NCBI GenBank assembly: GCA_001771545.1 | Contig: MEUC01000029.1 | Span: 1,445-65,444, forward strand | Reading direction: 5' to 3' | Source of the DNA: a candidate division WOR-1 bacterium RIFOXYB2_FULL_42_35 | GTDB taxonomy: Bacteria > Margulisbacteria > WOR-1 > O2-12-FULL-45-9 | DNA length: 64,000 bases | Shown here: positions 1-64,000 of the stretch, in pieces | Numbering within the stretch: position 1 is the first letter of the stretch | Layout of the letters: every line of letters begins with the position of its first letter | Program-made: the position numbers and the translations under genes | The notes under the pieces: model-generated | Seen by the model: only the letters and a program-made list of their open reading frames with translations | The model's database searches: none | Told to the model about the DNA's origin: nothing

Positions 1-273
1 CTTAATCGAGATAGCAGCGCTTATCAAATTAGCATTGATGGCGCCCCTATGACTATTAGCCAATTAAACTCAATAGCCAATTGTAGCGGAAATATTACAG
101 AAAACCCTCAATTTATTAATCCGGTTTGGGGGGGAAGCAACGGAGATTATCATCTTCAAGCAGGCAGCTTAGCCATTGACAGTGGAACTTCTTCTGGTGC
201 ACCCTCAACTGATTTGGATGGCAACTCTCGTCCCCAAGGCGGTGGTTATGATCTGGGGGTCTACGAGCAGTAG
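1..273 (+). CDS. C-terminal fragment of a right-handed parallel beta-helix (pectate-lyase-fold-like) repeat protein. The 5' end lies outside the window.
   Basis: C-terminal motif ...GDYHLQAGSLAIDSGTSSGAPSTDLDGNSRPQGGGYDLGVYE is typical of beta-helix surface proteins. The ORF runs from the window edge to a stop at 271-273. Confidence 0.5.
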   Translation, partial: LNRDSSAYQISIDGAPMTISQLNSIANCSGNITENPQFINPVWGGSNGDYHLQAGSLAIDSGTSSGAPSTDLDGNSRPQGGGYDLGVYEQ

Positions 274-283
274 CTTAGCATTA

Positions 284-610
284 TTATACTATTTGCTGGA
301 AATATATTTTTGGCCTAGCAAAATCTCTAAACAGACTCCTCAACTCATATGGATCAGACCATCTTGTACTGGGGTCTCTTAAAGTCATATCTAAAAGACA
401 GCTATGAAAACGCCACAAATCTGTCCCTCTTTTGGTCTTATTTAGCTCTTCGCGAATTTCCCTAACCTCTGACTCATGATATTTTCTGCGAACAACTTCG
501 TTATCGTCACAGGAAAAAGCATGTCTGCGATTTAAAGCAAAAAACAGGACTAATCCCAAAGAATATAAATCTGCTTTATAGTTAAGGCTAGGCCTATTAT
601 TTCCTATCAA
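284..610 (-). pseudogene. Remnant of a Ser/Thr protein kinase C-lobe (subdomain IX-like D-L-Y-S-L-G). There is no N-lobe upstream.
   Basis: The translation ADLYSLGLVLFFAL resembles the kinase DxWSxG helix. The ORF is only 108 aa and no VAIK/HRD/DFG-bearing ORF is upstream on the same strand. Confidence 0.3.
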
Positions 611-955
611 TGGCAGTGCCAGCCTTAAGCCCCGGCTTGTCTCTTATAAAATATTATTTAAATAAACCTCTAAGACTCAAAGACTCTAAGATCTTTTCTA
701 TATATAAACAAATTTCCCAGACCTAAATAGTTACAAAAAAAATGAAATTTCGATAAGAAAGTGAAGATAATACTATGTGGGTGGTTGGGGTAAATGAGCC
801 AGGCAAGAAAACGTCTCAATAAATTTTAACAAAAAGGAACGTAAAAGTGGCTATTGAAGCAAATGGTAGCGGTAAACCTGCCTTCTTAATAGCAAGACCT
901 AAAAAAAACAAAACCAGGCGAACCCGCAGCAACGCCACGTCCAAACACACAAGCT

Positions 956-3900
956 TTGTCTTCGTCTGATGGCCAGGGCCTGCCCATTGTTTCCCCGCCT
1001 GTGCAGCCTACAGAGTGTTTGTCTAGCGACCACCCCAAATATTTATTGCAAGTACTATCTGAATATATAGCAGAAGTACGCGATTATAATTCTATAACTT
1101 CTTTTAACCTTGGTTTTGTTGATCAACGCTCAAACCAAATGACCCGTCCATTAGGATTTATGTCTTTATGGTTATTGCTGATCTGGTGGGAAAAAGATTG
1201 CCAACCGCTTAAGGAAAATGACCTTAAAGGTTTATTGCCTGATGGGCAATACAAAGAAACAATTGACAATTTAATTAAAGCTGGCTGGCTGCAAGAAGTT
1301 GCTGGTGGCCTAACGCCTAAGCTGGGTCATTGGCAAGAGAACCCAAAGCGTTTTTGCCAGTTAATAGTAATAAATTTGAGATTTTTCTTAACAGCTTCAA
1401 GGCAGAATGATCCCGGGTGCAAGGAAGACCCCGTGGCTTTCTTTTTGTCTATGGTAGAAATGGACAAAGAGCTTTTATCGCAGTGTGCTGACCAGGAAAA
1501 AATTTTAGTTGCAAAAGAAAACTTAAACAATCCCTGGGAAAAGGCTTTAATGGCTTTTTCTATTGAAAGAAAATTTTATATTTTTACCTTTTTGAGCAAT
1601 TTGGCGCAAAATATTTTTGAAGCTCTTGGTTCTTTGAAGGAGGGTAGTGATATTCCCTTAAGAAGCACAAGATTTCCAGAAAACACATTGTTTCACAAGA
1701 TTTTTTACTCCCATGATGCGTTATCGTTTAGAGATAAAAAAGAGCAATTTGCAAATGCTTCTGACCAAGAAATGCTTAGGTTAAATAATTTGGCAAGTTT
1801 TTATGATGTTCCTTGGCGCATAGCGAAAGTCATAGCTAAAGGCAGGGCAAAACCTGTTTTTGCCGGTGTCTCTATAGGCCAAATAGCAGGACAGCCTTAT
1901 ATATTTATAAAAAATCTTTTCAACTTCACACCAGAACAGGGCTCATCATTTGACATTTCTGGTTCAGGGGGGGCACCCGTGATATTTCTTACAGCAAGTG
2001 ATAGCCGTGACGTATCAATGGCTGTTTTTGACCAAGAGATGCCTTGTGCTTCTATCTTTTCGCAGGTGATAAATCGCCTTTTGTCAAATGATGTGTTTTT
2101 GCGCATAATTGAAGAAAAATGGGATACTTTGATTTTTTCAAAGGTTTTAAGTGAGCCCACAGAGCCGGGTCAGCAAAGATTGCTTTCGATGATTAAATTC
2201 TTTGCTCCTGATGGCCAGCTTACAGATAAAGAGAGTTTTTTAGCTTTTCTGTTTTATATGCTGGTCAATCCTGCTTTTTTGGGTTGTGATTTTGTTTTTG
2301 GCTTTGTTTTACCTCTTTTTTTAAACTGTATTAAGAATATTGACTTTGCAAATAATACCTTTTCTTTAAACACAGAAAACATAACAGCTTTGGCCGAGAA
2401 GTTATCTCAAGAAAGAGAGGGGCAAACGCAGCGGCCCACCAATCCCTCACCTCCCGCTTTAGTAAAAGCACTTTTGCCTGATTTGATAAACTGTGGTTTG
2501 CTTGATATTTCAGTCATACAAGACACCCTGCAATATCACTTAAGCAGGGAATTAGAAGATTTTGTTTTGTTGGACAAATTGCCCTTTGGCCAGCCAGATT
2601 TTGATCAAAGCTCTAAAGAAATACTGGTTGATTATTTTGTTGAGCGTGGTTTTTTGGAAAAAAATGGGGCAGGGGCAGTTAGGTTGAGTGCCCAAAAAAG
2701 ACAAGAAGTAAACGCAAGCATTAGACAGCAACTAATAGAAATTATAAGCCCATTACCTGACAACACCGGCACAACCTTGTCGCGTAACCCACAAGAAAGG
2801 ACAAGAATTGCCGAGATTAATCCTCAACTAAGGGGACAAAGCTTTGCTTTTAAACTAAGGCTTGATCCTGCAGCTATTTCGCGTTTTAGTCAGGCAGGAG
2901 AGGTTATGCCCCTGGCGATACCAGGGTTTAGTTCTTTAGTTTTGTTGCCATCTGCAAAGGCCGCGCGGTTAAAGGATGCCAAAACTATGCTGATTTTAGG
3001 AAATGGGAAAAGAGTTAGATTTTATCTTTTTAATGATGAAACAAGAAAGCTGACGCTTCTTAGCCGTGTCACAGAGGCAGATTTTTTTAATAAAGAGTCA
3101 ACCCCAGAGATGAGTTTTAGCTCAATTCCTTGCTTAGGTAAGGTCAATGTTTTAGGAGCTACCGCAAGCGAACAGCAGGCTTTAGCTCCGCTAGCCAAAA
3201 TATTAGCTGATTTTAATGTACAGGCTTTTGAAGTGCGTGACAGTTTGGCATTTGATTGTCAATGGGAAGGCAATACCCTGGTGCTACGGCCAACTGTTTT
3301 GGCAGACTTGAGTCAGGTTGATGTCTTGTTATTAGCTTGTAATCTGTTGTTAGCTAGAGAAAATGAAGCTAACAAAAAAATAAAAATTATTTTGCAATTA
3401 TTTAAAACAGAAACAAGGCCAGAGTTAATCAAAGAAATGGAAGCAGTGGTTAAAGAACTGCCGGAAGAAAATTTGTTCCGGCATTATCCCGGGCAAATGA
3501 GCGCGGTTATTCGTTTACTCCACGATTTTAAAGACGTCAAAGGCCGCGCGCCAGCAGATTTAAAGCGCTTATTATTAGAGCGGTTATTAGTTTTTAGCCA
3601 GGAAACAAGATCTTCTGATTTTTGCTCGTATACTGGCCAAGGCACAAGCAATAGTATTAAATTGGAGCAATGGCCAGAACAAAAAACCCGTTTTATTGGT
3701 TTAGGTGTAGCTATGGTAGCAGAAAGCCAGGTTGGTTTGGGCAGCCAGGGAGTTGATTTCTTTTGCAGTAACCCGGCAAAGGGTCATTTGCTGCTTTATG
3801 TTTATTTCAGGGATCGAGAAGGTAAAATCATTGAAAAACTTTATACTTTGGCTGGCCAGCCTTATGAGCAGCATTTAATGTGGGAAAGGGATTTAGCTGT

Positions 3901-5179
3901 TATTGAGCAGACACACGGAGTTGATCTTGGTTTTATAAGAAAGCAGGGCTTAACCGAAGTCGAAAAGTTTTTACCTGCGACCCAAACTGTGTTAGCCTGT
4001 TTAGGCAGTGAGAAATTTTTAAAAGACACTTGTGTTTTAACCTCATTATGGCAGCTTTGTTCTGTAGCGCAGGGAGCTGATCTTCCCTTAGTTAGGCAGG
4101 CTTTGCTGGAAAATTTAGTTCCGGCTTTTATAAACAGTAATGAAGCTGAAGTCCAAAAATTGCTTGGCCAAATTTTACTACAGCTAGGTTTAGTTGATAG
4201 GGAGTTTGAATCTGTAGCTGACTGGGCTGATTATATTAATCAAGTAGTCAGGCCTGGTTTGCAGGTATTATCAGGCCAGCTGGCTGATAGTGACGATGTT
4301 TTGTACAATTGGTTGTCAGCTATCGAAGGTCGTTTGCAAGCAGCAGAACAAGCCCAAATTAAAGCTGGCCAAACACTTTTGGGCGAGGTGTTTTATAGGA
4401 ATGTTCCTGATTTAAGGGCTTTAGATCCGCAGACTTTACTTAACCTGGCGCTTTATTTTAAAGCCAGGCAAGCAGTTGGTGATGATCCTCAATTTACAGG
4501 AACTATTACTGAAGTTCTACCCAAAGAAAAAATAGTTGATCCGAGAGAGCGAGCTTTACCAGTAACAGCTTCTCCTGCTGATCGATTGTCTGGCACTTTA
4601 GGAAAAGTAAGAAATCTTTTTGATACTGCTTTGAACGGGGCTGGTTTGGGTGTGCAAAACGCTCTTCAAGCAGCAATTAATGCTGTTAGTTCCTATCCTC
4701 ATCAAGAAGTATTTCTGCCTTTGACCATATTAACAAGCTTGTTGGCCCAGTTTGATTCTAATAATCCTAAAAAGGATGTTACTGCTGTTAGGGATATTAC
4801 ACCCCAAGATCCCCATACTGGCGAAAAAATAAGGTCTGTGCATGTTGCTGGTTTTTCCTGGAATAATGATAGCGTTAAATATTATGTCCGTTTAGTTGCC
4901 AGGCGCCATGCTACTTTTTTTGGTCAAGCGCGGATTAGTGTTACTGTTTTTGCTGATCAAGACCAGCAAAAAGAATTGGCAGCTTTTAGGATTGATCTGG
5001 AAAAAAGAGGCGCAACCATTGATTTGGGCGGTTTATTTATAGCCGAAGCTTTAAGCGTGAGAGCTAGCGGTTATCATTTTGCTTCTTTCTTGCCACGAGC
5101 CTTGTCTGACCCTGATACTTTTTCTAAGTTTATCCAAGATCTTCAGCAAAGGCTCTGGGCTAAGCTGGACGTTAAGTAA
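956..5179 (+). CDS. Very large hypothetical protein (1407 aa). No domain recognised. Rich in Leu, Ala and Gln.
   Basis: Uninterrupted 4.2-kb ORF with a TTG start in the ORF track. No recognisable catalytic motif. Composition is more GC-rich than neighbouring genes. Confidence 0.6.
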   Translation: MSSSDGQGLPIVSPPVQPTECLSSDHPKYLLQVLSEYIAEVRDYNSITSFNLGFVDQRSNQMTRPLGFMSLWLLLIWWEKDCQPLKENDLKGLLPDGQYKETIDNLIKAGWLQEVAGGLTPKLGHWQENPKRFCQLIVINLRFFLTASRQNDPGCKEDPVAFFLSMVEMDKELLSQCADQEKILVAKENLNNPWEKALMAFSIERKFYIFTFLSNLAQNIFEALGSLKEGSDIPLRSTRFPENTLFHKIFYSHDALSFRDKKEQFANASDQEMLRLNNLASFYDVPWRIAKVIAKGRAKPVFAGVSIGQIAGQPYIFIKNLFNFTPEQGSSFDISGSGGAPVIFLTASDSRDVSMAVFDQEMPCASIFSQVINRLLSNDVFLRIIEEKWDTLIFSKVLSEPTEPGQQRLLSMIKFFAPDGQLTDKESFLAFLFYMLVNPAFLGCDFVFGFVLPLFLNCIKNIDFANNTFSLNTENITALAEKLSQEREGQTQRPTNPSPPALVKALLPDLINCGLLDISVIQDTLQYHLSRELEDFVLLDKLPFGQPDFDQSSKEILVDYFVERGFLEKNGAGAVRLSAQKRQEVNASIRQQLIEIISPLPDNTGTTLSRNPQERTRIAEINPQLRGQSFAFKLRLDPAAISRFSQAGEVMPLAIPGFSSLVLLPSAKAARLKDAKTMLILGNGKRVRFYLFNDETRKLTLLSRVTEADFFNKESTPEMSFSSIPCLGKVNVLGATASEQQALAPLAKILADFNVQAFEVRDSLAFDCQWEGNTLVLRPTVLADLSQVDVLLLACNLLLARENEANKKIKIILQLFKTETRPELIKEMEAVVKELPEENLFRHYPGQMSAVIRLLHDFKDVKGRAPADLKRLLLERLLVFSQETRSSDFCSYTGQGTSNSIKLEQWPEQKTRFIGLGVAMVAESQVGLGSQGVDFFCSNPAKGHLLLYVYFRDREGKIIEKLYTLAGQPYEQHLMWERDLAVIEQTHGVDLGFIRKQGLTEVEKFLPATQTVLACLGSEKFLKDTCVLTSLWQLCSVAQGADLPLVRQALLENLVPAFINSNEAEVQKLLGQILLQLGLVDREFESVADWADYINQVVRPGLQVLSGQLADSDDVLYNWLSAIEGRLQAAEQAQIKAGQTLLGEVFYRNVPDLRALDPQTLLNLALYFKARQAVGDDPQFTGTITEVLPKEKIVDPRERALPVTASPADRLSGTLGKVRNLFDTALNGAGLGVQNALQAAINAVSSYPHQEVFLPLTILTSLLAQFDSNNPKKDVTAVRDITPQDPHTGEKIRSVHVAGFSWNNDSVKYYVRLVARRHATFFGQARISVTVFADQDQQKELAAFRIDLEKRGATIDLGGLFIAEALSVRASGYHFASFLPRALSDPDTFSKFIQDLQQRLWAKLDVK

Positions 5180-5188
5180 AAACAGCGG

Positions 5189-6520
5189 TCAGTTATTACT
5201 GCTTTGACAGCCATTTCTTTTGCCCAGGATAGAGCAAAGTTTGCGGCTGTAAAAATATAAGCCGGTTATCAAATTAGCCATGGCTAGGGGTAGTTTTTTG
5301 GGCCAGTTAAATAAGCCCATAAATCGCGCAGAAAGTTTTCCGTGCCTGGCAAACAACCAGCCAGCCAAATAAGCTCGAAATTTTTTGCCCAAACCAATGC
5401 GGCTTTGCAGTTCACTTAAAGGCATTGTTAGGCTGTCAGCCAGCCTGATATTATGTTTTTGGCAAAAAGCCTTGACCTCTTCTTCCATTAAAGCAAATAA
5501 ACCAGCTTTAACATTATTGCCAAACAATTTTGCTGTTGTTTGGGGAAAGCCAGCGGCAGCTAATAATACCATTTGCCTGGGCTTGTTAGTTGGTAGCTTT
5601 ACCTGGCTTAAAACAGCTAATAGTTTTCTTGGCAAACCACCCAGGCTATTAGGTGAAGCTAAAACTATTAAGTCAGCCTTATCAAGTTGTTGGCTAACTT
5701 GGTTAATATCTGTCCCATTGTTCCAAGCTAAAACTTCAATATTTTCTTTATAACCCAGCCCTTTTAAAAACCAGCGAGCCAGCCCAGAAGAGATTGAGCT
5801 GTTTTTCCTGCTTGAGCCAGTTATAACAATAATTTTGGGGTTTGGGAGAAGATTGGCTGTCTGTATGTCTGGTTCAGGCCTTGGACTGGTTAATGAAGTG
5901 CCATTTGTTTCAAAGTGTAAATGCTTAAAATGATAAACTGTTTTAATCCATTCCAGCTGTGCCGTAACTAATCTTGGGCTAGTTTTTTGTTGGTTATCCA
6001 AAATTACAGATAATCGTTTGTTAGTGCTAGAGATTTCTTGCTTGGCTAGGGGATGAACAGGCGCACCGCTTTGGCCAATTATTGTTTGCCAGGTAAGAGC
6101 TGATAAGCAAAGCTCAAAAGTTTTAAGCATAAACTGAACATCAGCACAGCTGTAAGCGGATAAGCCGCTGGGATCAGCTTCTTGTCCTTGTTCACCCAAA
6201 AGATCAAGCGGCACCACCACCTCATCTGCAGCAGCAATTTGCTGTAGCGCGTTTGCCAGTGGCCCATTACCCAAACAACAAAGACCTGTGCTTTTTTCCC
6301 AACAGGAAAATTTTCTTTGGCAGTCTGGCAAATTTTTCCCGTTGATAAGAGTGACATCTCCAGGACTAATAGCTTCATGTATTCCAGAGTGAATAACAGT
6401 TAATTGTACATTTGCTTGGGTATATCGTCTAATTAATTCATCAGCCTTAGCTGGTTGGCTGCTGCTTGGACCTAATAATAAGACAACTTTTTTGCTTGTA
6501 GCGCTAGGAGTTGTTAGCAT
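5189..6520 (-). CDS. Hypothetical protein with a flavodoxin-like / NADPH-dependent FMN-reductase-like segment.
   Basis: The segment KIIVITGSSRKNSS...LIVLASP resembles the flavodoxin-fold reductase N-terminus. The remainder is unassigned. It is convergent with the 1407-aa ORF. Confidence 0.45.
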   Translation of the reverse strand: MLTTPSATSKKVVLLLGPSSSQPAKADELIRRYTQANVQLTVIHSGIHEAISPGDVTLINGKNLPDCQRKFSCWEKSTGLCCLGNGPLANALQQIAAADEVVVPLDLLGEQGQEADPSGLSAYSCADVQFMLKTFELCLSALTWQTIIGQSGAPVHPLAKQEISSTNKRLSVILDNQQKTSPRLVTAQLEWIKTVYHFKHLHFETNGTSLTSPRPEPDIQTANLLPNPKIIVITGSSRKNSSISSGLARWFLKGLGYKENIEVLAWNNGTDINQVSQQLDKADLIVLASPNSLGGLPRKLLAVLSQVKLPTNKPRQMVLLAAAGFPQTTAKLFGNNVKAGLFALMEEEVKAFCQKHNIRLADSLTMPLSELQSRIGLGKKFRAYLAGWLFARHGKLSARFMGLFNWPKKLPLAMANLITGLYFYSRKLCSILGKRNGCQSSNN

Positions 6521-6642
6521 CTTTTGTTAAAACCTTTTCTAAACCATAATGCTTAATGCTTTTTCCAAATTAAAAGCAGCAAACTCTGTTATGCTTGTGG
6601 TTCTCAAGCAACTCTTTTGCTTCGCGCAAGATTCAATATTCT

Positions 6643-6753
6643 TATATATATGAGGACTCCGAAAAATTGACTCTCTACTCGACGACAGCCGGCGACCCTA
6701 AGAGGGTCGCCTACGCGGAGAAGTTGAGTTTTTCGGAACTCTCTATATATATC
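6643..6753. repeat. MITE-like palindromic element. It has TA-repeat flanks, inverted CCGAAAAA/TTTTTCGG arms, and a central hairpin GGCGACCCT-AAG-AGGGTCGCC followed by TACGCG.
   Basis: Inverted repeats and the hairpin were read directly. A related copy lies at 42103-42240. Confidence 0.7.
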
Positions 6754-6988
6754 GCCAGTTTTTTAAGAAAATTTCACAATTTTTGGTTGGCTTGGTTTTT
6801 TTATTGTCAGATGGCTAAATTGTTGAACTTTCAATTCCTCTGTGAAATTTGATATACTGAAATAAATTACGAGAGAGAAGGAAAGAAATGCAGGTTTCAA
6901 AAAAATAATTCAAAAAAATGAAAAAATGCGGCTGCAGCAAAAAAGAAAGTCCCCATTTTTCTAATTAATTGACGAAAGCAAAATAATA

Positions 6989-7843
6989 TTATTTATCTTC
7001 GTTGGCACGTTTAATCAATGGCAAGACCCCACCAGCCATGTCACCAATCACATTAACTAATTCAGTCCCGGCTGGCACCACAATTTTGGCATTGTTTTTG
7101 AGGGATTCAGAGACTGTTTCTAAACGTTTAAGTAATTGGGCATTGCCAACAAAATATTTTTCTGCGGCTTCGTTAACCAATTTAATTGCATCAGCTTCAG
7201 CTGTTGCTTTCAAACGAATTCCCTGGGCTTGCCCTTCAGCTTTTTTAATCTCTGCTCGACGATTACCATCAGCCTTTGTTTCTAGCGCCGTAGCAATATC
7301 CAGGGCAGCAATTTTTTCGTTTTCTGCCTTAACAACCATATTCATGGCCGCTTGCACATCAGCAGGCGGTTCAATTCTTTGCAATTCAACGCGGATAACA
7401 GTAATGCCCCAGGGATCAGTCTGTTTATCAAGGATTGCTTCAACTTCACTATTGATCTTATCTCTATTCTCGTTTGCTTCAGTCAAGGTCATTTTACCAA
7501 TCACAGCGCGCAAGGTGGTTTTTGCTAAAGATGGCACCGCAGAGAAGAAATCATTAACATTGTAAATAGCTTTGGTCGGGTCAACAACCTTATAATAGAC
7601 TACGCCATCAACTTCAGCATTAAGCTTATCTTTGGTAATGATTGATTGCGGCTCAATATCAACCCGTTGTTCGGTGATATTGATGCGATACATTTTCTGT
7701 ACCACAGGAATAAGAAAATGAAGGCCTGCCTCGGCTGTGCTGGAAAACTTTCCCAAGGTTTCAACAACCCCTTTTTCTACCGGTCGAACAATCTTAATCG
7801 TGTAATAGGCCAAGACAACAATAACTATAAATAACCAATACAT
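6989..7843 (-). CDS. SPFH/band-7 (stomatin/prohibitin-like, QmcA/YbbK family) membrane protein.
   Basis: N-terminal TM segment followed by an SPFH domain (…LRAVIGKMTLTEANENRDKINSEV…) and a C-terminal coiled coil. Confidence 0.8.
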   Translation of the reverse strand: MYWLFIVIVVLAYYTIKIVRPVEKGVVETLGKFSSTAEAGLHFLIPVVQKMYRINITEQRVDIEPQSIITKDKLNAEVDGVVYYKVVDPTKAIYNVNDFFSAVPSLAKTTLRAVIGKMTLTEANENRDKINSEVEAILDKQTDPWGITVIRVELQRIEPPADVQAAMNMVVKAENEKIAALDIATALETKADGNRRAEIKKAEGQAQGIRLKATAEADAIKLVNEAAEKYFVGNAQLLKRLETVSESLKNNAKIVVPAGTELVNVIGDMAGGVLPLIKRANEDK

Positions 7844-7910
7844 GATGAATACCTCCTTGAACTGTTTTTCCTAATTCTACTACATTTATTGTCATTCCGA
7901 AAGAAACGAT

Positions 7911-8046
7911 AGGAAATTGGAAATAGGGTTATGGGTTTGGAGGCCAGTATGGAAACTGGAGATAGATTATTAAAATTAGGTTAATCTAACGTCAACTTCC
8001 AGCTTCAAAAGTCTATACTGGCATCTACAACCAAAACCCAACTTCC
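7911..8046. repeat. ~135-bp imperfect palindromic intergenic element (copy 1 of 2).
   Basis: The arms GGGTTATGGGTTTGGAGGCCAGTATGGAAACTGGAG and CTTCCAGCTTCAAAAGTCTATACTGGCATCTACAACCAAAACCCAAC are reverse complements of one another. A homologous copy lies at 54196-54324. Confidence 0.7.
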
Positions 8047-8072
8047 TAATTCAAGCATGTTATACTTATTCT

Positions 8073-9386
8073 ATGGACCTCTTTGACAAAAACCTAAAAA
8101 AGAACACCCCTCTCCCCTTTCGCATGGCTCCACGCAATCTCGATGAAATGGTTGGGCAGGAAGACATTCTGGGAGAAGGAAAACTGTTGCGAAGGTTAGT
8201 TGAAGCTGATAAGGTTAGTTCACTTATTCTTCATGGACCTCCTGGAACAGGTAAAACTGCCCTAGCTCGAGTGATAGCCAACACCACCAAAGGCCATTTT
8301 GAATGGCTAAATGCCTCAACTGCCAAAGTTGACGATATTCGCAAAGTTAGTATTGAGGCAAAGAATCGCAAAAAACATAATTTAGTTAAAACTATTTTAT
8401 TTTTGGACGAGATACACCGCTTCAATAAGCTGCAACAAGATGTTTTGTTGCCTGATGTTGAGGAAGGTTTGTTTATTTTAATCGGCGCAACTACGGAAAA
8501 CCCTTTCTTCTACGTTAATTCCGCTCTAGTTTCAAGATCACAGATCTTTGAACTTAAACCATTGAGCACAGACAACCTGAAAGCTTTAATCAATCGAGCC
8601 ATTAAAGATAAAGAACGAGGGCTCGGCAACATTAAGCTTAAAATCAATGACGAAGCAATCAATCACTTAACCAAGATATCTGATGGTGATGCCAGAAAAG
8701 CTCTTTCCGCCCTTGAACTTGCTGCGCTCTCAACTCTTCCTGATAAGAAAGGGACTATTAACCTTGATCTTAAAGTCGCTGAAGAATCAATTCAAAAAAA
8801 AGCCGTGGTTTATGATAAACATGGTGAACAACATTACGATACTATTTCAGCTTTTATTAAATCAATGAGAGGCTCTGATCCCGATGCTGCCTTATATTAT
8901 TTAGCCAAGATGATCTATGCCGGTGAAGATCCACGTTTCATCGCTCGAAGAATCGTAATCTGCGCAGCAGAAGACGTTGGCAATGCTGATCCGCTAGCTT
9001 TGGTGGTTGCTAACTCAGCCATGCAGGTCGCAGAATTTGTGGGCATGCCAGAAGCTCGGATTCCCCTTGCTCAAGCGACAACCTATGTTGCCACCGCTCC
9101 GAAAAGTAACGCCGCTTATGTGGGTATTGATGCCGCACTAAAAGATGTTAAAGAAAACCCTACTTTGCCTGTGCCTAACCATTTAAAGAACGCAGTTTAT
9201 GACGGTGAAAAGAAAATGGGTAAAGGCAAAGGTTACAAGTATGCTCACAATTATGAAGGCGGGGTTGTTGAACAGGAACATTTAACAGAAAAGCGCAAAT
9301 ACTACGAACCCAAGGACATTGGCTTTGAGAAAAAGATAAGAGCCAGAATGAATCCCCCTACCTCACCTCAACCAGAATCGCGGTAA
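8073..9386 (+). CDS. rarA: Replication-associated recombination protein A (AAA+ ATPase RarA/MgsA).
   Basis: Walker A motif GPPGTGKTALARVIA, a sensor region, and a typical RarA C-terminal domain. Confidence 0.9.
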   Translation: MDLFDKNLKKNTPLPFRMAPRNLDEMVGQEDILGEGKLLRRLVEADKVSSLILHGPPGTGKTALARVIANTTKGHFEWLNASTAKVDDIRKVSIEAKNRKKHNLVKTILFLDEIHRFNKLQQDVLLPDVEEGLFILIGATTENPFFYVNSALVSRSQIFELKPLSTDNLKALINRAIKDKERGLGNIKLKINDEAINHLTKISDGDARKALSALELAALSTLPDKKGTINLDLKVAEESIQKKAVVYDKHGEQHYDTISAFIKSMRGSDPDAALYYLAKMIYAGEDPRFIARRIVICAAEDVGNADPLALVVANSAMQVAEFVGMPEARIPLAQATTYVATAPKSNAAYVGIDAALKDVKENPTLPVPNHLKNAVYDGEKKMGKGKGYKYAHNYEGGVVEQEHLTEKRKYYEPKDIGFEKKIRARMNPPTSPQPESR

Positions 9387-10485
9387 CATTGTCGATTGGT
9401 AATCGATCCGCAGCCAAAGCCAATAGCTTACACACTTTAATAACCGGATTAAGCGGCTCCATCAAGATTTGCCTAATTTCTTCCGCTCTTAAGGTTAAAC
9501 CATCCGAACAAAGCAAAAAAGCATCTCCAGGAGTAGCTTCTACTGTTGTTGGTTTAACAAAACCTTGTTCGAGCTCCTGACCACAAATCGACCTTGTTAA
9601 TCCAGAAAAAGAGCGTATGGTGTTCCTAATAATCTGTTGTAGCAAAGCGATTTCATGTCCTCTAATATAGGCTTCCTGCAAATCATGTAGCGCATTAATT
9701 ACCTCACAGCCATAAGGCGGGTTTTCCTTTAATTTCAGTAAATTAGAAAGCAATGAATCAAGTCCTATGTTTTTTATGGCCGCCACGATCCCTCCTCCAG
9801 TGTTGACCAAACCTTCAACTAGACAATTATCTGGCCTTGTTAATAAAAAGAGTTTCCCTTGATGCAACCAATAAATTGGGCTGTCTCCCACGGAAAAGGC
9901 CTGGGCATGATCACCCACCAGGCTTAAGGCAGACAAGGTTGTTCTTGCTCCTCGATCAACCCTTAGCCGGGTTTGGGCTACATTGAGCACCAAATCAGTG
10001 CCATAAAAAGCTTGATCAAGCGGTTGATTTAAAGAGACCTGAAGACCAATATTGTTAATTGCTAACCAAGAGGCAGCTGCCCCATCTTTATGCCCCCCCA
10101 TGCCATCAGCTACCACGTAAATCCCTTGAGCCGGAAAAAAAGCAAAAGAATCCTCTTGCCCTTTTCTTCTACCACCAACATCACTCATACCCACAACACC
10201 ACAATCAACATAACAGCTAACTAGACCGCTGTCTGGAGCCAGGATCATGGGAAAATCTGGTCTCAAACTTTTTTCATCAGGCAACATGGCAGCCAGCAAA
10301 AGCAATTGTTGCTGTGCTGCAATAACCTCAGTAGAAGCTGTTGTCACCTCAACGTGTTTAAGGGAAAATTGCCGATCTAACAGTTGCCTAGCAGCTTGAC
10401 GAGTTGTCATTTGCTGCATTTGCTGCCGCACCTTTTCAGGCGGCAAGCCATAATTAATTCTTTTAAAATCAAATCCTTCTACCAT
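9358..10485 (-). CDS. PP2C-family Ser/Thr protein phosphatase with an ~80-aa N-terminal extension.
   Basis: Contains RRKGQEDSF…VVADGMGGHKDGAAAS…, the PP2C metal-binding motifs. Confidence 0.8.
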   Translation of the reverse strand: MVEGFDFKRINYGLPPEKVRQQMQQMTTRQAARQLLDRQFSLKHVEVTTASTEVIAAQQQLLLLAAMLPDEKSLRPDFPMILAPDSGLVSCYVDCGVVGMSDVGGRRKGQEDSFAFFPAQGIYVVADGMGGHKDGAAASWLAINNIGLQVSLNQPLDQAFYGTDLVLNVAQTRLRVDRGARTTLSALSLVGDHAQAFSVGDSPIYWLHQGKLFLLTRPDNCLVEGLVNTGGGIVAAIKNIGLDSLLSNLLKLKENPPYGCEVINALHDLQEAYIRGHEIALLQQIIRNTIRSFSGLTRSICGQELEQGFVKPTTVEATPGDAFLLCSDGLTLRAEEIRQILMEPLNPVIKVCKLLALAADRLPIDNVTAILVEVR

Positions 10486-10557
10486 AGTTCACCCTATATT
10501 ATATCGACAGAATTTGGTTTAGATTTCAATGAATATTTAATCTGTTATAATAAGTTT

Positions 10558-11403
10558 ATGAGTTTACTCGGAGCCCACATGTCTATTGCCGGTGGAGTTG
10601 ATAAAGCCATTGAACGCGGCAATTCAATTGGCTGCCAGACCATCCAGATCTTCGTAAAAAATAACAACCAATGGTTTGCCAAACCTCTCCCCGAAGCAGA
10701 GATCAAACGCTTTAAAAAGCTAAAAGAAGAGACTGGGATATTAGTCTTTGCTCATACCGGCTACTTAATAAACTTAGCTTCACCAAAAGAAAATGTTTAC
10801 ACCAACTCAATGCGTTCAATGCTTGAGGAATTAGAACGTTCAGAGAAACTTGGCCTCCCATTTCTCGTCCTTCATCCCGGCTCATCACTTGATACCACCA
10901 AAGAAGAAGGAATTAAAAAGATCGCTAAAAGCATTAACGAACTCTTTCAGAAAACTGCCGGGGACAAGACAAAGATAGCCTTAGAGACTACGGCTGGGGC
11001 GGGATCAAGTATTGGGAGTAGATTCTCTGAAATTGGAGCGATCATCAAGCTAGTCAAAGACAAAAAAAGAATCGGGGTTTGTTTTGACACCTGCCATTCT
11101 TTTTCGGCTGGCTATGATATCAAATCACCGGAGGGCTATAAAAAGACTTGGGACGAATTTGATCAGGAGATAGGACTAAAATATCTCCTCGCCTTTCACT
11201 TCAATGATAGCAAAAAAGAGTTTGGTTCTCATAAAGATAGACATGAGCACATCGGCCAGGGAACCTTAGGACTTGAACCTTTTAGAATGATCTTAAATGA
11301 TCAAAGATTTGAAGATATACCATTGTGTCTGGAAACTCCTAAAGATGTGGATATGAAAGAAGATCTAGACAACCTTGCAACCCTTAAGAGCTTAATAATA
11401 TAA
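10558..11403 (+). CDS. nfo: Endonuclease IV (AP endonuclease, Nfo).
   Basis: [13 protein letters not shown]…HPGS…CFDTCH… aligns with the Nfo TIM-barrel. The start was moved to the ATG at 10558, which is in frame within the longer ORF. Confidence 0.85.
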
Positions 11404-11410
11404 TAACAAT

Positions 11411-12091
11411 ATGAACAAACACTACGAAGAGCTCGGTTTCGCCAAAGTTGATCACCACCGCATTAAACGCAAAGGTTTTCCTGAAGTCATTTATGGGCAA
11501 GGGAAAACTCCAGAGCAAATTACCAAGATCGCCCAAAGCTTAACCAAAAAGAAACAAAACGTCTTAGTAACTCGGACAGATAAAAAGGCCTTCGAAGCTG
11601 TTAAGAAAGCTCTGCCTAAAGCAAAGTTTTATGAGACTGCAAGGATTATTACGGTAAAAAGACTGCCAGACCGCCAGACTTCCAGACTGCCAGACCGCCA
11701 GACTATTAGCATTATAAGTGCGGGAACCGCAGATCTGCCAGTCACCGAAGAAGCCGCTGTTACCGCTGAGTTTCTTGGACTCAAAGTTAAGAGGTTTTAC
11801 GATGTTGGCGTGGCTGGCATTCATCGTTTGATCAATAACATCAAAGAAATTAGAAAAGCTAAAGTCATAATTGTCGTTGCCGGCATGGAAGGAGCCCTCC
11901 CCTCTGTTGTTGGCGGCTTGGTTGATAAACCAATTATTGCTGTGCCAACCTCTGTTGGCTATGGGGCAAGCTTTAAGGGAGTATCTGCACTTTTAACAAT
12001 GATGAATAGCTGTGTCCCTGGAATTGCGGTCGTGAACATTGATAATGGCTTTGGTGCTGCTGTTATGGCTTATAGTATAATAAAAGTATGA
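11411..12091 (+). CDS. larB: Nickel-pincer cofactor biosynthesis protein LarB (PurE-like carboxylase/hydrolase).
   Basis: PurE-like core …[42 protein letters not shown]… in the LarB architecture. It is adjacent to larC. Confidence 0.75.
11661..11704 (+). repeat. Tandem duplication of a 20-bp unit, with a 4-bp spacer and a 24-bp period, inside larB. It encodes [16 protein letters not shown].
   Basis: gactgccagaccgccagact occurs twice in direct succession. Confidence 0.8.
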
Positions 12092-13152
12092 AAACCCTCT
12101 ATTTTGACTGCTCCTCCGGTATCGCCGGCAATATGATCCTTGGAGCACTACTTGATCTAGGAGTAGCTGAAAACTATCTGCGCAAAGAACTCAAAAAGAT
12201 TCCCCTACCACCCTACAAGTTAATCATTCAAAAAGTTGAACGAAATAAGATTAAGGCAACTTTTGTTGATGTTGAACTATCTGGCCATCATCATGATCAT
12301 CACCACTATAACCTCAAGAATATTATAAAAATCATCGACAAAAGTAAATTAGCTAAAGATATTAAGAAAAAAGCCAAGCAGATTTATAAAAGATTAATTC
12401 AAGCTGAAGCTGCGGTGCATAAAAAGCCTCTGCACAGCGTTCATCTCCACGAAGTTGGGGCCACAGATGCCATGATCGATATTATTGGCACACTGATCTG
12501 CCTAAAGAAGTTGGGCATAGAAAAACTCTATTCGTCCCCGATAAATGTCGGATCCGGAACAGTTAAGCACGCCCATGGAATCCTCCCCGTTCCTGCTCCT
12601 GCAACCGCAGAGCTGCTAAAAGGGATCCCTTTTTATGGCTTAAAAGTTGGCAAAGAGCTGGCCACGCCAACGGGCGTTGTGCTCATAACTTCTTTAGCAA
12701 AGGGCTTTGGCGAAATCCCTCGTTTGATCTTTGAAAAAGCTGGCAATGGCGCCGGCGGACATGTTATCCCCAAACTCCCTAATATTTTAAGAGTGATTAT
12801 GGCCTCTAACGTTACCCATACCGATACCGACACCATTCTCCAAATAGAGACTAATATTGATGATATGAATCCTAAACTCTATGATCAAGCTATTGCCAAA
12901 TTAATGGGAGCAGGCGCACTTGATGCTTCTATCCAGCCAATTCGCATGAAGAAAAAAAGAAATGCTTTCAAGTTAGAGGTTTTATGCCAAACAAATGATA
13001 AGGCTAAGATTCTAGAAACTTTATTCACTGTTACTACCACAATTGGCACCAGAGTTTATCTGGTTAAAAGAGAAAAGCTAAAAAGACAAATCAAAAACGG
13101 ACACAAGGTCAGCTATCTGGGAGAAAAAATTGTCAGGAGCAAAAAAGAATAA
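12088..13152 (+). CDS. larC: Nickel insertion protein LarC (pyridinium-3,5-bisthiocarboxylic acid mononucleotide nickel chelatase, DUF111).
   Basis: N-terminus [25 protein letters not shown] and a His-rich stretch HHHDHHH. Overlaps the larB stop by 4 nt. Confidence 0.75.
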
Positions 13153-13153
13153 T

Positions 13154-13921
13154 ATGTTCATCGACACCCATGCCCATTTAACCTTCCCAGAGTTTAATGA
13201 TGATTTACCACAAGTCATTCAACGAGCCAAAGAAGCTAAGCTTGAAGCAATCGTTAACATTGCCCTTGATGAAGAAGCAATTAAACAATCACTTAAGATC
13301 TCCGAACAATATCCTAGTTATGTTTTTATGGCCGCTGGCTGTCATCCACACGAAGCCAAAGATTGGACCATAGAATACGAAACCCTTTTAAGACAACTGG
13401 CTCAAGATAAAAAAATCGTTGCTTTGGGAGAAATGGGACTGGACTATCACTATAATCTTTCACCCAAAGAACAACAACAAGAAGTCTTTCGGCAATCGCT
13501 GCGCTTAGCTCAAGAACTAGACTTGCCAGCTATTATTCACTCTCGCGAAGCATCAAGAGACACCATGCTAATTATTCATGAGGAAAATAAAGGCAATTTA
13601 AAAGGAGTTCTGCATTGTTTTGGTAGTGAGATGGTTTTAGCAAAGGAAGCTTTGGATCTTGGTTTGATGATCTCTTTCACAGGTACTGTTACTTTCAAAA
13701 AAGCTCAGCCTGTTAGAGATGTTGTTCGAGAAATCCCCTTAGAGAGTTTAATGATTGAAACAGACTGCCCCTTCTTAGCTCCGCAAGCCTTTCGCGGCCA
13801 AAGAAACGAGCCAGCTTATGTGGTTGAGGTGGCGAAACAGATTGCAGAAGTTAAAGATTTAACTTTAGAAGAAGTTGCTGAAACAACCACGCAGAATGCA
13901 AAAGATTTTTTTAATATCTAG
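13154..13921 (+). CDS. tatD: TatD-family metal-dependent DNase/hydrolase.
   Basis: MFIDTHAHL…GEMGLDYHY…HSRE…ETDCPFLAP motifs. Confidence 0.85.
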   Translation: MFIDTHAHLTFPEFNDDLPQVIQRAKEAKLEAIVNIALDEEAIKQSLKISEQYPSYVFMAAGCHPHEAKDWTIEYETLLRQLAQDKKIVALGEMGLDYHYNLSPKEQQQEVFRQSLRLAQELDLPAIIHSREASRDTMLIIHEENKGNLKGVLHCFGSEMVLAKEALDLGLMISFTGTVTFKKAQPVRDVVREIPLESLMIETDCPFLAPQAFRGQRNEPAYVVEVAKQIAEVKDLTLEEVAETTTQNAKDFFNI

Positions 13922-14475
13922 AAGGCTTCTATCTCTTTTAACCCTGGATTAACCTTATCCTTATCGGAAACAAGTACTTCTTTAACTTGATCTAACGGCC
14001 AAGCAATTCCCAATCCTGGATCATTCCATAATAAAGCCCGTTCATCTTTGGGACTGTATAAGCCTGTGCATTTATAATAGACATAAGTGTCATCTTCTAA
14101 ACAAAGAAAACCGTGAGCAATCCCGGGAGGAAAGTAAAACATTTTCTTGTTTTCACCAGAAAGTATTCTCCCCACCCATTGACCAAAAGTTGCTGACCCC
14201 TTGCGCACATCCACCCCAACGTCAAAGATCCTGCCTGTAACACAACGAACCAACTTTCCCATTGGGTTAGGATTAATTTGGTAATGCAGTCCGCGCACAG
14301 TTCCCTTTTCAGACTTGCTTTCATTATCCTGAATAAAGTTAACCTCAAGCCCATTCTTTTTAAAATCAGCCTGATTATGGGCTTCCATAAAATAACCGCG
14401 AGGATCGCGAAAGGGATCAATGGTAATCTCTAACACGCCAGGGATATTGGTTTTCTCGAACTTAAATCGTCCCAT
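13918..14475 (-). CDS. rfbC: dTDP-4-dehydrorhamnose 3,5-epimerase.
   Basis: Cupin-fold RmlC motifs …DPRGYFMEA…VRGLHYQ…. Confidence 0.85.
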   Translation of the reverse strand: MGRFKFEKTNIPGVLEITIDPFRDPRGYFMEAHNQADFKKNGLEVNFIQDNESKSEKGTVRGLHYQINPNPMGKLVRCVTGRIFDVGVDVRKGSATFGQWVGRILSGENKKMFYFPPGIAHGFLCLEDDTYVYYKCTGLYSPKDERALLWNDPGLGIAWPLDQVKEVLVSDKDKVNPGLKEIEAF

Positions 14476-14534
14476 CTAATTATCCTCCTACTCAAACCTT
14501 ACACCTTCAACATAACACAGTGCCTGACTAAGGG

Positions 14535-15248
14535 TCAACTTCCCTTATACCCTGTCAACCGAATCAGCCAAGTCACCATGGTTTGAAAAAAGTTGCTGAT
14601 CAACAGCAAGCCAACCATAACCAAGAAAAACCCACAAACCCGATGAATAATCCCCAAATATTGCTGAATCTTCTTTAAGAGGGAAAGCGAATAGTTAACT
14701 GCCAAAGAAAACAGAAAAAGTGGCATACCCAAACCTAAACAAAAAGCACTCAACATTAAAACACCCTGCCCCACCGTCTCCGTCTGACTAGCTAAAATCA
14801 AAATCCCACCCAGGATCGGGCCAATACAGGGAGACCAACCTAATGCAAAAACAATGCCGACCAGGAAAGAACCAAAATAACCGGCTGGCTTGGTGGCTAA
14901 AGATACTTTACGTTCAATATCTAAGAATTGAAACCTAATAACTCCCAAAAGATAAAGGCCAAGCACAACAATTAAACCGCCGCCAAGAATACGCAAAATA
15001 TCTCGATACGCATCCAGCCAAGTTGTAAATAGACTGGCAGTTATCCCCAGAAAAACAAACACGATACTGAAGCCTAGAATAAAAGATATTGAGTGAAGGA
15101 TTGTCTTTGAACGAACATTGTCGAGGTCTTCAAAAGATAAACCCGTAATGTAGATGAGATACGCTGGAACTAATGGTAAAAAACAAGGAGAAAAAAAAGC
15201 CAAGAGGCCAGCCACAAAGGCTATGACAATATTGATAGACTGGCTCAT
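14535..15248 (-). CDS. ccdA: Cytochrome c-type biogenesis / thiol-disulfide transporter CcdA (DsbD transmembrane-domain family).
   Basis: Polytopic membrane protein with FFSPCFLPLVPAY and a second Cys motif WSPCIGPILG. Confidence 0.8.
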   Translation of the reverse strand: MSQSINIVIAFVAGLLAFFSPCFLPLVPAYLIYITGLSFEDLDNVRSKTILHSISFILGFSIVFVFLGITASLFTTWLDAYRDILRILGGGLIVVLGLYLLGVIRFQFLDIERKVSLATKPAGYFGSFLVGIVFALGWSPCIGPILGGILILASQTETVGQGVLMLSAFCLGLGMPLFLFSLAVNYSLSLLKKIQQYLGIIHRVCGFFLVMVGLLLISNFFQTMVTWLIRLTGYKGS

Positions 15249-15748
15249 TTCACTAAACGTTTAATATCCTCCAGCTTCCACTCCCTTGCCCCAACAATTT
15301 TCGTAATTATTTTGCCGTCTTTGTCAATCAGGAAGGTTGTGGGAATTCCACGAATGCGATACTTCCCCGCAATTTCTCCATTTAGATCCAACAAAATAGG
15401 AAAAGTATAATTATTTTGCTTAGCAAATGTATTAACAGTTACTTTGTCTTGATTAACATTAACCGCTAACATCACAAACTTGTCGCGATCCCAGGTTTCA
15501 TAAAGTTTTTGCATTGAGGGCATCTCTGATCGACAAGGGGGACACCAGGTGGCCCAAAAATTAAGCAAGACAACCTTGCCTTCATATTTTAACAAAGCAT
15601 GCGACACCCCATTTAGATCTTCAAGGATAAAATTGCTTGCGTTAGGAGTAGGTTCTTTTGGAGCCGCACTCATGGCCAAAACAGATGTCATCAAAAGGAG
15701 AAGACCAATTAAGAAGCTTACAGTTTTACGATACATTTTGTTGGACAT
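15245..15748 (-). CDS. Periplasmic thioredoxin-like thiol:disulfide oxidoreductase (TlpA/ResA family).
   Basis: Signal peptide plus FWATWCPPCRSEMP. Confidence 0.8.
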   Translation of the reverse strand: MSNKMYRKTVSFLIGLLLLMTSVLAMSAAPKEPTPNASNFILEDLNGVSHALLKYEGKVVLLNFWATWCPPCRSEMPSMQKLYETWDRDKFVMLAVNVNQDKVTVNTFAKQNNYTFPILLDLNGEIAGKYRIRGIPTTFLIDKDGKIITKIVGAREWKLEDIKRLVK

Positions 15749-16512
15749 TTTGCCTGGCCTGGTTCTGCCACAGCATCTCCTTTATCATAATTTACCTTGG
15801 CCAGAAAATCTTTCACCGTGTAACCTTCGGGCGCAACTTTAACACAAATCATACAGCCAATACAACCGACCTTGCAAACCTTACGAACCTGTGCCCCCTT
15901 ATCATGGGAATTACAATTTACTACTATACGATTAGCACAAGAGACCAAATCAATAATCTTTCTAGGACAAGCCTGGACACAAAGCCCACAAGCCGTACAT
16001 TTTAATTCATCAACTTTAGGCAACCCCTCTTCATCAATGCGTATTGCGCCAAAAGGACAAACTGTGACACAATCACCATAACCCAAACAACCAAAGGTAC
16101 AGGCTTTAGCTCCACCAACCACTAATTGAGCCGCTGTACAGGTTTTAATGCCATGATAATCGGCTCGCTGCCCGGCTAAAGATTTGCCACCGCCACATTT
16201 AATCACTGCCCTTTTTCTAATTTCCGCGCCAACTGAAATGCCCAGAATTTCGGCAATTTTTTCATCACTAGCACTCCCCCCAGGCGGACAACGCAACCCA
16301 TCCAAATCGCCCTTAGCCACAATTGCTTCTGCTAAAGCATGACAACCAGGATGACCACAGGCACCACAATTAAGACCGGGCAAAGCTTCATAAACTTCTT
16401 CGACACGGGGATCTTCTTTGACCTTTAATTTTTCTGAAGCAATGGCTAGCACTGAAGCAAAGAATAAGCCCAAACCACCCATTGTTAATAAACCAACTAT
16501 TATTGAATTCAT
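15718..16512 (-). CDS. rnfB: Rnf electron-transport complex subunit B (polyferredoxin).
   Basis: N-terminal membrane anchor, CGACGHPGC, and several CxxCxxCxxxCP clusters. Confidence 0.85.
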
Positions 16513-17087
16513 CCTGAAATTAACCCCGCAAAGCCCATAAAGGCTAAGGCCAGTAAACCAGCAATAATTAAAGTGATTGGCGCCCCTTTAAACGGTTCTG
16601 GAATTGGCGCTAAATCCAACTCTTCACGAATGCCAGCCATAATACAAAGTGCAATAGTAAAACCAACCCCGGCCGCAAAACCAAAAGTTAAACTTTGCAA
16701 GAAATTATATTCTCTTAAAGCTGACAACAAAGCCAAGCCTAATATTGCGCAGTTAGTTGTAATCAAAGGTAAAAAGATTCCCAGTGAACGATAGAGGGTT
16801 GGCGAACTCTTCCTGATAAACATTTCTACAAATTGAACCAGCGAAGCTATTACTATAATAAAAGCCACATATTGCAAAAACGGTAGGTTAAAAGGAATCA
16901 GAATCCAATTATTGATTATCCAGGTTGCCATGGCAGCTAAAACCATCACAAAGGTTGAAGCCACTCCCATACTAAAGGCCTTTTCCAGTCTATTGGACAC
17001 ACCCAAGAAAGGACAAATTCCTAAGAAGTAACTTAAAACAAAGTTATTAACAATTGCCGCAGAAATAAATATTAGCAATAGATCCAT
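16509..17087 (-). CDS. rnfA: Rnf complex subunit A.
   Basis: Integral membrane protein with [18 protein letters not shown]…. Confidence 0.85.
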
Positions 17088-17707
17088 TATTTAACCTCAC
17101 AGGCTGCGTGAACTTCTGGTTTATTAGCTTTTTGCTTAAGAAAGTTAATCAAGCCTATCAGCAAACCCAACGTAATAAATGCGCCACCTGGTAAAATCAT
17201 TACTACCCACGGCTCGAAAGTTAAAAAACCAAAAATTGTGCCTGAGCCCAAAATCTCACGAATCGTACCCAGCATTGTTAAAGCCAAAGTAAACCCCAAC
17301 CCCATTCCTAAAGCATCGGCAAAGGAAAGCAAAGGGTTATTTTTGGCGGCAAAAGCCTCTGCTCGACCCAAAATAACACAGTTAACAACAATCAAAGGGA
17401 TAAACGGCCCTAGGGCTTTGGAGACGGCTGGGAAATTACCTTTTAAAAACAGATCCGCCACAGTTACAAAAGCTGCAATGATAACAATATAAGAGGCGAT
17501 ACGAACTTGATTGGGAATCAGCTTGCGAATAAAAGAGATAATAGTGCTTGAACAGATTAACACAAAAGAGGTGGCCATACCCATGGAAAAACCATTGATA
17601 ACCGAGGTTGTCACTGCTAAGGTTGGACACATGCCCAGGAGCTGCCTAAAAGTAGGCGATTCGTTCCAAAGCCCCTTGGTAAATTCGTAAAATAAGTTTT
17701 TTTTCAT
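17087..17707 (-). CDS. rnfE: Rnf complex subunit E.
   Basis: …[24 protein letters not shown]…. Confidence 0.85.
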
Positions 17708-18255
17708 TATTTAAGCTCCAACAACTTTTCCACAGTTTTGTTGATAATATTGACTACAGCCCGGGAAGAAATTGTCGCCCCGGTAATTGCTTCAATCTGA
17801 TTATCTTTTTCCGGCTTCATATTTTTAACATATTCGATCGGCGGTTTTGTGGCTAACTGTTTAAATTGGCTCTCAAAATCTTGAGTAGCAATTTTAGCTC
17901 CCAAACCAGGCGTTTCTAATTGTTCCAAAACTGTCATGCCTGTAAATCGAGAGAAATCAGCATTAACACCTACTAACAATTTAATCACCCCTTGATAACC
18001 ATTGCCCTGGCAGAGAATTGCTGTGCCAATCTTTTCGCCATTGTCAGCAAAACAATCAAAATAAGCCAAATCACCACTAATGATTTTTTTATAACTTTTT
18101 GTTTCTGGCAAAACCTTAAAGATCGCCGCTTTGGTCTCTGCTTCTTGGTTAGCAATAATCTTCGGTAACGATAAATTATAGACCAAAGCTAAAATGCCAC
18201 CGGAGATCAAACCAATAACTGTCAAAACAACAATCATTCGTACTAGTTTATTCAT
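17707..18255 (-). CDS. rnfG: Rnf complex subunit G (FMN-binding).
   Basis: …ITGATISSRAVVN… FMN-attachment motif. Confidence 0.8.
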   Translation of the reverse strand: MNKLVRMIVVLTVIGLISGGILALVYNLSLPKIIANQEAETKAAIFKVLPETKSYKKIISGDLAYFDCFADNGEKIGTAILCQGNGYQGVIKLLVGVNADFSRFTGMTVLEQLETPGLGAKIATQDFESQFKQLATKPPIEYVKNMKPEKDNQIEAITGATISSRAVVNIINKTVEKLLELK

Positions 18256-19196
18256 TTTTTCTGCCCCAAAATCCTTGGACGTGTATACCTATTAATCAAC
18301 GGCACCACAGCATTCATGATTAGGATTGAGTACATCACCCCTTCCGGCAAACCGGAAAACAACCTGATAATCACCACTAACAACCCTGCCCCAACCCCAA
18401 AGATCCACAAGCCTTTTTTAGTTATCGGAGAAGTAACCAAGTCGGTCAACATAAACCAGGCACCTAACATCAAACCACCGGCGAGTAATTGAAAAATTGG
18501 GCTTGGAAATTGAGCCGGATTTACCAACCAAAAAACTCCACCAAAAACAGCGACCGTTCCTAAATAACTAACAGGGATCTGCCAGTTAATAACTTTCTTC
18601 CAAAGTAGATAGATCCCACCTAATAATAATAGTAGGGCTGATGTTTCACCGATACAACCGCCAACATTACCAAAAAGCAGACTAAGAGAGGACGTTGATT
18701 GTTGTGAAAACTTCATTGCGGCCAAAGGGGTTGCAGAAGAGATCGCCTCAACACCTCTGTAGGCAAAGGGCATTACCCAAGTCGTCATATGAACAGGAAA
18801 GGCTGCCGCCAAAAAAGCCCGACCAACCAAAGCCGGGTTAAAAATATTGTAACCCAAACCGCCAAAAAGCTGTTTGCCTATTACAATGGCAAAGATTGAG
18901 CCAATAATTGCGAAAATAACAGGAAAAGATGGCGGTAAACACAAAGCCAAAAGTAACCCGGTAATCGCTGCTCCCCCACCATTGACAGGAACAGTACTTT
19001 TCATCAGTTTGAGACAAACTATTTCCGTGATAACAGCCGTCAGGGTACAAACAATAATTAAAGCTAAAGCCTGGAGCCCAAAGAAGATCACTCCAGCAAT
19101 TGTGGCCGGCAGCAAAGCCAGCATAACTGCCTTCATTAAATCTGGCACAGTTCTTTGCTCCCTTATATGCGGAGCATGACTAATTAAATAACTCAT
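18252..19196 (-). CDS. rnfD: Rnf complex subunit D.
   Basis: Polytopic NqrB/RnfD-like membrane protein, placed between rnfC and rnfG. Confidence 0.8.
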   Translation of the reverse strand: MSYLISHAPHIREQRTVPDLMKAVMLALLPATIAGVIFFGLQALALIIVCTLTAVITEIVCLKLMKSTVPVNGGGAAITGLLLALCLPPSFPVIFAIIGSIFAIVIGKQLFGGLGYNIFNPALVGRAFLAAAFPVHMTTWVMPFAYRGVEAISSATPLAAMKFSQQSTSSLSLLFGNVGGCIGETSALLLLLGGIYLLWKKVINWQIPVSYLGTVAVFGGVFWLVNPAQFPSPIFQLLAGGLMLGAWFMLTDLVTSPITKKGLWIFGVGAGLLVVIIRLFSGLPEGVMYSILIMNAVVPLINRYTRPRILGQKK

Positions 19197-20548
19197 TTCA
19201 TCTGCCTCAGCTTTAGCTTGGCGAGTTTAACCCAATGGACAATAGGAATTTTGGCTGGACAAACGTAGGTGCAGCAGCCGCATTCAATACAATCCTGGCC
19301 ACCCCACTCTTCAAATTCGCTATAGTTAGCATTATTAGCATAAGCCGCTAAACGCGTGGGCAAAAGAGACATGGGACAGTGATCAACACAACGGCCGCAT
19401 TTAACACAAGGAAAAATTTGGTCTTCCTTAACTTCGCTCTTAGACAAAACAAGGATACAGCTAGTTGCTTTAACAACCGGAACTTCCAGCGAGAGTTGTG
19501 GCGCCCCCATCATTGGACCACCCATTACTATTTTATAAGCATCAGCGGTTAAACCCCCACACTGCTCAACAATATCTTTAAATGATGTGCCAATCCTAAC
19601 CAAAAGATTTTTGGGCTCTTTGATGCCGGAACCGGTAATTGTTACCACCCGCTTGATCAGAGATTTACCGTCACGTACAGCTTCGGTAATTGCCACAGCG
19701 GTACCAACATTAACAACCACCACCCCAACATCAAGGGGTAAACCACGAGAAGGAACTTCGCGATTTAAGACCGCCTTAATCAACATTTTTTCGCCGCCCT
19801 GAGGATACTTGGTTTCCAAGGTTACAACTTCGATACCATCAGGCAGGTTTGTAAAATGTCTTTTACGTATCTCTGTTTTCAATTGCAAAACAGCATCATG
19901 CTTATTATCTTCAACGCCAACAAGGACTCGGGTTGCTCCGGTTGCTTTGGCAACAAGCTCTGCCCCAACCAGTAAATCAGCAGTTCTCTCTAACATTATT
20001 CTATGATCAGCTGTAATGTATGGTTCACACTCACAACCATTAACTAAAATGGTATCAATTTTTTTATCTTTAGGTGGGCTTAACTTCACATGAGCAGGAA
20101 AAGCTGCTCCCCCAAGGCCAACTATGCCCGCTTCTTTAACTATTTGCCGAATTTCTTCTGGGCTCAAACCATCAACCGTTTTGTTCTTTTTCTCTTCCCC
20201 TGCACTACTATCTCGCTGCACTACAGTACTACTATTACTCCCCTCTATCACCACAGACAGAACTTCAACCCCACACGGATGCAACATTTTTTCAATTTTA
20301 GTCACTTTACCGGAAATTGAAGCGTGGACAGCGGCAGAAATAAATTTAGCAGAATCACCTATCTTTTGGCCCTCAACAACTTCGTCACCAACCTTTACTA
20401 AAGGTTCACAAGTTGCTCCGGTATGTTGATGAAGGGGAATAATAACATTGTGTGGATACACGGCTTCCTCAATCGACAAATTAACTGTTTTCTTATTGTA
20501 AGGGGGATGTATCCCTTGTGCAAAAGTCTTTAATTTCATAGCAAACAA
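19193..20548 (-). CDS. rnfC: Rnf complex subunit C (NADH-binding, 2×[4Fe-4S]).
   Basis: …CVKCGRCVDHCP… and CIECGCCTYVCPAKIP. First gene of the operon. Confidence 0.85.
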   Translation of the reverse strand: MFAMKLKTFAQGIHPPYNKKTVNLSIEEAVYPHNVIIPLHQHTGATCEPLVKVGDEVVEGQKIGDSAKFISAAVHASISGKVTKIEKMLHPCGVEVLSVVIEGSNSSTVVQRDSSAGEEKKNKTVDGLSPEEIRQIVKEAGIVGLGGAAFPAHVKLSPPKDKKIDTILVNGCECEPYITADHRIMLERTADLLVGAELVAKATGATRVLVGVEDNKHDAVLQLKTEIRKRHFTNLPDGIEVVTLETKYPQGGEKMLIKAVLNREVPSRGLPLDVGVVVVNVGTAVAITEAVRDGKSLIKRVVTITGSGIKEPKNLLVRIGTSFKDIVEQCGGLTADAYKIVMGGPMMGAPQLSLEVPVVKATSCILVLSKSEVKEDQIFPCVKCGRCVDHCPMSLLPTRLAAYANNANYSEFEEWGGQDCIECGCCTYVCPAKIPIVHWVKLAKLKLRQMK

Positions 20549-20572
20549 AACCGAGTCATTATAACATAATAT

Positions 20573-21004
20573 TTAAACAGGCGGAATAACCCGTAATATG
20601 TGGGCACGCAGGCTCTGTTTTTGCTGAATGTTTTTATCGTACCATTTAATGACGTAAAAACTTAAGCCAAAGCATAATAATCCGCTGATAATGGCCAGCG
20701 CATCAACTAGACGCGCCAAACCAAGTAAGTTTAATAATGTTGAAGCCAACAAATAACCGACCACCAAAAACAAGATGGGCAGAATAAAAACTACCAGCGA
20801 ACCTTTAACAATCTCTTGGCCGGGTATTTCCAACTCAACGATATCCCCTTGCTTGGCGCCAATCTCATTAACCGCCTCAATGCCAACCATATTTTCCGGT
20901 AGATTGTGGCAGAGCTGACATTTCTCACAAGCGGCTGTTCTTTTGAAGGCCACTTCAACAATATTACCGGCAACTAATTTATCAACGATGCCCTGTTCCC
21001 TCAT
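20573..21004 (-). CDS. RseC/MucC-family protein (SoxR-reducing-system component), upstream of rnfC.
   Basis: N-terminal Cys cluster CEKCQLC followed by two TM helices. This is the typical RseC architecture and operon position. Confidence 0.6.
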   Translation of the reverse strand: MREQGIVDKLVAGNIVEVAFKRTAACEKCQLCHNLPENMVGIEAVNEIGAKQGDIVELEIPGQEIVKGSLVVFILPILFLVVGYLLASTLLNLLGLARLVDALAIISGLLCFGLSFYVIKWYDKNIQQKQSLRAHILRVIPPV

Positions 21005-21345
21005 TTTTTGACCACTTCACTGGCATGAAGAAAGGCATTGCCCAACGAGACAACCGTGGAAAAACTCATAATAAAATTCCAATGCGGATCAGAATCAGGA
21101 AACATTACTCTAGAGGCCTGGCGTTCCAGAATATAGCCCCACATAATCGCAAAAGGCAAGGTTTGCCAGAAAGTAATGTCTGCCTCTTGCCAGAAGTTTG
21201 GCACAGTTGCTTCGGTAGTTGCAGCTAAAATTGGTGTGCAGCTCAGCGTTAATATTAAAACAAAAGCAATTAACCGCATTGTCAGAATTATATCATGCCT
21301 AAGGTCAAAAATTAGCCCCAGTTGCAGGCAGGCAGGTTGAATCAA
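21001..21345 (-). CDS. Hypothetical small membrane/secreted protein.
   Basis: Hydrophobic N-terminus MRLIAFVLILTLSCTPILAA. Heads the rseC-rnf gene string. Confidence 0.35.
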   Translation of the reverse strand: MIQPACLQLGLIFDLRHDIILTMRLIAFVLILTLSCTPILAATTEATVPNFWQEADITFWQTLPFAIMWGYILERQASRVMFPDSDPHWNFIMSFSTVVSLGNAFLHASEVVKK

Positions 21346-21405
21346 TTCCTTAAATAATGATATAATGCCTTTGTTTAGCAGTGGCCGACAAGGGAGGGGA
21401 ACAGG

Positions 21406-21714
21406 ATGAATAAGGAAAAAATGGCAGCTACATTAGAAAAAATTGAAAAACTGATTATTGATGGGCAGCAAGAGATTCTAGAGAAGATCAGCGAAAACGC
21501 TCAAAGGATAGATCAACTAGACGAAAAATTGGGTGGAAAGATAGATAAGCTTGATAAAAGAATTGATCGACTGGAGCAGAAAGTTGACAGGATTGATCAG
21601 AAACACGATACGAATACGCAAGCCCTTTACGATTTATTACAAGACACAAACAGGGATGTTAAGAGAATCGAGGAGAAACTAGACAAGCATTGCCAGCAAC
21701 CGGTTCATGCATAG
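21406..21714 (+). CDS. Hypothetical coiled-coil protein.
   Basis: Heptad-rich KIDKLDKRIDRLEQKVDRIDQK. Confidence 0.4.
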   Translation: MNKEKMAATLEKIEKLIIDGQQEILEKISENAQRIDQLDEKLGGKIDKLDKRIDRLEQKVDRIDQKHDTNTQALYDLLQDTNRDVKRIEEKLDKHCQQPVHA

Positions 21715-21723
21715 GAGATAAAA

Positions 21724-22065
21724 ATGCTACTTTCTGTCTTTAAATCGAAAATCCATATGGCCACGATTACCGATACCCAGCCCTTATATCAAGGGAGTAT
21801 TGGGATTGATAAAAAACTGATTGAAGCAGCTGGTTTAATTGCCGGCGAAAAAGTCCATGTCTTAAATTCCAACAACAGCAGTCGTTTTGAAACTTATGTC
21901 ATTGAGGGGGTTGATGGAGAAATTTCTCTGCGTGGCCCAGCCGCTAAACTCGGCAAAAAAGGCGATAAAGTAATTATTATTGCTTATGCTCTCGCTGAAC
22001 CAGAAGAAGCCAAAACCATTAAACCTAAAATTGTTTTAGTTGACGAGCGGAACGAGGTTAAGTAA
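21724..22065 (+). CDS. panD: Aspartate 1-decarboxylase.
   Basis: MLLSVFKSKIHMATITDTQPLYQGSIGID aligns with the PanD N-terminus, including the pyruvoyl Ser. Confidence 0.85.
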   Translation: MLLSVFKSKIHMATITDTQPLYQGSIGIDKKLIEAAGLIAGEKVHVLNSNNSSRFETYVIEGVDGEISLRGPAAKLGKKGDKVIIIAYALAEPEEAKTIKPKIVLVDERNEVK

Positions 22066-22271
22066 AATCATCTTTACCCTTTAGTTTCTTGTTATTCTAA
22101 TAAAATCACTTTCCGCCTTTGAAAGGCAAAGAGAATTTAAATCTACAAATCGTGCTCGCCCATTCCCATTAACTTTCATACTAATATATCGACAAAATAT
22201 AGCTGTAATTTCACCTTGCCCCAAAAAATATTAAATGCTAAAATGACCAAGATTCACAGAGGAGGAAAAAC

Positions 22272-23147
22272 ATGACAAAAACACTAAAAATCGGGCTACC
22301 AAAAGGCAGTTTACAAGAGTCAACCTTTGAACTCTTTAAGAAAGCTGGCTGGACAATTAAGGGCTCTTCCCGCTCCTACTTCCCTTCTGTTGACGATGTA
22401 GAACTAGAATTCATGCTCAGCCGCGCGCAAGAGATGGCTCGCTACGTCGAATCAGGAGTGATTGATTGCGGCTTAACCGGTACCGACTGGGTGATGGAAT
22501 CCGGCTGCAAAGTTAAAAAAGTGGCTGACCTGGTTTACGCTAAACAAGGCTTGAGAAAAGTTCGTTGGGTCATCGCTGTACCAGAAAATTCAAAAATCAA
22601 AACCATTAAAGACCTGCAAGGCAAACGCATTGCCACCGAATTGGTTAAATTCACCCAAAAGTATCTCAAGGCTAACAAGGTTAACGCCCAGGTTGATTTT
22701 TCTTGGGGCGCTACCGAAGCAAAACCACCGGAACTGGCAGATGCAATTGTGGAATTAACAGAGACCGGTTCTTCACTGCGCGCTAACCGCTTAAAGATCA
22801 TTGATACTATACTTGAATCAAACACTGTGGTAATTGCCAATCCGGCTTGTTTAAATGATACCTGGAAAAAAGAAAAGCTGGATAACGTTATCCTACTCTT
22901 AAAAGGCGCTTTGGCCGCAGAAACTAAGGTTGGCCTAAAAATGAATGTGATGAAAAACCAACTCAACAATATCTTGAAGATTCTCCCTGCCCTACAAACC
23001 CCAACCATTGCCGAATTAGCCAATAACACCTGGGTAGATGTTGATACTGTAATTGATGAAGAAGCTGTGCGAGAGTTGCTGCCTCGTTTGAAAAAAGCCG
23101 GAGCTAGGGGAATTGTGGAGTATCCGTTGAATAAGGTTATTGATTAA
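22272..23147 (+). CDS. hisG: ATP phosphoribosyltransferase (long form with C-terminal regulatory domain).
   Basis: [14 protein letters not shown]…DCGLTGTDW…. Confidence 0.85.
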
Positions 23148-23385
23148 GCAAGGTTCCAACTAGGCCTACCAAATCACTGACCGTGTGAACATCCTTTAGT
23201 TTAGCCTCAGGCACGTCAAGATTATATTGCTGATCAAGAGCAGCAAAGATTTCTACCCCCAAAATAGAATCAACCCCTAAATCAACAAAAAGATCTGAGT
23301 TGAGAAATATTTTGTCCTCAGGCAACTTAACTATCTTAGCAATCAGAGATCTGATTGCTCCGAATAATTCTTCCTTATTTATCAT
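23137..23385 (-). CDS. acpP: Acyl carrier protein.
   Basis: [11 protein letters not shown] phosphopantetheine attachment motif. Confidence 0.8.
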
Positions 23386-25012
23386 TTAGCATCATCTCCA
23401 CCTCGTGTCTTTTAACTTTCTTTAACCTGGTCTTAGGCAGTTCATCATTACGAATAATAAATTTGGCAATGCGCTTACAATCGGCAACACTGCGATTAAA
23501 CTGCTGAATCTCAATAGACAGTTTACGTTTAATAAAGTCATGACTTGTCTCGCCAATTTTCTTAAAAAAATCCTGGTCAGGCACAATCACGGCCACGACC
23601 TGTTCTGTCCCCTTGCGAATCCCTTCTTTTACTTTCTCACCCAAAACACAACACTCGGCTATTAAGGGACTTTTACTTAAAAGAAACTCCAGCTCTTCCG
23701 GATAAACATTTACCCCTGAAGAGGTAACAATAATATCCTTGGAGCGACCAGTAATAAACAAATATCCATCCTCATCCAAATAACCGACATCCCCGGTATA
23801 GAGCCAACCATTAATTAGAACTCTCGAGCTTAACTCTTTTTGTTTATAATAACCCTTCATAATATTAGGACCAAAGGCCAGGATTTCTCCCACCAGCTCT
23901 GTACCAGCAATCTTAATTTCTACTCCAGGAATAGCCTTGCCCACAGAACCAAGACGATTATTCTTTAGAGTATTGCAGGTCAGCACTGGCGCTGATTCAC
24001 TCAAACCATAGCCTTGCAGCAAAGTAAAACCTAATAGTTCAAAATTTCTAGCTAATTGCGGATCAAGGGCTGCCCCACCAGAAACAAAAAAGCGGATTTT
24101 ACCACCAAACTTCTTATGGATCACTGAAAAAAAATATTTGCCAATATTGATGCCAATCAGAGTTTTAACTGCTTTGGCTAAAAACAACAAGCCTGAGAAG
24201 ACCCTGGTTTTATTCTTGGCCTCAACTTCTCGCAGAATCCCATCGTAAAAGACTTGATACAACAAGGGAACCCCGCACATAATTGTTACATCAGTCTCCT
24301 TCATATTACGCAGGATATTATTTGACTTTAAACTTTCGGCATAGGTTATCGAAGCCCCCTTGGAAAATGGGCCCAGGAATCCGGCAGTTGTTTCAAAAGT
24401 GTGCTGCAAGGGCAAAACCGATAAAAAGGTATCGCCAGGACCAAAATCAAACAAAGAGGCTGTGCCAGAAACATCAGACATTATATTTTTATGGGTCAGC
24501 ATTACACCCTTGGGAACACCGGTTGTGCCAGAGGTATAAACAATTGAAGCCAAATCATCCGGACTGACCTCCGCACTAACTTCCCCTTCTCCCCCAGTAG
24601 CTAAGCGATCAAAGTCTTCTACAAAAATACGACTAATTTCTACACCGGTGACTTTAATAAGAGCGGAAAAGTTTCTGCCTAAAATAATTACCTTTGCCCC
24701 GCAATCACCAAGAAGAAAACTAACTTCTTCCGGTTTAAGCATGGCATCGAGGGGCACAACCACAGCACCCAGACTTGTAATCGCCAGAAAAGAGATGGGC
24801 CACTCCGGCCTGTTTTCCGACAACAAGGCAACACGATCACCATGTTTGATCCCCAGCTTTACCAAGGCAGCTTGAATTTTTCTGACCAACAAAGCAACTT
24901 CTTGATAAGTATACTTAAGATAGCGGTCTTCCTGTCTGATTTGAAAAGCGACCTGATTGCGGTATTGCTCTACACTTTCTTCAAGCAGCTGCTTAATCGT
25001 TATTATTTCCAT
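23375..25012 (-). CDS. AMP-dependent synthetase / long-chain fatty-acid–CoA (or –ACP) ligase.
   Basis: YTSGTTGVPKGVMLTHKN AMP-binding motif. It sits immediately upstream of an ACP gene. Confidence 0.8.
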   Translation of the reverse strand: MEIITIKQLLEESVEQYRNQVAFQIRQEDRYLKYTYQEVALLVRKIQAALVKLGIKHGDRVALLSENRPEWPISFLAITSLGAVVVPLDAMLKPEEVSFLLGDCGAKVIILGRNFSALIKVTGVEISRIFVEDFDRLATGGEGEVSAEVSPDDLASIVYTSGTTGVPKGVMLTHKNIMSDVSGTASLFDFGPGDTFLSVLPLQHTFETTAGFLGPFSKGASITYAESLKSNNILRNMKETDVTIMCGVPLLYQVFYDGILREVEAKNKTRVFSGLLFLAKAVKTLIGINIGKYFFSVIHKKFGGKIRFFVSGGAALDPQLARNFELLGFTLLQGYGLSESAPVLTCNTLKNNRLGSVGKAIPGVEIKIAGTELVGEILAFGPNIMKGYYKQKELSSRVLINGWLYTGDVGYLDEDGYLFITGRSKDIIVTSSGVNVYPEELEFLLSKSPLIAECCVLGEKVKEGIRKGTEQVVAVIVPDQDFFKKIGETSHDFIKRKLSIEIQQFNRSVADCKRIAKFIIRNDELPKTRLKKVKRHEVEMMLNDK

Positions 25013-25029
25013 ATTAAACTACAATGGTT

Positions 25030-25080
25030 TTCCTTAATTTTGAGCTTTGGTCTTTGATCTTTGAACTTTAGTCTTCTAGG
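25030..25080. repeat. Heptamer-periodic CTTTG repeat tract (ATTTTG-AGCTTTG-GTCTTTG-ATCTTTG-AACTTTA).
   Basis: Seen directly. A member of the dispersed low-complexity family. Confidence 0.6.
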
Positions 25081-25672
25081 CTGCCATCATCCGTAAATAC
25101 ATTGGCCCATAAATAGTACCCAGCAACAAGCCGGAAATAATGAAGTTCGCTATCAAGGCAAGCAATAAAATTACCACAACAAACCAAAATGATTTGTTTC
25201 CTGGAGTGCCCAAAATCTCGGAAAGCCCTAGAACCAGCAAATAAACCCCGTAAAGACCTAGCAAAGATAGAACCCCCAAACCAGGCACAAGAGAAAATAT
25301 GCCTACCACCCAAGTTGGGGTGGTAGAATAAACCACTACTTTCATGGCTGCATCAAAATCTACTTTTGATTCAAAATAAGGAGCCAGGCTCTTAATAATT
25401 AATGCTCCTAGCCACAAAATAGCTAAACTAAAAATATAGGCAACTATCCCACCTAGTAAAGTTAGATTAAAGGGAGCCCTCATCACTGCCCCAGACGGCA
25501 TGCGAATCCCAAAAATAGTCAGACCAATTAAGCTGGCCACCGGAGGAATTAAAGCCAAAGGCGCCGCATAATTAACAAACAATTGCTTGGCGCTTATTTT
25601 TTCCTCTTTAATACTCTGCCAGGCAATCCTGGGGTTAAAAACAAGCTCGAGAACTCTTTCCTTGATAGTCAT
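25076..25672 (-). CDS. Yip1-domain membrane protein.
   Basis: Five predicted TM helices with a Yip1-like N-terminus …IAWQSIKEE…. Confidence 0.55.
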   Translation of the reverse strand: MTIKERVLELVFNPRIAWQSIKEEKISAKQLFVNYAAPLALIPPVASLIGLTIFGIRMPSGAVMRAPFNLTLLGGIVAYIFSLAILWLGALIIKSLAPYFESKVDFDAAMKVVVYSTTPTWVVGIFSLVPGLGVLSLLGLYGVYLLVLGLSEILGTPGNKSFWFVVVILLLALIANFIISGLLLGTIYGPMYLRMMAA

Positions 25673-25783
25673 TTTTTCTCCTCCCTGTCTGCCCTCCTCC
25701 GGTGGGTAAACCGGCAGGCAGACTGTTAAAAAATCTTATCATTTACAGCTTGTCATCGCAAGGTGGTTTTGTTAAACTTTTAA

Positions 25784-27001
25784 TTGATCGAGCACAAAAA
25801 ACAGGAGACCCCTGTGTTAAAGAAACTGTCCATTATTTTATTATTGATCTGTTTCAGTCTTCAAAGTGCTTTTGCCCTTTATGGAGCAAGGCCGATGGGC
25901 ATGGGCCAAGCTTTTACAGCTGTTGCTAACGATGCCAATGCTAGCCGCTGGAACCCGGCAGGATTAGCCTTAAATCCAGAAGTAGTTATTAATAGTTCAA
26001 CTATGGCCAATAATCGCAATCGTTGGGTTGGTGATAATCTTTTAAACCTCAAGATGTGTTATGAAACAGAAATGGATCCCTTTTCCTGGATTGCCGGTGT
26101 CGGTTTAGCTTCCCTGTTCGCCTATGAAGGAGCCAGATATTTGGGGGATAAAGGAATCTTAAAAAAGGGCTGGGGCAGATCAGGAACAAAGACAGAACGC
26201 GGCCAAGCCTTGATTACAGAAGGGACCGGAGAAGCTGTTAGCTTAAAAGCTAAATTAAACAGTACCGCCAATGTTGTTCTTAAGGATACCGATCAAGCTG
26301 TTAGATCAACCGCCAGAGAGGCGGCAGACAGGGCAAGATGGTACTATCTGACCCCCTGGGCCACCCCCTGGTACAACAATCGTAATCACTCCCAACCACG
26401 AGATAAACGAGGAAATCCTACCAAAACTAAAGCCCAATTTGCTCTGGGGCTTAGCTGGCTCAATGATTACAATCCTCCCAGTGATGAAAATGCCAACTGG
26501 TACACAATTACCGTTGCTTCTGGCTTTGAGAAAAGAGTTGCCGTTGGCGGAAATATTAATATCTATAACATGGAAAAAATTAGCTCTGGCATCAGGGGTA
26601 TCGGCGGTGACCTGGATATTGGGGTGATTGCTAAACCGGTTGAGTATCTTTCTTTTGGCCTGGTTTCTCAAGGTATTTTAACCACAGACATTACTTGGCA
26701 AAATGGCAGCACCAGCCGTTATGAAATGATCACTAATATTGGCCTTGCCATTGAACCGGTTCCTGCACTAACCTTAGCGGCAGACATGCACAATGTTCTC
26801 CATCAAAACAACAGTCAGCCAACCTATCATTACGGAGTAGAAGCTGCCCTAATGCCAGGATTAATTGCCCGGGCCGGGTTATCAGACGGGAGCAAAACTG
26901 CCGGCTTAAGCCTAATAATTGGCCGGCTCACCATTGATTATGCTTATTTAGGCGGCACCTATAACCGAACTCAAATGATTGGCGGCTCCTGGAGCCTATA
27001 A
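25784..27001 (+). CDS. Outer-membrane beta-barrel protein of the FadL/TodX (OMPP1) type.
   Basis: Signal peptide, then ALYGARPMGMGQAFTAVANDANASRWNPAGLA. This matches the FadL hatch-domain N-terminal motif. Confidence 0.6.
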   Translation: MIEHKKQETPVLKKLSIILLLICFSLQSAFALYGARPMGMGQAFTAVANDANASRWNPAGLALNPEVVINSSTMANNRNRWVGDNLLNLKMCYETEMDPFSWIAGVGLASLFAYEGARYLGDKGILKKGWGRSGTKTERGQALITEGTGEAVSLKAKLNSTANVVLKDTDQAVRSTAREAADRARWYYLTPWATPWYNNRNHSQPRDKRGNPTKTKAQFALGLSWLNDYNPPSDENANWYTITVASGFEKRVAVGGNINIYNMEKISSGIRGIGGDLDIGVIAKPVEYLSFGLVSQGILTTDITWQNGSTSRYEMITNIGLAIEPVPALTLAADMHNVLHQNNSQPTYHYGVEAALMPGLIARAGLSDGSKTAGLSLIIGRLTIDYAYLGGTYNRTQMIGGSWSL

Positions 27002-27002
27002 A

Positions 27003-28511
27003 ATGTTAAAAGATCTTCTTGACGTTAAACGACCAACTACCTGGGGGAATCTTCCTCGCCTCAATCATCATTTATGCAAAGAATGGATCACCACTAATTT
27101 TAAAGACATCTTAGAAACACTGCAAAACACCCCACCGGAAAACTTGGAACCATGGAATACTCTGGGTTTTGTTTGCATTGACAACAATCTCTACCAGGAA
27201 GCAGAAAAAATCTACGATGAATTATTTAAAAAAACCCAAAAGAAACATGGCAACATCGGACTGCCCGCCTACTTTCGCGGGATTGCTCATTTTCTTCAAG
27301 GCAGATTCCAAGACGCTTATAAAGACTTTAAGATGGCCAGACAATTTGAGATTCAGACTAAAAAAGTTAGTGGCACATCTTCACGAGCTATTGCCTATAT
27401 GGAAGAGACCCTTTTTCCTACCAGGGAAATAATCAAAAACAACCAAGCCAGGCTAATTAAAGATCTTAATAATCCCCGTAGCCTTGACCACAATATTGGA
27501 CCTAACATGCTCAGAACAATTCATAAATGGAACTCAGCCACTCCCCTTTTCTCTCACAGCATTTCCCAAGGCGGCGGCTATTTCCTTACTTTAAAAAATA
27601 AACATGGTCAAACCAAAGGGATTGCCATTGATCCTGGCTATGATTTTTTTGATATTTTTAGGGACACCGGCTTGGGCATTGCCGATATTGACGCCATAAT
27701 TATTACTCATGACCATGATGACCATACCGAGTCAGTGGAAGGAATTCTTTCTCTCCTGGCTAAATATAATGATCATAATGAACAAAAAAACACTAAAGTT
27801 CTGGATATCTTTGGTTCTTCCGGCACACTGCTTAAGTTTCACGGCCTGCTTTCAGCCACAGACCTATTTGGCAATCGGGAAATAAACTTCAAGCTCTTGG
27901 TTCCGGGTTCGGAAATCACTGAAATTGAGAATGTTTCTCTCCAAGAAAAACACGGCTTCACCCTGTCAATTAAGCCGGCTCATCATACCGAACGCTGGAC
28001 CAATCAAGAGTCTGCTGTTGGTTTGGTCATCCACACCAATATCCCGGACATTAAGAATGGCGGCCAACTAAACATAGGGATCACTGGAGACACTCGCTAC
28101 GAAGTTGGCATTGGCCGGGCTTACAAGGACTGTCAGGTTTTATTACTGAATATTGGTTCCGTAGAAAAAGAAGAAGGCAAATTTTTAAGCCAACATTTGG
28201 GCATGATTGGTTGTATCAACCTATTAAAAGAGGCCCGCTTAGACAAACATCTGTTGGCCATCCTAACTGAATTTGGCGAAGAGTTTTCCGGTAAGAGAGA
28301 TATTATCAGCCGCATCTTAGAAAACTGGGCCCAACCAATGGCCGGCAACAAACAAAAACAGTTACGGGTTATTCCTGCTGATGTACACCTAGAAGTTCGT
28401 CTGGAAGACTTAAATATCCGCGAAACAGAGACTAAGGTTTTCTTCCCTTATAATATGATTGAAATTGACGAGTCTGATCCGGAAATTTTGAAATACAAGT
28501 TTAATGGCTGA
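27003..28511 (+). CDS. MBL-fold metallo-hydrolase with an N-terminal TPR-like domain.
   Basis: IITHDHDDHTESVEG (HxHxDH) plus downstream His/Asp ligands. Confidence 0.7.
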   Translation: MLKDLLDVKRPTTWGNLPRLNHHLCKEWITTNFKDILETLQNTPPENLEPWNTLGFVCIDNNLYQEAEKIYDELFKKTQKKHGNIGLPAYFRGIAHFLQGRFQDAYKDFKMARQFEIQTKKVSGTSSRAIAYMEETLFPTREIIKNNQARLIKDLNNPRSLDHNIGPNMLRTIHKWNSATPLFSHSISQGGGYFLTLKNKHGQTKGIAIDPGYDFFDIFRDTGLGIADIDAIIITHDHDDHTESVEGILSLLAKYNDHNEQKNTKVLDIFGSSGTLLKFHGLLSATDLFGNREINFKLLVPGSEITEIENVSLQEKHGFTLSIKPAHHTERWTNQESAVGLVIHTNIPDIKNGGQLNIGITGDTRYEVGIGRAYKDCQVLLLNIGSVEKEEGKFLSQHLGMIGCINLLKEARLDKHLLAILTEFGEEFSGKRDIISRILENWAQPMAGNKQKQLRVIPADVHLEVRLEDLNIRETETKVFFPYNMIEIDESDPEILKYKFNG

Positions 28512-29907
28512 GATATTTTTCAACCACTTCTCTATCATCAAGAGATACTTTCTTCCCATTAAAATCCTGAAACTGCTCATGCCCCCGCCCAGCAATTAGA
28601 ACGGTGTCTCCCTTTTTCGCCATCGACAAGGCTTGTTCAATTGCCTTCTTCCTATCTATTTGAACTTTGAGCTTTGAGCTTGGGATTTCCTTTGAACTTT
28701 GAGCTTTGGACTTTGATCTTATAATGTCATCAATGATAGCCTGCGGCTCTTCCCCATGCGGATCGTCTGTAGTCACAATAACAAGATCAGCCAATCTTCC
28801 CGCAATCTCCCCCATCACCGGCCGTTTGGCTTTATCACGATCACCCGGGCAACCAAAAACGAGAATAACTTTGCCTTCAGTTAGAGGACGAAAAGTTTCT
28901 ATTAGTTTCTGCAATGCATCTGGTGAATGGGCAAAGTCGACAATAACACGAAATGGTTGCCCACAATCAACAGGCTCAACCCGACCTGGCACAGTTTTCA
29001 AGGCTTCAATCCCTTGTTTAATAACTCTTTGGGGAACACCAAGAACTAAGGCACACTGATAAGCAGCAACTATATTATAAACATTGGGCAGGCCAATTAA
29101 ATTCGTGCGAATATCCAAAGAATTTATTCTTAAAAGCATCTCCTTAGCCATGACCTTGATACTGACAATATTGGTATCAAAGTCATTATGTTTGGTATTA
29201 CGTAATTCATGCTTAGCCTGACCGATCCCATAAGTAACAACCTCTCCTGGAACAACAGCCATAACCTTATTAGTATAGGGATCATCAGCATTAATAATCG
29301 CAATCCCATCATTAGGCAGCATTTTAAATAATTCCAGTTTGGCAGCTAAGTACTGTTCCATATTTTGATGAAAATCAAGGTGATCGTGGGTCAAGTTTGT
29401 AAAGATAGCCACAGCAAACTCGCAACCAGCAACCCGCAACTGACTCAAGGCATGTGAGGAAACCTCCATGACACAATGGGTTACTCCCCTTTTAACCATT
29501 TCCGCCAACATCGGCTGCAGATCTGATGCCTCTGGAGTTGTTAAAGAAGAATTAATGGTGCCAATCACTTCGGTCTTATGACCGGCTTTTTTTAGAATCG
29601 ATTGAATAAGATAAGCTGTTGTGGTTTTTCCGTTTGTTCCAGTAATACCAATTAATTTTAATTTTTTAGAAGGATAATCATAAACCTCACAAGCCAACTC
29701 AGCCAAAGCTTTTCTTGCCGAGGAAACCTTCTTAAACTCTATTCCGGCAGGAACTTGGACATCTTTTTCAGCGACAATTAACTTGGCCCCGGCCTCAACT
29801 GCCTGAGGAATAAAATCAGTCCCATTAAACTTAGCCCCCGGAATAGCTACATAAATATAGCCCGGCTTAACCTTTCTTGAATCGTGTGTTATGCCCTTAT
29901 ACTTCAT
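28501..29907 (-). CDS. murE: UDP-N-acetylmuramoyl-L-alanyl-D-glutamate–2,6-diaminopimelate ligase.
   Basis: GITGTNGKTTTAYL and the DNPR-type motif. The probable true start is MKYKGITHDSRK at 29907. The 29949 ORF start lies in repeat DNA. Confidence 0.85.
   Translation of the reverse strand: MKYKGITHDSRKVKPGYIYVAIPGAKFNGTDFIPQAVEAGAKLIVAEKDVQVPAGIEFKKVSSARKALAELACEVYDYPSKKLKLIGITGTNGKTTTAYLIQSILKKAGHKTEVIGTINSSLTTPEASDLQPMLAEMVKRGVTHCVMEVSSHALSQLRVAGCEFAVAIFTNLTHDHLDFHQNMEQYLAAKLELFKMLPNDGIAIINADDPYTNKVMAVVPGEVVTYGIGQAKHELRNTKHNDFDTNIVSIKVMAKEMLLRINSLDIRTNLIGLPNVYNIVAAYQCALVLGVPQRVIKQGIEALKTVPGRVEPVDCGQPFRVIVDFAHSPDALQKLIETFRPLTEGKVILVFGCPGDRDKAKRPVMGEIAGRLADLVIVTTDDPHGEEPQAIIDDIIRSKSKAQSSKEIPSSKLKVQIDRKKAIEQALSMAKKGDTVLIAGRGHEQFQDFNGKKVSLDDREVVEKYLSH
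28650..28712. repeat. 63-bp CAAAGNN heptamer-repeat insertion lying in frame inside murE. It encodes SKSKAQSSKEIPSSKLKVQ.
   Basis: gaactttgagctttgagcttgggatttcctttgaactttgagctttggactttgatctt. The reverse complement translates in the murE frame. Confidence 0.7.
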
Positions 29908-29929
29908 AAAAGCTCCAAGATCAAAGTAC

Positions 29930-30090
29930 AAAGTCCAAAATAAGTCCAAAATCCCAAGAGCAAACTTACAAATTTGATCTTTTGACTTGGATCTTTGATA
30001 TTGTTTTGTCCCGCTTCCATCATCTGATAATTATTGCGGGATCCCGCAAGGCGGGAATCTTTGGACCTAGATCTTTGATCTTCCATATTA
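29930..30090. repeat. Palindromic array of heptamer-type repeats (CAAAGTC… then …TTTGATC) with an embedded TCCCGC-AAG-GCGGGA hairpin.
   Basis: Seen directly in the murE–femX intergenic region. Confidence 0.6.
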
Positions 30091-31155
30091 TTCCCCCAAA
30101 GAATCCTCAATCTTCCCTTTCTTAATCAAACTCCGTAAATTTTGAAACCACTGCAAACCATGCTCAAACAAATTGTAGAACAAGAGACTATGGGAAAAGT
30201 CGTAGGCACCAATATATTTAACAACTTTACCGCCAAAACCTTTTTTGAAACGATAAACACCAAACAATGGGTGCCCCTCAACAGGATTAGCAGGAATGCC
30301 CCACAAATCATAGGTTTTATAGCCTTTTTCTTTGGCCCATTGAATAATCTGCCAATGCAATAAGTGGTTGGGCATTTTATTGCGATGTTCTGAAGTTGAA
30401 GCCCCATACATGTACCAGACCTTGGAACCAAAGAAAAAAACAATTACCCCGGCAATCGGCATATTATTATAACAAGCAATAAAGTTTGTCCCTAGGCCCT
30501 TTTCAAAGAGAGTCTTTCTAATGGCCTGATAATATTTCAAGGGATGGACTAAGAAGTTGTCCCTCTGAGCGGTTTTTTCATACATCTCATAGAAAATATT
30601 GATCCCCTGCTCACTCGGATCCTCTCGGACGATAATGACCTTTTTCTCCGCCAAACGCACATTGTAGCGGGTTTTCTCATCAAAGCTCATGAGGATTTTA
30701 TCTGCATCAGGTTGTAAGTCCAAAAGAATAGTTGCCCGTGGCTGGATTTGCTTTTTAGCCTTTTCAAAACCTGAACTATTGATAGTATCTAAAACCAAAT
30801 GTTGATTCTCCAACACAGCTGGATCAACCTTGAGAGAAATCGCCTTATGTTTTTCGGCTTCTTTTTCTACTGCATCAAGTAAAAATCCTAAAAGTTGGCG
30901 GTTGCCAAAATCTACAACTGGACCGCGAGGGGCATAGAAAATTGAATGTTTGATGTAGGGAATTTCTCGTTTAAGAATCGATATACCAGCAACTATTTTG
31001 CCCTGATCCTCCATTGCGATGCGAATCGGCTGCCAACCAAATTGTGATTTCAATTCTCCCCATTCAAATGATTGCAGGACTGGACATTCGGAAGAATTAG
31101 CCACAAAATCATTCCACAGTTTTCTATCAGGATAAGTAATTAGTCGGGATTGCAT
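30088..31155 (-). CDS. FemAB-family peptidoglycan peptide-bridge aminoacyl-tRNA transferase (FemX-like).
   Basis: Fem/GNAT tandem-fold motifs …KVWYMYGASTSEHRN… Adjacent to murE. Confidence 0.7.
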   Translation of the reverse strand: MQSRLITYPDRKLWNDFVANSSECPVLQSFEWGELKSQFGWQPIRIAMEDQGKIVAGISILKREIPYIKHSIFYAPRGPVVDFGNRQLLGFLLDAVEKEAEKHKAISLKVDPAVLENQHLVLDTINSSGFEKAKKQIQPRATILLDLQPDADKILMSFDEKTRYNVRLAEKKVIIVREDPSEQGINIFYEMYEKTAQRDNFLVHPLKYYQAIRKTLFEKGLGTNFIACYNNMPIAGVIVFFFGSKVWYMYGASTSEHRNKMPNHLLHWQIIQWAKEKGYKTYDLWGIPANPVEGHPLFGVYRFKKGFGGKVVKYIGAYDFSHSLLFYNLFEHGLQWFQNLRSLIKKGKIEDSLGE

Positions 31156-31366
31156 GTCTAACGGTTATTATATCAACCATTAATTAGAAGGACAAACAAA
31201 AAGCGCCCGGCTTTAGCTTTCAAATCCTGCAAGGGACTTACTCGCCAAAGCCAGGCTGTTTTTTATTCGTCCCCGATGTAACATCGGAAAACAGGAATAA
31301 GTCTTGGACTTAATTTTGCACGCTCTGCATTTCCGTAGAGATACAAACTCCGGCATCTTTAAGTAT

Positions 31367-31448
31367 TCGACCAGGTGAACCGCGTTGTTGTTATAACGAT
31401 TATCAGGGTTGTTGTTGTTGTTGCGGTTCGCGTTGTTCAGAGAACGCC
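31367..31448 (-). repeat. DGR template repeat (TR), adenine-rich on the minus strand with AAC codons.
   Basis: 82-bp match to 32845-32926 with 12 mismatches. All 12 are A in this copy (minus strand). Confidence 0.85.
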
Positions 31449-31460
31449 GGATTTACAGGC

Positions 31461-32456
31461 TTATCCCTTTATTAAAATATTAGAAAACAATTTTCTCCTT
31501 AGATGGAATGAATTGGCAAATACGGCGTACCCCAGCCAGCTTTGTATTGAGCAAGTAATCTTGGGTATGGACATTAAGTTGCTTTGAAAAAGGCTGATAT
31601 ATTTTCTCATTCTTATTTTAAAGCGCTTGACGTTTTCTTTGGCCACCAGCTTATGGCTGGGATAAACCTTATAGCCAAGAAACTTCACGCCGTTCTTAGT
31701 TGGATAGACCTGGCATTTATTAGCATGCAGTTGCAGCTTTAGCTTTTCAAGATAATCAGCAATTCTTTTTCTGGCCTGGTTTAGCTGTCCTTTATCATTA
31801 CCAAATACTATCAGGTCGTCCATATAACGGAGGTAAAACCGGCATTTAAGGTTTTCTTTTAAATAATGGTCTAACCCATTGAGATAAAGATTGGCAAATA
31901 TCTGGCTAGCTAAATTCCCAATCGGAATCCCAGGAGAAGGTGTTGAATCAATAATTAGTTTAATCAGCCAAAGAGCTTCCGGGTCTTTTATCTTATCCAT
32001 AATCATCCCGAGTAAGATTTCGTGATCTATGGAAGCAAAATAGTTTTTAACGTCGCACTTCAAAGCATATTTATTTTTGCGGCAATATACTTGAAACCGG
32101 CTAACAGCCCGATGGCTGCCTTTGCTTTTCCGGCAAGCGTAGGAATCGAAGATCAGCACCCGATCAAAAATGGGCTCAATGACATTGCAAAGTGCATGCT
32201 GGGCAACTCGATCTCGGTAAGGCAAGGCACTGATTAGTCTCTTTTTCGGATCATAGATATGGAATTGCTTGTAGTGACCAACCCGATATGTGTGGCTTTG
32301 GAGTTCTGCCTGAAGAGTAAAAATCTCTTTTTCAAAACCAAGATTAAAATCGCTGACAGGGGTTTTGAGCTTCTTGCCTCTCTGGGCCTTCCCGGCCGCT
32401 AAAAGGAGGTTCTCAAAAGAGCAGATTTTCTCATAAAGATTATGATGCCTTTTCAT
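31461..32456 (-). CDS. Diversity-generating-retroelement reverse transcriptase.
   Basis: RT motifs …RYMDDLIVFG… and the DGR-specific IPIGNLASQIFANLYLNGLD. Flanked by TR and VR. Confidence 0.85.
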   Translation of the reverse strand: MKRHHNLYEKICSFENLLLAAGKAQRGKKLKTPVSDFNLGFEKEIFTLQAELQSHTYRVGHYKQFHIYDPKKRLISALPYRDRVAQHALCNVIEPIFDRVLIFDSYACRKSKGSHRAVSRFQVYCRKNKYALKCDVKNYFASIDHEILLGMIMDKIKDPEALWLIKLIIDSTPSPGIPIGNLASQIFANLYLNGLDHYLKENLKCRFYLRYMDDLIVFGNDKGQLNQARKRIADYLEKLKLQLHANKCQVYPTKNGVKFLGYKVYPSHKLVAKENVKRFKIRMRKYISLFQSNLMSIPKITCSIQSWLGYAVFANSFHLRRKLFSNILIKG

Positions 32457-32778
32457 GTTTTAGCCAGCCCCCAACCTGGGAACCGATTTCCAAAAGATAT
32501 CGGGCAGCGAACTCATAGCTCTTAAGATTGATCAAACGCAGATCATGGCTAAGGCGAAACAGATAGCGCAGCTTTTCAATTTCAAGATTTGCGTTCTTAA
32601 GCGCATTAGTTTTGTCTTTGGAATATTGGGCTTCAATGAGAAGCTCCAACAGGCCAATTACTTTATTTTCGATTCTTTCTCCGAGGGTATATCTTTGATT
32701 GCGCGGGAACTTCGCAATGTGGGGGACGACCCATCTGAGGAAATCATAGGAACAGGTTACGACTTTTGGCCCTTCCAT
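32440..32778 (-). CDS. Probable DGR accessory variability determinant (Avd-like small helical protein).
   Basis: 112-aa helical ORF between the VR-bearing target and the RT. Overlaps the RT start by 17 nt. Confidence 0.5.
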   Translation of the reverse strand: MEGPKVVTCSYDFLRWVVPHIAKFPRNQRYTLGERIENKVIGLLELLIEAQYSKDKTNALKNANLEIEKLRYLFRLSHDLRLINLKSYEFAARYLLEIGSQVGGWLKHEKAS

Positions 32779-32837
32779 ATTATGCTAAAATTTTCCTTCC
32801 CCACCCCTAAAAAAGTAAAAGGATAAAGCTTAATTTA

Positions 32838-33500
32838 TTAGTCCTCGACCAGGTGAACCGCGCTGCTGCCATAACGATCATCAGGGCTGCTGCTGAAGTT
32901 GCGGTTCGCGTAGTACAGAGAACGCCAATAGTAGGTGTCACTCCCCTTGCTGCTTTCTACCAAAAACCAATTATTCCCTCTCAGTTTAGCTTTCACATCA
33001 GCTGGTAAAGCCACAAATTCAGCCTCAGTCATAAACCTAAACTTTCTGCCTCGTTCATTTGCTCCTTTAATATAGTTCTTCGCATCATCCACATTTAAAA
33101 ACGTCAATGTCTCTCCGCTCGGCTCTTTCAAGCGGTCCCGAAGCGCTTCCTTGTTATGGCCGCTAACTTTCTCTGGCTTTAAGAATTGTGCGGCTTCAGC
33201 GTCTGTTAATTCTCCTATCATTATTTTTTTATAAGTTTGCCCCTCAACATTAAGCATATGCGGGAAAATTGTCTCGGGCTGGACTATATCCACAAGTTCT
33301 ATTTGAATGGCAACAGGATCTCGCCTTTGAGCTAGTAGAGATGGGAGGTCAGCGACCTTGTCTTCTGGTCTAAAACCTGGTCCTTTATGACCTGCCAGTC
33401 TTTTTGCCATTGCCTCTACTTTGGCTTTGTCTGACACTCCATCACTGGCACGGACTAGAACAGAACCTAAACTCTTTTTATCAATCCTTAAAAAACTCAT
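32838..33500 (-). CDS. DGR variable (target) protein with a minimal C-type-lectin/FGE-like fold. The VR lies at the C-terminus.
   Basis: …RKFRFMTEAEFVA… then WRSLYYANRNFSSSPDDRYGSSAVHLVED, encoded by the VR. Confidence 0.75.
   Translation of the reverse strand: MSFLRIDKKSLGSVLVRASDGVSDKAKVEAMAKRLAGHKGPGFRPEDKVADLPSLLAQRRDPVAIQIELVDIVQPETIFPHMLNVEGQTYKKIMIGELTDAEAAQFLKPEKVSGHNKEALRDRLKEPSGETLTFLNVDDAKNYIKGANERGRKFRFMTEAEFVALPADVKAKLRGNNWFLVESSKGSDTYYWRSLYYANRNFSSSPDDRYGSSAVHLVED
32845..32926 (-). repeat. DGR variable repeat (VR).
   Basis: Pairs with the TR at 31367-31448. The substitutions A→G (8) and A→T (4) all fall at TR adenines. Confidence 0.85.
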
Positions 33501-33588
33501 TCATCTTCCTCCTCGCATTGCCCTTGTTAAACCTGGCGGGCTTTGCTAATATATATATCGTAAGGTTTTTTAAGAAATTTCAGTTTAT

Positions 33589-33897
33589 TTGAAAATAGTT
33601 TTGGGAGGAGAAGGCATGGTGCCAAAAAAAGAACTTAACACGGCAGTTAAACTCGCCAAAGAATACGGTGTGGGAAAATTGTATTTGTTTGGGTCTTCTT
33701 TGCATAAAAAATCCAGCGCAGTGAACGATTACGACTTCGCCGTAGCAGGCATCGCCCCTTCCAGGTTCTTTGCGTTTTATGGCAAATTATTTAGGGCTTT
33801 AAGCAAACCCGTCGATCTTGTCGATCTTTCGGAAAAATCTCTTTTTAATTCTCTCATAATAAGGGAAGGGAAGAAAATCTATGATAAATCTTCCTGA
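33589..33897 (+). CDS. Minimal nucleotidyltransferase (MntA-like antitoxin).
   Basis: GKLYLFGSSLHKKSSAVNDYDFAV matches the pol-beta NTase motif GS…D.D. Its 3' end overlaps the following HEPN gene. Confidence 0.65.
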   Translation: MKIVLGGEGMVPKKELNTAVKLAKEYGVGKLYLFGSSLHKKSSAVNDYDFAVAGIAPSRFFAFYGKLFRALSKPVDLVDLSEKSLFNSLIIREGKKIYDKSS

Positions 33898-34297
33898 GAA
33901 AATTTCCGCAGAAATAGACAATATAGAAAAATCCCTGGCCAATCTTTCCTCGCCCCTAAAGAAAAAGAAGAAATCAATTATAGAAATAGCGGGGATGGCC
34001 GCTTTCATCCAAAACATTTACAATGGTATCGAAAACATTTTAAAACAAATATTGAAGTCCAAAAACGTTTCTGTTGCTCACCCTGAAATATGGCACAAGG
34101 AATTACTGGAAAAATCAGTTAAAAACAACATCATCCCCGACGAGCTGGCCGAAGCACTTTACGAGTATCTCACCTTCAGGCATTTTTTTATCCATTCTTA
34201 TAGTTTTATGCTGGACAAAAAAAAAGTAGTTGCGCTGGCAAACAACATAAACAAGCTTTGGCAAAAGTTTTTAGGAGAAATAAAACCTTACCGGTAA
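33881..34297 (+). CDS. HEPN-domain (HepT-like) toxin.
   Basis: The R-x4-H motif in …[10 protein letters not shown]…. Confidence 0.6.
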
Positions 34298-34334
34298 CAG
34301 CCAGGCCGCAAACTATTATAAAAAATGCAGCTTT

Positions 34335-34916
34335 TTGGAAAAAAATATGCTCTTAATGATCGATAATTACGACTCTTTCACCTACAACCTGGTGCAATAC
34401 CTGGGGGAATTGGGTGAGAATCTGAAAGTTTATCGTAATGATCAACTCACTATCGAAGATATCAAAAAGCTCAAACCAAACAAAATCGTCATCTCCCCCG
34501 GGCCCGGTTATCCTGCTGGTGCTGGCATTTCCATTGAAGTCATAAAAACTTTTGCCGGTAAAGTCCCAATTTTAGGTGTCTGTTTAGGTCATCAAGCTAT
34601 TGCCGAAGCTTTTGGCGGAAAAATAATCAGAGCCAAACGCTTAATGCACGGTAAGACTTCCGAAGTAAAGCACGATGGTAAAACTATTTTTAAGGGGCTA
34701 GATAACCCTTTCACAGCTACCCGTTATCATTCATTGATTGTGGATAGAAAAACCCTTCCTGACTGTTTTGAAATAACGGCTACTGCTATTGATAATAAAG
34801 ATGAAATCATGGGCATGAGACACAAGAAATTTAAATTAGAAGGTGTTCAGTTTCATCCTGAATCTATTTTGACTTCTGCGGGGAAGCAGCTGCTACATAA
34901 TTTTCTGGTGCTTTAG
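34335..34916 (+). CDS. Anthranilate / aminodeoxychorismate synthase glutamine-amidotransferase component II.
   Basis: [19 protein letters not shown]…GVCLGHQAI… (class-I GATase catalytic Cys). Either trpG or pabA. Confidence 0.85.
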
Positions 34917-34924
34917 AATATCAG

Positions 34925-35052
34925 TATACCAGTGAATCAGAGCGAGAGTATCAGAGAAACAGAATATTAGAAAATCAGAGCACGAATTATTATCTGATAT
35001 TCTGATCATCTAATAATCTAATATTCTGGCTCTGATACACTGATTCACTGAT
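34925..35052. repeat. Nested inverted-repeat structure built from ATCAGAG/CTCTGAT units.
   Basis: CCAGTGAATCAGAGC…GTATCAGAGAAACAGAATATTAG ‖ CTAATATTCTGGCTCTGATAC…CACTGATTCACTG. It lies between convergent genes. Confidence 0.6.
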
Positions 35053-35055
35053 GCT

Positions 35056-35322
35056 CTACTTTTTGCTCTTCTTTTCTATCTTCGGTTTATCAACTGTTCC
35101 CTTTTCAATAGGTTTAGCAGAAGACTTGGATTCTTTATGCGGCTTTTTCCCATAATCAGTGACATGAAAACCCGAACCTTTAAAGATTATCCCTGCAGCA
35201 GAAATTAAACGAAAAATGGACCCTTTGCATTCAGGACAAAACTTTAAAGGCTCTTCCTTAATACTTTGTTTGATTTCAAAGATATGGCCGCATTGTTTAC
35301 ATTTATAATCGTAGAGTGGCAT
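35056..35322 (-). CDS. FmdB-family zinc-ribbon protein.
   Basis: MPLYDYKCKQCGH…CPECKG. Confidence 0.7.
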   Translation of the reverse strand: MPLYDYKCKQCGHIFEIKQSIKEEPLKFCPECKGSIFRLISAAGIIFKGSGFHVTDYGKKPHKESKSSAKPIEKGTVDKPKIEKKSKK

Positions 35323-35666
35323 AAGAAAGTTTATTATACGGGAGTTAAAGGAAAGCCGTCAAGCTGCTTTAAGCAGCTGGATCTACTTTAACAATATTAA
35401 GGGAGGATAAAGATTGAGGATTAGTGCAATAAACCCCCTTCATTCCAGGAACTTGCTCACATTTATCTAAGCCTTTTTTCAGAACATCTGTAAATTTTGC
35501 TTCAAGGCCTTCAGGCAAAGCAGGGGCATGAATCCCATATAAATTAAAGGACTCTAATCCTAAGCCACTAATAGCATTCATCAATTACTCCAATTCAACA
35601 GGCTTAATCTAGTTTAGTTTCGCTTCTATTATTATTATCGTAACAAAGAGGGAAAAACTTGCGTGG

Positions 35667-37289
<1,623 letters not shown>

Positions 37290-37297
<8 letters not shown>

Positions 37298-37640
37298 AAA
37301 TGGTCCCCTTCTTTATATTATCAACAACTTGCTTAACGCGAATATCTCTTATCCCTGCAGGAGTTAAAAGATCAACTTTTCTACCAAATGAATCTTCAAG
37401 AAAAAAAGCCAAATCCATAAAATTATCAAAACTGGTTTTCTTAAATTCAACAACCAAATCTATATCACTTTGGCTACTTTGTTCACCCCGGGCAAAAGAA
37501 CCAAACAAGCCAATGCGTTTAACATTAAATTTCTGCAAAACCCCGCTATTTTTCTTTAAAAAGCCTAAAATATCATCAGCCGTAAGATTTTTGCCATCTT
37601 TTCCTTTTTTATCATCTTTCATGTTTATTAGTATACCCAA
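37290..37640 (-). CDS. Nucleotidyltransferase antitoxin (MntA family).
   Basis: IGLFGSFARGEQSSQSDIDLVV. Confidence 0.7.
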
Positions 37641-37664
37641 TTAAAAATTTGGGGTCAAACATTC

Positions 37665-39074
37665 TCATAACGAAGGATCAAACCATGTAGTTGAAGTTGA
37701 TGTCCCAGAGGTATATGGAGTATCAATAAAGTAAATGTCCTTTTTAGAAAACCTATCTCTAATTTCATCTGCTTCATTGAACAACTTTTTGCTTCTAGCA
37801 ATGTTTCTTTGTTCTCTGGATTTTTTAACATCATCTGGCTCTGGCTTAGCCGCAATATTCAATCCCAAAACATTACAGAACTTATCTACCGTTTTTTTAG
37901 CCTCAGATAAAAGCTGTATTGTAGCCTGCTTCTTAGAAATAACCCCATCAACAAAATCCAACAAAGAAAAAAGAGAAGCTAAGGCTAAGGCCGTGTTGAA
38001 ATCATCATCCATCGCACAAAAAAACTCCTCTCTTAATTGGTTAAGATAAGAAAGGTCGATTTCCCCTTCATTAACAAATTCTAGGCATCGATTCATCTTC
38101 ATCACAGACGCAATTAGCCTTCTAAAGGCAACAGAATGCTCTTTCAGGTCACCATCAGAAAAATCTATCGGACTTCTATAATGAGTCGACAAGAAAAACA
38201 ATCTCACCACCATCGGATCGAACTGTTTAAATATATCTCGCAGGGTAAAGAAATTACCCAAAGACTTTGACATCTTTTGTTTATTAATGTTTACAAAGCC
38301 ATTATGCAGCCAGTATTTGACCCAAGGGACTTTGCAGGTTTCCGCTTCAGTCTGCGCAATCTCATTTTCATGATGAGGGAAAATTAGATCTCTGCCTCCA
38401 CCATGGATATCAAACTGCTCACCCAAGTATTTAGTGGACATAACAGAACACTCGATGTGCCAGCCTGGCCGGCCCTTACCCCAAGGCGAAGCCCAAGAAG
38501 GTTCCCCTTCTTTAGCTGCTTTCCATAAAGCAAAGTCTAGGGGACTTTTTTTCCGCTCATCAACAGCAACCCTGGCTCCTGACAACAAATCTTCTTTTTT
38601 ACGTTTAGAAAGTTTGCCATAATCTTTGAATTTATCAATTTCAAAATAGACGTCACCGTCAATCTCATAAGCAAACCCCTTGGCAATTAAACCTTCAACC
38701 CACTTAATCATCTCTTTAATATGATCGGTAGCTTTAACATATTCCTTCGGGGGGAGAACGTTGAGTTTTTCCATAACTTCTTTATAAGAATCCATAAAAC
38801 TGGTAGCGATTGATTCAACGGTTGTTCCACCGTCTTGAGCTTTTTTGATAAGTTTATCGTCAATGTCTGTAACATTTTGAAAATACTCAACTTCAAAACC
38901 GGAAAATTCTAAATAGCGGCGCACAATATCAAAAGTAACATACGCACGCCCATGACCCAAATGGGTTTCATCATAGGGGGTAATACCACAAACATACATC
39001 TTAACTTTGTCTGGATTAATAGGCTGAAAGTTTTCTTTTTCTTGACTAAGCGTGTTGTAGATCTTAAGAGGCAT
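37665..39074 (-). CDS. cysS: Cysteinyl-tRNA synthetase.
   Basis: HLGHGRAYV (HIGH) and KMSKSLGN. Confidence 0.9.
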   Translation of the reverse strand: MPLKIYNTLSQEKENFQPINPDKVKMYVCGITPYDETHLGHGRAYVTFDIVRRYLEFSGFEVEYFQNVTDIDDKLIKKAQDGGTTVESIATSFMDSYKEVMEKLNVLPPKEYVKATDHIKEMIKWVEGLIAKGFAYEIDGDVYFEIDKFKDYGKLSKRKKEDLLSGARVAVDERKKSPLDFALWKAAKEGEPSWASPWGKGRPGWHIECSVMSTKYLGEQFDIHGGGRDLIFPHHENEIAQTEAETCKVPWVKYWLHNGFVNINKQKMSKSLGNFFTLRDIFKQFDPMVVRLFFLSTHYRSPIDFSDGDLKEHSVAFRRLIASVMKMNRCLEFVNEGEIDLSYLNQLREEFFCAMDDDFNTALALASLFSLLDFVDGVISKKQATIQLLSEAKKTVDKFCNVLGLNIAAKPEPDDVKKSREQRNIARSKKLFNEADEIRDRFSKKDIYFIDTPYTSGTSTSTTWFDPSL

Positions 39075-39680
39075 TTACTTTAGCTTCTCTTCTAAGGTTT
39101 TAATACGATTATTGAGCTCATCAAAGGCTTTGTGGACAGGATCAGGCAAAGAACCATGTTCAAGTGGGGCAAGTTTTCTACCTTCACGCCGTACAATCCA
39201 GCAAGGATTACCGACGACAGTAGTGTCAGCCGGCACAGCTTTCGTTACCACAGCTCCAGCTCCGATGCGGGCATTATCACCAATAGTAATTGCGCCAAGA
39301 ATAATTGCCCCGGCTCCAATCACAACATCATTGCCAATTGTTGGATGCCTTTTACCTTTTTCTTTCCCGGTACCACCTAAGGTCACACCTTGGAAAAGAG
39401 TCACATTTTCTCCTATCACCGTAGTTTCCCCAATCACCACCCCTGCCCCATGATCGATAAAAAAACACTTGCCAATTTTTGCGCCAGGATGAATTTCAAT
39501 CCCTGTTAACAACCTGGAGATCTGAGAAACCAAACGGGGCAGAATCGGTAAGTGTAATCGGTAAAATAGATTGGCTAAACGATGAAACCAGATTGCCCAT
39601 AAGCCTTGATAAAGCAAAACCTCAAAAATATTTCTAGCTGCCGGGTCGTTGGTAAAAACTGCTTTGATATCGTCAAACAT
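39075..39680 (-). CDS. cysE: Serine O-acetyltransferase.
   Basis: Left-handed beta-helix hexapeptide repeats plus an SAT N-terminal helical domain. Confidence 0.8.
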
Positions 39681-40213
39681 TATACCCTCCGATCAAAAAA
39701 AGGATTTTTACCTGAAACTGATAAGGGAATACCAAAAGCAATCTTAACTTCGCTGACCAACAACTTTAACTCTAGCGCAGCTAAACCAATGGTATACATA
39801 ACCCTGTTATCCAAACGATGGTCAGTCGCGACTGAAACAGCTGAACCAACTGCTATACCCAGATCTCCCGGGTTAAAAACACAAATGCCTTTATTCTTTT
39901 CGTTTTCCGCACAATTGGGAAAACCACACAACCCACAATATCTTAAGCCCATGGTTTTTAGCTTCGTACCAATCAAGACAATAGCTTGTGCCTGGAGGAT
40001 ATTTTGACTGTCACGTAAAAATGTCGCATTATTTTCTCTCTGACCGATCTGCTCCATCTTTTGTGAAACTTTTTTAATATCACCACCACTTATAACCACC
40101 ATTTCTAAAAGATCTAAACCTTTGCCTTTGGGTGCTGTGCGAGCAGCCAAACACATTTGTTGTGCAATTACGATAACCTGTTCCTCTTTAAAATCTTTCT
40201 CGTTCTTTAACAT
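39680..40213 (-). CDS. DUF2148-type ferredoxin-like protein.
   Basis: Strongly resembles DUF2148 members as I recall them (…[10 protein letters not shown]…CGLCGF…[10 protein letters not shown]…[16 protein letters not shown]). Confidence 0.55.
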
Positions 40214-40256
40214 AATTATTTTCCGCTGACTACTGCGCTACAGTGCTCCTAGTAGT

Positions 40257-41252
40257 TTACTTGACTAATTTTTCGAGTAGCTCCAACTGATCCTGAGTTC
40301 CAATTACTACTAAAATATCACCCTTCTCAATTTTTGAGCCTGCTAAAGGCTGTAAATTGAAAGCCCCATCAGACTTACGAATAGCCAAGATAGTTGCCCC
40401 GGATTTTTGCCTGACCTCTGCTTCGGCAATTGATTTATTAACTATTGGTGAGCGATCAGAGATAGAAAACTCGTGCAAACTAAATTCCAAATGCTCGCCG
40501 TGCATCACCATGTCAAGAAAATCACTGGCCACCGGGCGGACGGCTAAAGCAGCCATTCTGCGGCCGGAAATAAAATAAGGAGAAATAACTCGATTAGCTC
40601 CGGCAAACTTTAACTTATTTTCGGCCTCTTTGCCGCTGGCTCGCGCTACAATATAGACAGTTTGGCTAAGGGCACGAGCAGAAAGTGTTACAAAAACATT
40701 GTTAACATCAGAATCTGCCGCCGCAATTAAACCAGTAGCCCTTTCCACCCCAGCTTCCTTAAGTTTATTATCAGAAGTCGGGTCACCAATAATATAAGGG
40801 ACTCCTTTGGGATCCAACTCTTGGGCTATTTCTTCCTTACTATCAACAACAAGGTATGATATATTTGCGGCCTCCAATTCTTTGGCAATTTGATGGCCAA
40901 CGCGACCAAACCCGGAAATTATATAATGATCCTTGATATCCCTAATCTTCTTTTCCATTCTTCTTCTCCTTCTATAACCAAAAATTTGTCCTTCAATAAT
41001 CATTTCACCAACCTGACCGGCAAAATAAATCGCCGTACCCACCCCACTAATAATGATCCCCATTGTTAATATTCTGCCGGCTGAAGAAAGCTCGTGAACC
41101 TCGCGAAAGCCAACAGTAGATAAAGTGGTTACCAGCATGTAAACAGAGTCAATAAACGACCAACCTTCCAGGATTCTGTATCCCACAATCCCAGCTAAGC
41201 TGATTATCACCAGCGTGAAGATGGGCGCTAGTAAACGGGTAAAAGGGTTCAT
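40257..41252 (-). CDS. Ion-channel protein with cytoplasmic TrkA-N/TrkA-C (RCK) domains.
   Basis: A two-TM pore-like region …TLSTVGF… followed by GFGRVGHQIAKEL (Rossmann TrkA-N). Confidence 0.65.
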   Translation of the reverse strand: MNPFTRLLAPIFTLVIISLAGIVGYRILEGWSFIDSVYMLVTTLSTVGFREVHELSSAGRILTMGIIISGVGTAIYFAGQVGEMIIEGQIFGYRRRRRMEKKIRDIKDHYIISGFGRVGHQIAKELEAANISYLVVDSKEEIAQELDPKGVPYIIGDPTSDNKLKEAGVERATGLIAAADSDVNNVFVTLSARALSQTVYIVARASGKEAENKLKFAGANRVISPYFISGRRMAALAVRPVASDFLDMVMHGEHLEFSLHEFSISDRSPIVNKSIAEAEVRQKSGATILAIRKSDGAFNLQPLAGSKIEKGDILVVIGTQDQLELLEKLVK

Positions 41253-41893
41253 TTCAATAAGTATACCGTAAAATCGCCCAAATGATAATCATGTCTTAAG
41301 ATGTATTTACCACAAACAAAACGACAAAAATGCAAGATCTCTTCCGGTTTAAAATAAAAATAGCGGCCAGATTGTCTATCTTCAAAATCACTAATTGGCA
41401 AGGCCCCTTCACTTAGAAAATTAAGAGCTGCTCCATAACGGCTGAGGTCAAACATCCTCAAGATCATCGATTTAACAAATTCCAGATGGCTTTCCGCATC
41501 TGTGGTACGAATGTTGAAGATACCCGAGGCAAAAAGATAATCAAATTGCGGAATCAAACGATCTTCCAGGATATCTTTTAATTCAAAGCGTGCTTCCGAG
41601 TATTTCTTCTTAGCCACCGCTAGGAGTTTAGCTGAGATATCGTAGCCGGAATAGTTGATCCGATGGGCTTTGAGTAATTTTTCTCGTTTTAGAAAACCGT
41701 AAAAATCACCAAACCCACAGCCCACGTCAAGAACGGAAATATTAGCTGCTTTGCGGCCATAAATAAAGATCTCTTTAAAAATCTGGTATCTTAATTTTTG
41801 GCTTTCGGGGTTATTCCAGTCCAGGGCCAGATAATTTTCACCGTGCTGGTCCAAAAGTCCTTCGAAATAATCAATCTGCGCTTGTTTGTCCAT
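41249..41893 (-). CDS. Class I SAM-dependent methyltransferase.
   Basis: VLDVGCGFGDF. Confidence 0.7.
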   Translation of the reverse strand: MDKQAQIDYFEGLLDQHGENYLALDWNNPESQKLRYQIFKEIFIYGRKAANISVLDVGCGFGDFYGFLKREKLLKAHRINYSGYDISAKLLAVAKKKYSEARFELKDILEDRLIPQFDYLFASGIFNIRTTDAESHLEFVKSMILRMFDLSRYGAALNFLSEGALPISDFEDRQSGRYFYFKPEEILHFCRFVCGKYILRHDYHLGDFTVYLLK

Positions 41894-41949
41894 AAGAATA
41901 AAAAAAGTTTAACACTATTTATTTATGATTTCAACGCAGAAAAAGCGCA

Positions 41950-42240
41950 GAAAAAGTGTCCCCCAAAGTGTATTTCGGGGGGAATGAGCCAAAAGAATAA
42001 CGCAGCGCCTAAGAGGCGCTGCTACGCGGGGGACCTAAATAGTTACAAATTCTTTCAAATAATTTTTGGGTTTCGTGAAATTTCTTCTTAAAATCATAGA
42101 CAACATATATAGAGAGCTCCGAAAAACTCGTTTTCTTCGCGTAGGCGACCCTCTTAGGGTCGCTCGTTGTCGACGAGAAGCAGAGCCTAAGAGGCTCTGC
42201 TACGCGAGTTAAAGGTTATTTTTTCGGAGGTCTCATATAT
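41950..42240. repeat. Cluster of three AAG-triloop hairpin units with MITE-like inverted arms and TA-repeat flanks. Related to 6643-6753.
   Basis: Hairpins read directly: GCAGCGCCT-AAG-AGGCGCTGC-TACGCG (42002-42028), GCGACCCT…AGGGTCGC (42144-42163, inverted) and GCAGAGCCT-AAG-AGGCTCTGC-TACGCG (42180-42206). Arms are ATATATAGAGAGCTCCGAAAAA / TTTTTTCGGAGGTCTCATATAT. Confidence 0.7.
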
Positions 42241-42241
42241 C

Positions 42242-43906
42242 ATGATAGCTAACGCCAATTTTGGAAGTTTATATGCTTATCTAAAACCTGGTCGCACTCC
42301 AGGCAAGAGCCAACCTTTGCTGCAAAGATTAGCTAAACAGAAAACAGTATCCAGAGGCATTGTTGCTGCAGCTAAAACCGATCTGACAATTAGCTCTAGG
42401 CTGGAAAGGCAGAATCTTTCTGCCATCGATTTTGAGCGGCTTGAAGGCCAAGCCTGCCAAACAAGACTCACTGCAATTGGGTTAATAGAAAATCGGCACG
42501 ATATGTTTGTCACTGAGGCAGAGTTAGAGGCTGCCCCTGCTCAACGCCAGCAATCAGGAACAGACACTGTTGTAGCCAGCGGTTTTGTCCATCCGGTGGC
42601 AAACGGAAATGGTCAAAGTACAAAACCAAAAGGCGGCCTGATCACAGAGGGATCCTTTCACCGGCCAGTTGTTCGTCTAATATACTCAACAATAGAACAA
42701 GGACATGTTTATATTTATCGGAACAAACTACAACCGGATAAAAATCTGGAAACAGAAGTTTTTCCGCTTGAAGGAGAACCTTTGCCCGAAAATGTTCTTG
42801 TAAGGGTCTGCTCAGATAATGAACTGGAAATCTGTTATCCTGACGGCAGTCATAGCCATTATATTGATTCCAATCATGCTGCAGGTTTTAGAATTACTAA
42901 GCTCGCACCATATTTAGCAGATATTGAATCAATTGCCGGGTATTTTTTCATGAAGGTTTCCGGTGAGGGGGAATTAGCCTTAGCTAATAGAGTTATCCCT
43001 CTGCCAAGATATGAAAGTCAATATGTTAAAGTAACCTTTGTTTATGGACAAATTACCATTGAGAATCCCGATACGAGAGAAACCTTATTCCAGTTTAAAC
43101 AAAAGAACCAAACAAGATTGCACCCCAAAGCCGCAGCAGTTGATTTAGCCTCACTTTCCGGAAGAGAGATAAGAGAGGTAAGCAAAGATGGCTCTTTTGG
43201 CTTAGGAGGTTCAACGCTATACTTGGCTCGTCACCATTACGGTAAAACGATCGCCATTGAACTTCGTGCTGGCCTCATCATCTCTATAACGGACCAGACA
43301 ACAAGACAACCGATTCCTCTGGAAGATCTGCGGGTTACTCACATTTATAGCAGCCAAGGTAGAAGAATAGGCTTTATCCCTGTTAAACATCATTTTAGTC
43401 AGGCTGATTTTAGGAGAAGAACTGGTTGGTTGCTTTTAGATGAAATTAGAGGCAAAACTTTCTACCATTGCAATGGCAAAGTCCCCTTCCCTCAAGGTTT
43501 TACCCGAGTATTTGCCAGGCTGGAAAATGGTAAAATCCTTGGTTATCACTGCTATCATGATGCCCAAGCTTTGCCCAATCAGGCTCCTGATAATCCGGTT
43601 TGGTTTAAGAGGTTATATCTAAATAGCAAAAGACCGCACTTGGTAACTCCAAAACCAGACCAGGATTTCTGGCAACAATTTTATGCAACTCCAGGAGCAA
43701 GAGTAACACATTATCAGGTTCCCAAAAATCTAAGGACTTCAATTGGTTTAACAGGAACAAGATATGTTGAGCAAAAATTCGCCAGACACTGGCAAATCAT
43801 TACTAATCTTGGAAATGGGAAACTTCTGTTTAGCTACTACAAAAACCCAACGTCTAATCCGAAAGAAAAACCGGTTGCAACCGAAGTCTGGGATATCCCT
43901 AAATAA
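42242..43906 (+). CDS. Hypothetical protein (554 aa). No recognised domain.
   Basis: Long ORF starting directly after the repeat cluster. Arg/Gln-rich, with composition distinct from its neighbours. Confidence 0.55.
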   Translation: MIANANFGSLYAYLKPGRTPGKSQPLLQRLAKQKTVSRGIVAAAKTDLTISSRLERQNLSAIDFERLEGQACQTRLTAIGLIENRHDMFVTEAELEAAPAQRQQSGTDTVVASGFVHPVANGNGQSTKPKGGLITEGSFHRPVVRLIYSTIEQGHVYIYRNKLQPDKNLETEVFPLEGEPLPENVLVRVCSDNELEICYPDGSHSHYIDSNHAAGFRITKLAPYLADIESIAGYFFMKVSGEGELALANRVIPLPRYESQYVKVTFVYGQITIENPDTRETLFQFKQKNQTRLHPKAAAVDLASLSGREIREVSKDGSFGLGGSTLYLARHHYGKTIAIELRAGLIISITDQTTRQPIPLEDLRVTHIYSSQGRRIGFIPVKHHFSQADFRRRTGWLLLDEIRGKTFYHCNGKVPFPQGFTRVFARLENGKILGYHCYHDAQALPNQAPDNPVWFKRLYLNSKRPHLVTPKPDQDFWQQFYATPGARVTHYQVPKNLRTSIGLTGTRYVEQKFARHWQIITNLGNGKLLFSYYKNPTSNPKEKPVATEVWDIPK

Positions 43907-44918
43907 GTTTATCCGCAATCATCCGCTCGGCGATTAAAACCGCATTAAGCGCAGCACCACGACGCAGGTTGTCAGACACAATCCACATCTCGATACCGTT
44001 TTTTTGCGAAATGTCTTCGCGGATGCGGCCAACATAAGTGTCATTTAACCCGGCACATTCAAGCGGAGTTGGATACTCCCCTTTGCTGGGATTATCAAGG
44101 ACTTTACAGGTCGGGAAAGCAGCAATTAGCTTTCTAACTTCTTCAACCGAGATCTTCTTTTTAGTCTTAATGTTAACCACTTCGGAATGGCCGACAGCAA
44201 CAGGAACACGCACACAAGTTGCCGTTACATTGATTGAATCATCCTCAAAGATTTTTTTGGTTTCATTAACCATTTTCATCTCTTCCTTGGTATAGCCATT
44301 GTCAGTAAACTGATCAATCTGTGGCACAACGTTAAAAGCAATCTGTTTAAAAATATACTTGGCTTCAACTTTGGCTTTAGGATCAGCCATTAAGGTTTTA
44401 ACCTGATCATACATTTCTGCGATAGCCTCTTTACCCCAGCCTGAAACAGCCTGGTAAGTAGAAATAACTAAACGCTCAATGCCAACTGCATCATAAATTG
44501 GTTTGAGCGGCAAAACCATTTGCGCAGTAGAACAGTTTGGGTTAGCAATAATCCCTTTATGTCTTTTAAGGGCTTGGGGATTTACTTCCGGCACAACAAG
44601 GGGAACTTCTGGGTCCATACGAAAGTGGCTGGTATTATCAATAACCACACAGTTTCTTTTCGCAGCTTCCGGAGCTAAAACCTTAGAGATTGAGGCTCCA
44701 GCAGAAAATAAACCGATGTCCATCCCCTCAAAAACTTCTGGGGTGGCCTCAATTACTTCGTAGTCCTGGCCTTTAAAAGTTACTTTACTGCCAGCAGTAC
44801 GCGAAGAAGCCAAGGGTAAAAACTTCCCGACCGGGAAGTTTTGTTCTTCTAAAACCTTCATCATCTCTTTACCAACCATGCCGGTTGCGCCTAACACACA
44901 AACATTGTATTTTTTCAT
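43899..44918 (-). CDS. asd: Aspartate-semialdehyde dehydrogenase.
   Basis: MKKYNVCVLGATGMVG… plus an active-site Cys region. Confidence 0.85.
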   Translation of the reverse strand: MKKYNVCVLGATGMVGKEMMKVLEEQNFPVGKFLPLASSRTAGSKVTFKGQDYEVIEATPEVFEGMDIGLFSAGASISKVLAPEAAKRNCVVIDNTSHFRMDPEVPLVVPEVNPQALKRHKGIIANPNCSTAQMVLPLKPIYDAVGIERLVISTYQAVSGWGKEAIAEMYDQVKTLMADPKAKVEAKYIFKQIAFNVVPQIDQFTDNGYTKEEMKMVNETKKIFEDDSINVTATCVRVPVAVGHSEVVNIKTKKKISVEEVRKLIAAFPTCKVLDNPSKGEYPTPLECAGLNDTYVGRIREDISQKNGIEMWIVSDNLRRGAALNAVLIAERMIADKLI

Positions 44919-44963
44919 GACAACTTGGTTAAAACCCATTCCTTTCGTTAAATAAAGTAGTTT

Positions 44964-45212
44964 TTAAAATAATTCTAAAACAAGCGCTTCTTTACTGATC
45001 TCTAAATAGGCGCTTATATCTTTTAAAATATTATTCAAGGTGCCTATCTTAATTTCATCATGGTCCGGAATAGTAATTTTATGTTCAATCCCTTTATAAA
45101 GAGATTTTAACCTGATATGGCTGCCCGTTTCTCTTTCTGCCTGATAGCCATATTTCTTATTAAGAAGCTTAATTAATTCTCTACCGGAAATATCTCTTGG
45201 TATCTTAGGCAT
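44964..45212 (-). CDS. hicA: HicA-family mRNA-interferase toxin.
   Basis: …ISGRELIKLLNKKYGYQAERETGSHIRLKS…. Confidence 0.55.
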   Translation of the reverse strand: MPKIPRDISGRELIKLLNKKYGYQAERETGSHIRLKSLYKGIEHKITIPDHDEIKIGTLNNILKDISAYLEISKEALVLELF

Positions 45213-45441
45213 AAGTTAGAGTTTCCTCTCTAACTATATGAAGAATCACGACCGAAGGGATATCTTCTTTTTTTTCGAAGTGGCAAGCCAAAGCTTTTTT
45301 GATATTGTCTTTTAATTCAGGAAGATTATCCGCTTCGGTAAATATCGATTGTCCCAAAGCCTTGGCACTATAACCGCCGCTTAGATCTTCTTCTACCATA
45401 AAAATTATTTCTGTCTTCACCATTTTAGTTCCTCCTTGCAA
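45205..45441 (-). CDS. hicB: HicB-family antitoxin (UPF0150).
   Basis: …EEDLSGGYSAKALGQSIFTEADNLPELKDNIKKAL…. Confidence 0.55.
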   Translation of the reverse strand: MQGGTKMVKTEIIFMVEEDLSGGYSAKALGQSIFTEADNLPELKDNIKKALACHFEKKEDIPSVVILHIVREETLTYA

Positions 45442-45471
45442 TCTGTATTATTGTCATATTATAACATTACC

Positions 45472-45690
45472 TCAAAATCCTACTCCTGCCTTACAAACAG
45501 AACCAGCCGAAGTCCCAGCCACACACCTATCATCAGCTACATTGCCTTGACTACAACCACCAGGCCCACCAGCACTTTGCCCAGCAGAACAAGCTGGTTG
45601 GGGTGCTGCTTCGCCGTTCATACAGACACCCATTGTTGTGTCGAGAGAAAAAAACATGTGTACTTTTGGCGTAGAATATTCTCTTTGCAT
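45472..45690 (-). CDS. Small Gly/Ser/Cys-rich peptide (72 aa) with five C-x-x-G motifs. Candidate RiPP precursor.
   Basis: Leader-like N-terminus MQREYSTPKVHMFFSLDTTMG, then core VCMNG…ACSAG…GCSQG…RCVAG…VCKAG. Confidence 0.45.
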   Translation of the reverse strand: MQREYSTPKVHMFFSLDTTMGVCMNGEAAPQPACSAGQSAGGPGGCSQGNVADDRCVAGTSAGSVCKAGVGF

Positions 45691-45705
45691 AGTAAAAGAT
45701 ATTGT

Positions 45706-45960
45706 TTAGGCTGCACTATTTCCAGAACCACACCTAGTCTGAACCCCAGTGTTACCACCTAAATAACAATTGTCTTCGCCTGGCCCAGAACCGTCATAAC
45801 ATCTAAAGTTAGAACTCCCGCCGCCACAATTTTGAAGCCCAGGATCTGATCCCAAATCGCACTCCATCCCCGGAGTACTAGCCCCACTCCCACTAATACA
45901 AGCACCAACCCCTTGATCCAAAATATTGAAAAGAACCAATCGTGGAATTTCGTACTTCAT
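45706..45960 (-). CDS. Small Gly/Ser/Cys-rich peptide (84 aa) with six C-x-x-G motifs. Paralogue of the preceding ORF.
   Basis: MKYEIPRLVLFNILDQGVG leader, then a core with CISG, CDLG, CGGG, CYDG, CYLG, CGSG. Confidence 0.45.
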   Translation of the reverse strand: MKYEIPRLVLFNILDQGVGACISGSGASTPGMECDLGSDPGLQNCGGGSSNFRCYDGSGPGEDNCYLGGNTGVQTRCGSGNSAA

Positions 45961-46010
45961 AAAGTTCCCTCCATATTTATTTATCTATCGACTTATGATA
46001 TTATAATATA

Positions 46011-46580
46011 ATGCAAAGCAAAATCAAGGCCTGTCTCAAAGAAAGTATCGAAGTTAAAAACCTGGTTTTAAAAAGCCTGATACCACAAATTGAACAAGCC
46101 GCTAAAATAATGATTGCTGCTCTTAAAAACGGCAATAAAATCATGTTTTTTGGTAATGGCGGCTCTGCAGCTGATGCGCAACACTTGGCTGGCGAGTTAA
46201 TTGGTCGTTTTTTAAAAGAACGTAAATCTCTCCCAGCAATTGCTTTAACAACCGACACTTCAATTCTGACCTGTTTGGCCAATGATTACACTTTTGACTA
46301 TATTTTTGCTCGTCAAATCGAAGGATTGGCTAAACCAGGAGACATTGCTTTTGGAATTTCTACGTCCGGCAACTCAAAAAATGTTATCCAAGGCCTGGAA
46401 AAAGCTAAAGAGCTGGGCTGTAAAACCATTGGCCTGCTTGGTTGTGACGGGGGGAGAATAACAGACTTAGTTGATGTGGCTATAACTGTCCCCTGCAAAG
46501 CCACCCCTCATATTCAGGAAAGCCATATCACCATCGGCCATATCCTCTGTGGATTAATTGAAGAGGAAGTGACAAAATAG
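46011..46580 (+). CDS. gmhA: Phosphoheptose isomerase (SIS domain).
   Basis: …IMFFGNGGSAADAQHLAGEL…. Confidence 0.85.
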   Translation: MQSKIKACLKESIEVKNLVLKSLIPQIEQAAKIMIAALKNGNKIMFFGNGGSAADAQHLAGELIGRFLKERKSLPAIALTTDTSILTCLANDYTFDYIFARQIEGLAKPGDIAFGISTSGNSKNVIQGLEKAKELGCKTIGLLGCDGGRITDLVDVAITVPCKATPHIQESHITIGHILCGLIEEEVTK

Positions 46581-47128
46581 TGAACAAGGCTGTTTTCCTC
46601 GATCGTGACGGCACCATTATTGAAGATGTGGGCTATCTCAATAACCCTCAAGAGATTAAGTTTATCCACGGTTCAATTGAAGCGATCAAAAAACTGAATG
46701 AAGCCGATTACAAAGTCATCGTTATTACTAATCAAGCAGGCATAGCTCGTGAATTAATTATTGAAAATATGCTCCAGACCATTGATAAAACCTTGCAAAA
46801 AGAGATCCTCAATGGCGGGGCTTATATTGATGCCATTTATTATTGTCCCCACCATGCAGAACACGGTTATTATCCCTATAAACAGGACTGTAAGTGTCGC
46901 AAACCTGAACCAGGCATGATCCTAAAAGCTGCTAAGGATCATAATATCGATTTATCACAGTCTTGGATGATTGGTGATAAACGAACAGATGTTTATGCTG
47001 GCAAAAAGGCTGGCACAAAGACTATTCTTGTTATGTCTGGACGTGGCGTAGAAGAAAAGCCTAAGCTAACAGAACAACCGGATTATTATACCGAAAACCT
47101 TTTAGAAGCTGTCAAGAAAATCATTTAA
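46580..47128 (+). CDS. gmhB: D,D-heptose 1,7-bisphosphate phosphatase (HAD-IIIA).
   Basis: AVFLDRDGTII…. Confidence 0.8.
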   Translation: MNKAVFLDRDGTIIEDVGYLNNPQEIKFIHGSIEAIKKLNEADYKVIVITNQAGIARELIIENMLQTIDKTLQKEILNGGAYIDAIYYCPHHAEHGYYPYKQDCKCRKPEPGMILKAAKDHNIDLSQSWMIGDKRTDVYAGKKAGTKTILVMSGRGVEEKPKLTEQPDYYTENLLEAVKKII

Positions 47129-47167
47129 CGCTTGCTCCCCCCTCCCCAAAAAGTTATAATTATCGTC

Positions 47168-48622
47168 ATGGAAAGACTAAAAACTCTTATTCCTGGATTT
47201 GAAGGTAAAAAGGTCTTGGTCATCGGCGACCTGATGCTGGATGAACACATCTGGAGCAAAGTTAATAGGATTTCCCCTGAAGCACCTGTTCCAATTGCCC
47301 AAGTCAGCAAAATCACTCACGTACCCGGTGGCTGCGGCAACGTGGCTGCAAATATCAAAACATTATCAGGAACTCCGCTGCTCATGGGACTGGTTGGAAC
47401 CGATAGCTCCGGGCAAAAACTGATCAAAGCCCTTAAAGGCTTGAAGATTGATACTGCCTACGTTATTAGAACCAAAGACCGGCCCACCATTTTAAAATCA
47501 AGGATCATTGCCGCCAGCCAACAGGTGATTAGGGTTGATCGTGAAGACAGCGAAACTATCCCTCAAGAACTTGAAACAATAATATTAAACAAACTCAAAA
47601 AAAATATTGCCGCTGCCGATGCTGTTATTCTTTCTGATTATAAAAAAGGGATGTTATCGGAAAAGATCTGTGCTGAAGCAATCCGCTTAGCAAGAAAATA
47701 TAAAAAACCTTTGGCAGTTGACCCCAAAGGCCAGGATTATGCAAAATACGATCGGGCCATGGTTATCACTCCAAACCTGGCTGAAGCAGAAACAGCCACT
47801 AAGATTAAGATTGTTGACGAGAAAAGTTTATTGAAAGCAGGCAGGATACTACTTGAACAAACCAACGCCGATAATATTATTATCACCAGGGGCAAAGATG
47901 GTTTATCTATTTTCGCTAAGGCTGGCACAGTTAAACACGTTCCAGCTATCCCCAGAGAAGTTTTTGACATTACCGGAGCTGGAGACACGGTAATTGCCAC
48001 CTTGGCCTTAGCCTTAGCCTCCGGAGCGTCAGTCAACGAAGCTGCCAGCTTAGGAAATTATGCCGCTGCTGTAGCAGTCTCAAAAATCGGCACTCAACCG
48101 GTTTATAAAGATGAACTGGAAGAAGCCCTGGAAGAAAACGATCCGATTGGTCACAAAATAAAGGCTCGCAGTGAATTAAGAAAAATCATCAAACGGCTTA
48201 AGAGTCAAAACAATAAGATTGTTTTTACTAATGGTTGTTTCGACTTACTACATCTTGGGCATGTCAGATATTTAAAACAAGCTAAGAAGTTGGGAGATGT
48301 CTTAATCGTTGGGCTCAACACTGATTCTTCTGTAAAAAATCTTAAAGGAAGTCCCAGGCCTTATGTTGGCGAGATGGAACGGGCAGAAATAATTGCTTCC
48401 TTAGAATGCGTTGACTATGTCACCATATTTTCCGAACTAAGACCAGACAATCTGATTAAAATAGTTAAGCCGGATGTCCACGTTAAGGGTGGCGATTACA
48501 AAATCAGCGCTCTGCCAGAGAAAAAACTAGTTGAAGAATTGGGTGGAGAAGTTGTAGTGATACCGCCGATCAAGGGAAGGTCTACCACTAATATTGTGGA
48601 GAAGATATTGGCTAGGAAATAA
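47168..48622 (+). CDS. hldE: Bifunctional D-beta-D-heptose 7-phosphate kinase / heptose 1-phosphate adenylyltransferase.
   Basis: N-terminal ribokinase-like domain (GAGDT) plus a C-terminal cytidylyltransferase domain (NGCFDLLHLGH). Confidence 0.85.
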   Translation: MERLKTLIPGFEGKKVLVIGDLMLDEHIWSKVNRISPEAPVPIAQVSKITHVPGGCGNVAANIKTLSGTPLLMGLVGTDSSGQKLIKALKGLKIDTAYVIRTKDRPTILKSRIIAASQQVIRVDREDSETIPQELETIILNKLKKNIAAADAVILSDYKKGMLSEKICAEAIRLARKYKKPLAVDPKGQDYAKYDRAMVITPNLAEAETATKIKIVDEKSLLKAGRILLEQTNADNIIITRGKDGLSIFAKAGTVKHVPAIPREVFDITGAGDTVIATLALALASGASVNEAASLGNYAAAVAVSKIGTQPVYKDELEEALEENDPIGHKIKARSELRKIIKRLKSQNNKIVFTNGCFDLLHLGHVRYLKQAKKLGDVLIVGLNTDSSVKNLKGSPRPYVGEMERAEIIASLECVDYVTIFSELRPDNLIKIVKPDVHVKGGDYKISALPEKKLVEELGGEVVVIPPIKGRSTTNIVEKILARK

Positions 48623-48624
48623 AC

Positions 48625-49311
48625 ATGATAAAGATCAAAGATCAAAATTTAAAGATCAAAACAAATCCCCAGATCAAAATCCCAAAGAATAAAAAGATTG
48701 GAGTTTTGATCTTATTATTTGGGATTTGTTTTGGATTTTGGTCTTTGAGCTTTGAACTTCCTGCCAAGGCCTGGAGCATCAACACCGAACTCAGGCAAGA
48801 AATAGCGGCTAAGCAAGCCGCGGTGGCTAAAGCACCCAACAGCGCCCTAGCCCACTTTGACCTGGGCATCACCTATGCTTACACCAACAACATCCAAAAA
48901 GGCTGGGACGAACTAAAAAAAGTTGAAGAACTAAACCCCAAGTTTCGCTCACAAGGCAGGAATCTTTACATTAACAAGGTCACCGCAGATCCCGATGATT
49001 GGCGGCTGCGGTTTCGCCTGGCTTTTGCCTACTATTTTAACAATGAAAAAAATGATGCCATCAGAGAACTTAAAAATGTTTTAATTATTGATCCTAATAA
49101 TGTTTGGGCTTATGGCTACTTGGCTCTAATTTATGGGGAACTAAACGAAGTTGATACCGCCATAGATTACACTAAAAAAGGCATAAAGATTGATAGCAAT
49201 GTTGCTGCCCTTCATCTCCTCCTGTCAGAAGGCTATTATAAAAAAGGCAACTCTTGGGGCGGTTTTATAGAAAGAATGGAAGCAGTCCGTTTACTAGCTT
49301 TAGGATTTTAA
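48625..49311 (+). CDS. TPR-repeat protein with an N-terminal signal anchor. The first ~55 codons are encoded by a palindromic heptamer-repeat element.
   Basis: TPR motifs …AHFDLGITYAY… and WAYGYLALIYGE. The N-terminus MIKIKDQNLKIK…GVLILLFGICFGFWSLSF lies within repeat DNA. Confidence 0.6.
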   Translation: MIKIKDQNLKIKTNPQIKIPKNKKIGVLILLFGICFGFWSLSFELPAKAWSINTELRQEIAAKQAAVAKAPNSALAHFDLGITYAYTNNIQKGWDELKKVEELNPKFRSQGRNLYINKVTADPDDWRLRFRLAFAYYFNNEKNDAIRELKNVLIIDPNNVWAYGYLALIYGELNEVDTAIDYTKKGIKIDSNVAALHLLLSEGYYKKGNSWGGFIERMEAVRLLALGF

Positions 49312-49312
49312 G

Positions 49313-50332
49313 ATGAAACTTTCTTATCGGATTATTCTGGGCTTATTTCTCGCTTTTATTATTTGGATTTTTTATTGGGCACTTTTTTCTCCGAAAGAAA
49401 ATATTTCTGTACACATCTACAAAACCTTAAAACAACAAGAGCAGCGGGCTGACTTGGCTTTTAAAGAAGTCAGCTTTGAAGAAATTGATGCCGGCATCAA
49501 ATACTGGCAGTTGTTTGCCAACACAGCCATGATGAATAAATCTAACCAACTGGCTACCCTTAAAGAATCAAATGGGACCTTCTTCAGCAATGGCCAGCCG
49601 GCACTGTTGTTCCAATCCCCTGTTGCCCTTTGGGACATGAAAAAGAAAGAGATTTATCTTGACCAACCAATTGGCTACGATGTTTCTTTAAAAGAAAAAA
49701 TCACCGCTCTAACTAAAAACCTTAAGAATTCACAGCGTCAATCTGTTTTTAACCTGCGGGACAAGAAGAACGGCAAAGCCCTCTGGTTTGTCGCCAACAA
49801 TTTGAGCTGGAAATTGGCTGACAAAAAAATTGTTTGCACCGGCGATATTGTCATAAAAAAAAGCCGTGTGATCGGCTATGCTGAAAAGTTAAATGGCGAT
49901 GTCTCTTTAGAAGAAATCAAAGTTTCCGGTAATCCCAGAGTTATCATCAACCCAAAAAATAACAGTCCGATCACTATGGAAGCAAATTATTTTGAAATAG
50001 ACAGTCCTGCAGAAACAATTACTGCCAAGGGCAACTCCAAGATTTTCTGGCAAGAAGCAATAATTACCTGTCGTGAGGTTAAATACTTTGAAAATAGTAA
50101 CAAACTTGATCTTAGCGGCGAGGTAAAAATAACTTACCAGGATATCAGGGCCCAGGGAGATTCTGCCATCTATAATATTAATAAAGACGAAATTGTTCTA
50201 ACCGGTAAAACCCGGGCCAAACAAAAAGAAAACCGGCTGCGAGGAGAGAAAATCATGGTTTCATTAAAGGAAAATAAAATTTCTGTTTTTGGCCAAGGTA
50301 AATTTATTATCAGCGAAGAGGAGCTAAAATGA
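49313..50332 (+). CDS. Membrane-anchored periplasmic protein, possibly LptC/LptA (OstA-like).
   Basis: N-terminal TM segment, then a beta-rich Lys/Asn-rich domain. Assignment is by context (LPS genes nearby) and is weak. Confidence 0.3.
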   Translation: MKLSYRIILGLFLAFIIWIFYWALFSPKENISVHIYKTLKQQEQRADLAFKEVSFEEIDAGIKYWQLFANTAMMNKSNQLATLKESNGTFFSNGQPALLFQSPVALWDMKKKEIYLDQPIGYDVSLKEKITALTKNLKNSQRQSVFNLRDKKNGKALWFVANNLSWKLADKKIVCTGDIVIKKSRVIGYAEKLNGDVSLEEIKVSGNPRVIINPKNNSPITMEANYFEIDSPAETITAKGNSKIFWQEAIITCREVKYFENSNKLDLSGEVKITYQDIRAQGDSAIYNINKDEIVLTGKTRAKQKENRLRGEKIMVSLKENKISVFGQGKFIISEEELK

Positions 50333-51303
50333 GCACCCAATTAAAAACCCAACCAAAGGTCCAAAAGATTACTAAAGATAAAAATCCCCTATTTGACTTA
50401 ATCATCCTTGGTGGCGGACCAGCCGGATTAACGGCCGCCCTCTACGCCTTAAGGGCAAAATTAAACGTTGTTTTAATCGAAAAAATGATCTTGGGTGGAA
50501 CAGTAACCAGCACCTTTCAAATCGAAAATTATCCTGGTTTTCCCGAAGGCCTCTCCGGCATGGAACTTAGCAACCTGATGCAGGAACAGGTAAAAAAGCT
50601 CAATCTAGAGATTAAATGGGGCAATGCAAGTTCTATTAAAAAAGTTGGCAATCAATTCGATGTTCAAGTAGATGGAAAAGCTATTTCTGCCAAAGCAGTA
50701 ATTATCGCGACCGGAACGGAAGCCTCTAAAATGGGGATCCCGGGCGAAGACAAGTTTCGCGGCCGCGGCGTCTCCTACTGCGCAACCTGCGACGGCCCTT
50801 TTTATAAAGATAAGAATATTGCTGTTTTGGGTGGTGGTAATTCCGCTATTGAGGAAGCGCTCTTTTTAACCCGTTACGCCAAGAAAGTCTTTATTATTCA
50901 TCGTCGCGATGAACTTAGGGCAGACAAGATCCTAGCAGACCGCGCTATGGCCAATCATAAAATATATTTTCTCTGGCATTCGACGCTTAAAGAGATAAAG
51001 GGCAAAGAGAAGGTCGGTGAAATTGTGCTCAAAGATTTACAATCAGAAAAACTATCCAAACTCCAGATTGACGGGGTTTTTGTCTATATTGGCAGCAAAC
51101 CAAACTCTGACCTAGTTAAAGAAACTGTCAAATTAGACAAGAAAAACTATATTGTTACTGACGAAAGCATGCAAACCTCTGTACCGGGAATCTTTGCGGC
51201 TGGGGATATTAGGGTTAAACATCTACGACAAATAGTAACTGCTGCTGCCGACGGGGCCATTGCGGCTGAAGCTGCCAGGGAGTACATAGAAAAATTGCAG
51301 TAG
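50329..51303 (+). CDS. trxB: Thioredoxin-disulfide reductase.
   Basis: GGGPAG FAD motif, CATC redox centre, GGGNSA NADPH motif. Confidence 0.9.
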   Translation: MSTQLKTQPKVQKITKDKNPLFDLIILGGGPAGLTAALYALRAKLNVVLIEKMILGGTVTSTFQIENYPGFPEGLSGMELSNLMQEQVKKLNLEIKWGNASSIKKVGNQFDVQVDGKAISAKAVIIATGTEASKMGIPGEDKFRGRGVSYCATCDGPFYKDKNIAVLGGGNSAIEEALFLTRYAKKVFIIHRRDELRADKILADRAMANHKIYFLWHSTLKEIKGKEKVGEIVLKDLQSEKLSKLQIDGVFVYIGSKPNSDLVKETVKLDKKNYIVTDESMQTSVPGIFAAGDIRVKHLRQIVTAAADGAIAAEAAREYIEKLQ

Positions 51304-51305
51304 TC

Positions 51306-53735
51306 TTACTTCTTCGCCACTTTGATAATCTTCTTAACCAAACCAACCGCTCCCACGGCATCCATACTATATGAAGCGCCGATGCGGTCGGCATAACCTT
51401 TGGTAACCACGGCCCCACCGACTAAAAGAGGAATATCAAGCTTAGCAGCTTTTAACTGATCGTTAACCACCCCCATTTCAACCATTGTTGTAGTTAAAAG
51501 GGCTGAAAGAGCAATCGCATTAGGTTTTTCGGCTTTGGCAACTTTAACAATTTCTTCCGGCGCAACGTCTTTGCCAAGATCAATTACTACAAAACCATGA
51601 TTCTCTAGCAACATCTTAACAATGTTTTTACCAATATCGTGAATGTCTCCCTTAACCGTGGCTAAAACTATTTTCCCTTTGATTTTAACTTTATCTTGAG
51701 GGATATTAGCTTTACAAATAGCAAAACCAGCACTCATTGATTCGGCTGATTCTATAACCTGGGGCAAAAAATATTGACCACCAGAAAACTTTTTGCCAAC
51801 TACCTCCATGCCTGGAACTAAACCAAGATTTATTACCTTCTGCGGATCATATTTTTTTTCGATCGCCTGCTTAACCAAAACTTCTACGGCTTCCAGATTC
51901 CCGTCAATTACAGCTTCTTTAATGTCCTGATAGCCTGTGAACTTGATCTCCTTAACACTCGCCTCCCTCTTCTTCTCTGCTGGCTTGCCAGACCTCTTTG
52001 CCTTATCAACCTCCGCCTTAAACTTTCTTAACAGCTCTTCCCTTGCAACCGCCTTCTTGGCCTTAAAGGCCTTTAAGACCTTCCGTACCTCAGCATCACC
52101 AACATCAATTATCGCGGCGTCAAGTCCATAAGACAAAGCTAACTGAAAATAGAGCGCGTTTAATTTAGAACGATTGGGCATGCCATGAGAAACGTTACTA
52201 ATGCCCAGAATAGTTTTAACCCCAAATCTTTCTTTGATCATGGGTATTGCTTTAAGGGCTTCTAAGCAAGGCTGAATCCCCACTCCTGCAGTCATCACCA
52301 GGTTATCAACAAAGATGTCTCCTTTGGCAATGCCTACAGCCTGGGCTGTGTGAACAATTTTTTCGGCAATACGCAAGCGATCAGCTGCAGAATTAGGCAT
52401 ACCATGCTCATCGAGGGTTAAAGCAATAATTGCTGCCCCGTATCTTTTGGCCAGAGGAATGATTTTTTCTAAACTTTCTTTTTTGCCGCTAACAGAATTT
52501 AACAATGCCCGACCACAAAAAACCTTTAAACCAGCCTCTAGGGCAGCAACACTGGGAGAATCTATTGAAAGAGGCAGATCAGAAGCTGATTGAACTATTT
52601 TAACAGCCTGATGCATTACTGCTGACTCCACAATATCACGAGTGGAAATGTTCACATCCAAGAGATCAGCTTTGGCCTTTGTCTGACCGGCAGCTTCAGA
52701 ACGCATAATCCGCGTCTTGCCTCCCCTAATCTCTTCTTGAAAAATCTTTCGACCAGTTGGATTGATCCTCTCGCCAACCAGAAAGGGTTTATCGGCGACT
52801 TCAACAACTTTGGTTCGACTGGCAAATTTTGTGCTTTGAATTTGTGATTTTTGATTTGTTTGGGGTTTAGAATTTAGAACTTTGGATTTCACGGCTTGGA
52901 TATGCTCCGGCGTAGTCCCACAACACCCGCCAATTATCCTAACGCCTAGCTTTGCAAATTTTTCCGCATACGCCCCAAACTGTCTAGCAGTCATTTTGTA
53001 AATAGCTTTATCACCAACAAGCTCTGGCATACCCGCATTAGGCATGACCATGACTGGCAATTTTGTGCAAGCAAGTAATCTTCCGGCAACCTTGAGCATG
53101 CCTTGGGGTCCGGTGGAACAGTTGGCAGAAACAATATCAACCCCCAAAGCTTCGAGAACCACAACTGCAACTTCAGGGGGAGTGCCATAAATAGTTTTTT
53201 CCACATCATCGTAGGTCATACTCGCAATAACAGGCAACTTGGTTTCGTTCTTAACTGCAATAACAGCTGCCCGCATTTCTTGCAGATCAGAAATAGTTTC
53301 CACACAAATGACATCAACCCCACCCTCTTCCAGCGCTTTGGCTTGCTCGGCAAAAGCAGCGTAAGCTTGATCAAAAGTAACATCTCCTAATGGATCAATT
53401 AGTTTTCCTAAAGGACCAATTGAACCGGAAACAAAACCTTTCACTCCGACAACTTTTCTGGCCAGTTTGGTAGCAGCAATATTTATCTCTTTAACTTTTT
53501 TCTCTGATTTATAATCGGCTAACTTAATGGCGTTAGCGCCAAAAGTGTTAGTTTCTAAAATATCAGCACCAGCCTCAACATAAGCCTTGTGGATAGACTG
53601 GACTAATTCAGGTCGTTTTAAATTTTGCAGATCAAAGCAATCTTCTGGCTTAACACCACCATTCATCAATTGTGTGCCCATGGCACCATCAATGACTAAG
53701 ATTCTTTTATTTAAAGCTTCTAAAAACCTACTCAT
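51306..53735 (-). CDS. metH: Cobalamin-dependent methionine synthase with Hcy, pterin and B12 domains. There is no C-terminal reactivation domain.
   Basis: Hcy-binding GGCCGTTP, a pterin-binding barrel, and the B12-binding DxHxxG motif (GDIHDIGKN). Confidence 0.8.
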   Translation of the reverse strand: MSRFLEALNKRILVIDGAMGTQLMNGGVKPEDCFDLQNLKRPELVQSIHKAYVEAGADILETNTFGANAIKLADYKSEKKVKEINIAATKLARKVVGVKGFVSGSIGPLGKLIDPLGDVTFDQAYAAFAEQAKALEEGGVDVICVETISDLQEMRAAVIAVKNETKLPVIASMTYDDVEKTIYGTPPEVAVVVLEALGVDIVSANCSTGPQGMLKVAGRLLACTKLPVMVMPNAGMPELVGDKAIYKMTARQFGAYAEKFAKLGVRIIGGCCGTTPEHIQAVKSKVLNSKPQTNQKSQIQSTKFASRTKVVEVADKPFLVGERINPTGRKIFQEEIRGGKTRIMRSEAAGQTKAKADLLDVNISTRDIVESAVMHQAVKIVQSASDLPLSIDSPSVAALEAGLKVFCGRALLNSVSGKKESLEKIIPLAKRYGAAIIALTLDEHGMPNSAADRLRIAEKIVHTAQAVGIAKGDIFVDNLVMTAGVGIQPCLEALKAIPMIKERFGVKTILGISNVSHGMPNRSKLNALYFQLALSYGLDAAIIDVGDAEVRKVLKAFKAKKAVAREELLRKFKAEVDKAKRSGKPAEKKREASVKEIKFTGYQDIKEAVIDGNLEAVEVLVKQAIEKKYDPQKVINLGLVPGMEVVGKKFSGGQYFLPQVIESAESMSAGFAICKANIPQDKVKIKGKIVLATVKGDIHDIGKNIVKMLLENHGFVVIDLGKDVAPEEIVKVAKAEKPNAIALSALLTTTMVEMGVVNDQLKAAKLDIPLLVGGAVVTKGYADRIGASYSMDAVGAVGLVKKIIKVAKK
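52827..52895. repeat. Heptamer-type repeat tract lying in frame in the metH interdomain linker. It encodes KSKVLNSKPQTNQKSQIQSTK.
   Basis: ctttgaatttgtgatttttgatttgtttggggtttagaatttagaactttggatttcac. Confidence 0.6.
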
Positions 53736-54144
53736 TAGGATCTTTCCTCATAATAATGGCATCTTCACGATTGTCCTGGTAATAATTTTTTCTTAAACCA
53801 ACGTTTTTGAAACCATATTGTTCATAAAGGTTGCGAGCAGCAAGGTTTGAGACCCTAACCTCAAGAAAAAAAACATCATTACTATTGATAACCTTTTCGA
53901 TCAGGCTTTTGCCAATCCCTTTTCGACGGCAATCAGGATGAACAGCCATATTAATGACATGCTTTTCACCGGCAATATCTTCTATGCCAATATAGCCGAC
54001 GATTTTGTCAGCTTCTTTAGCCACTAAATACTTCTTTTCATCATCCCGAAAAATCTGTTCCGGCTTAGGGACAACAAAAGAGCCCTTTTCAATGGCAAAG
54101 ACTGTAGCAATATCGCTGTCAAGCATAGGGGAAATGGTTAACAT
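53728..54144 (-). CDS. rimI: Ribosomal-protein-alanine N-acetyltransferase (GNAT).
   Basis: …RRKGIGKSLIEKVI… in the operon context with tsaB. Confidence 0.75.
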   Translation of the reverse strand: MLTISPMLDSDIATVFAIEKGSFVVPKPEQIFRDDEKKYLVAKEADKIVGYIGIEDIAGEKHVINMAVHPDCRRKGIGKSLIEKVINSNDVFFLEVRVSNLAARNLYEQYGFKNVGLRKNYYQDNREDAIIMRKDPNE

Positions 54145-54195
54145 GAAAAGATTATAGCATAAATCTTAGGATACCGAGGATCTCTCTTAGATTAA

Positions 54196-54324
54196 GGAAA
54201 TAGGGTTATGGGCGTAGAAGCCGGTATGGAAATTGGAAATGGAAAATTGAAGTTGGGTTAATCAAACATCCAATTCCAGCTTCTACTATCAATACTGGCA
54301 TCCTAACCCAACACCCAATTTCCA
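54196..54324. repeat. ~130-bp palindromic element (copy 2 of 2). Homologous to 7911-8046.
   Basis: AATAGGGTTATGGG…GGTATGGAAATTGGA…TTCCAGCTTC…ATACTGGCATC…ACCCAA. Confidence 0.7.
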
Positions 54325-54333
54325 ATTAAAAAA

Positions 54334-54942
54334 CTAAGACGTTTTGAAAACTCTAATATTAGGCATATGTGAATACTGTGGCACTAACTTAAGCGGGTCA
54401 GCAGTTTCTCCGGCTTTAATTTTTAATAACCCCAACCGAGCAACATTGATCCCATAAGGATGATATTTGGATCCATCAACAACCTTTAGTTCGCCGGTAA
54501 CATTAGACAAGAACTCTTTAATTTTAGCTTCCGTTAAAACCAAATCATCAGTTAATCTTTTCAACTGACCTTGATGCGCCCCAAAAAGAGCAAAATTAAA
54601 CTCATCCATTCTGGCATCTAACTTAACCGCCATAGTTCCCTCGAAATCTATCAAGTTATAAGCAATTGCTGCCAAGGTTGATACACCAACCAGGGGAACT
54701 TTTAAGGTTTGAGCTAAAGATTTGGCAGTAGCTAGCCCTCCCCGTAAACCAGAATAAGATCCCGGACCTTGAGCAACAGCAATACCTTCAATTTGTTCCG
54801 GTTTAATCCCGGCTGCTTCAACATAGAAAACAATCTTTTCTGCCGCCATATCAGCAATCGTTGTTTCAAGCAATACCTGATCGTCATCAATCAAGCCGAT
54901 ACTGACAACCTTTGTTGCGCTGCTGATGCCTAAGATTTTCAT
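54334..54942 (-). CDS. tsaB: tRNA threonylcarbamoyladenosine biosynthesis protein TsaB.
   Basis: MKILGISSATKVVSIGL… (YeaZ fold). Confidence 0.8.
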   Translation of the reverse strand: MKILGISSATKVVSIGLIDDDQVLLETTIADMAAEKIVFYVEAAGIKPEQIEGIAVAQGPGSYSGLRGGLATAKSLAQTLKVPLVGVSTLAAIAYNLIDFEGTMAVKLDARMDEFNFALFGAHQGQLKRLTDDLVLTEAKIKEFLSNVTGELKVVDGSKYHPYGINVARLGLLKIKAGETADPLKLVPQYSHMPNIRVFKTS

Positions 54943-54959
54943 GATAAACCTCGTTTCTT

Positions 54960-55140
54960 AAGGGAGTTAAGGCCTTTATGGTTTTTATGGGAGTAAAGGC
55001 TTTTAAGGGATTAAGGGTTTTAAAGGCTTTGTAAGACAAGGGGGAGAAATTCCGCCCTTTATCTTTAATTACCTAACAGCCTTAATACCTCAACTGCCCT
55101 TATTACCTTAAAGGTCCTAAAAGCCTTCACCACCTTATTT
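54960..55140. repeat. Periodic TTAAGG/CCTTAA-type low-complexity palindromic tract.
   Basis: GGCCTTTATGG-TTTTTATGG-GAGTAAAGG-CTTTTAAGG-GATTAAGG-GTTTTAAAGG… followed by the inverse CCTTAA… units. Confidence 0.55.
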
Positions 55141-55166
55141 TACAAGTATAACAAAATCTGAAATTT

Positions 55167-56339
55167 TTGGCGAATTGTAGCGATAAAGGAATAGAGGACA
55201 TTATGCTTGTTAGAAAAATTTATCCTGGTGCTTCAGTTTTGGCTTTAACATCTAAAGCCTCAACTCTCGATATTCTGCAAAAAGCTGTCAGTGAACTAGG
55301 GAAAGTTCTCCCTAGAAGAGCAAAACATATTAGAATGGTTGTTCAATCTCAAGAAGCTTTAGCCAGAAGAGATGTTGATTTCTTTTTTGCAAGATTACCA
55401 CAAGAACTAAAAACCCAGGAGCAAACGAAACTTGGCTTATCCCCAGCCCAATATAAACATAGGTTCACAGAAATTATGCAATATTTCTTTGACAAGCACA
55501 AAAGATTGTCAGAAAAACACAAAGAACTCCTCGAATTGGCTACCTGGGCTCATGACCTGGGGGTTCCCCTTGGCATTGAACAAGAACATAGTCTTAATGG
55601 GGCAAAAATAATTGGAAAATTAATCAGAGATAAAAGCTTAGCTAATAAAATTGGTTCCTTAATTCTTTTTCACGGTCTACATGCAGGCTTATCTTGTTAT
55701 TTTTTCCCCAGAGATTTATATAAACTGCCACAAAAATTGCAGCCAACATTATTTCTTTTGGACTTTTGTGATGCAACCGCAAGAATTGACTTTAACAATA
55801 ACCCTTTTAACCCCATTGGTTTAGAATTGATGGAATACTATTTAAATATTTCCACCCCAAAAGGCCTCAAACACCTCGAAAATCCAGAGAAGTTACTGGA
55901 TTTACGTTTGCGTTATGGGTTTGGTTTTGTCATCTTTCAAGGCAAGTTATCAAAAGAAGATAAGACAACTATGTTTGAAGAGGGAAAAAGACAAACTGTT
56001 CCACTTTCCCCAAGCGAATTAACAACTTTCTATGGCTCTCTTTTTCGCTCTACTTTTTCAAATCTCTTATTCCCCACCCTTGATTCAACACAAGAACGCG
56101 CCCAAGCAATGATAGGGATTAAACAAGTTTACAATCAAGCACACATGCAGGGAGAAGTTGTTCTGTGGCCTGACATAGATATCGGAGAGAGGTTTATCGC
56201 TGATGGAGGTGTAAATACATTTGTTAGTAGATACAAAGAACACATTAGACAACATGGCATAGCAACTCTATTATCAGCCAAACCAGAGAAAAGAACCCTT
56301 TTGTTTATGGTTTCAAGATTATATCCGGAAAAAAAATAA
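55167..56339 (+). CDS. Hypothetical protein, possibly HD-domain.
   Basis: 390-aa ORF. The …LATWAHDLGVPLG… stretch is weakly HD-like. Confidence 0.4.
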   Translation: MANCSDKGIEDIMLVRKIYPGASVLALTSKASTLDILQKAVSELGKVLPRRAKHIRMVVQSQEALARRDVDFFFARLPQELKTQEQTKLGLSPAQYKHRFTEIMQYFFDKHKRLSEKHKELLELATWAHDLGVPLGIEQEHSLNGAKIIGKLIRDKSLANKIGSLILFHGLHAGLSCYFFPRDLYKLPQKLQPTLFLLDFCDATARIDFNNNPFNPIGLELMEYYLNISTPKGLKHLENPEKLLDLRLRYGFGFVIFQGKLSKEDKTTMFEEGKRQTVPLSPSELTTFYGSLFRSTFSNLLFPTLDSTQERAQAMIGIKQVYNQAHMQGEVVLWPDIDIGERFIADGGVNTFVSRYKEHIRQHGIATLLSAKPEKRTLLFMVSRLYPEKK

Positions 56340-56733
56340 AACGTCTCTCATCTTCAGACATAACCTTAATCTCAATTGATTTAATGTTACTCGGCCTCAG
56401 CTCCCCCAACCTCTCAGCCCATTCGATCACACAAACCCCACCCTTAGAAAAATATTCTTGAATCCCCAGATCTTCTATTGCCCCCGGAGTTTCTAGACGA
56501 TATAAATCTATATGATAAAGAGGAATTCTGCCTTGATGTTCATTGATAATAATAAAAGTTGGTGAGGTAACGTACTCTTTAACACCTAAACCTTGGGCAA
56601 TCCCTTGAGCTAAAGTAGTTTTCCCTGCTCCCAAATCACCAATCAAAGCAACAACATCATTAGGTTGGAGGGTTTTACCAATCTTGCGGCCAAGCTCAAC
56701 AGTTTCTTCAGTACTTTTAGTAATAAATTTCAT
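56305..56733 (-). CDS. tsaE: tRNA t6A biosynthesis ATPase TsaE.
   Basis: GDLGAGKTTLAQGI P-loop. The start was placed at the internal Met. Confidence 0.8.
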   Translation of the reverse strand: MKFITKSTEETVELGRKIGKTLQPNDVVALIGDLGAGKTTLAQGIAQGLGVKEYVTSPTFIIINEHQGRIPLYHIDLYRLETPGAIEDLGIQEYFSKGGVCVIEWAERLGELRPSNIKSIEIKVMSEDERRFIFFPDIILKP

Positions 56734-56774
56734 TAGTGAGCGCGCAGCGCTGAATTCGAGATTCGGACCCAATC

Positions 56775-57449
56775 TCACCAACGCTCAAAATCGTCGTCCC
56801 TGGCTCCCTTGATCTCCTTAAAGCCAGGCAAATCATCATCATAAGTGGCCCCCTGATCGGCTTTTCTCTCATCATAAAGGCTATCAATACTCTTTTCCAA
56901 AATCGGATGCAGCAGATTAGGCGCCACCTCGCGCAAAGGTCGCAAAACAAAGAGCCGTTCGTGCATTAAAGGATGAGGAATCTGGAGATTTTTTTCTGAA
57001 ATAATTTCTCCGTCATAGAGCAGGATGTCAATATCAATAGTTCTAGGTCCCCATTCAACTTCTCGTTCTCGCCCCAGGGCCGCTTCTATTTCCTGGCAAC
57101 TCTCAAGGAGTTGTTGTGGAGTCAACTTTGTCTTGATTTCTAAAACAGCGTTAATAAAGGGCGGCTGACTGCCCTGCCCCCCCTCGGCCTCTGTTTCATA
57201 ATTAGAAGAGTGTTTAACCCCTTCAATCTTTGGGTTCTTTTCTAAAAGAAAAATAGCTTGCTCAATATACTCTTCCCGATCACCGACGTTTGAACCTAAG
57301 CCCAAATAAGCAATCGCTACACTATTTTTACTTTTTTTCTTGTTTTTTGCCACTACTTTCTCAACAGCTTTTCTAGTGATTTTTTTTACCTGCCCCTTCG
57401 ACTTCCCCTTTATCTTAGTCTTAGCCTGCTTTATTTTTTTCTTAACCAT
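56775..57449 (-). CDS. folK: 6-hydroxymethyl-7,8-dihydropterin pyrophosphokinase with a Lys-rich N-terminal extension.
   Basis: …IAYLGLGSNVGDRE…WGPRTIDIDIL…. Confidence 0.8.
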   Translation of the reverse strand: MVKKKIKQAKTKIKGKSKGQVKKITRKAVEKVVAKNKKKSKNSVAIAYLGLGSNVGDREEYIEQAIFLLEKNPKIEGVKHSSNYETEAEGGQGSQPPFINAVLEIKTKLTPQQLLESCQEIEAALGREREVEWGPRTIDIDILLYDGEIISEKNLQIPHPLMHERLFVLRPLREVAPNLLHPILEKSIDSLYDERKADQGATYDDDLPGFKEIKGARDDDFERW

Positions 57450-57468
57450 CCTACTTCCTCCCTTAAAC

Positions 57469-58665
57469 TTAAGTTTTTACTATGGCATCAGTCATCTTTG
57501 CAACCAGCACCATTTCTTTGACATCATGAACACGAATTATGTTCGCCCCATTTGCAATCGCCAGAGCAGCTGTAACAGCTGATCCTTCTAGCCGCTGCTC
57601 AACCGGTAAATCAAGAACTTTTCCAATTAAGGATTTTCGTGAGGTCCCGATAAGAATAGGACATCCCAAACTTTTTAGCTCTCTTAATCGCTTAATTATC
57701 TCCAGGTTATGTTGAACCGTTTTACCAAAACCGATCCCCGGATCAACAACAATTTTCTCATGTAGTATACCAGCCTTCTTAGCAATTTCAAGCCCTGCGG
57801 AAAGATACTCGACAATGTCCCCTAACAAATCTTTATAGCTAGGATTCTCTTGCATTGTCTTTGGTTGGCCGAAAATATGCATGAGACAAATTGGCACCTT
57901 ATATTTTGCTACTACCTCAGCCATGGCCGGATCACTGTGCAAGCCAGAAATATCGTTAACCATCGCTGCACCCGCTGAAAGCGCAGCGGAAGCAACCTCT
58001 GCTTTGGTAGTATCGATAGAAACCAAGCAGCCTGTTTCCTTGACAAGTTTTTCAATCACAGGCAAAACTCGCCTCTTTTCTTCTTCGATAGGAACAGGAT
58101 CAGAACCGGGGCGAGTAGATTCCCCCCCAACATCAATAATATCCGCCCCAGCAGCTAACATGGCTTTAGCTTGTTTAACAGCTTCATCAATCCGAAGAAA
58201 TTTACCTCCATCAGAAAAAGAATCTGGGGTAATATTCAGAACTCCCATGATATAAGTCTTTTGTTTAAAATCCCAAACTTGCTGACCAATCTGCAATAAT
58301 TTGGGCGGCGATCCATAATTAGCCAAAGTCTGACTAATCTCATCGGCAAGAGCTGGTAAGCCAAACTGGTGCTGCTGCAACTTAACAATTAACATTTGTA
58401 ATTGTCTTAGCGTCCCAAAGACTAAAACATCCGTTGTTTCTACCGATTGATTAATTGAACCATACGCAGTGGCTGCTTCACCACCAAAAGAAAGCATTTC
58501 CTGTTTAATAATATTAGCAGCCACCGGCCTGAGGTTTTTTAATTTTAAAACCCGCCGAATCGCCTTTGGGGTCATAAGTTCTACCCCCTTAGGGTCAACA
58601 CTAATACCAAGGAGTTCTTTTTTGGCTTCCAAAACATTAGCCAGCTCAATTATGCGGGGAATCAT
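57469..58665 (-). CDS. folP: Dihydropteroate synthase with a ~120-aa N-terminal extra domain.
   Basis: MGVLNITPDSFSDGG…DVGGESTRPG…. Confidence 0.8.
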   Translation of the reverse strand: MIPRIIELANVLEAKKELLGISVDPKGVELMTPKAIRRVLKLKNLRPVAANIIKQEMLSFGGEAATAYGSINQSVETTDVLVFGTLRQLQMLIVKLQQHQFGLPALADEISQTLANYGSPPKLLQIGQQVWDFKQKTYIMGVLNITPDSFSDGGKFLRIDEAVKQAKAMLAAGADIIDVGGESTRPGSDPVPIEEEKRRVLPVIEKLVKETGCLVSIDTTKAEVASAALSAGAAMVNDISGLHSDPAMAEVVAKYKVPICLMHIFGQPKTMQENPSYKDLLGDIVEYLSAGLEIAKKAGILHEKIVVDPGIGFGKTVQHNLEIIKRLRELKSLGCPILIGTSRKSLIGKVLDLPVEQRLEGSAVTAALAIANGANIIRVHDVKEMVLVAKMTDAIVKT

Positions 58666-60035
58666 TGCAGTGTTAGCCTGACTACTTTTCTACTGTTTTT
58701 TTTAACTTTAACCCGTTCATCAATGCGCATCCCCCCCACCCAAACAATATCTTTGCCACTAGTTACAATAGGGATCGTATCACGCACTTCTTCAGGGACT
58801 TTTTCGTCAATTAAAAAATCCTGAATTTTTTTGGAGCCACGCATACCTAAAGGAGAAAAACTATCGCCTTCACTTCTACTGCGCACAATTAGCTTTTTAG
58901 CCAGGAAATCGTGATCAAGAAAAGCAATTTCAGGATCTTCGCCCAACTCTTTTCTCCCTATTACTTCGGCCACAAGTCTTTTACCAATCTCCTTGATTTC
59001 AATTTCTCCTGGAACAGTAAGGGTGTAGCAAAAAGTGACCGGTTCTATTTTATTGGGCTTGTTGCGACTAAGGGTTAGTATTCCCCGATTGCCAAGGACA
59101 AAAGCTCCTCCGGGTAAATGCAATTCCCATTTTTCTTCGGCATCAAGCTTAGCCAAAATGTCCTGAATATGAGAATAGGAAAAGTCCAACAGGTCGCCTT
59201 TAAGCTCATAAATTGCCCGCCTTAAAACATGGCCTTGGATGGGCAACTCTGCTTCTTTTAACCTGGCAATTTTTAATTGCAGCTCATCTTGGCCACGAGA
59301 TAAAATAACCTCATTAAGAACTTTTTCCGCTTTAGCCTCAAGGTAGGCCTTATCCTCAGTTAACAATAAAATGGTCTGTAAGATAATTTCTTTAATGTTT
59401 AAATTGTAAAGCTTCAACTGGGGAATCAGCTTCATTCTGACCCGGCTACGCATATATTTAGATTCATAGTTGGTGTAATCGCGGCGGGGAACCAGCTTTA
59501 AACTGCCAACATAGTCCTCAATCTGCCGGCGCCACAACCTGATCATGGGACGGATAATCATGCCCCGTTTGGCAGGTATACCACACAGGCCCTTAATGCC
59601 TGAACCTCGCAATAAGCGCATCAAGAAAGTTTCAACATTGTCATCCGCAGTATGTCCCACAGCGATCTTATTAGCACCAATCCGCTCAGCTACCCGTTCT
59701 AGAAAACCATAGCGAACCTTTCTGGCCGCTGCCTCAATCCCAAGTTTATGTGTTTTAGCAAACTCTGCCACATCAATAGCCTCAACTATGGCAGGAATGC
59801 CTAAGCTTTGAGAAATATTTTGCACATAGCGCACATCGAGCTCTGCATCATTCTTACGCAAGAGATGATTCAAATGGGCAACGTGCAGTTTTAATTTGAA
59901 TTGTTCTTGACAGGAAGCTAAAAGATTAAGCAAGGCAACGGAATCCGCCCCTCCCGATACCGCTGCCAAAACCGTATCCCCTTTCTTAAACATCTTAAAC
60001 TCATTAACTGTTTCGATGAATTTTTCTTTGATCAT
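58662..60035 (-). CDS. tilS: tRNA(Ile)-lysidine synthetase.
   Basis: PP-loop AVSGGADSVALL. Confidence 0.85.
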   Translation of the reverse strand: MIKEKFIETVNEFKMFKKGDTVLAAVSGGADSVALLNLLASCQEQFKLKLHVAHLNHLLRKNDAELDVRYVQNISQSLGIPAIVEAIDVAEFAKTHKLGIEAAARKVRYGFLERVAERIGANKIAVGHTADDNVETFLMRLLRGSGIKGLCGIPAKRGMIIRPMIRLWRRQIEDYVGSLKLVPRRDYTNYESKYMRSRVRMKLIPQLKLYNLNIKEIILQTILLLTEDKAYLEAKAEKVLNEVILSRGQDELQLKIARLKEAELPIQGHVLRRAIYELKGDLLDFSYSHIQDILAKLDAEEKWELHLPGGAFVLGNRGILTLSRNKPNKIEPVTFCYTLTVPGEIEIKEIGKRLVAEVIGRKELGEDPEIAFLDHDFLAKKLIVRSRSEGDSFSPLGMRGSKKIQDFLIDEKVPEEVRDTIPIVTSGKDIVWVGGMRIDERVKVKKNSRKVVRLTLQ

Positions 60036-60322
60036 TTTGCTCCTATTGCCTGGTGGGCACGAAAAACAGCATAAGCCATCATCATAAATATTGCTAAACG
60101 TTCAATTAATTCACTTGGAACCCTGGCTCCTATTTTCCATAAAAGATTATCTAACAATCGAACAGTAAAAAAGAGTGCAAAAAAACAGAGCCAAAGAATA
60201 AAGGCCTTCCTAGCTTGTTGATTAAGATATCCAGCCCTGTTATTATCGCTTAAAACAAGATAAATGGCCGGGATACCGGTCAAATATGCAGATAAAACAA
60301 GAATTTTCTTTTTAAAATCCAT
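60032..60322 (-). CDS. Hypothetical small membrane protein.
   Basis: Two or three predicted TM helices. Translationally coupled to tilS. Confidence 0.35.
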   Translation of the reverse strand: MDFKKKILVLSAYLTGIPAIYLVLSDNNRAGYLNQQARKAFILWLCFFALFFTVRLLDNLLWKIGARVPSELIERLAIFMMMAYAVFRAHQAIGAK

Positions 60323-60418
60323 GACAACCTTTTTCTACTCCTTGTCCTGCTCCTTTTCTAAAAGACCCAGGTACAGGACGAGGACGAAAACAAGGACTAG
60401 GATCAAGAACAGGGTAAA

Positions 60419-60492
60419 TGCCGGGGGCCAGGATTGAACTGGCGACCTAAGGCTTATGAGTCCTTCGCTCTAGCCAACTGAGCTACCCCGGC
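60419..60492 (-). tRNA. tRNA with a CAU anticodon (elongator Met or Ile2/lysidine type). No CCA is encoded.
   Basis: Minus-strand GCCGGGGTAGCTCAGTTGGCTAGAGCGAAGGACTCATAAGCCTTAGGTCGCCAGTTCAATCCTGGCCCCCGGCA. Cloverleaf with T-loop TTCAATC, a 1:72 G-C pair, and an A31·G39 mismatch. Confidence 0.8.
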
Positions 60493-60586
60493 ACAAACTT
60501 TAGGATATCATACCGAAAATTCATTTGCAATAAGACCAGGCTGGTGCTAAAATGACCTCAAATTCAGCTAACAGGAGGAAATTACC

Positions 60587-61015
60587 TTGGCAAACAGCGT
60601 AAAAATAATGATCGTCGACGACGAACCATCTGTCCGTGAATCTTTCAAAATGATCTTAAAAATTAAGGATTATGAAGTAGAAACTTTTCCTGACGGACCA
60701 ACAGCCATTGCCTCTCTGCAAAAAGACAAGTTTGATATGGCTTTTGTTGACTACAAATTACCGGGCATGGATGGGCTTGAAGTCCTTAAAAAGATTAAAG
60801 AAATAGATTCCAATATGGAAGTCTGCATTGTCACTGCTTATGCTACTGAAACATCTCATGCTAACGCTATCACCTTAGGTGCGCTAGAATATTTGCGCAA
60901 ACCTTTTTTGATGGAAGAAATCTACGAATTGGTTGAACGAGGCCTCCGCAAACGCCGACAAAAAGGCGTTAAAAAAGAAGATTCTGACAACCAAGAGATC
61001 GGCAACATTCACTAA
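60587..61015 (+). CDS. Stand-alone response-regulator receiver (CheY-like) protein.
   Basis: IMIVDDEP…D…K receiver motifs. Confidence 0.8.
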   Translation: MANSVKIMIVDDEPSVRESFKMILKIKDYEVETFPDGPTAIASLQKDKFDMAFVDYKLPGMDGLEVLKKIKEIDSNMEVCIVTAYATETSHANAITLGALEYLRKPFLMEEIYELVERGLRKRRQKGVKKEDSDNQEIGNIH

Positions 61016-61035
61016 TCCTTCGACTTTACCCGGGA

Positions 61036-61962
61036 TTAAACTTGCCGGCCAACTGCTAACATTTTTTCAATAGCCAGACGCGCTTTAGCCGCTATTTCGG
61101 GCGGGACTCTTACTTCTGTTATTAAATCTTCTAACGACCAAAGGATTTTCTCAAGAGTGGTTAACTTCATATTAGGGCAAATTGCGCTAGCCAGTGCGGG
61201 ATAAAAGTTTTTTTCTGGGTTTTGTCTTTTAAGACTATGAAGAATCCCAATTTCGGTCGCCAGGATAAACTCTTTACTCCCTGATTCTTTAGCTAATTTG
61301 AGCATGCCTCCGGTTGATAAGACATAATCAGCCAAAGCAATTGTTTCTGGCCGGCATTCCGGATGGACCAAGACCTTTGCTCCCGGATATTTATCTTTGG
61401 CTGTCATAATATGCTCAGGCAAAATTTTGGCATGCGTTGGACAAAAACCTTGCCACAAGATAATTCTCTTATCCTTCACCTTACTGGCAACATAACTCCC
61501 CAAATATTTATCCGGTACAAAAATAATTTCTTCTGTATTGGTCAAGGACTCAACTACCCTAATCGCATTAGCAGAAGTACAACAGATATCAGACTCTGCC
61601 TTAATATCTGCCCCACTATTGACATAGCAAACCACTTTGGCCTTTGGATTTTGATCCTTGAGCTTCTTAAGGGCTGTAACGGTAATCATATCCGCCATGG
61701 GACAGCCCGCATTGATCTCAGGGACAACAACCTTCTTATCAATGGAAATGATCGCAGCAGTTTCTGCCATAAAGTTTACACCACAGAACACAATTAACTT
61801 TGCTGTGGTTTTCGACGCTTCAATAGAAAGGCCTAGAGAATCCCCAGTGTAATCGGCAATATCCTGGACCTCCCCTATTTGATAGTTATGCGCCAGGACG
61901 ACCGCGTTGTGGTTTTTTTTCAACTTATTGATTTTGTTTATTAGATTATTTTTCATTGTCAA
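61036..61962 (-). CDS. nadA: Quinolinate synthase.
   Basis: Three-fold repeat with the Cys ligands characteristic of NadA. Confidence 0.85.
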   Translation of the reverse strand: MTMKNNLINKINKLKKNHNAVVLAHNYQIGEVQDIADYTGDSLGLSIEASKTTAKLIVFCGVNFMAETAAIISIDKKVVVPEINAGCPMADMITVTALKKLKDQNPKAKVVCYVNSGADIKAESDICCTSANAIRVVESLTNTEEIIFVPDKYLGSYVASKVKDKRIILWQGFCPTHAKILPEHIMTAKDKYPGAKVLVHPECRPETIALADYVLSTGGMLKLAKESGSKEFILATEIGILHSLKRQNPEKNFYPALASAICPNMKLTTLEKILWSLEDLITEVRVPPEIAAKARLAIEKMLAVGRQV

Positions 61963-61966
61963 ACCA

Positions 61967-63085
61967 TTAGTTTATTACACCACCACCAAGCACTTCTCCC
62001 CCTTGATAAAAAACCACTGACTGTCCTGGAGTTATTGATCTCTGGGGCTGCTGAAAAACAACCTTTGCTTTGTTGCCCTCTAAAGGATAAAGAACTGCTT
62101 CATGCTCAACCGAATTATAGCGTATTTTTGCTTTAACCTTCAAAGGCTCAATTGGTCCCTGGCCTGAAACATAACAAAGATCTGCAGCAACTAATTCTTT
62201 AGCCAAAAGATCAGCCTGATCCCCAATTATAACCGCATTTTTTTCTGCGTCGATCCTCAGCACATATTTTGGCAGACTCATATGGTGTCCGATCCCTTTT
62301 CTTTGCCCCAAGGTATAGAAAGCAATACCCTCATGCCGACCAACAACCTTGCCTGTCATATCAATTATTGGTCCAGGCTTTACCACAGCCGGGCAATTTT
62401 CTTTTAAAAAACGGACATAATCATCGTCCTCAACAAAACAGATTTCCTGACTTTCTTCTTTATCATGAACTGCTAAATTAAACTTCTTAGCCAATTGCCT
62501 AACTTCCGTTTTAGTGAACTCCCCCATCGGAAACAACGTCCGCCTCAACGTCTCCTGATTTAACATATAAAGCACATACGACTGATCCTTTTTAGCATCT
62601 TTCCCCTTTAATAAGTTATAACCATTCTTATTCCCCTCTGGGAGAGGGGTTAGGGGTGAGGGCACAATACGAACATAGTGCCCCGTCGCTATATAATCAC
62701 AACCAAGTTCGTCAGCCTTTTTTAGAAGATGATCAAATTTAATAAATTGATTACAGCGAATACAAGGGTTTGGTGTACGGCCATTTTTATACTCATCAAT
62801 AAAATTGTCTATGACTTTTTCTTTAAAGATGTCGCGAAAGTTTAAAGTATAATGGGGAATTTTAAGGACATCCGCTACAGATTTAGCATCATTAACAGCT
62901 TCAAGAGAACAACAACCACCAAAGGCTTTTTTACTGGGCCAGATTTGCATAGTAACCCCAAGAACATCATGCCCTTGCTCTTTTAACAAGGCAGCAGTAA
63001 CAGAGGAATCAACTCCTCCAGACATAGCAACAAGGATTTTTGGTTTATTTTGGTTAGTCATTAGAAAAAATAATCCGGCAGCCAA
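61967..63085 (-). CDS. mnmA: tRNA-specific 2-thiouridylase MnmA. Carries a short GC-rich palindromic insertion.
   Basis: PP-loop AMSGGVDSSV, and the catalytic Cys residues. Confidence 0.85.
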   Translation of the reverse strand: MAAGLFFLMTNQNKPKILVAMSGGVDSSVTAALLKEQGHDVLGVTMQIWPSKKAFGGCCSLEAVNDAKSVADVLKIPHYTLNFRDIFKEKVIDNFIDEYKNGRTPNPCIRCNQFIKFDHLLKKADELGCDYIATGHYVRIVPSPLTPLPEGNKNGYNLLKGKDAKKDQSYVLYMLNQETLRRTLFPMGEFTKTEVRQLAKKFNLAVHDKEESQEICFVEDDDYVRFLKENCPAVVKPGPIIDMTGKVVGRHEGIAFYTLGQRKGIGHHMSLPKYVLRIDAEKNAVIIGDQADLLAKELVAADLCYVSGQGPIEPLKVKAKIRYNSVEHEAVLYPLEGNKAKVVFQQPQRSITPGQSVVFYQGGEVLGGGVIN

Positions 63086-63481
63086 CTACTTTCCCAGAAT
63101 CTTGGCGATGGTTTCATGAAGTTTTTCATAGTCAATCGGTTTAGCAACAATAGCAGCAGCTTTTTTTCTAATAGAATCGCGGATAGTAGAGTCATCATCA
63201 TGGTAGATGGAAAAAATCAGCACAGGCAGCTTAGGCTTGGCCTGCTTAATAGCATCTAAAACTATTTCTCCATCTATGTCCGGCATAGAAAAGTCTGTCA
63301 CAACCAAGTCAAAATCATTCTTCAAGGCTTGCTCGATCCCTTCTTTACCTGAATCAGCAGTGGTTACAAGGTAGCCCCAATTTGCCTCCAGATCCATTTT
63401 AACAATATCAGTAATATCTTTTTCATCGTCGATAAGCAACATTTTAATTTTTGCCGAAGAAGGGGAAGTGGTCATAATCAT
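63086..63481 (-). CDS. Response-regulator receiver-domain protein.
   Basis: KMLLIDDEKD…D…K. Confidence 0.75.
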   Translation of the reverse strand: MIMTTSPSSAKIKMLLIDDEKDITDIVKMDLEANWGYLVTTADSGKEGIEQALKNDFDLVVTDFSMPDIDGEIVLDAIKQAKPKLPVLIFSIYHDDDSTIRDSIRKKAAAIVAKPIDYEKLHETIAKILGK

Positions 63482-63551
63482 CGTTTCCTTTCTTATTAAT
63501 GAAATCTTCCGAATGATTCATTTTACCAAGTACACAGTAAAGTTTCAAACT

Positions 63552-64000
63552 CTATAAAACAGGATCTTGCCAATCACGAATAGCACTTATTAACTCACGC
63601 GTAATGCCCTTCACATCACCAGCCTGCGTAATTTCGGTAACCATAGCAATGTGTCCAGCTCCTGCAGCTAAGACTTCGTTGATGTTTGATTTTTTTATCC
63701 CACCCATGACCGTAAAAGGGATTTTAAGCTGGGAAGAAATTTCTTTTATTGCCGAAACCCCAACAACTTGCCCAACCACATTTTTTGTTTGCGTGGGAAA
63801 AATCGGCCCAATGTTAACATAGTCAGCCCCTGCTTCCTGAGCAGTCAAAGCTTCCTCCAGGTTGTGACTAGAAGCGCCAATTAACAAAGCTGGGGCCAGT
63901 CTACGAGCCGCTGCAATCGAAAGGTCGGCCAGCCCTAAATGAACCCCGTCAGCACCATATTTCAAAGCAAGCTCAACAAAATCATTGATAATCAATAAGG
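63552..64000 (-). CDS. thiE: Thiamine-phosphate synthase. The N-terminus probably extends beyond the window.
   Basis: TIM-barrel ThiE motifs …GADGVHLG…VMGGI…. Confidence 0.6.
   Translation of the reverse strand, partial: LLIINDFVELALKYGADGVHLGLADLSIAAARRLAPALLIGASSHNLEEALTAQEAGADYVNIGPIFPTQTKNVVGQVVGVSAIKEISSQLKIPFTVMGGIKKSNINEVLAAGAGHIAMVTEITQAGDVKGITRELISAIRDWQDPVL

Follow-up and report, generated by a model that had tools for sequence, protein, structure and literature searches.

A GTAG-tagged hairpin module, probably a RAYT-type REP, in a 123-bp inverted-repeat element of Saganbacteria

Results

Elements in the window

The DNA analyzed here, referred to as the window, is a 64,000-nucleotide stretch of contig MEUC01000029.1 from a candidate division WOR-1 genome. 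Its proteins occur residue for residue on other contigs from the Rifle aquifer (GCA_001772455.1, GCA_001771665.1, and JGI 3300025095), and it is syntenic with the Candidatus Saganbacteria MAG L068 at 66%–73% DNA identity, so that a Saganbacteria/WOR-1 bacterium is the most likely source. The elements considered below are copy A (6652–6743), site C (41969–42046), and element B (42112–42234), and all copies in the window are intergenic. ORFs of 1407, 443, and 554 amino acids adjoin them (956–5179, 5189–6520, and 42242–43906), with no recorded Pfam match, and genes for a HicA toxin and for an MNT/HepT pair are found near 38–45 kb.

Copy A has inverted arms, GAGGACTCCGAAAAA at 6652–6666 and TTTTTCGGAACTCTC at 6729–6743 (read off the sequence), around a perfect hairpin with a 9-bp stem, GGCGACCCT-AAG-AGGGTCGCC, at 6691–6711; TACGCG follows at 6712–6717, and there is (TA)n on either side. 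All of these parts had been named in a preliminary description of the locus and are present in the sequence. Read on the minus strand, the hairpin is a REP module, CCGC-GTAG-GCGACCCT-CTT-AGGGTCGC-C, at 6687–6718, which covariance model R1 scores at 47.7 bits (E = 1.4e-9; perfect 9-bp stem). The left arm is a plus-strand TIR with two mismatches to the family sequence GAGAGCTCCGAAAAA, and its counterpart in the alignment is the right end of element B; the TIR search identified the right arm as the second TIR, GAGAGTTCCGAAAAA on the minus strand. TATAT at 6647–6651 abuts the left TIR and is repeated at 6744–6748; we read the pair as a target-site duplication, one that sits in a (TA)n context and is weak evidence taken alone. 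Alignment placed copy A and 42112–42234 in one family on opposite strands, with copy A lacking the second hairpin (REP2) and about 31 nt missing relative to element B. An 85-amino-acid ORF (6595–6852, plus strand) crosses copy A, and so do two 50-amino-acid JGI gene calls (L004 4992–5295); these are almost certainly spurious and caused by the repeat.

The motif CCTAAGAGGN6TACGCG is found four times in the window, at 6697–6717 (+), 42008–42028 (+), 42138–42158 (−), and 42186–42206 (+). The expected count is 0.06, and none of 100 dinucleotide-preserving shuffles of the window reached four, which upholds the original view that the hairpin is not there by chance. The stems are GGCGACCCT (copy A), GCAGCGCCT, and GCAGAGCCT, plus GCGACCCT again on the minus strand. 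Thus, the three recurrences described near 42 kb do exist, but their stems do not all differ from that of copy A: one of the three is identical to it, in inverted orientation. All four modules have CGCGTAG on the opposite strand. Model R1, which was built from 44 copies, recovered exactly these four modules in the window; the 10 kb of contig searched beyond it yielded no more, a low density of four in about 74 kb. The TIR decamer on its own occurs at chance level (12 matches versus 9.5 expected), and only the pairing of TIRs around hairpins is significant.

Site C contains a solo REP module (41998–42029, hairpin GCAGCGCCT-AAG-AGGCGCTGC) within a 78-nt unit on the minus strand at 41969–42046 (R1, 47.9 bits); its DNA fold is −11.9 kcal/mol (z = −3.9). 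The unit is without GAGAGCTCCGAAAAA arms and is 83% identical to L065 339–416 by blastn. It consists of the REP and a tail, GGGnACCTAAATAGTTAC, and it looks like a second composite repeat family. No homologs of the neighboring genes in the window were found around L065 339–416; the 78-nt unit is all that is held in common, so site C was rejected as an orthologous conserved site.

Element B is a full-length, 123-bp MITE on the plus strand (42112–42234; alignment, TIR search, and R1). From left to right it comprises a TIR (42112–42126), REP1 on the plus strand (42137–42168; GTAG-GCGACCCT-CTT-AGGGTCGC), a GTCGAC-containing spacer, REP2 on the minus strand (42176–42207; on the plus strand, hairpin at 42180–42200 and TACGCG at 42201–42206), and a second TIR (42220–42234). 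The sequence and a check of the TIR ends place 5-bp direct repeats, ATATA, at 42107–42111 and 42235–42239. The element as DNA folds at −40.4 kcal/mol (z = −8.5); the TIRs pair as the outer stem, followed by a foot stem and by hairpins that fold separately. Element B and site C lie between divergent genes. The ATG of the 554-amino-acid ORF is at 42242, just past the right repeat of element B, and a GGAGG within the TIR (42226–42230) is located 11 nt upstream of it.

Anatomy and covariation of the hairpin module

On the strand opposite to the searched motif, the module reads CGC-GTAG, a perfect 8- to 9-bp stem, a CTT loop, and the return stem; inspection of the modules gave perfect stems of 8–10 bp and a loop of 3 nt. 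GCGTAG was invariant in an alignment of 44 distinct modules (44/44), as was the apical C-T/A-G. Hardly anything changes in the foot CGCGTAG or in the apical CCT-CTT-AGG, and the five pairs in the middle of the stem are variable, with double changes. In this alignment 96% of stem cells pair, compared with 70.7% after shuffling and 25%–49% when the 3′ partners are slid, a percentage that is inflated because modules were chosen for at least seven of nine pairs. Changes on both sides were seen in 87 cells versus 26 in the shuffles, and six of the nine pairs covary.

Unbiased support comes from a database scan in which the stem was unconstrained. One genome per species was searched with CCTAAGAGGN5CTACGCG, so that only CCTAAGAGG and CTACGCG were fixed. 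Matches in MAGs of Saganbacteria, WOR-1, Margulisiibacteriota, and related low-GC lineages mostly had five or six of six stem positions complementary, with many different stems (GCCACC, GCCGAG, GCTGAG, GGTAAC, and GCATCG among them) and often as inverted doublets; scattered matches in unrelated phyla had only zero to three of six. A third class of matches was a separate high-copy repeat of Nostocales cyanobacteria. The earlier proposal that compensatory changes keep the module paired is borne out, both by the 44 modules and by a scan that left the stems free. Arm-to-arm (quasi-palindrome) correction is another way in which a DNA palindrome can acquire paired changes.

Most modules are extragenic. 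Forty-two of 57 were intergenic (15 divergent, 18 tandem, and 9 convergent), and 10 more adjoined a contig end; the remaining five were scored as genic by a crude ORF caller, and three of these lie within about 30 nt of the end of the ORF in question. Related loci totaling 182 kb contained 53 module matches, almost all of them intergenic, a density that is no genome estimate given that the loci were chosen for carrying a copy. The spread over divergent, tandem, and convergent regions indicates that the modules are not terminators. It is very improbable that the hairpins represent intrinsic transcription terminators or a chance palindrome: the stems are GC-rich, and a consensus scan flags the site C hairpin as terminator-like on the minus strand, but the hairpins of A and B are not followed by a T-run, in the case of B and C the genes on either side are divergent, which leaves nothing to terminate, and the invariant GTAG foot and loop are foreign to terminators. 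The count of four copies where 0.06 are expected also tells against this reading. The intrinsic terminator was rejected on the missing T-runs and the divergent setting.

RAYT genes in related genomes

A search for RAYT genes gave nothing in the window, the adjoining 10 kb, or the MITE-bearing loci; RAYT genes do occur on related Saganbacteria/Margulisbacteria contigs. The product of L060 6156–6656 scores 128.8 bits against the NCBIfam model NF047646 REP_Tyr_transpos (cut-off 80) and also matches Pfam Y1_Tnp and PDB: 4ER8, E. coli TnpArep (E = 6e-11). Against the IS200 model it reaches 29.3 bits, below the cut-off of 55, and so it scores as a RAYT; the HUH and YIHKNP (catalytic Tyr) motifs are conserved. 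The gene is bracketed by the modules described above, with a GTAG-hairpin(CTT) upstream and a hairpin(AAG)-CTACGCG 2 nt past the stop codon. We found 47 homologs of this protein, and the same inverted bracketing is present at four more RAYT loci in other populations (L114, L120, L121, and L124; five populations with L060). With more distant RAYTs, the apical sequence shifts along: it is ACT-CTT-AGT in L120, and L124 has other loops. A RAYT gene bracketed in this way is the defining REPtron arrangement, here seen in relatives.

Paired changes together with RAYT-flanking modules mean that the structure is most simply a single-stranded DNA substrate of an HUH tyrosine transposase and not necessarily an RNA. 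Of the selected RNA or DNA structure first proposed, the DNA half has gained substance, as a RAYT-type REP that flanks RAYT genes in relatives; the evidence does not extend to a new RNA.

Eight of the RAYT homologs could be placed on contigs, all of them from outside the source samples. A RAYT may act on the window copies, but these could also be relics. There are no GAGAGCTCCGAAAAA arms at the RAYT loci that we saw, and the window is without homologs of the genes next to RAYT in relatives (ValRS, FTCD, FtsH, and others). In several populations (L114–L119 and L129), the RAYT gene occupies one chromosomal position, between valyl-tRNA synthetase and FTCD/FtsH, which fits a single-copy, vertically inherited gene rather than a mobile one.

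At L129, tandem 20-nt half-REP iterations flank one RAYT gene on both sides (228–299 and 847–898), with TCGCGTAGCCGAGCCTCTTA twice and then the full hairpin, and the mirror image downstream; an independent assembly, L130, has one half-REP unit fewer. At the half-REP junction, the loop (CTTA) runs directly into the base preceding the foot; the junction could be the footprint of cleavage and rejoining, or of slippage.

The 123-bp unit

The complete unit runs from a TIR (GAGAGCTCCGAAAAA) through about 13 nt, CGCGTAG-REP1, a spacer (TGTCGACGAGA, about 11 nt), REP2-CTACGCG, and another 13 nt or so to the second TIR. The two REPs are head to head with their GTAG feet outward, and their stems differ. 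The TIR is 15 bp long, and each end of A, B, L136, and L139 matches it at 13 or 14 of the 15 positions. The unit is conserved across species: A and B align with copies from at least two other Saganbacteria species, at least three species in all. Perfect 5-bp direct repeats lie exactly at the TIR ends in all four copies with intact TIRs: TATAT (A), ATATA (B), TGTAG (L139), and TCTAG (L136). The repeats of A and B fall within (TA)n, where two 5-mers will match almost by default; those of L139 and L136 lie outside TA tracts, with a chance of about 1/1024 each. The case for target-site duplication consequently rests mainly on L139 and L136. At the older, degenerate copies L068 and L023, direct repeats are absent.

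A metagenome scan recovered L139 589–711, which differs from element B at one of 123 bases (99.2% identity) and has an unrelated flank, and L136, which is 87% identical to element B in a flank unrelated to the window. The locus had been called MITE-like, and TIRs of 15 bp, 5-bp direct repeats in four of four intact copies, and a 99.2%-identical copy in another flank substantiate that label. No empty version of site A turned up in the metagenome collection, and each of the 11 source-population contigs that we fetched has the elements in unchanged form. Short-read assemblies often break inside the repeats, and several source-population contigs end there. Within the loci that we fetched, TIR pairs lie only about 90–135 bp apart, occur only around REPs, and never enclose an ORF; no parent insertion sequence with GAGAGCTCCGAAAAA TIRs was found among them.

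HUH Y1 (IS200/IS605-type) transposition inserts beside a fixed target without duplication. TIRs, a variable duplicated 5-mer, and near-identical copies elsewhere are instead the signature of staggered-cut, cut-and-insert transposition. The (TA)n flanks are target-site duplications in TA-rich targets and lie outside the element proper. Two other assignments were considered and rejected: a TA-duplicating MITE of IS630/Tc1 type, which the (TA)n flanks had suggested, because copies outside TA tracts duplicate 5 bp (TGTAG and TCTAG), and an IS200/IS605-derived palindrome element (subterminal hairpins, no TIRs, no duplication, TnpA_IS200 partner), because TIRs and direct repeats are present.

At L036 34–68, two MITE ends stand back to back with 5 nt (GTTGT) between them, which is consistent with adjacent insertions sharing a common 5-bp target. 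Five of eight MITE copies end 3–30 nt upstream of a start codon (window 42226–42244, L069 2781–2787, L068 4591–4594, L023 6836–6850, and L136 1519–1549), and in two of them, B (11 nt) and L069 (7 nt), the GGAGG of the TIR is at Shine-Dalgarno distance from the ATG. The proximity to start codons may reflect target preference or co-option as a 5′ UTR or ribosome-binding site.

The unit might instead be a REPtron remnant, or a REPIN, moved by RAYT alone, that is, a RAYT transposon without its gene that is copied in trans with no DDE transposase; its parts would be the left arm with REP1, an 11-nt remnant, and REP2 with the right arm. We regard this as unlikely. The layout, GTAG-hairpin ... hairpin-CTAC with the feet outward, is that of RAYT loci minus the gene; RAYT genes between long TIRs in which degenerate REPs are joined to other stem-loops have been described, and such structures number hundreds per genome (Di Nocera et al., PMC3733652); REPINs are regarded as the form in which REPs replicate, with the mechanism of dissemination still unsettled (PMC8266576). 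What tells against it is that the flanking 5-mers vary between copies and are duplicated, unlike in HUH Y1 transposition, that the RAYT genes were seen without GAGAGCTCCGAAAAA arms, and that the two REPs of an element differ in their stems, which makes a single long REPIN hairpin impossible.

Less probable still is that a cloverleaf-like fold is selected as RNA, either as a small RNA or as a cis-regulatory structure, for example in 5′ UTR control of translation or stability, with mobility secondary. Such a role would suit the strong structure with its paired changes (z = −8.5), the position of five of eight copies just upstream of start codons with GGAGG suitably placed in B and L069, and the known effects of REPs and MITEs on mRNA stability (PMC3733652). 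However, the start-codon proximity is partly automatic in short intergenic regions, modules of either orientation are found in divergent, tandem, and convergent regions and also flanking RAYT genes, and the unit bears TIRs and direct repeats. Because of the palindromic symmetry, the two strands fold in the same way, which a signal in DNA would be expected to do; Rfam 15, searched with both sites at the gathering threshold and at E ≤ 1, gave no match. ARAGORN found only a tRNA-Met in the window, at 60.4 kb.

Discussion

The 123-bp unit is a true MITE whose core, in the terminology of Di Nocera et al., is a head-to-head REP heterodimer. The explanation that we favor, at a probability of about 0.7, is that the hairpin module is a GTAG-tagged REP of RAYT type nested in a TIR/TSD MITE of Saganbacteria of about 123 bp, of which copy A is a worn representative. 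It draws on the anatomy of the module, the paired changes, the extragenic location, the module-flanked RAYT genes of relatives, the TIRs, the direct repeats, and the near-identical copy elsewhere. REPs and MITEs are both known kinds of element; their combination and the host phylum are new.

REPs fold in single-stranded DNA, where RAYT/TnpA_REP, an HUH Y1 enzyme, binds and cuts them; specificity comes from the GTAG foot and the loop, and the stem merely has to pair. In the mechanism that we propose, this would explain the near-fixed CGCGTAG and CCT-CTT-AGG next to five drifting middle pairs. Two different REPs lie head to head within 15-bp TIRs, both in the source lineage and in no fewer than two further species of Saganbacteria. 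This unit of about 123 bp would behave as a classical non-autonomous MITE that inserts where AT-rich intergenic DNA contains TA, duplicates 5 bp of the target, and is moved in trans by a staggered-cutting transposase, presumably of DDE type. Copy B is intact, and copy A is the same element on the other strand after loss of REP2. The elements may also affect the genes beside them.

The closest counterparts of the module are the group 3 REPs of Stenotrophomonas maltophilia (REP_Sm and TnpA_Sm), in which GTAG directly precedes an 8-bp perfect palindrome with a 3-nt loop, the loop positions are indispensable, and no imperfection of the stem is tolerated (PMC8266576). The GTAG, 8-bp palindrome, and 3-nt loop are held in common, and so are a conserved loop, a stem that varies freely yet always pairs, and a RAYT gene between inverted REPs, in our case in relatives. 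As in the GTAG-tagged REP superfamily at large, the modules are extragenic and multi-copy and occur as singletons and head-to-head dimers (PMC3733652). The Saganbacteria modules differ in their longer conserved foot, CGCGTAG, in having three apical base pairs fixed as well, in their host (Saganbacteria/Margulisbacteria), in their low density in the source contig, and in a RAYT that is tied to relatives only. A literature search returned no article pairing Saganbacteria with "repetitive extragenic palindromic."

For the shell around the dimer, there are precedents in Anabaena variabilis, where GTAG-15 dimers lie inside TATAGGA...TCCTATA, and in Halothiobacillus, where CGTC-1 dimers lie in longer palindromes; REP-free palindromes were not found in either (Di Nocera et al. 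2013, PMC3733652). In these cases, too, a REP dimer is centered in a longer inverted-repeat shell that occurs only around REPs. The shell sequence is different, and the main text of PMC3733652 does not mention duplication, whereas here the 5-bp repeats and a 99%-identical copy show that shell and REPs move as one unit. Compared with bacterial MITEs such as Nezha of Nostocales, Correia/NEMIS, RUP, and ERIC, the unit is similar in length (about 100–150 bp), in being non-coding with TIRs and direct repeats, and in its AT-rich targets, very stable predicted fold, and intergenic position, often just upstream of genes (PMC3184786); it differs in that its core consists of RAYT-type REPs rather than IS-end remnants and in that a parent IS with matching TIRs is missing. 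REPINs and BIMEs of Pseudomonas and E. coli likewise have two inverted REPs as a unit, and singletons such as copy A resemble decayed dimers (PMC3733652), but the unlike stems here leave each REP to fold alone instead of in a single long hairpin, and there are additional 35-nt arms that end in TIRs, and a flanking duplication.

The repeat that the scan encountered in Nostocales MAGs (L013–L113, for example L085 at about 720–790, L077, and L090) is present in high copy number in Rivularia, Calothrix, and Nostocaceae. It has the same 16 bases, TGTCCT-AAG-AGGACA-CGCTACGCGAACGCACTAC, and its full form is a long palindrome, GTAGTGCGTTCGCGTAGCGTGTCCTAAGAGGACACGCTACGCGAACGCACTAC. A RAYT gene at L081 2606–3175 on the minus strand (NF047646, 95.7 bits) is flanked by repeats other than this palindrome. 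Membership in the same family was rejected: the 16 searched bases are in common, the palindrome is different and longer, and the nearby RAYT is otherwise flanked. Cyanobacteria are the sister phylum of Margulisbacteria.

REPs are among the most abundant bacterial repeats, and how they spread is still unsettled (PMC8266576). It is conceivable, though we think it improbable, that the 123-bp unit reveals a route of their spread, either as dimers that hitch-hike in a TIR/TSD MITE without a RAYT or as a RAYT-dependent deletion derivative of a REPtron that leaves a 5-bp duplication. If this were so, the unit would offer a sequence-level handle on REP/REPIN dissemination, and the CCT-AAG-AGG...CTACGCG of Nostocales would hint at a REP/RAYT system that predates the split of Cyanobacteria and Margulisbacteria. 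In any case, a REP heterodimer packaged with clear TIRs, a duplication, and a near-identical second copy makes the question of what moves it directly testable. The repeats also serve as a practical marker, since they break short-read assemblies of the Rifle populations. The covariation of the hairpin alone would point to a new RNA, and it is the evidence from flanking genes that identifies a signal at the DNA level. To what was known of such repeats, the present elements add a host phylum, a shell and REPs that move as a unit with a 5-bp duplication, and a fixed foot and apex set against a freely covarying middle stem. They extend the RAYT/REP system to Saganbacteria/Margulisbacteria, uncultivated relatives of the Cyanobacteria.

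Follow-up and report, generated by a model that had tools for sequence, protein, structure and literature searches.

A palindromic repeat of 128 nt is present twice in the 64,000-nucleotide stretch of DNA analyzed here (hereafter the window), which belongs to a groundwater Saganbacteria MAG, and diverged members of it were found in related genomes. We assign this repeat, with a probability of about 0.5, to a small, lineage-restricted and non-coding family of dispersed, non-autonomous palindromic repeats of the MITE/REPIN kind. Elements of this kind are familiar; what is newly described is the family and the lineage that hosts it. Saganbacteria and Margulisbacteria are uncultured sister lineages of Cyanobacteria and, to our knowledge, small palindromic repeats have not been catalogued in either of them.

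The original prediction, made from the letters of the window, placed two related elements of about 135 bp and about 75% identity in it. A repeat search across the 64 kb recovered both of them as an ungapped direct repeat of 128 nt, and their identity of 78.1% was slightly above the expected figure (copies 1 and 2, Table 1). The match is collinear, in the same orientation and spans a separation of about 46 kb; MAFFT was concordant, and blastn with copy 1 as a query against the window returned copy 2 with E = 3.8e-26. Among the landmarks proposed as common, AATAGGGTTATGGG, GTATGGAAA, TTCCAGCTTC, ATACTGGCATC and ACCCAA showed no difference between the copies, and the remaining one, TTAGGTTAATC, reads TTGGGTTAATC in copy 2 by a one-base change. 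Terminal inverted repeats are present (GGAAATAGGGT / ACCCAAtTTCC) and arm complementarity extends over at least 41 nt. Both copies are entirely intergenic, in spacers of 229 and 189 nt, and lie outside the listed ORFs (at least 50 aa).

No third close copy was observed in the window: searches allowing up to 3 mismatches, one with the terminal 17-mer and one with the 3' block, matched copies 1 and 2 only, and a covariance-model scan of the 10 kb past the right end of the window gave no additional copy. The count is then two copies within the approximately 75 kb of the source genome that were read (window and flanks). Exact-pattern scans of genome, viral and metagenome contig collections that do not contain the source genome gave 0 matches. 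All strain-level contigs of the source species have both copies unchanged, with no presence/absence polymorphism. Two contigs of one species from different assemblies (L169 and L170) stop at the same base, at about 54317, 7 nt inside copy 2; this shared end may come from an assembly break or a drop in coverage at the palindrome, or the same reads may have been assembled twice.

Table 1. Coordinates of the palindromic repeat, its neighbors and other features; positions are those of the window unless a contig is named.
Feature	Position	Strand	Remarks
Repeat copy 1	7919..8046	+	divergent SPFH/Band_7-rarA spacer; 75 nt from SPFH start, 14 nt 5' of rarA -10 box
Copy 1 left arm	7913..7953	+	G-rich, degenerate 7-nt period GGAAATT GGAAATA GGGTTAT GGGTTTG
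Copy 1 right arm	8012..8052	+	76% complementary to left arm, 41 nt
Repeat copy 2	54196..54323	+	between tsaB stop (54334-54336, minus) and rimI promoter
Ends expected for a parent element			GGAAATAGGGTTATGGG-like
Family member in L012	L012:12210-12337		divergent spacer between small minus-strand gene and typA
SPFH/Band_7 gene	6989-7843	-	flanks copy 1
rarA	8073-9386	+	flanks copy 1
tsaB	54334-54942	-	flanks copy 2
GNAT/rimI gene	53728-54144	-	flanks copy 2, followed by metH
rarA extended -10 box TGtTATACT	8058..8066	+	outside element; 6 nt before ATG at 8073
rimI extended -10 box TGcTATAAT	54151..54159	-	outside element; 6 nt before ATG at 54144; conserved in sister species
typA extended -10 region with TGcTATAAT	L012 12408-12422		6 nt before ATG
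rarA-adjoining hairpins	L014 9893-9967, 11298-11412; L031 11300-11396; L037 11307-11427; L063 9914-9977; L064 2382-2461		
Long palindrome	34914-35058		directly after glutamine amidotransferase gene stop
Long palindrome	48631-48759		right after hldE-like stop, overlapping TPR-protein ORF 5' end
Long palindrome	54950-55146		between tsaB and divergent 390-aa gene
Long palindrome	29917-30087		
Long palindrome	42008-42222		
TTTGRNC degenerate heptamers (family D1)	25038-25068, 28658-28727, 29972-30082, 48729-48759, 61635-61665		28658-28727 is the one single array
REP-like short palindromes (family D6)	6644-6752, 42002-42222		three related, GC-rich
8-nt tandem array	11660-11704		about 5.5 copies
Diversity-generating retroelement (DGR)	31355-33500		
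DGR reverse transcriptase	31461-32456	-	
DGR bAvd-like accessory gene	32440-32778	-	
DGR template repeat	31355-31448		
DGR variable repeat	32833-32926		at 3' end of target gene 32838-33500 (minus)
Nucleotidyltransferase/HepT-like toxin-antitoxin gene pairs	33589-34297, 36959-37640		

The two copies sit in unrelated contexts. As anticipated, copy 1 lies between the divergent SPFH and rarA genes; copy 2 occupies the spacer of the tandem tsaB and rimI genes, beginning 10 nt past the tsaB stop and leaving 36 nt before the extended -10 box of rimI. The protein encoded by rarA is identical to that of candidate division WOR-1 bacterium RIFOXYB2_FULL_42_35 (GCA_001772455.1), and the window corresponds to positions 1491-65490 of an ENA contig of 104.7 kb.

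Pairing of the arms over about 40 bp had been proposed for copy 1 and was confirmed as an ungapped inverted repeat (Table 1). The minimum-free-energy hairpins contained 41-44 pairs for copy 1 and 52-55 pairs for copy 2 with its flanks included, the stem of copy 2 running on into these flanks (54185-54339). Folding energies were -44 to -49 kcal/mol compared to -25 to -28 kcal/mol for dinucleotide shuffles (z = -4.9 to -5.6); 0 of 200 shuffles was as stable as either copy, and z was about -5 on both strands. For copies 1 and 2 and for the element of a sister species (L007, see below), the two strands were approximately equal in folding energy and had the same G-U counts, and for the element of a third locus (L012, see below) one strand was more stable by about 10 kcal/mol. 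The near-equal folding of the strands therefore gives no consistent sign of one strand as a selected RNA. A sliding minimum-free-energy scan was uninformative because it tracks composition. We also rejected a G-quadruplex in the G-rich arm: the aligned copies each have two or three runs of GGG, and none has four close together.

These folding results weigh on the reading of the two copies as paralogues of a free-standing small RNA gene, for instance a 6S-like long hairpin RNA, which we hold to be very improbable. Such a gene would account for a long imperfect hairpin in two copies and for its conserved pairing, but both strands fold equally, no TGnTATAAT-type promoter is found upstream and no terminator downstream on either strand, and most relatives either lack the element or have unrelated sequence in its place. 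Moreover, a search of the window with Rfam 15 at the gathering threshold returned one tRNA only and no family for the element; even at E <= 10, the two copies gave no match to 6S or to another credible family, only chance matches to miRNA-precursor, snoRNA and plastid-leader models.

The same SPFH-rarA arrangement is found in the sister species, on the Logan contig L007 (92% and 85% protein identity for rarA and SPFH, respectively), which is the only locus among those fetched where the SPFH gene adjoins rarA. Its spacer carries a diverged element at the place of copy 1, 58.8% identical to it with 14 gap positions; in the same comparison, identity is 62-65% in the flanking spacer and 78.6% over the region as a whole. 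For the SPFH gene, a Shine-Dalgarno sequence is present, and the 75 nt between this gene and the element are conserved with L007. The paralogues of the window are closer to each other than the orthologues are (78.1% vs 58.8%). Therefore, either the copy-1 lineage gave rise to copy 2 once the species had split, or the two copies have become homogenised since then.

We rebuilt the tsaB-rimI spacer of the sister species from two contigs of the same sample as L007, L080 (tsaB) and L174 (rimI-metH), joined by a 24-nt exact end overlap. The element is absent from this 120-nt spacer, in which we observed no alignment to it and no long hairpin (z = -1.2). The rimI promoter region alone is in common with the window, and the flanks are unalignable. 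The comparison demonstrates that the element is absent; it does not provide a clean empty site. A truncated copy at the end of L080 was tested for and none was present. In more distant relatives, whole genes separate tsaB and rimI. Another contig, L005, was considered as a rearrangement joining both copies and was rejected: only 2.9 kb of its 15 kb match the window, at 100% identity and beginning inside the SPFH gene, and the remainder, including rpsF-ssb-rpsR, has no match there. Such a limited match indicates a chimeric or foreign contig, and L005 is probably a chimeric assembly.

To extend the family, we built a covariance model from the two window copies and the L007 element and used it to search 641 kb comprising the window, its strain copies and Margulisbacteria loci. 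The model returned a match of 50.7 bits in another Margulisiibacteriota MAG (L012, Table 1). This member was also found by a sequence-only nhmmer search (E = 1.9e-4 in 2.1 Mb, the next matches having E > 2); it has not kept the terminal GGAAAT/ATTTCC motif. By the same model, one weak match was obtained in 742 kb from 80 metagenome loci of SPFH relatives, whose SPFH identity to the query is at most 75% and mostly 53-63%. Blastn against the fetched loci was insensitive and missed even the L007 orthologue. In most relatives examined, the element is absent or unrelated sequence is present; the family was seen in a few uncultured Saganbacteria only (candidate division WOR-1).

We analyzed the pairing on a MAFFT alignment of the four sequences (copies 1 and 2, L007 and L012), in which standard pairs occupy 88.6% of the cells. 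Changes on both sides affected 15 of the 34 pairs compared to 8.3 ± 1.9 in column shuffles (0 of 500 reached 15), a count from n = 4 sequences that is biased toward hairpins by L012, located with a structure-aware model, and that would be expected of any two palindromes aligned in register. Controls with partners slid by 1-3 columns gave 1-5 such pairs, and a three-sequence alignment gave a signal in the same direction, weaker. The secondary-structure and covariation analysis named as a check in the original prediction hence finds the hairpin retained in relatives. Its opposite, that only two copies would exist and that no structure would be conserved in relatives, does not hold, because the element occurs in relatives with its hairpin retained. 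Palindromy persists despite sequence turnover. This may be due to functional selection, to a need of the copying mechanism or to a mutational process that makes sequences symmetrical, and the pairing data do not choose among them. Retention through speciation with compensated pairs could equally fit host selection for the hairpin.

From its place between divergent genes, it had been suggested that copy 1 could carry a promoter or operator function. Our results do not support this proposal, since the core promoters sit beside the element and outside it, the rarA box is conserved whatever lies upstream, and the context of copy 2 is unrelated. In L007, as in most of about 30 Margulisbacteria loci, the rarA start codon lies 6-8 nt past a TGnTATAAT box, and the sequence upstream of this box is unrelated from locus to locus. 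Saganbacteria appear to use such extended -10 promoters 6-8 nt before the start codon. Judged from this conservation, the rarA mRNA is very probably leaderless or nearly so, and transcribed from a promoter needing no -35 region; the boxes at rarA, rimI and typA suggest that leaderless transcription is widespread in this lineage. A promoter scan around the copies gave nothing above shuffled expectation, and a terminator scan around both detected no terminator-like site and no U-tract. Overall, the element adjoins core promoters rather than overlapping them.

This position leads to the question of a cis-acting hairpin selected by the host. As RNA, it would be a 3'-end, stability or insulator hairpin after tsaB, or a structured leader if the near-symmetric -10 region by rarA also fires toward the SPFH gene; as DNA, it would be a cruciform or a protein-binding array upstream of the extended -10 promoters. 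The closeness of copy 2 to the tsaB stop fits the first of these forms, but copy 1 lies in a divergent spacer where no transcript requires a 3' end, and the U-tract/terminator signature is absent. A TGnTATAAT box is found 14-66 nt downstream at all three family loci, and promoter-near heptamer repeats have been proposed as regulatory in Nostoc (bioRxiv 10.1101/2022.06.06.494920); however, copies 1 and 2 differ from each other in orientation relative to the adjacent promoter, the distances vary (14, 36 and 66 nt), and upstream sequence is unrelated at most rarA loci of the phylum. Compensated changes keep the hairpin in the orthologue and the homologue, yet the pairing is without strand asymmetry, the primary sequence evolves as fast as neutral spacer (59% vs 62-65%) and the sister species lacks the element at tsaB-rimI. 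In favor of a host function, other long hairpins of the window and of related loci immediately follow stop codons or immediately precede rarA promoters. Taken together, we keep a host-selected cis-acting hairpin as a minor but real possibility.

The window contains five further long palindromes of other, unrelated sequence (Table 1), with arm periods of 7, 8 or 9 nt where measured. The strongest palindrome of the window, after the glutamine amidotransferase gene, has 66-nt arms that are 74% complementary and consist of units of about 8 nt of the ATCAGAG type. The 129-nt hairpin after the hldE-like gene has (AAAGATC)n-type arms, and its 3' arm codes for a hydrophobic, signal-peptide-like segment of the TPR protein; on L174, from the sister species, the hldE-like and TPR-protein genes are adjacent and the hairpin is absent. 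The spacer between tsaB and the divergent 390-aa gene holds an imperfect hairpin of about 195 nt with TAAGG-type units of about 9 nt. Its counterpart on L080 is only 28 nt long, and TGtTATAAT stands there just a few bases ahead of the tsaB ATG. In the window, this hairpin separates the conserved -10 box from the tsaB start, where a GAGG ribosome-binding site now stands, and it may have turned a leaderless tsaB into a leadered gene. In other Margulisbacteria, unrelated long hairpins, some with 7-8-nt units, stand directly up- or downstream of rarA. Such palindromes lay within about 120 nt of rarA in 6 of 18 cases, over about 578 kb of loci that are all rarA-centred. A lineage-specific excess of long palindromes was rejected: their density is lower in Margulisbacteria loci than in other phyla (3.1 vs 4.6 per 100 kb), the window having 6 in 64 kb.

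Short repeats were observed as well. TTTGRNC degenerate heptamers occur as one single array and also as hairpin arms, in a form like that of cyanobacterial heptamer repeats; in the single array, period 7 (z = 6.6) is clearer than in the palindromic repeat. The three REP-like palindromes of family D6 take the form GGCGACCCTAAGAGGGTCGCC, and one of them sits inside a 109-nt hairpin with TATATATA ends. The 8-nt tandem array is made of AGACTGCC/AGACCGCC units.

Such structures are relevant to a non-mobile origin, in which slippage of units of about 7 nt followed by template-switch inverted duplication would make local palindromes, and a one-off segmental duplication or gene conversion would account for the two copies of the window. 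Period-7 autocorrelation is found in all four family members (z = 3.5-4.0), but the signal is weak and the arms do not form clean tandem arrays. The unrelated hairpins of the window with periods of 7, 8 or 9 nt and the plain TTTGRNC arrays are in keeping with this origin, as are the continuation of the copy 2 palindrome into flanks not common to copy 1, the absence from the sister species of the hairpin upstream of tsaB (28-nt spacer) and the inverted heptamer-repeat arrangements described in Xanthomonas (PMC4692102). However, the ungapped collinear match of 128 nt at 46 kb requires a copying step anyway, and a homologue at the sequence level is present at a third locus in another genome. We consider a non-mobile origin unlikely. 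In a broader proposal, hairpins with short-repeat arms, this family included, would form a host-maintained, promoter-proximal class in Saganbacteria, insulating or terminating without a U-tract or making leaderless genes leadered, and spread by an undescribed copying of palindromes; this seems to us quite improbable.

We compared the element to known repeat systems. It resembles MITEs (Correia/NEMIS, RUP and the cyanobacterial Nezha) in being about 130 bp long and non-coding, with inverted ends and a whole sequence foldable into a hairpin, in its intergenic location near promoters or stop codons, in its dispersed copies, and in its presence at one orthologous site and absence at another in the sister species. 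In contrast to MITEs, it has no consistent target-site duplication and we saw no parent insertion sequence that matches its ends, its terminal bases are unconserved in the most distant homologue, and only 2 copies were found in about 75 kb. With REP/REPIN elements and their RAYT transposases (PMC3116915), it has in common a long two-armed inverted hairpin, an intergenic location, compensated pairing and an action at the DNA level with no strand bias. Unlike these elements, it lacks a conserved GTAG head (GTAG is found in copy 2 and L012 and is absent at the aligned position in copy 1 and L007), neither arm is a short REP hairpin in itself, no RAYT gene was seen among the scanned ORFs of the window, and the high copy number typical of REPINs is not apparent from 2 copies in about 75 kb.

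A third likeness is to heptameric arrays, namely the cyanobacterial STRR, GGGGA(T/C)T of Nostoc and GGGAATC of Xanthomonas (PMC4692102), for which inverted arrangements able to form stem-loops have been described (PMC4692102). The element also has G-rich units of about 7 nt (GGGTTAT, GGGTTTG, GGAAATT), is intergenic and promoter-proximal as in Nostoc (bioRxiv 10.1101/2022.06.06.494920), and belongs to a phylum that is sister to Cyanobacteria. By contrast, it shows only a degenerate period 7 (z ~3.5) and no clean tandem array, its length does not vary among strains of the window species, and a collinear sequence of 128 nt at two loci is not explained by slippage alone. Because of this degenerate periodicity, we did not class the element with heptamer repeats.

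A small non-autonomous mobile element was the other possibility raised by the original prediction, and it stands in part. The dispersed copies, the higher identity of paralogues than of orthologues (78% vs 59%), the absence at the sister site and the homologue at a third locus argue for it, but no consistent target-site duplication was found. None of fixed length was observed, AATT (copy 1) and TTAA (copy 2) being present at both ends at differing offsets; these are self-complementary stem extensions. No transposase or RAYT gene was detected among the ORFs of the window scanned with Pfam, a set that leaves out four ORFs between 37665 and 41252, and, in a search of the window for a parent with the same ends, the terminal 17-mer (up to 3 mismatches) matched only the copies themselves.

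Among its other features, the window carries a diversity-generating retroelement (Table 1). Between its template and variable repeats, 14 of the 17 mismatches are at positions where the template has T in the plus strand and therefore A in the coding strand, an adenine-specific pattern. Two nucleotidyltransferase/HepT-like toxin-antitoxin gene pairs are also present.

Under the preferred reading of a non-autonomous palindromic repeat, copying at the DNA level would have produced copy 2 from the copy-1 lineage once the species had split, through transposition in trans or through a recombination or template-switch event; gene conversion between the copies would be expected to give the same pattern of paralogue similarity. 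The palindrome would be the feature needed by the copying or maintenance machinery. The element could persist at its sites because insertions are tolerated just outside core promoters and downstream of stop codons. Effects on neighboring genes would then be secondary, as a 3' hairpin on the tsaB transcript or as an alteration of the DNA that precedes the rarA and rimI promoters.

On present evidence, the element reveals no new regulatory mechanism. The two contigs of one species ending just inside the repeat may serve as a practical warning for assembly. For these uncultured lineages, the repeat family provides a marker of recent genome dynamics, because one site would have been gained after the species split, and an example of a hairpin that is retained through the turnover of its sequence.

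Follow-up and report, generated by a model that had tools for sequence, protein, structure and literature searches.

Heptanucleotide simple-sequence arrays in spacers, protein loops and linkers of a WOR-1 bacterium

Results

Repeat arrays in the window

The DNA analysed here, a 64,000-nucleotide stretch that we call the window, comes from a groundwater bacterium of candidate division WOR-1 / Margulisbacteria, a non-photosynthetic sister lineage of Cyanobacteria. Its MetH has a 100%-identical match named candidate division WOR-1 bacterium RIFOXYB2_FULL_42_35, and homologues belong to Margulisbacteria/Saganbacteria. The window holds at least nine arrays of short repeated units, among them GNTCAAA, AAAnnCn, CCCTNAC, CAGGAC and TCAGA (Table 1). 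TRF detected eight period-7 arrays covering 236 nt, where dinucleotide shuffles gave 1.8 arrays and 31 nt (maximum 95). Runs of at least three TTTG/CAAA at exact 7-nt spacing occur six times, whereas 200 shuffles gave a mean of 0.15 and a maximum of 1; at periods 5, 8 and 10 the window has no such runs. Because the array sequence is identical in nine independently assembled contigs from other samples, an assembly artefact can be dismissed.

A preliminary description of this DNA had reported dispersed period-7 repeats, and these are indeed present at or near every coordinate that it listed, far beyond chance. Its picture of a single CAAAG family gives way to a multitude of heptamer units in the clade, with one octamer or more besides. 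The forward-then-inverted layout that it proposed applies to the femAB/murE spacer and the 5' end of the TPR gene, but not to the murE, metH and Yip1-spacer arrays, which are direct only and unstructured. The arrays in mnmA, in the AIRC-domain gene and downstream of the Zn-ribbon gene are additions to that earlier list.

Table 1. Genes and repeat arrays of the window
Feature	Position	Strand	Remarks
In-frame octamer array, AGACYKCC x6	11660-11707	+	48 nt; encodes RLPDRQTS x2; AIRC-domain gene
Intergenic direct array, 5 units	25033-25067	-	63-nt spacer between Yip1 gene and AMP-binding gene
murE CDS	28501-29907	-	468 aa; P0001 100% identical; Mur_ligase, Mur_ligase_M and Mur_ligase_C domains
In-frame heptamer array of murE	28659-28718	-	60 nt; loop of C-terminal domain
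Composite 178-nt insertion	29908-30087	-	femAB stop to murE start; absent in L015
Forward/inverted TCAGA/TCTGA-type arrays	34940-35055	-	Downstream of Zn-ribbon gene
Hairpin, forward AAAGATC/AAATCCC and inverted TTTGATC/GGGATTT units	48628-48760	+	TPR protein signal peptide
metH CDS	51306-53735	-	809 aa; S-methyl_trans, Pterin_bind, B12-binding_2 and B12-binding domains
In-frame array of 9 degenerate heptamers in metH	52827-52889	-	63 nt; Hcy-domain/pterin-domain linker KSKVLNSKPQTNQKSQIQSTK
Forward/inverted array, unit CAGGAC/CAAGGAC	60335-60415	-	Directly 3' of tRNA gene 60419-60492
In-frame CCCTNAC x3 and small hairpin	62640-62662	-	MnmA loop after ATGHYVR (SPLTPLPEG)

Several arrays are built from units other than CAAAG. 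The array beside the tRNA gene had been counted as a member of the CAAAG family; its forward/inverted character holds, but the unit differs and forms a CAGGAC/CAAGGAC hairpin. The same unit family recurs in the relatives L015 and L016 downstream of the Zn-ribbon gene. In the window, that position has TCAGA/TCTGA-type arrays with a stable predicted fold (dG -38.8, z -5.8), and the orthologous position in L015 and L016 has CAAGACA arrays. The octamer array lies just upstream of the AIRC domain, which starts at residue 99 of a 226-aa protein, and the MnmA loop of L101 and L103 carries other arrays.

Two further candidates were set aside. A period-7 run in nadA (61636) is probably a coincidence, as the length is unchanged relative to orthologues. 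A diversity-type explanation, with the arrays as DGR targets, was also rejected: a DGR lies 1.3 kb away, its TR and VR (31355-31448 and 32833-32926) are unrelated to the arrays, and L015 has arrays without a DGR at this locus.

An array in a loop of MurE

The true start of murE is MKYKG, rather than the upstream TTG at 29949. In its C-terminal domain the coding strand reads GATCAAA, GTCCAAA, GCTCAAA and GTTCAAA, then GGAAATCCCAA, then GCTCAAA, GCTCAAA and GTTCAAA, that is, four GNTCAAA units, an irregular 11-nt core and three more units, which together encode (R)SKSKAQSSKEIPSSKLKVQ(I). This array, first taken for nine units of 63 nt at 28650-28712, thus comprises seven units and the core. It has no inverted repeats, and its RNA folds poorly (dG -4.9, z above 0). 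Alignment shows the loop to be length-variable among orthologues, and in the AlphaFold model residues 411-426 are coil, with pLDDT below 50 at 413-419; on this model the array encodes a predicted disordered surface loop. The view that arrays lie in frame inside conserved genes is well founded, and the sites are structurally permissive.

Other lineages fill the same loop with other repeats. The nearest relative, L015 (MurE 81% identical), has three GTCCACT units where the window has seven units, and the window MurE is 10 codons longer; L016 has nine AAATCCA units and L018 five GAAAGTN units. A search of genome contigs with MurE matched only distant Rhodothermales and Bacteroidetes MurE, none of them from this clade. 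The window array is probably an expanded, re-homogenised form of an array that was already in the loop of the ancestor common with L015.

An array in the interdomain linker of MetH

The metH array had been placed in the linker between the Hcy and pterin domains at a size of about 69 nt; the location is right, and the size is exactly 63 nt. Its lag-7 identity is 0.62, and it lacks inverted repeats and secondary structure (dG -2.2, z above 0). The linker is a nine-unit, 63-nt array in five sampled Margulisbacteria lineages, with a different unit in each, and spans 57-84 nt in three others (lengths recorded: 57, 60, 63 and 84 nt). Lag-7 periodicity of the linker DNA is present in 6/6 Margulisbacteria lineages, at 0.55-0.77 over the whole linker and at least 0.6 in the best 49-nt segment of each. 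Among the metagenome-contig matches listed, 69 outgroup MetH genes of at most 44% identity have linkers of the same median length, and none of these is lag-7 periodic (0/69, maximum 0.57). Since the outgroup linkers among these matches are equal in length and aperiodic, the array occupies a pre-existing linker and adds no length. Judged from these comparisons, the metH array is ancient, and no recent insertion; it is probably an old nine-unit linker held under length constraint.

These lengths bear on two expectations of the preliminary description. Quantisation in steps of 21 nt breaks down for the murE array, which at 60 nt exceeds its relative by 30 nt, and is not strict for MetH, given linkers of the lengths recorded above. 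Lineage-specific inserts are seen in part: the 10 additional MurE codons, the 178-nt femAB/murE spacer and the roughly 90 nt that open the TPR gene qualify, but the MetH array does not. The converse possibility, that orthologues in distant taxa carry the same inserts, is likewise realised in part, as distant members of the phylum bear heptamer arrays in the MurE loop and the MetH linker, made of other units.

The periodicity could in principle be a by-product of protein-level selection, acting on Lys/Ser/Gln-rich flexible linkers or on 7-residue peptide repeats. The encoded peptides are hydrophilic, of low complexity and situated in linkers, and the length of the MetH linker is conserved, as this explanation would have it. 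However, the DNA identity of the linkers peaks at lag 7, not lag 21, and the peptides follow a reading of one heptamer in three successive frames, as in KSEIRNP, which is AAATCCG x3. This reading fits 66/119 for MetH linker peptides (12/360 for background segments and 5/119 for shuffled linkers) and 59/105 for MurE loop peptides (0/105 when shuffled). Furthermore, the GGAAATCC motif is read in different frames in the MurE loops of two lineages, identical units occur in non-coding spacers and inverted arms, and the equal-length outgroup linkers among the matches listed are aperiodic. Protein-level selection as the source of the repeats is scarcely credible, being effectively refuted by the lag-7 periodicity of the DNA.

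Selection does leave its mark on arrays that arise at the DNA level, in that selection for frame, as had been proposed, and against stop codons is discernible in the coding copies. The units TTTGATC, TTTGAGC and TTTGAAC would include TGA, and coding copies are all CAAAG-oriented. In the AAATTAA array of L102, the third unit is AAATGAA where the frame would read TAA, and in L018 GTA and GTC alternate exactly where TAG would be read.

Hairpin arrays in spacers and in a signal peptide

The element between femAB and murE consists of outer and inner inverted arms of CAAAG/CTTTG units, the AAATCCCAA motif and an internal GC hairpin (TCCCGCCTTGCGGGA) of which no second copy was found within the window. 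Its predicted RNA fold is very stable (dG -59.7 kcal/mol, z -4.9). In L015 femAB and murE overlap at ATGA, without the 178-nt spacer. Gene callers place a 60-aa ORF on this spacer.

The hairpin at the TPR gene (dG -47.1 kcal/mol, z -6.9) overlaps the start of the coding sequence. As had been suspected, the repeat itself supplies the Lys-rich N-terminus and hydrophobic segment of the TPR protein, and both are regions of its predicted signal peptide, the n-region and the h-region. The relative's protein, P0244, falls in the same 90%-identity cluster; its signal peptide is plain (MKKLFSLLLVILLASSVYA) and its length 30 aa less. About 90 nt in the window replace an ordinary signal peptide. True insertions therefore occur at two sites, the femAB/murE spacer with 178 nt and the TPR gene, where about 90 nt encode the signal peptide anew.

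The transcribed strand of the array in the Yip1 spacer reads GACTAAA, GTTCAAA, GATCAAA, GACCAAA and GCTCAAA, and the orthologous spacer of L015 is 64 nt long and weakly periodic; orthologous spacers here are equal in length and periodic to differing degrees.

The net insertions invite comparison with discrete miniature mobile elements (MITE-, RPE- or SDR-like), each copy having been inserted as a unit whose arms consist of heptamers by chance, and the in-frame copies being the survivors of random gene insertion, as with the Rickettsia palindromic elements. The spacer absent from the nearest relative is bounded by inverted arms of 24 nt (79% complementary), the murE start may be imperfectly duplicated there (ATGGAAGAT vs ATGAAGTAT), and the gain at the TPR 5' end is of the same tenor. 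In addition, AAGATCAAAG opens three copies, four of the five AAATCCCAA 9-mers of the window lie in arrays, and a 21-nt palindrome with the core GCCTGCCGGCAGGC sits within arrays of two different genes in relatives. RPEs show that in-frame palindromic insertion into metabolic genes happens (PMC10969869), and the MurE loop and the MetH interdomain linker are, like RPE sites, surface-exposed positions of conserved genes occupied in frame. Yet inverted arms and secondary structure are missing from the murE and metH arrays, which are not conserved discrete elements with a palindromic fold and defined ends; the elements at femAB/murE and TPR do have inverted arms. Copies vary in how many units they hold, in unit order and in length, without ends in common, distant lineages bear arrays of other units in the same loop or linker, and the MetH array added no length. 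No more CAAAG arrays occur in a further 9 kb of the same contig, and the copies have no associated transposase. On balance, an origin as inserted mobile elements seems unlikely.

The arrays might instead be functional cis-elements maintained by selection, either A-rich heptamers bound by a single-strand nucleic-acid-binding protein or hairpins that act as terminators, mRNA stabilisers or translational regulators. Hairpin arrays do follow femAB, the Zn-ribbon gene and the tRNA and cover the TPR start, with strongly negative z-scores. Proposals of a regulatory role exist for arrays of TAACTGA and of G-rich heptamers, and heptamer repeats are bound by cold-shock proteins (PMC4679880; PMC4692102). 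Against this, units at the same site are not conserved between lineages, an Rfam search of the window returned tRNA only and no match for the arrays, the hairpins lack the GC stem and T-run of intrinsic terminators, and the coding arrays are unstructured. We consider this explanation very improbable.

Relatives and populations

In Margulisbacteria loci totalling 163 kb, the density of arrays of period 7 and 14 is 11.6 per 100 kb, an estimate biased by the choice of loci for containing arrays; outgroup contigs totalling 940 kb have 1.07. In relatives, every 20 kb holds 3-6 arrays, and the units vary. Clustering of unit sequences from 31 arrays gave 25 sharing pairs where 27.9 were expected. As sharing does not exceed chance, a single phylum-wide family has no support, and the same result speaks against a mobile element.

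Comparisons of unit identity, made on three arrays of equal length, point to turnover within sites. In the left halves, within-array identity (0.57-0.86) clearly exceeds identity at orthologous positions (0.29-0.68), which is no better than that of non-orthologous ones; the exception is the window's own array compared with L100 (0.64 within against 0.68 orthologous). In the right halves only the array of L100 exceeds (within 0.57-0.86 vs orthologous 0.61-0.68). This pattern would indicate concerted evolution.

The 21-nt palindrome is nested in the heptamer arrays of MetH in L103 and of MurE in L104, while the equivalent arrays of L100 and P0116 are without it. The window yielded no copy of it.

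Contigs L006-L014, nine in all and from different samples, match the window at 99.9-100% identity, and none of the few differences falls within an array; members of the 90% clusters differ only by start-codon calls or a contig break. Between 22593 and 39907, the nine assemblies show no length polymorphism in murE, the femAB/murE spacer, the Yip1 spacer or the Zn-ribbon hairpin, with the caveats that the metH, TPR, mnmA and octamer arrays lie outside the compared contigs and that assemblies are consensus sequences, in which minor alleles could be masked. Slippage, if any, is thus slow on population timescales. The length polymorphism among strains that had been envisaged, and with it an expansion or insertion active now, finds no counterpart in the arrays compared.

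Discussion

Our results are probably best explained by heptanucleotide simple-sequence arrays of the STRR/long-SSR type, lineage-wide in Margulisbacteria/WOR-1/Saganbacteria, that turn over by slippage or unequal exchange and are filtered by selection. In such a scheme, 7-nt units would be gained and exchanged by replication slippage or unequal exchange, a step that we infer, and this turnover would lead to concerted evolution within a site and to unit sequences that differ between lineages. Arrays would persist only in unconstrained sequence, such as intergenic spacers, disordered loops (MurE, MnmA), linkers (MetH, the AIRC protein) and signal peptides (TPR). Within genes, purifying selection may retain a total array length that is a multiple of three, and orientation and unit variants would have to be free of stops in all three frames through which a 7-nt unit cycles. 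Paired forward and inverted arrays may give rise to the long hairpins in spacers. The arrays probably confer no specific enzyme function.

Pure local slippage does not account for everything. It leaves unexplained the GNTCAAA units common to four or five sites of the window, the concentration of AAATCCCAA in arrays and the net gains of 178 nt at femAB/murE and about 90 nt at TPR. Because some spacer hairpin arrays are net insertions, a dispersal step would also be at work. We have considered whether Cyanobacteria and Margulisbacteria share an ancient putative enzymatic system for writing heptamer arrays and nested palindromes, keeping them homogeneous and spreading them, which seems to us quite improbable. 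A polymerase, nuclease or reverse transcriptase that is templated or sequence-specific might then be responsible, not passive slippage. If such a system existed, it would account for genome-specific unit families, for net insertions at new sites and for a nine-unit MetH linker rewritten at constant length.

The nearest known counterparts of the simple-sequence arrays described here are the cyanobacterial STRRs and long SSRs, such as the STRRs of Calothrix/Nostoc, GGGGAYT in Nostoc and GGGAATC in Xanthomonas. In many prokaryotes, no long SSRs are as over-represented as heptamers, for which an origin by polymerase slippage has been suggested; they form inverted pairs, and in Nostoc 32% of them are intragenic (PMC4692102; PMC4679880). 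As in those repeats, head-to-tail units of exactly 7 nt, evident from TRF, exact-spacing runs and lag-7 autocorrelation, occupy numerous dispersed loci, and a single genome has several unit families; most arrays lie in spacers close to the ends of genes, forward/inverted stem-loop pairs are frequent, and a sizeable share is intragenic (PMC4692102). Length or copy number and sequence at one locus also differ between related genomes (PMC4692102), as seen here in the MurE loop, the Yip1 spacer and the MetH linker. The host is WOR-1, unlike the (heterocystous) cyanobacteria of the original STRRs. The units differ in being A-rich (GNTCAAA, AAATCCN) and without G-quadruplexes, and throughout the phylum the arrays build specific loops and linkers at positions that are orthologous in MurE, in MetH and in MnmA, MetH keeping nine units while the unit sequence changes.

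Other repeat systems resemble the arrays in part. The in-frame tolerance of repeat DNA at permissive sites of conserved metabolic genes is familiar from RPEs and intragenic MITEs (PMC10969869), but RPEs are discrete palindromes that measure about 100-150 bp and encode a conserved peptide, whereas the murE and metH arrays are direct tandem arrays of 60-63 nt that are not palindromic and share no ends. TAACTGA direct repeats, known from marine Beggiatoaceae, some Cyanobacteria and Bacteroidetes, are likewise heptamers dispersed through the genome, with intergenic regions larger than in close relatives, and can be coding in one orientation only because of stop codons (PMC4679880). They consist, however, of one specific unit in 2-6 copies, almost always upstream of start codons, whereas WOR-1 has many units, and its arrays include long ones set in frame within conserved genes. 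Phase-variable contingency loci also have short tandem repeats in or beside genes and presumed slippage. The WOR-1 arrays differ in occupying essential housekeeping genes, always in frame (murE, metH and mnmA among them), and in having uniform lengths, where compared, in the nine assemblies, without the within-population heterogeneity of such loci.

The nested palindrome of the relatives has a possible parallel in the SDRs of Nostoc. These were reportedly described by Elhai et al. in 2008 (Genome Res 18:1484) as 21-27-nt hairpin elements, often within tandem heptamers and present or absent at orthologous sites. The palindrome of the relatives, nested in arrays and present or absent at equivalent sites, resembles such SDRs, but lies in frame within protein loops; in sequence it is not known to be related to published SDR families.

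Heptamer arrays in WOR-1 are not evidence of a new insertion mechanism. Rather, they extend heptamer repeats known from cyanobacteria to a new phylum, Margulisbacteria. That these repeats and SDR-like nested palindromes reach a non-photosynthetic sister phylum suggests that the underlying process predates the split or is common to both, and Margulisbacteria offer small genomes in which to seek the cause of these long-unexplained repeats. The arrays are also clean natural cases of non-triplet repeats that form segments of essential proteins. In MetH, nine 7-nt units read in three frames encode an interdomain linker of 21 residues, with unit turnover between lineages at fixed length. In the TPR protein, a DNA hairpin encodes the signal peptide: the Lys-rich n-region comes from its A-rich arm, the hydrophobic h-region from its T-rich arm. 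Such cases may help in studying the imprint that selection against stops and frameshifts leaves on repeat DNA, the origin of low-complexity protein segments and the calling of spurious small ORFs on arrays.

Heptameric arrays in the window

The window holds eight period-7 arrays (236 nt), against 1.8 (31 nt) expected from dinucleotide shuffles. It also holds six runs of at least three TTTG or CAAA motifs at exact 7-nt spacing, for which 200 shuffles gave a mean of 0.15 and a maximum of 1; no such runs occur in the window at periods 5, 8, or 10. This excess bears out the heptamer-periodic repeats of the preliminary description. Contigs produced from other samples by other assemblers, nine in all, agree with the window at 99.9-100%, so the sequence is not an assembly artefact. 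The MurE and MetH encoded here show 100% identity to those from candidate division WOR-1 bacterium RIFOXYB2_FULL_42_35, and their close homologues are all labelled Margulisbacteria, Saganbacteria, or WOR-1. Members of the Margulisbacteria/WOR-1 clade are non-photosynthetic, and the clade is sister to Cyanobacteria.

The layout described earlier as common, forward units and then inverted ones, recurs at three of the six sites first listed; the murE, metH, and 25033-25067 arrays are direct only and have no secondary structure. The element 3' of the tRNA gene has the hairpin layout but is built from another unit than the CAAAG family to which it had been assigned. In a LarB/PurE-like protein of 226 aa, the octamer array directly precedes the AIRC domain; here another non-triplet period, the second in the window, acts as a protein linker. 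A period-7 run in nadA (61636) was set aside as coincidence, its length being unchanged relative to orthologues.

Positions of arrays and neighbouring features in the window
Feature	Position	Strand	Units or composition	Remarks
Octamer array	11660-11707	+	AGACYKCC x6, in frame	48 nt, RLPDRQTS x2; overlooked earlier
Period-7 array	25033-25067		direct units	TRF 25039-25069
murE array	28659-28718		coding strand GATCAAA GTCCAAA GCTCAAA GTTCAAA GGAAATCCCAA GCTCAAA GCTCAAA GTTCAAA	TRF 28659-28720
femAB/murE element	29908-30087		forward, then inverted units	long hairpin, -59.7 kcal/mol, z-score -4.9
Diversity-generating retroelement	31355-33500	-	bAvd and reverse-transcriptase genes	template repeat 31355-31448; variable region 32833-32926
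Toxin-antitoxin gene pairs	~36959-37622, 33616-34297		nucleotidyltransferase/HepT-like	Pfam families
Hairpin arrays	34940-35055		TCAGA/TCTGA	overlooked earlier
TPR gene 5' element	48628-48760		forward, then inverted units	long hairpin, -47.1 kcal/mol, z-score -6.9; TRF 48630-48660
metH array	52827-52889		9 degenerate units	exactly 63 nt; TRF 52828-52859
Overlapping tandem repeats	54953-55108		periods 27, 18, 9; consensus GTTTCTTAAGGGAGTAAAGGCCTTTATG	spacer between gene end 54942 and start 55167
Hairpin	60335-60415		CAGGAC/CAAGGAC, forward/inverted	immediately 3' of tRNA gene
MnmA loop array	62640-62662		CCCTNAC x3	overlooked earlier

A pre-existing linker in MetH

The in-frame array in the Hcy-pterin linker of MetH was recognised correctly, though it is shorter than the ~69 nt first given. 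This linker (GGCCGTxPEHIxxV to KFASRTKV) has ~21 residues in nearly all of 119 homologues, and a 7-residue periodicity is usual among them (e.g., KSEIRNSKSETNSRSEIRN, KSQIPNSKSQINPK, KLKIKNEKLKIKE). Because 7 and 3 have no common factor, each trinucleotide within a cyclic unit comes to serve as a codon, and the linker peptides correspond to one heptamer across three frames: AAATCCG x3 gives KSEIRNP, and AAATCCC x3 gives KSQIPNP. A single-heptamer reading matches at least 8 of 14 positions in 66/119 linkers, compared with 12/360 background segments and 5/119 shuffled linkers. In DNA from six lineages, self-identity at a 7-nt offset (lag-7) is 0.55-0.77 over the whole linker and at least 0.6 in the best 49-nt window of all six. 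The units are AAAnnCn in the window and, in loci of other Margulisbacteria lineages, AAGnnAC (L099), AAATCCG (L100), AAAATCC (L101), AAATTAA (L102), and AAATACG with TCCGAAA (L103).

The corresponding segment in 69 genes of other phyla has an equal median length (38 residues as measured), and none of the 69 reaches a lag-7 identity of 0.6 (maximum 0.57). Since these outgroup linkers are equally long and aperiodic, the MetH array adds no length, contrary to its earlier reading as an insertion; the comparison indicates that arrays occupy a pre-existing linker across the phylum. For the left half of each array, identity among units within an array (0.57-0.86) clearly exceeds that at orthologous positions (0.29-0.68), except when the window array is compared with L100 (0.64 within, 0.68 orthologous); orthologous identity there is not above non-orthologous. 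In the right halves only the L100 array has within-array identity above orthologous, and a central AAACAAA/AAGCAAA unit is conserved. Across only three equal-length arrays, this pattern is the signature of concerted evolution under length constraint.

Turnover in the MurE loop and filtering by translation

The murE insert, thought to comprise nine units and 63 nt, is 60 nt long, with seven units flanking an irregular 11-nt core. This total, and the gain of 30 nt over L015 (the nearest relative's locus), contradict the suggested 21-nt quantisation. Among 28 aligned homologues, the length of the segment from the post-TTDDPH helix to the DRKxAI motif varies greatly. In an AlphaFold model (mean pLDDT 84.8) the window's insert is coil (residues 411-426) with pLDDT <50 at residues 413-419, and thus a disordered surface loop; coding arrays are placed in such disordered or linker regions.

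Arrays turn over between lineages. The loop DNA is heptameric elsewhere in the clade with differing units: GTCCACT x3 in L015, whose protein is 81% identical and whose loop is 10 codons shorter, ~9 AAATCCA-type units in L016, and GAAAGTA/GAAAGTC x5 in L018. Translation of a single heptamer in three frames, scored as a 10-residue stretch with at least 7 matching positions, fits 59/105 MurE loops and 0/105 shuffled loops. Because heptamers occupy this loop clade-wide, the window array represents lineage-specific expansion and re-homogenisation rather than the first-time insertion originally envisaged.

The motif GGAAATCC occurs in the MurE loop of both the window and L016, in different reading frames. 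All murE and metH coding copies have the CAAAG orientation; TTTGATC, TTTGAGC, and TTTGAAC contain TGA. In the AAATTAA array of L102, unit 3 is AAATGAA at the site where the frame would yield TAA, and in L018 GTA and GTC alternate exactly at would-be TAG positions. Stop avoidance, together with GGAAATCC in different frames, rules out an origin as peptide repeats and identifies DNA-level repeats filtered by translation, in keeping with the proposed selection for frame preservation.

Gained elements

Lineage-specific insertion, proposed earlier for the coding copies, fits two sites, the femAB/murE spacer and the TPR 5' end, which sequence comparison shows to be genuine gains. The femAB/murE gap is 178 nt in the window (unit arms plus a GC hairpin); in L015 the genes overlap at ATGA. 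The relative's TPR protein, which clusters with that of the window at 90% identity, starts with an ordinary signal peptide, MKKLFSLLLVILLASSVYA|W. As first described, the repeat supplies the N-terminus of the window's protein: MIKIKDQNLKIKTNPQIKIPKNKK comes from the forward arm of the hairpin and IGVLILLFGICFGFWSLSF from the inverted arm, with ELPAKA|W next. By contrast, the Yip1/AMP-binding spacer is equally long in both genomes (63 nt in the window, 64 nt in L015), but where the window has five clean units, L015 shows only weak periodicity.

Gene callers annotate a 60-aa ORF (MEDQRSRSKDS...FVSLLLGFWTYFGLCTLILELL; - strand) wholly on the femAB/murE hairpin; the CAAAG arm supplies the hydrophilic half of its product and the CTTTG arm the hydrophobic half. 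Either the call is spurious or such an ORF could be a way for a small membrane protein to arise de novo. A 1884-nt JGI contig (protein P0243) differs from the window in TPR codons 1-13, within the hairpin repeat (48625-48665), probably through an assembly break rather than real variation. The complete diversity-generating retroelement adjoins femAB and is absent from this locus in L015. Its template is 82% identical to the variable region, which lies 3'-terminally in a target gene of 220 aa, and most differences (13/17) lie at + strand T (coding-strand A). The two toxin-antitoxin pairs flank this region.

Distribution and nested palindromes

Each 20 kb of related loci contains 3-6 period-7 arrays built from a variety of units, and the MnmA loop after ATGHYxR has arrays in the window, L101 (a TAGGGGT/CTCCCTA hairpin), and L103. 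Arrays of period 7 and 14 number 11.6 per 100 kb in Margulisbacteria loci versus 1.07 per 100 kb in outgroup contigs totalling 940 kb, a contrast that carries ascertainment bias from loci fetched for an array. Among 31 arrays there is overall no unit sharing above chance. GNTCAAA units recur at 4-5 sites within the window and 4/5 of its AAATCCCAA 9-mers fall in arrays, which points to some dispersal or sequence preference.

A ~21-nt perfect palindrome (core GCCTGCCGGCAGGC) lies in frame within arrays at L103 8880-8905 (MetH) and L104 1600-1630 (MurE), both from other Margulisbacteria, with a longer hairpin at L018 7825; the palindrome was not found in the window. The L103 MetH combines an array of the L100 type with an inserted 21 nt, CCTTGCCTGCCGGCAGGCAGG (peptide LACRQAG), and the L104 MurE carries CTGCCTGCCGGCAGGCACGGCA (CLPAGTA) within a GGAACAC array; homologues P0116 and P0120 lack this palindrome. 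Peptide traces (LPAGRQ, LACRQAG) occur in several further homologues. These nested palindromes have a parallel in Nostoc, whose small dispersed repeats Elhai reportedly described in 2008 as often embedded in tandem heptamers. Other recurrent inserts, HPYPLSPSPLxRGKGxKGLGV- and SLWERGGGSGLAGEG-like peptides in the MetH linkers of P0179, P0180, P0185, P0204, and P0205 and the L103 MnmA loop, look like translated G/C-rich palindromic repeats in the same linkers and loops.

Discussion

Among long SSRs, heptamers show the strongest over-representation in many prokaryotes, with DNA polymerase slippage proposed as the cause; Xanthomonas GGGAATC and Nostoc GGGGAYT arrays are dispersed, often inverted, and variable between relatives, and 32% of the latter are intragenic (PMC4692102). 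TAACTGA repeats are known from Beggiatoaceae and cyanobacteria (PMC4679880), and Rickettsia RPEs are in-frame repeat insertions in metabolic genes (PMC10969869). Our literature search found no description of such arrays in Margulisbacteria; thus, the window arrays extend a known, STRR-like phenomenon. Three aspects seem new to the literature: that arrays occupy orthologous protein loops throughout a phylum, that the MetH linker keeps its unit number while the sequence of the unit changes, and that a hairpin encodes a signal peptide.

Length polymorphism among strains, suggested as a check, was absent from the nine assemblies across window 22593-39907 (murE, femAB/murE, Yip1, and Zn-ribbon arrays), so the arrays turn over slowly at the population scale, or consensus assembly hides their turnover. 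Slippage or unequal exchange may both generate and homogenise these arrays, which would be neutral for the function of the enzymes that carry them.

Follow-up and report, generated by a model that had tools for sequence, protein, structure and literature searches.

The diversity-generating retroelement (DGR) of Bordetella phage BPP-1, with the gene order mtd-avd-TR-brt, is the prototype of these elements. A GC-rich hairpin downstream of the variable region (VR) is common among DGRs, and is not universal. Such DNA hairpins or cruciforms are located 4-34 bp past the VR (Guo et al. 2011); in BPP-1 the structure is required for efficient homing, and a residual level of homing persists independently of it (PMC3240598). 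DGR reverse transcriptases (RTs) carry the signature [I/V/L]GxxxSQ, where group II and retroviral RTs have QGxxxSP (PMC7826257). About 31,000 DGRs have been catalogued (figure quoted in bioRxiv 10.1101/2023.10.23.563531). The published description of the 'RT motifs', among them RT-14, assigned no function to RT-14 and made the link to DGRs for RT-10 only (Weinberg et al. 2017).

A DGR was found in the genome of a candidate division WOR-1 (Saganbacteria) bacterium from Rifle aquifer groundwater, within a window (the whole stretch of DNA that was analysed) of 64,000 nucleotides. Saganbacteria are a little-studied lineage, sibling of Cyanobacteria, and no link of DGRs to WOR-1 or Saganbacteria was found in the literature searched. 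The locus is almost certainly a complete chromosomal DGR, organized as target(VR)-avd-RT-TR (TR, template region), because adenine-only mismatches, a DGR-type RT, an Avd protein, a VR at the C-terminus of a C-type-lectin fold and a structured RNA flanking the TR occur together. Nearly all defining features of DGRs that were tested are present, the exception being the GC-rich hairpin downstream of the VR. All components lie on the minus strand, in the layout (avd-RT-TR) of architecture B2 of Wu et al. 2018 (PMC5758913). The protein-coding part of the cassette and its repeats are:

32838..33500, minus strand: target (variable protein) gene, 220 aa, with the VR at its C-terminus
32844..32926, minus strand: VR, which makes up the final ~27 codons of the target gene, with 12 (+1) mismatches to the TR
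32779..32843, minus strand: spacer between VR and avd, which includes a candidate 3' boundary that is IMH-like (GGACTAATAAATTAAGC...) and, by alignment, is conserved in the sister DGRs L011 and L012
32440..32778, minus strand: avd accessory gene, 112 aa, its 3' end overlapping the RT start by 17 nt
31461..32456, minus strand: DGR RT, 331 aa, with RVT_1 at 7.5e-26, IGNLASQ at residues 179-185 and YMDD at residues 211-214
31366..31448, minus strand: TR, 83 nt, non-coding, with 29 adenines and 12 Asn codons in the VR frame

A prophage setting was ruled out by the neighbouring genes (femAB, murE, serS, cysS and a GATase gene). Two plus-strand open reading frames, of 70 aa over the TR (31375-31587) and of 51 aa over the VR (32853-33008), were rejected as antisense artefacts of the repeat.

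A preliminary description of this DNA had reported an 82-nt repeat (31367-31448 and 32845-32926, both on the minus strand) with 12 mismatches, at each of which the 31.4-kb copy has A and the VR copy has G (eight times) or T (four times). Gap-free realignment gave exactly these 12 mismatches, with A in the 31.4-kb copy at all of them and none at a non-adenine template position. The translations given earlier for the TR (RSLNNANRNNNNNPDNRYNNNAVHLV) and the VR (RSLYYANRNFSSSPDDRYGSSAVHLV) were reproduced, and the construction of the 31.4-kb copy from Asn (AAC) codons and the position of the VR at the C-terminus of the 220-aa open reading frame also held. In that frame, each of the 12 mismatches affects the first or second position of an Asn codon (AAC, with a single AAT), and ten of the 12 Asn codons of the TR are changed in the VR. 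A 13th mismatch, A-to-G at 31366 of the TR (32844 of the VR), is silent (GAA to GAG); the first non-adenine mismatch, at 31365 (T in the TR, G in the VR), marks the 3' limit of the transferred sequence. A degenerate pattern with N at each TR adenine matched only the TR and the VR in the window (0 matches expected in 100 shuffles), and with up to 3 mismatches allowed it detected no further VR or target there. Up to 12 Asn codons and four other A-containing codons are open to rewriting, the theoretical repertoire is about 1e16 to 4e16 proteins, and no A-containing TR codon can yield a stop codon by adenine mutation. On the evidence of the alignment, the adenine-only differences are a record of past retrohoming.

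The two genes between the repeats are what they had been taken for. The Avd-sized product scores 110 bits against the NCBIfam equivalog NF033474 DivGenRetAVD (cutoff 80) and 74 bits (1.2e-20) against Pfam PF22296 bAvd (cutoff 40), and the RT with its YMDD and DGR-specific IGNLASQ motifs was confirmed. Its top match in the PDB is the Bordetella bRT, 8ub7_A (328 aa), aligned at full length with 227 bits and an E-value of 4.4e-66, whereas group II RTs match at 1.6e-20 or weaker and group II and retron RTs reach at most 77 bits. Residues I181, G182, Q187, R74 and K29 of 8ub7_A agree with the bRT numbering of Handa et al., and R73 and I179 of the window RT are the conserved equivalents of bRT R74 and I181. 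Twenty-four relatives of the RT (29-50% identity) have adenine-biased TR/VR pairs of their own, and the closest relatives also have the RT-then-TR order. Motif, PDB matches and the TR/VR pairs of relatives thus place the predicted RT in the DGR clade. The dN/dS values of the RT (0.08 versus L012), Avd (0.16-0.19 versus L011 and L012) and the target scaffold (0.29) indicate purifying selection on all three.

Origins of the locus other than a DGR were weighed against these data. An RT from some other retroelement (group II intron, retron or defence system) might lie beside an unrelated partial duplication of a gene 3' end, and NCBIfam, which has no DGR RT model, does match the RT only to group II intron, Drt and retron models; all of these matches are far below their cutoffs, the best at 147 bits against 300. 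Such an origin is extremely improbable, since the bRT match extends over the full length and is three times stronger than that of any group II RT, the 331-aa protein lacks a maturase or endonuclease extension and has IGxxxSQ rather than QGxxxSP, avd adjoins and overlaps the RT gene, the mismatches are confined to adenines, and the Rfam search showed no intron or retron RNA. With Avd and the TR/VR pairs of the relatives added, the group II intron or retron reading was dismissed, and a grouping with non-DGR RTs, which the preliminary description had proposed to check, is not supported. Nor is it credible that a duplication followed by ordinary point mutation and selection, without reverse transcription, produced the A-to-G and A-to-T differences: nothing specific favours this origin, eight of the 12 changes being A-to-G transitions, but all 13 differences fall at the adenines of one copy (P = 3.7e-7 that 12 random mismatches all hit A; hypergeometric, 28 A in the 82-nt TR), none is at position 3 within AAC codons, the unchanged copy is non-coding and rich in Asn codons like all DGR TRs, and the identical pattern is found beside the 24 related RTs.

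The target protein is unusually small (220 aa), and neither a signal peptide nor a transmembrane segment was found in it. Residues ~75-220 form a compact predicted C-type-lectin fold of the FGE-sulfatase type (~146 residues), preceded by ~74 residues of low-confidence structure that are confined to a family of modest size, with 115 clusters at 50% identity among 1.84 billion representatives. A Pfam search that included PF03781 (FGE-sulfatase) gave zero hits at E <= 0.01; transitive homology and the fold suggest that the protein belongs to the FGE-sulfatase superfamily. Its close relatives comprise four clusters from a word-indexed search and one locus from a metagenome scan. Two sister sequences (L011 and L012) end before their TRs, which excluded TR-to-TR comparison within the subfamily, and two target homologues (L009 and L010) have lost the DGR entirely.

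A structured RNA flanking the template, absent from the preliminary description, is a relative of Rfam RT-14. Its parts are:

31457..31468, minus strand: 5' strand of a TR-bracketing duplex, made of AGGGAUAAG (across the RT stop codon) and CU, 7 nt before the TR
31308..31364, minus strand: RNA helices P1 (31359-31364 with 31308-31313) and P2 (31324-31347)
31293..31304, minus strand: 3' strand of the duplex that brackets the TR (CUUAUUCCU plus AG), equal to the 'UUAUUCC' linker conserved in the RT-14 motif
31257..31292, minus strand: P3 hairpin (31269-31292) and A-rich tract (GAAUAAAAAACA, 31257-31268)
31192..31256, minus strand: long hairpin P4 (31205-31256), with a conserved AGUA/GAA internal loop, then a U-run
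31205..31365, minus strand: match to Rfam RF02921 (RT-14 RNA), 38.4 bits, E 5.5e-4, model positions 1-144 of 144

The RF02921 score falls short of the Rfam gathering score of 48.1. In the DGR of Desulfosporosinus acididurans (L022), RT-14 is matched at 60.6 bits by the RNA that adjoins the TR on its 3' side, and a covariance model (R1) also matches seven other DGRs. MAFFT with RNAalifold gave a poor structure for the RNA 3' of the TR and was therefore replaced by a hand-annotated single-sequence covariance model. In the alignment of eight DGRs, 93% of cells are paired, versus 62% in shuffles and at most 50% in slid controls, and 41 of 44 pairs show compensatory change, including nine of nine in P2, nine of ten in P3 and 12 of 13 in P4. 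The predicted structure flanking the TR is thus supported by covariation across the eight DGRs, and its structural homology to the above-threshold RT-14 RNA of L022 has support from model R1 and from the covariation.

P1 starts immediately past the last transferred base (31366). P2 has a 9-bp stem with one C.A mismatch and a C(UACG)G loop, fits the published description of a 9-bp stem-loop with flipped-out bases and a UNCG/GNRA tetraloop just downstream of the TR, and by analogy is a candidate Avd-binding stem-loop. GAAUAAAAAAC comes after P3. The minimum free energy fold has a z-score of -4.8 at P4, whose AGUA/GAA internal loop is in our reading loop-E-like; the DGR transcript probably has its 3' end or terminator at P4 and the U-run, and a promoter-like site for femAB lies past them (31195-31167). 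The core of the TR-bracketing duplex pairs 31460-31468 with 31293-31301, RNAduplex extending this to 31457-31468 with 31293-31304. A counterpart of 9-12 bp with compensatory changes is present near the TR 5' end in eight of eight related DGRs; among the seven with a known TR start it lies 4-13 nt upstream in five and overlaps the TR start by 1-5 nt in the other two (L013 and L022). The duplex is the counterpart of the 'cPRT Stop duplex' of Handa et al.

TR/VR homology runs 12 nt beyond 31366, with five mismatches of which three are at non-adenine TR positions, and the VR-side sequence (GAGGACTAATAAATTAAGC) is kept in L011 and L012. No (GC)14 IMH element like that of BPP-1 is present at this locus, and no GC-rich hairpin or cruciform was found in the spacer between the VR and avd, where the DNA folds are no better than those of shuffles (z +0.4 and +1.2). 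The sister element L012 has a 26-nt insertion at the spacer that forms a 7-bp GC stem with a GGCA loop. L011 is without the hairpin as well, and its VR differs from the window VR. Sister elements with and without a VR-proximal GC hairpin offer a natural test of the role of the hairpin.

The claim that the locus can diversify a ligand-binding protein stands as a statement of capacity. The capacity for diversification is well supported by the components and the adenine-only record; ongoing activity is not, as the VR is invariant at the consensus level. Six independent public assemblies cover the VR (L001-L005 and L007), and all have the same VR, as do the two members of the 90% protein cluster, though one of these has two substitutions elsewhere, so that the heterogeneity among strains that had been proposed as a check was not seen. 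The compared assemblies are near-clonal (100% identity across the cassette), and the comparison is of consensus sequences, which mask minor variants. Activity in the sampled population appears low or episodic, and because the VR is identical across assemblies the claim made here covers capacity rather than demonstrated current activity. The invariant VR does not refute the identity of the DGR, because it differs from the TR only at adenines.

It is possible, though rather unlikely, that this is a real DGR now frozen or strongly attenuated after past diversification of its VR, either through loss of efficient target recognition (such as loss of a VR-proximal GC hairpin) or through silencing of the element, so that in the population sampled the VR acts like any fixed segment of a gene. 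No change in the VR is seen in six assemblies from different samples or across a 15-billion-protein collection, the 26-nt hairpin segment of L012 is missing from the otherwise conserved spacer, the DGR has been wholly lost next to the target homologues L009 and L010, and 25-50% of metagenome DGRs give no sign of recent activity (PMC8144416). Against this, the RT, Avd and TR are intact, with catalytic and adenine-mutagenesis residues conserved, dN/dS of the RT and Avd well below 1 and 12 uninterrupted Asn codons kept in the TR; L011, also lacking the hairpin, has a VR unlike that of the window; BPP-1 retains hairpin-independent residual homing (PMC3240598); and near-clonal assemblies imply that little time has elapsed. 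A more specific proposal, of doubtful standing, is that the DGR is naturally attenuated by the 26-nt indel and, separately, that RT-14 is the 'Sp'-type template-flanking RNA of a whole DGR subclade. If true, retrohoming would be switched on or off in nature by an indel that removes a GRNA-capped GC hairpin retained in L012, which would account for a VR fixed in all public assemblies while the RT, Avd, TR and flanking RNA stay under purifying selection, and RT-14 RNA would work equally well on either side of the RT gene.

For the complete DGR preferred here, the mechanism as a whole is modelled on homology to the Bordetella phage DGR. Transcription of the operon, on the minus strand, would start upstream of 33500 and end at P4 and the following U-run (~31200), and the 3' part of the transcript (the end of the RT open reading frame, the TR and ~165 nt of structured RNA) would fold so that a 9-11 bp duplex brackets the TR and the 9-bp UACG-capped stem-loop recruits the Avd-RT complex. 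The RT may prime itself from the RNA just 3' of the TR, where P1 abuts 31366, and would copy the TR into cDNA with misincorporation opposite adenines. The cDNA would then take the place of the VR in the 3'-terminal part of the target gene, and the rewritten codons are predicted to map to the ligand-binding face of the compact C-type-lectin domain. By the same analogy we infer the priming site, the direction and extent of the cDNA, the integration mechanism and current activity.

This is an ordinary DGR whose class, architecture and fold are already established, and it leaves the understanding of DGRs unchanged; it adds a fully dissected DGR for Saganbacteria (WOR-1). Its accessory gene, RT and TR have the same order, on one strand, as in architecture B2 (Wu, Gingery et al. 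2018; PMC5758913), and no difference in cassette layout was found. Compared with the FGE-sulfatase-type (PF03781) DGR proteins such as TvpA of Treponema denticola, the target has a smaller domain (~146 versus ~250 residues), falls below the Pfam threshold, has no lipoprotein signal or signal peptide and adds an uncharacterised N-terminal region of ~74 aa. The flanking RNA resembles RT-14 (RF02921) in P1, P2 with a UAxG loop, the UUAUUCC linker, a small hairpin, the A-rich tract, the long hairpin with AGUA...GAA and alignment over all 144 positions, and it occupies the same place, immediately 3' of the TR, as RT-14 in L022. The analysis allows the orphan Rfam motif RT-14 to be placed with DGRs, as the RNA that directly follows the TR, and its covarying TR-bracketing duplex agrees with the cryo-EM architecture of the Bordetella element.

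The window element differs from that of BPP-1 in being chromosomal and cellular rather than phage-borne, in having a TR of 83 nt rather than 134 nt, and in lacking both the (GC)14 IMH and a GC hairpin or cruciform after the VR. Its order is avd-RT-TR where BPP-1 has avd-TR-RT, so the TR is preceded in the RNA by the 3' end of the RT open reading frame and not by that of avd. The flanking RNA matches RT-14, whereas the motif of BPP-1 is RT-10 (PMC5737381), and the target is a soluble 220-aa protein, whereas that of BPP-1 is a trimeric tail-fibre tip. The two elements share adenine-specific transfer from TR to VR; Avd with an RT of ~330 aa, bRT aligning at full length with 227 bits and its K29, F66, R74, I76, I181, G182 and Q187 being conserved in the window RT; a VR at the C-terminus of a protein with a C-type-lectin fold; and an RNA 3' of the TR with a tetraloop stem-loop of ~9 bp, a TR-bracketing duplex and an A-rich tract.

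The preliminary description of this locus, a complete diversity-generating retroelement (DGR) at 31367-33500, was correct in all particulars. Its genes are as follows.

32838-33500, minus strand: target gene, a 220-aa ORF with the variable region (VR) at its C-terminus
32440-32778, minus strand: avd (accessory variability determinant), 112 aa, with matches to NF033474 and PF22296
31461-32456, minus strand: reverse transcriptase (RT) gene, 331 aa, RVT_1 reverse transcriptase

Re-alignment of 31367-31448 with 32845-32926 on the minus strand reproduced the claimed repeat of 82 nt, ungapped and with exactly 12 mismatches, at all of which the 31.4-kb copy (the template repeat, TR) has A and the 32.9-kb copy (the VR) has G (eight times) or T (four times), as had been reported. 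Every mismatch is at the first or second base of an Asn codon (11 AAC and one AAT) in the frame of the ORF at 32838-33500, in keeping with the AAC-codon composition ascribed to the 31.4-kb copy and with the 32.9-kb copy being the C-terminus of a 220-aa protein. The TR contains 28 adenines in 82 nt, and the probability that 12 randomly placed mismatches would all fall on them is 3.7e-7. Tabulation by template base gave no mismatch at a non-adenine position within the 82 nt; a thirteenth A-to-G difference is found one base further (31366 versus 32844; GAA to GAG, silent), and the adjacent position, 31365, is the first difference not at an adenine. A search pattern with N at every template adenine matched nothing in the 64-kb window besides these two copies (0 expected from 100 shuffles). 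The computed repertoire of the TR is approximately 4e16 protein variants, with stop codons unreachable. A 7-bp inverted repeat within the TR (GAACCGC/GCGGTTC; 31422-31428 and 31377-31383, minus strand) flanks the AAC-codon run in the minimum free energy fold, and the same pair is present in the VR.

The ORF between the repeats that had been described as Avd-sized scores 110 bits with NF033474 (cutoff 80) and 74 bits with PF22296 (cutoff 40), and the RT possesses both motifs claimed for it: YMDD, and the DGR signature [I/V/L]GxxxSQ in the form IGNLASQ. Affiliation of this RT with group II introns or retrons was tested by similarity: the best-matching solved structure is 8ub7_A (328 aa, labelled 'reverse transcriptase', in nine entries), which aligns end-to-end at 4.4e-66 and 227 bits, versus at most 77 bits for group II intron RTs and 63 bits for retron RTs. 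NCBIfam offers no DGR RT model, and its group II, Drt and retron models match the window RT far below their cutoffs. Because 8ub7_A carries the exact residues, identically numbered, that Handa et al. discussed for the RT of the Bordetella phage BPP-1 DGR, bRT (I181, G182, Q187, R74, F66, I76 and K29), we take it to be bRT. All of the counterparts are kept in the window RT (I179, G180, Q185, R73, F65, I75 and K28), including those of the two bRT residues that promote adenine mutagenesis, R74 and I181 (Handa et al.). When one genome per species was scanned, RT relatives at 50% identity or less were found in 42 loci, and a simple self-BLAST screen showed that 24 of these have TR/VR pairs in which adenines of one copy account for 80% or more of the mismatches; in the closest relatives (L013, L014, L015, L020, L023, L026 and L029) the TR is directly downstream of the RT, as in the window. 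Comparison with two sister DGRs (L012 and L011) indicates purifying selection on the RT (dN/dS 0.08), Avd (0.16-0.19) and the target scaffold (0.29).

The RNA flanking the TR is a feature absent from the preliminary description. The 210 nt that separate the TR from femAB fold far better than shuffled sequences (z -4.8), with the following elements.

31359-31364 with 31308-31313, minus strand: helix P1, beginning directly after the last transferred base
31324-31347, minus strand: helix P2, 9 bp long including a single C.A mismatch, capped by a C(UACG)G loop
31293-31301, minus strand: conserved UUAUUCC linker, after P2
31269-31292, minus strand: helix P3, then GAAUAAAAAAC
31205-31256, minus strand: helix P4, with a conserved AGUA/GAA internal loop, then a U-run

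Beyond the U-run is a promoter-like site for femAB. The linker pairs with AGGGAUAAG (31460-31468), located 7 nt upstream of the TR and across the RT stop codon. An equivalent 9-12 bp duplex of differing sequence is found near the TR 5' end in eight of eight loci; of seven loci with a known TR start, five have it 4-13 nt upstream, and it overlaps the TR by 1-5 nt in L013 and in L022, the DGR of Desulfosporosinus acididurans. A covariance model, built from the window sequence alone with a hand-drawn structure, found homologous RNAs that immediately follow the TR in L014, L013, L037, L015, L020, L029 and L022. In the resulting alignment, which was fitted to the model and includes three weak or spurious rows, 93% of cells pair (62% when shuffled, at most 50% with slid partners) and 41 of 44 pairs show compensatory changes.

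At a relaxed threshold, the single Rfam match is RF02921 (RT-14), covering the full model length at 31205-31365 on the minus strand with 38.4 bits (E 5.5e-4), below the gathering score of 48.1 bits. In D. acididurans (NZ_LDZY01000004.1; L022 3809-3951) an RT-14 match that passes the threshold, with 60.6 bits, is located between TR and RT, directly at the 3' side of the TR. RT-1 to RT-19 are motifs found near RT genes, of which Weinberg et al. tied only RT-10 to a DGR (BPP-1), speculating that others may be DGR parts (PMC5737381). Because its above-threshold copy adjoins a TR, the published orphan RT-14 is a DGR template-flanking RNA.

The target protein has no sequence match in Pfam, NCBIfam or PDB, and its close family is tiny (four 90% clusters among 5.8 billion proteins). 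A profile search of 1.84 billion representatives yielded 115 clusters, mostly of 170-250-aa proteins; among 60 aligned relatives, 43 have C-terminal R....AVRLVED and 29 match PF03781 (FGE-sulfatase). An AlphaFold2 model built on the relatives' alignment has pLDDT above 95 for residues 80-220 and is poor for residues 1-74; Foldseek against PDB gave weak matches only. On the strength of the PF03781 matches and the confident model, the target is a compact C-type-lectin domain of the FGE type, with the VR forming its C-terminus. Such domains are the commonest kind of DGR target. No hydrophobic segment was found (maximum Kyte-Doolittle 0.84 over 19 residues), and therefore no signal peptide or membrane anchor is evident from the sequence. 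Two target homologues of 50-58% identity (L009 718-1578 and L010 394-1134) have no avd or RT alongside; the 3' neighbours are a HEPN/nucleotidyltransferase pair at L009 and dnaX at the other, and their former VR segments have drifted, one with an insertion.

The host belongs to candidate division WOR-1 (Saganbacteria) of Rifle groundwater, and the RT is encoded on 21 contigs. VR heterogeneity across strains was sought, and none appeared at the consensus level: the VR is exactly alike in all six independent assemblies that cover it (L001-L005 and L007). The target protein is identical in four GenBank MAGs, and the sole other member of its 90% cluster differs by two residues outside the VR. Because the cassette is 100% identical across the compared assemblies, they represent a single near-clonal population, and minor variants are masked in consensus sequences; hence the comparison gives no evidence of ongoing diversification, which is distinct from evidence of inactivity. 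Recent activity was likewise not seen for 25-50% of DGRs surveyed by Roux et al. (PMC8144416).

The left DGR junction is polymorphic. The window, L001 and L003 have an MNT-HepT toxin-antitoxin pair there (33589-34297), whereas two independent assemblies, GCA_001772455.1 and ENA ERZ28563792, have in common another sequence (leuD/leuB side, 100% identical between the two) upstream of approximately 33570 (L002 1-4226, L005 1-262; junction at approximately 33570-33600); the DGR and right flank are otherwise identical. Two such nucleotidyltransferase/HEPN modules are less than 5 kb from the DGR (33589-34297, plus strand; 36959-37297, minus strand). A 50-nt imperfect inverted repeat (34930-34979/35001-35050; 70% complementary, 21-nt spacer) is located between glutamine amidotransferase and Zn-ribbon genes. 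Beside murE, a 510-aa protein (26979-28511, plus strand) has a metallo-beta-lactamase fold (Lactamase_B_2), faint TPR matches and a weak precomputed match to Anti-Pycsar Apyc1.

By homology, RT-Avd would be bound by the RNA segment that runs from the end of the RT ORF up to and including P4, and this RNA would prime cDNA synthesis in cis at the 3' boundary of the TR. The RT would misincorporate opposite adenines, the TR-bracketing duplex would halt synthesis on reaching the 5' end of the TR, and the VR would be replaced by the cDNA. The sequence analysis itself establishes the components, their conservation, covariation and purifying selection, and the adenine-only record carried by the VR; the priming site, integration and present activity are inferred.

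The genome became public in 2016, and a literature search found no paper connecting DGRs with WOR-1 or Saganbacteria; the DGR class has approximately 31,000 catalogued members (bioRxiv 10.1101/2023.10.23.563531). Modestly new are the assignment of RT-14 and a hairpin indel between sister elements. The spacer between VR and avd is otherwise conserved, but in L012 (245-275, against window 32800-32810) it contains a 26-nt insertion that forms a GC-rich 7-bp stem capped by a GGCA (GRNA) loop; the window and L011 lack this hairpin. It is of the same kind as the hairpin/cruciform needed for efficient homing in BPP-1 (PMC3240598), and the indel may be relevant to activity. The fold, accessory gene, RT motifs and RNA plan are all canonical for DGRs, and the order target-avd-RT-TR is that of architecture B2 of Wu et al. 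2018 (PMC5758913). The RNA features that Handa et al. described for the Bordetella DGR, and for 207 of 278 other DGRs that contain Avd, include a stem-loop immediately 3' of the TR that binds Avd (commonly 9 bp long, with bases flipped out and capped by UNCG or GNRA) and a 'cPRT Stop' duplex joining sequences upstream and downstream of the TR. The features of the window RNA agree with that description point for point.
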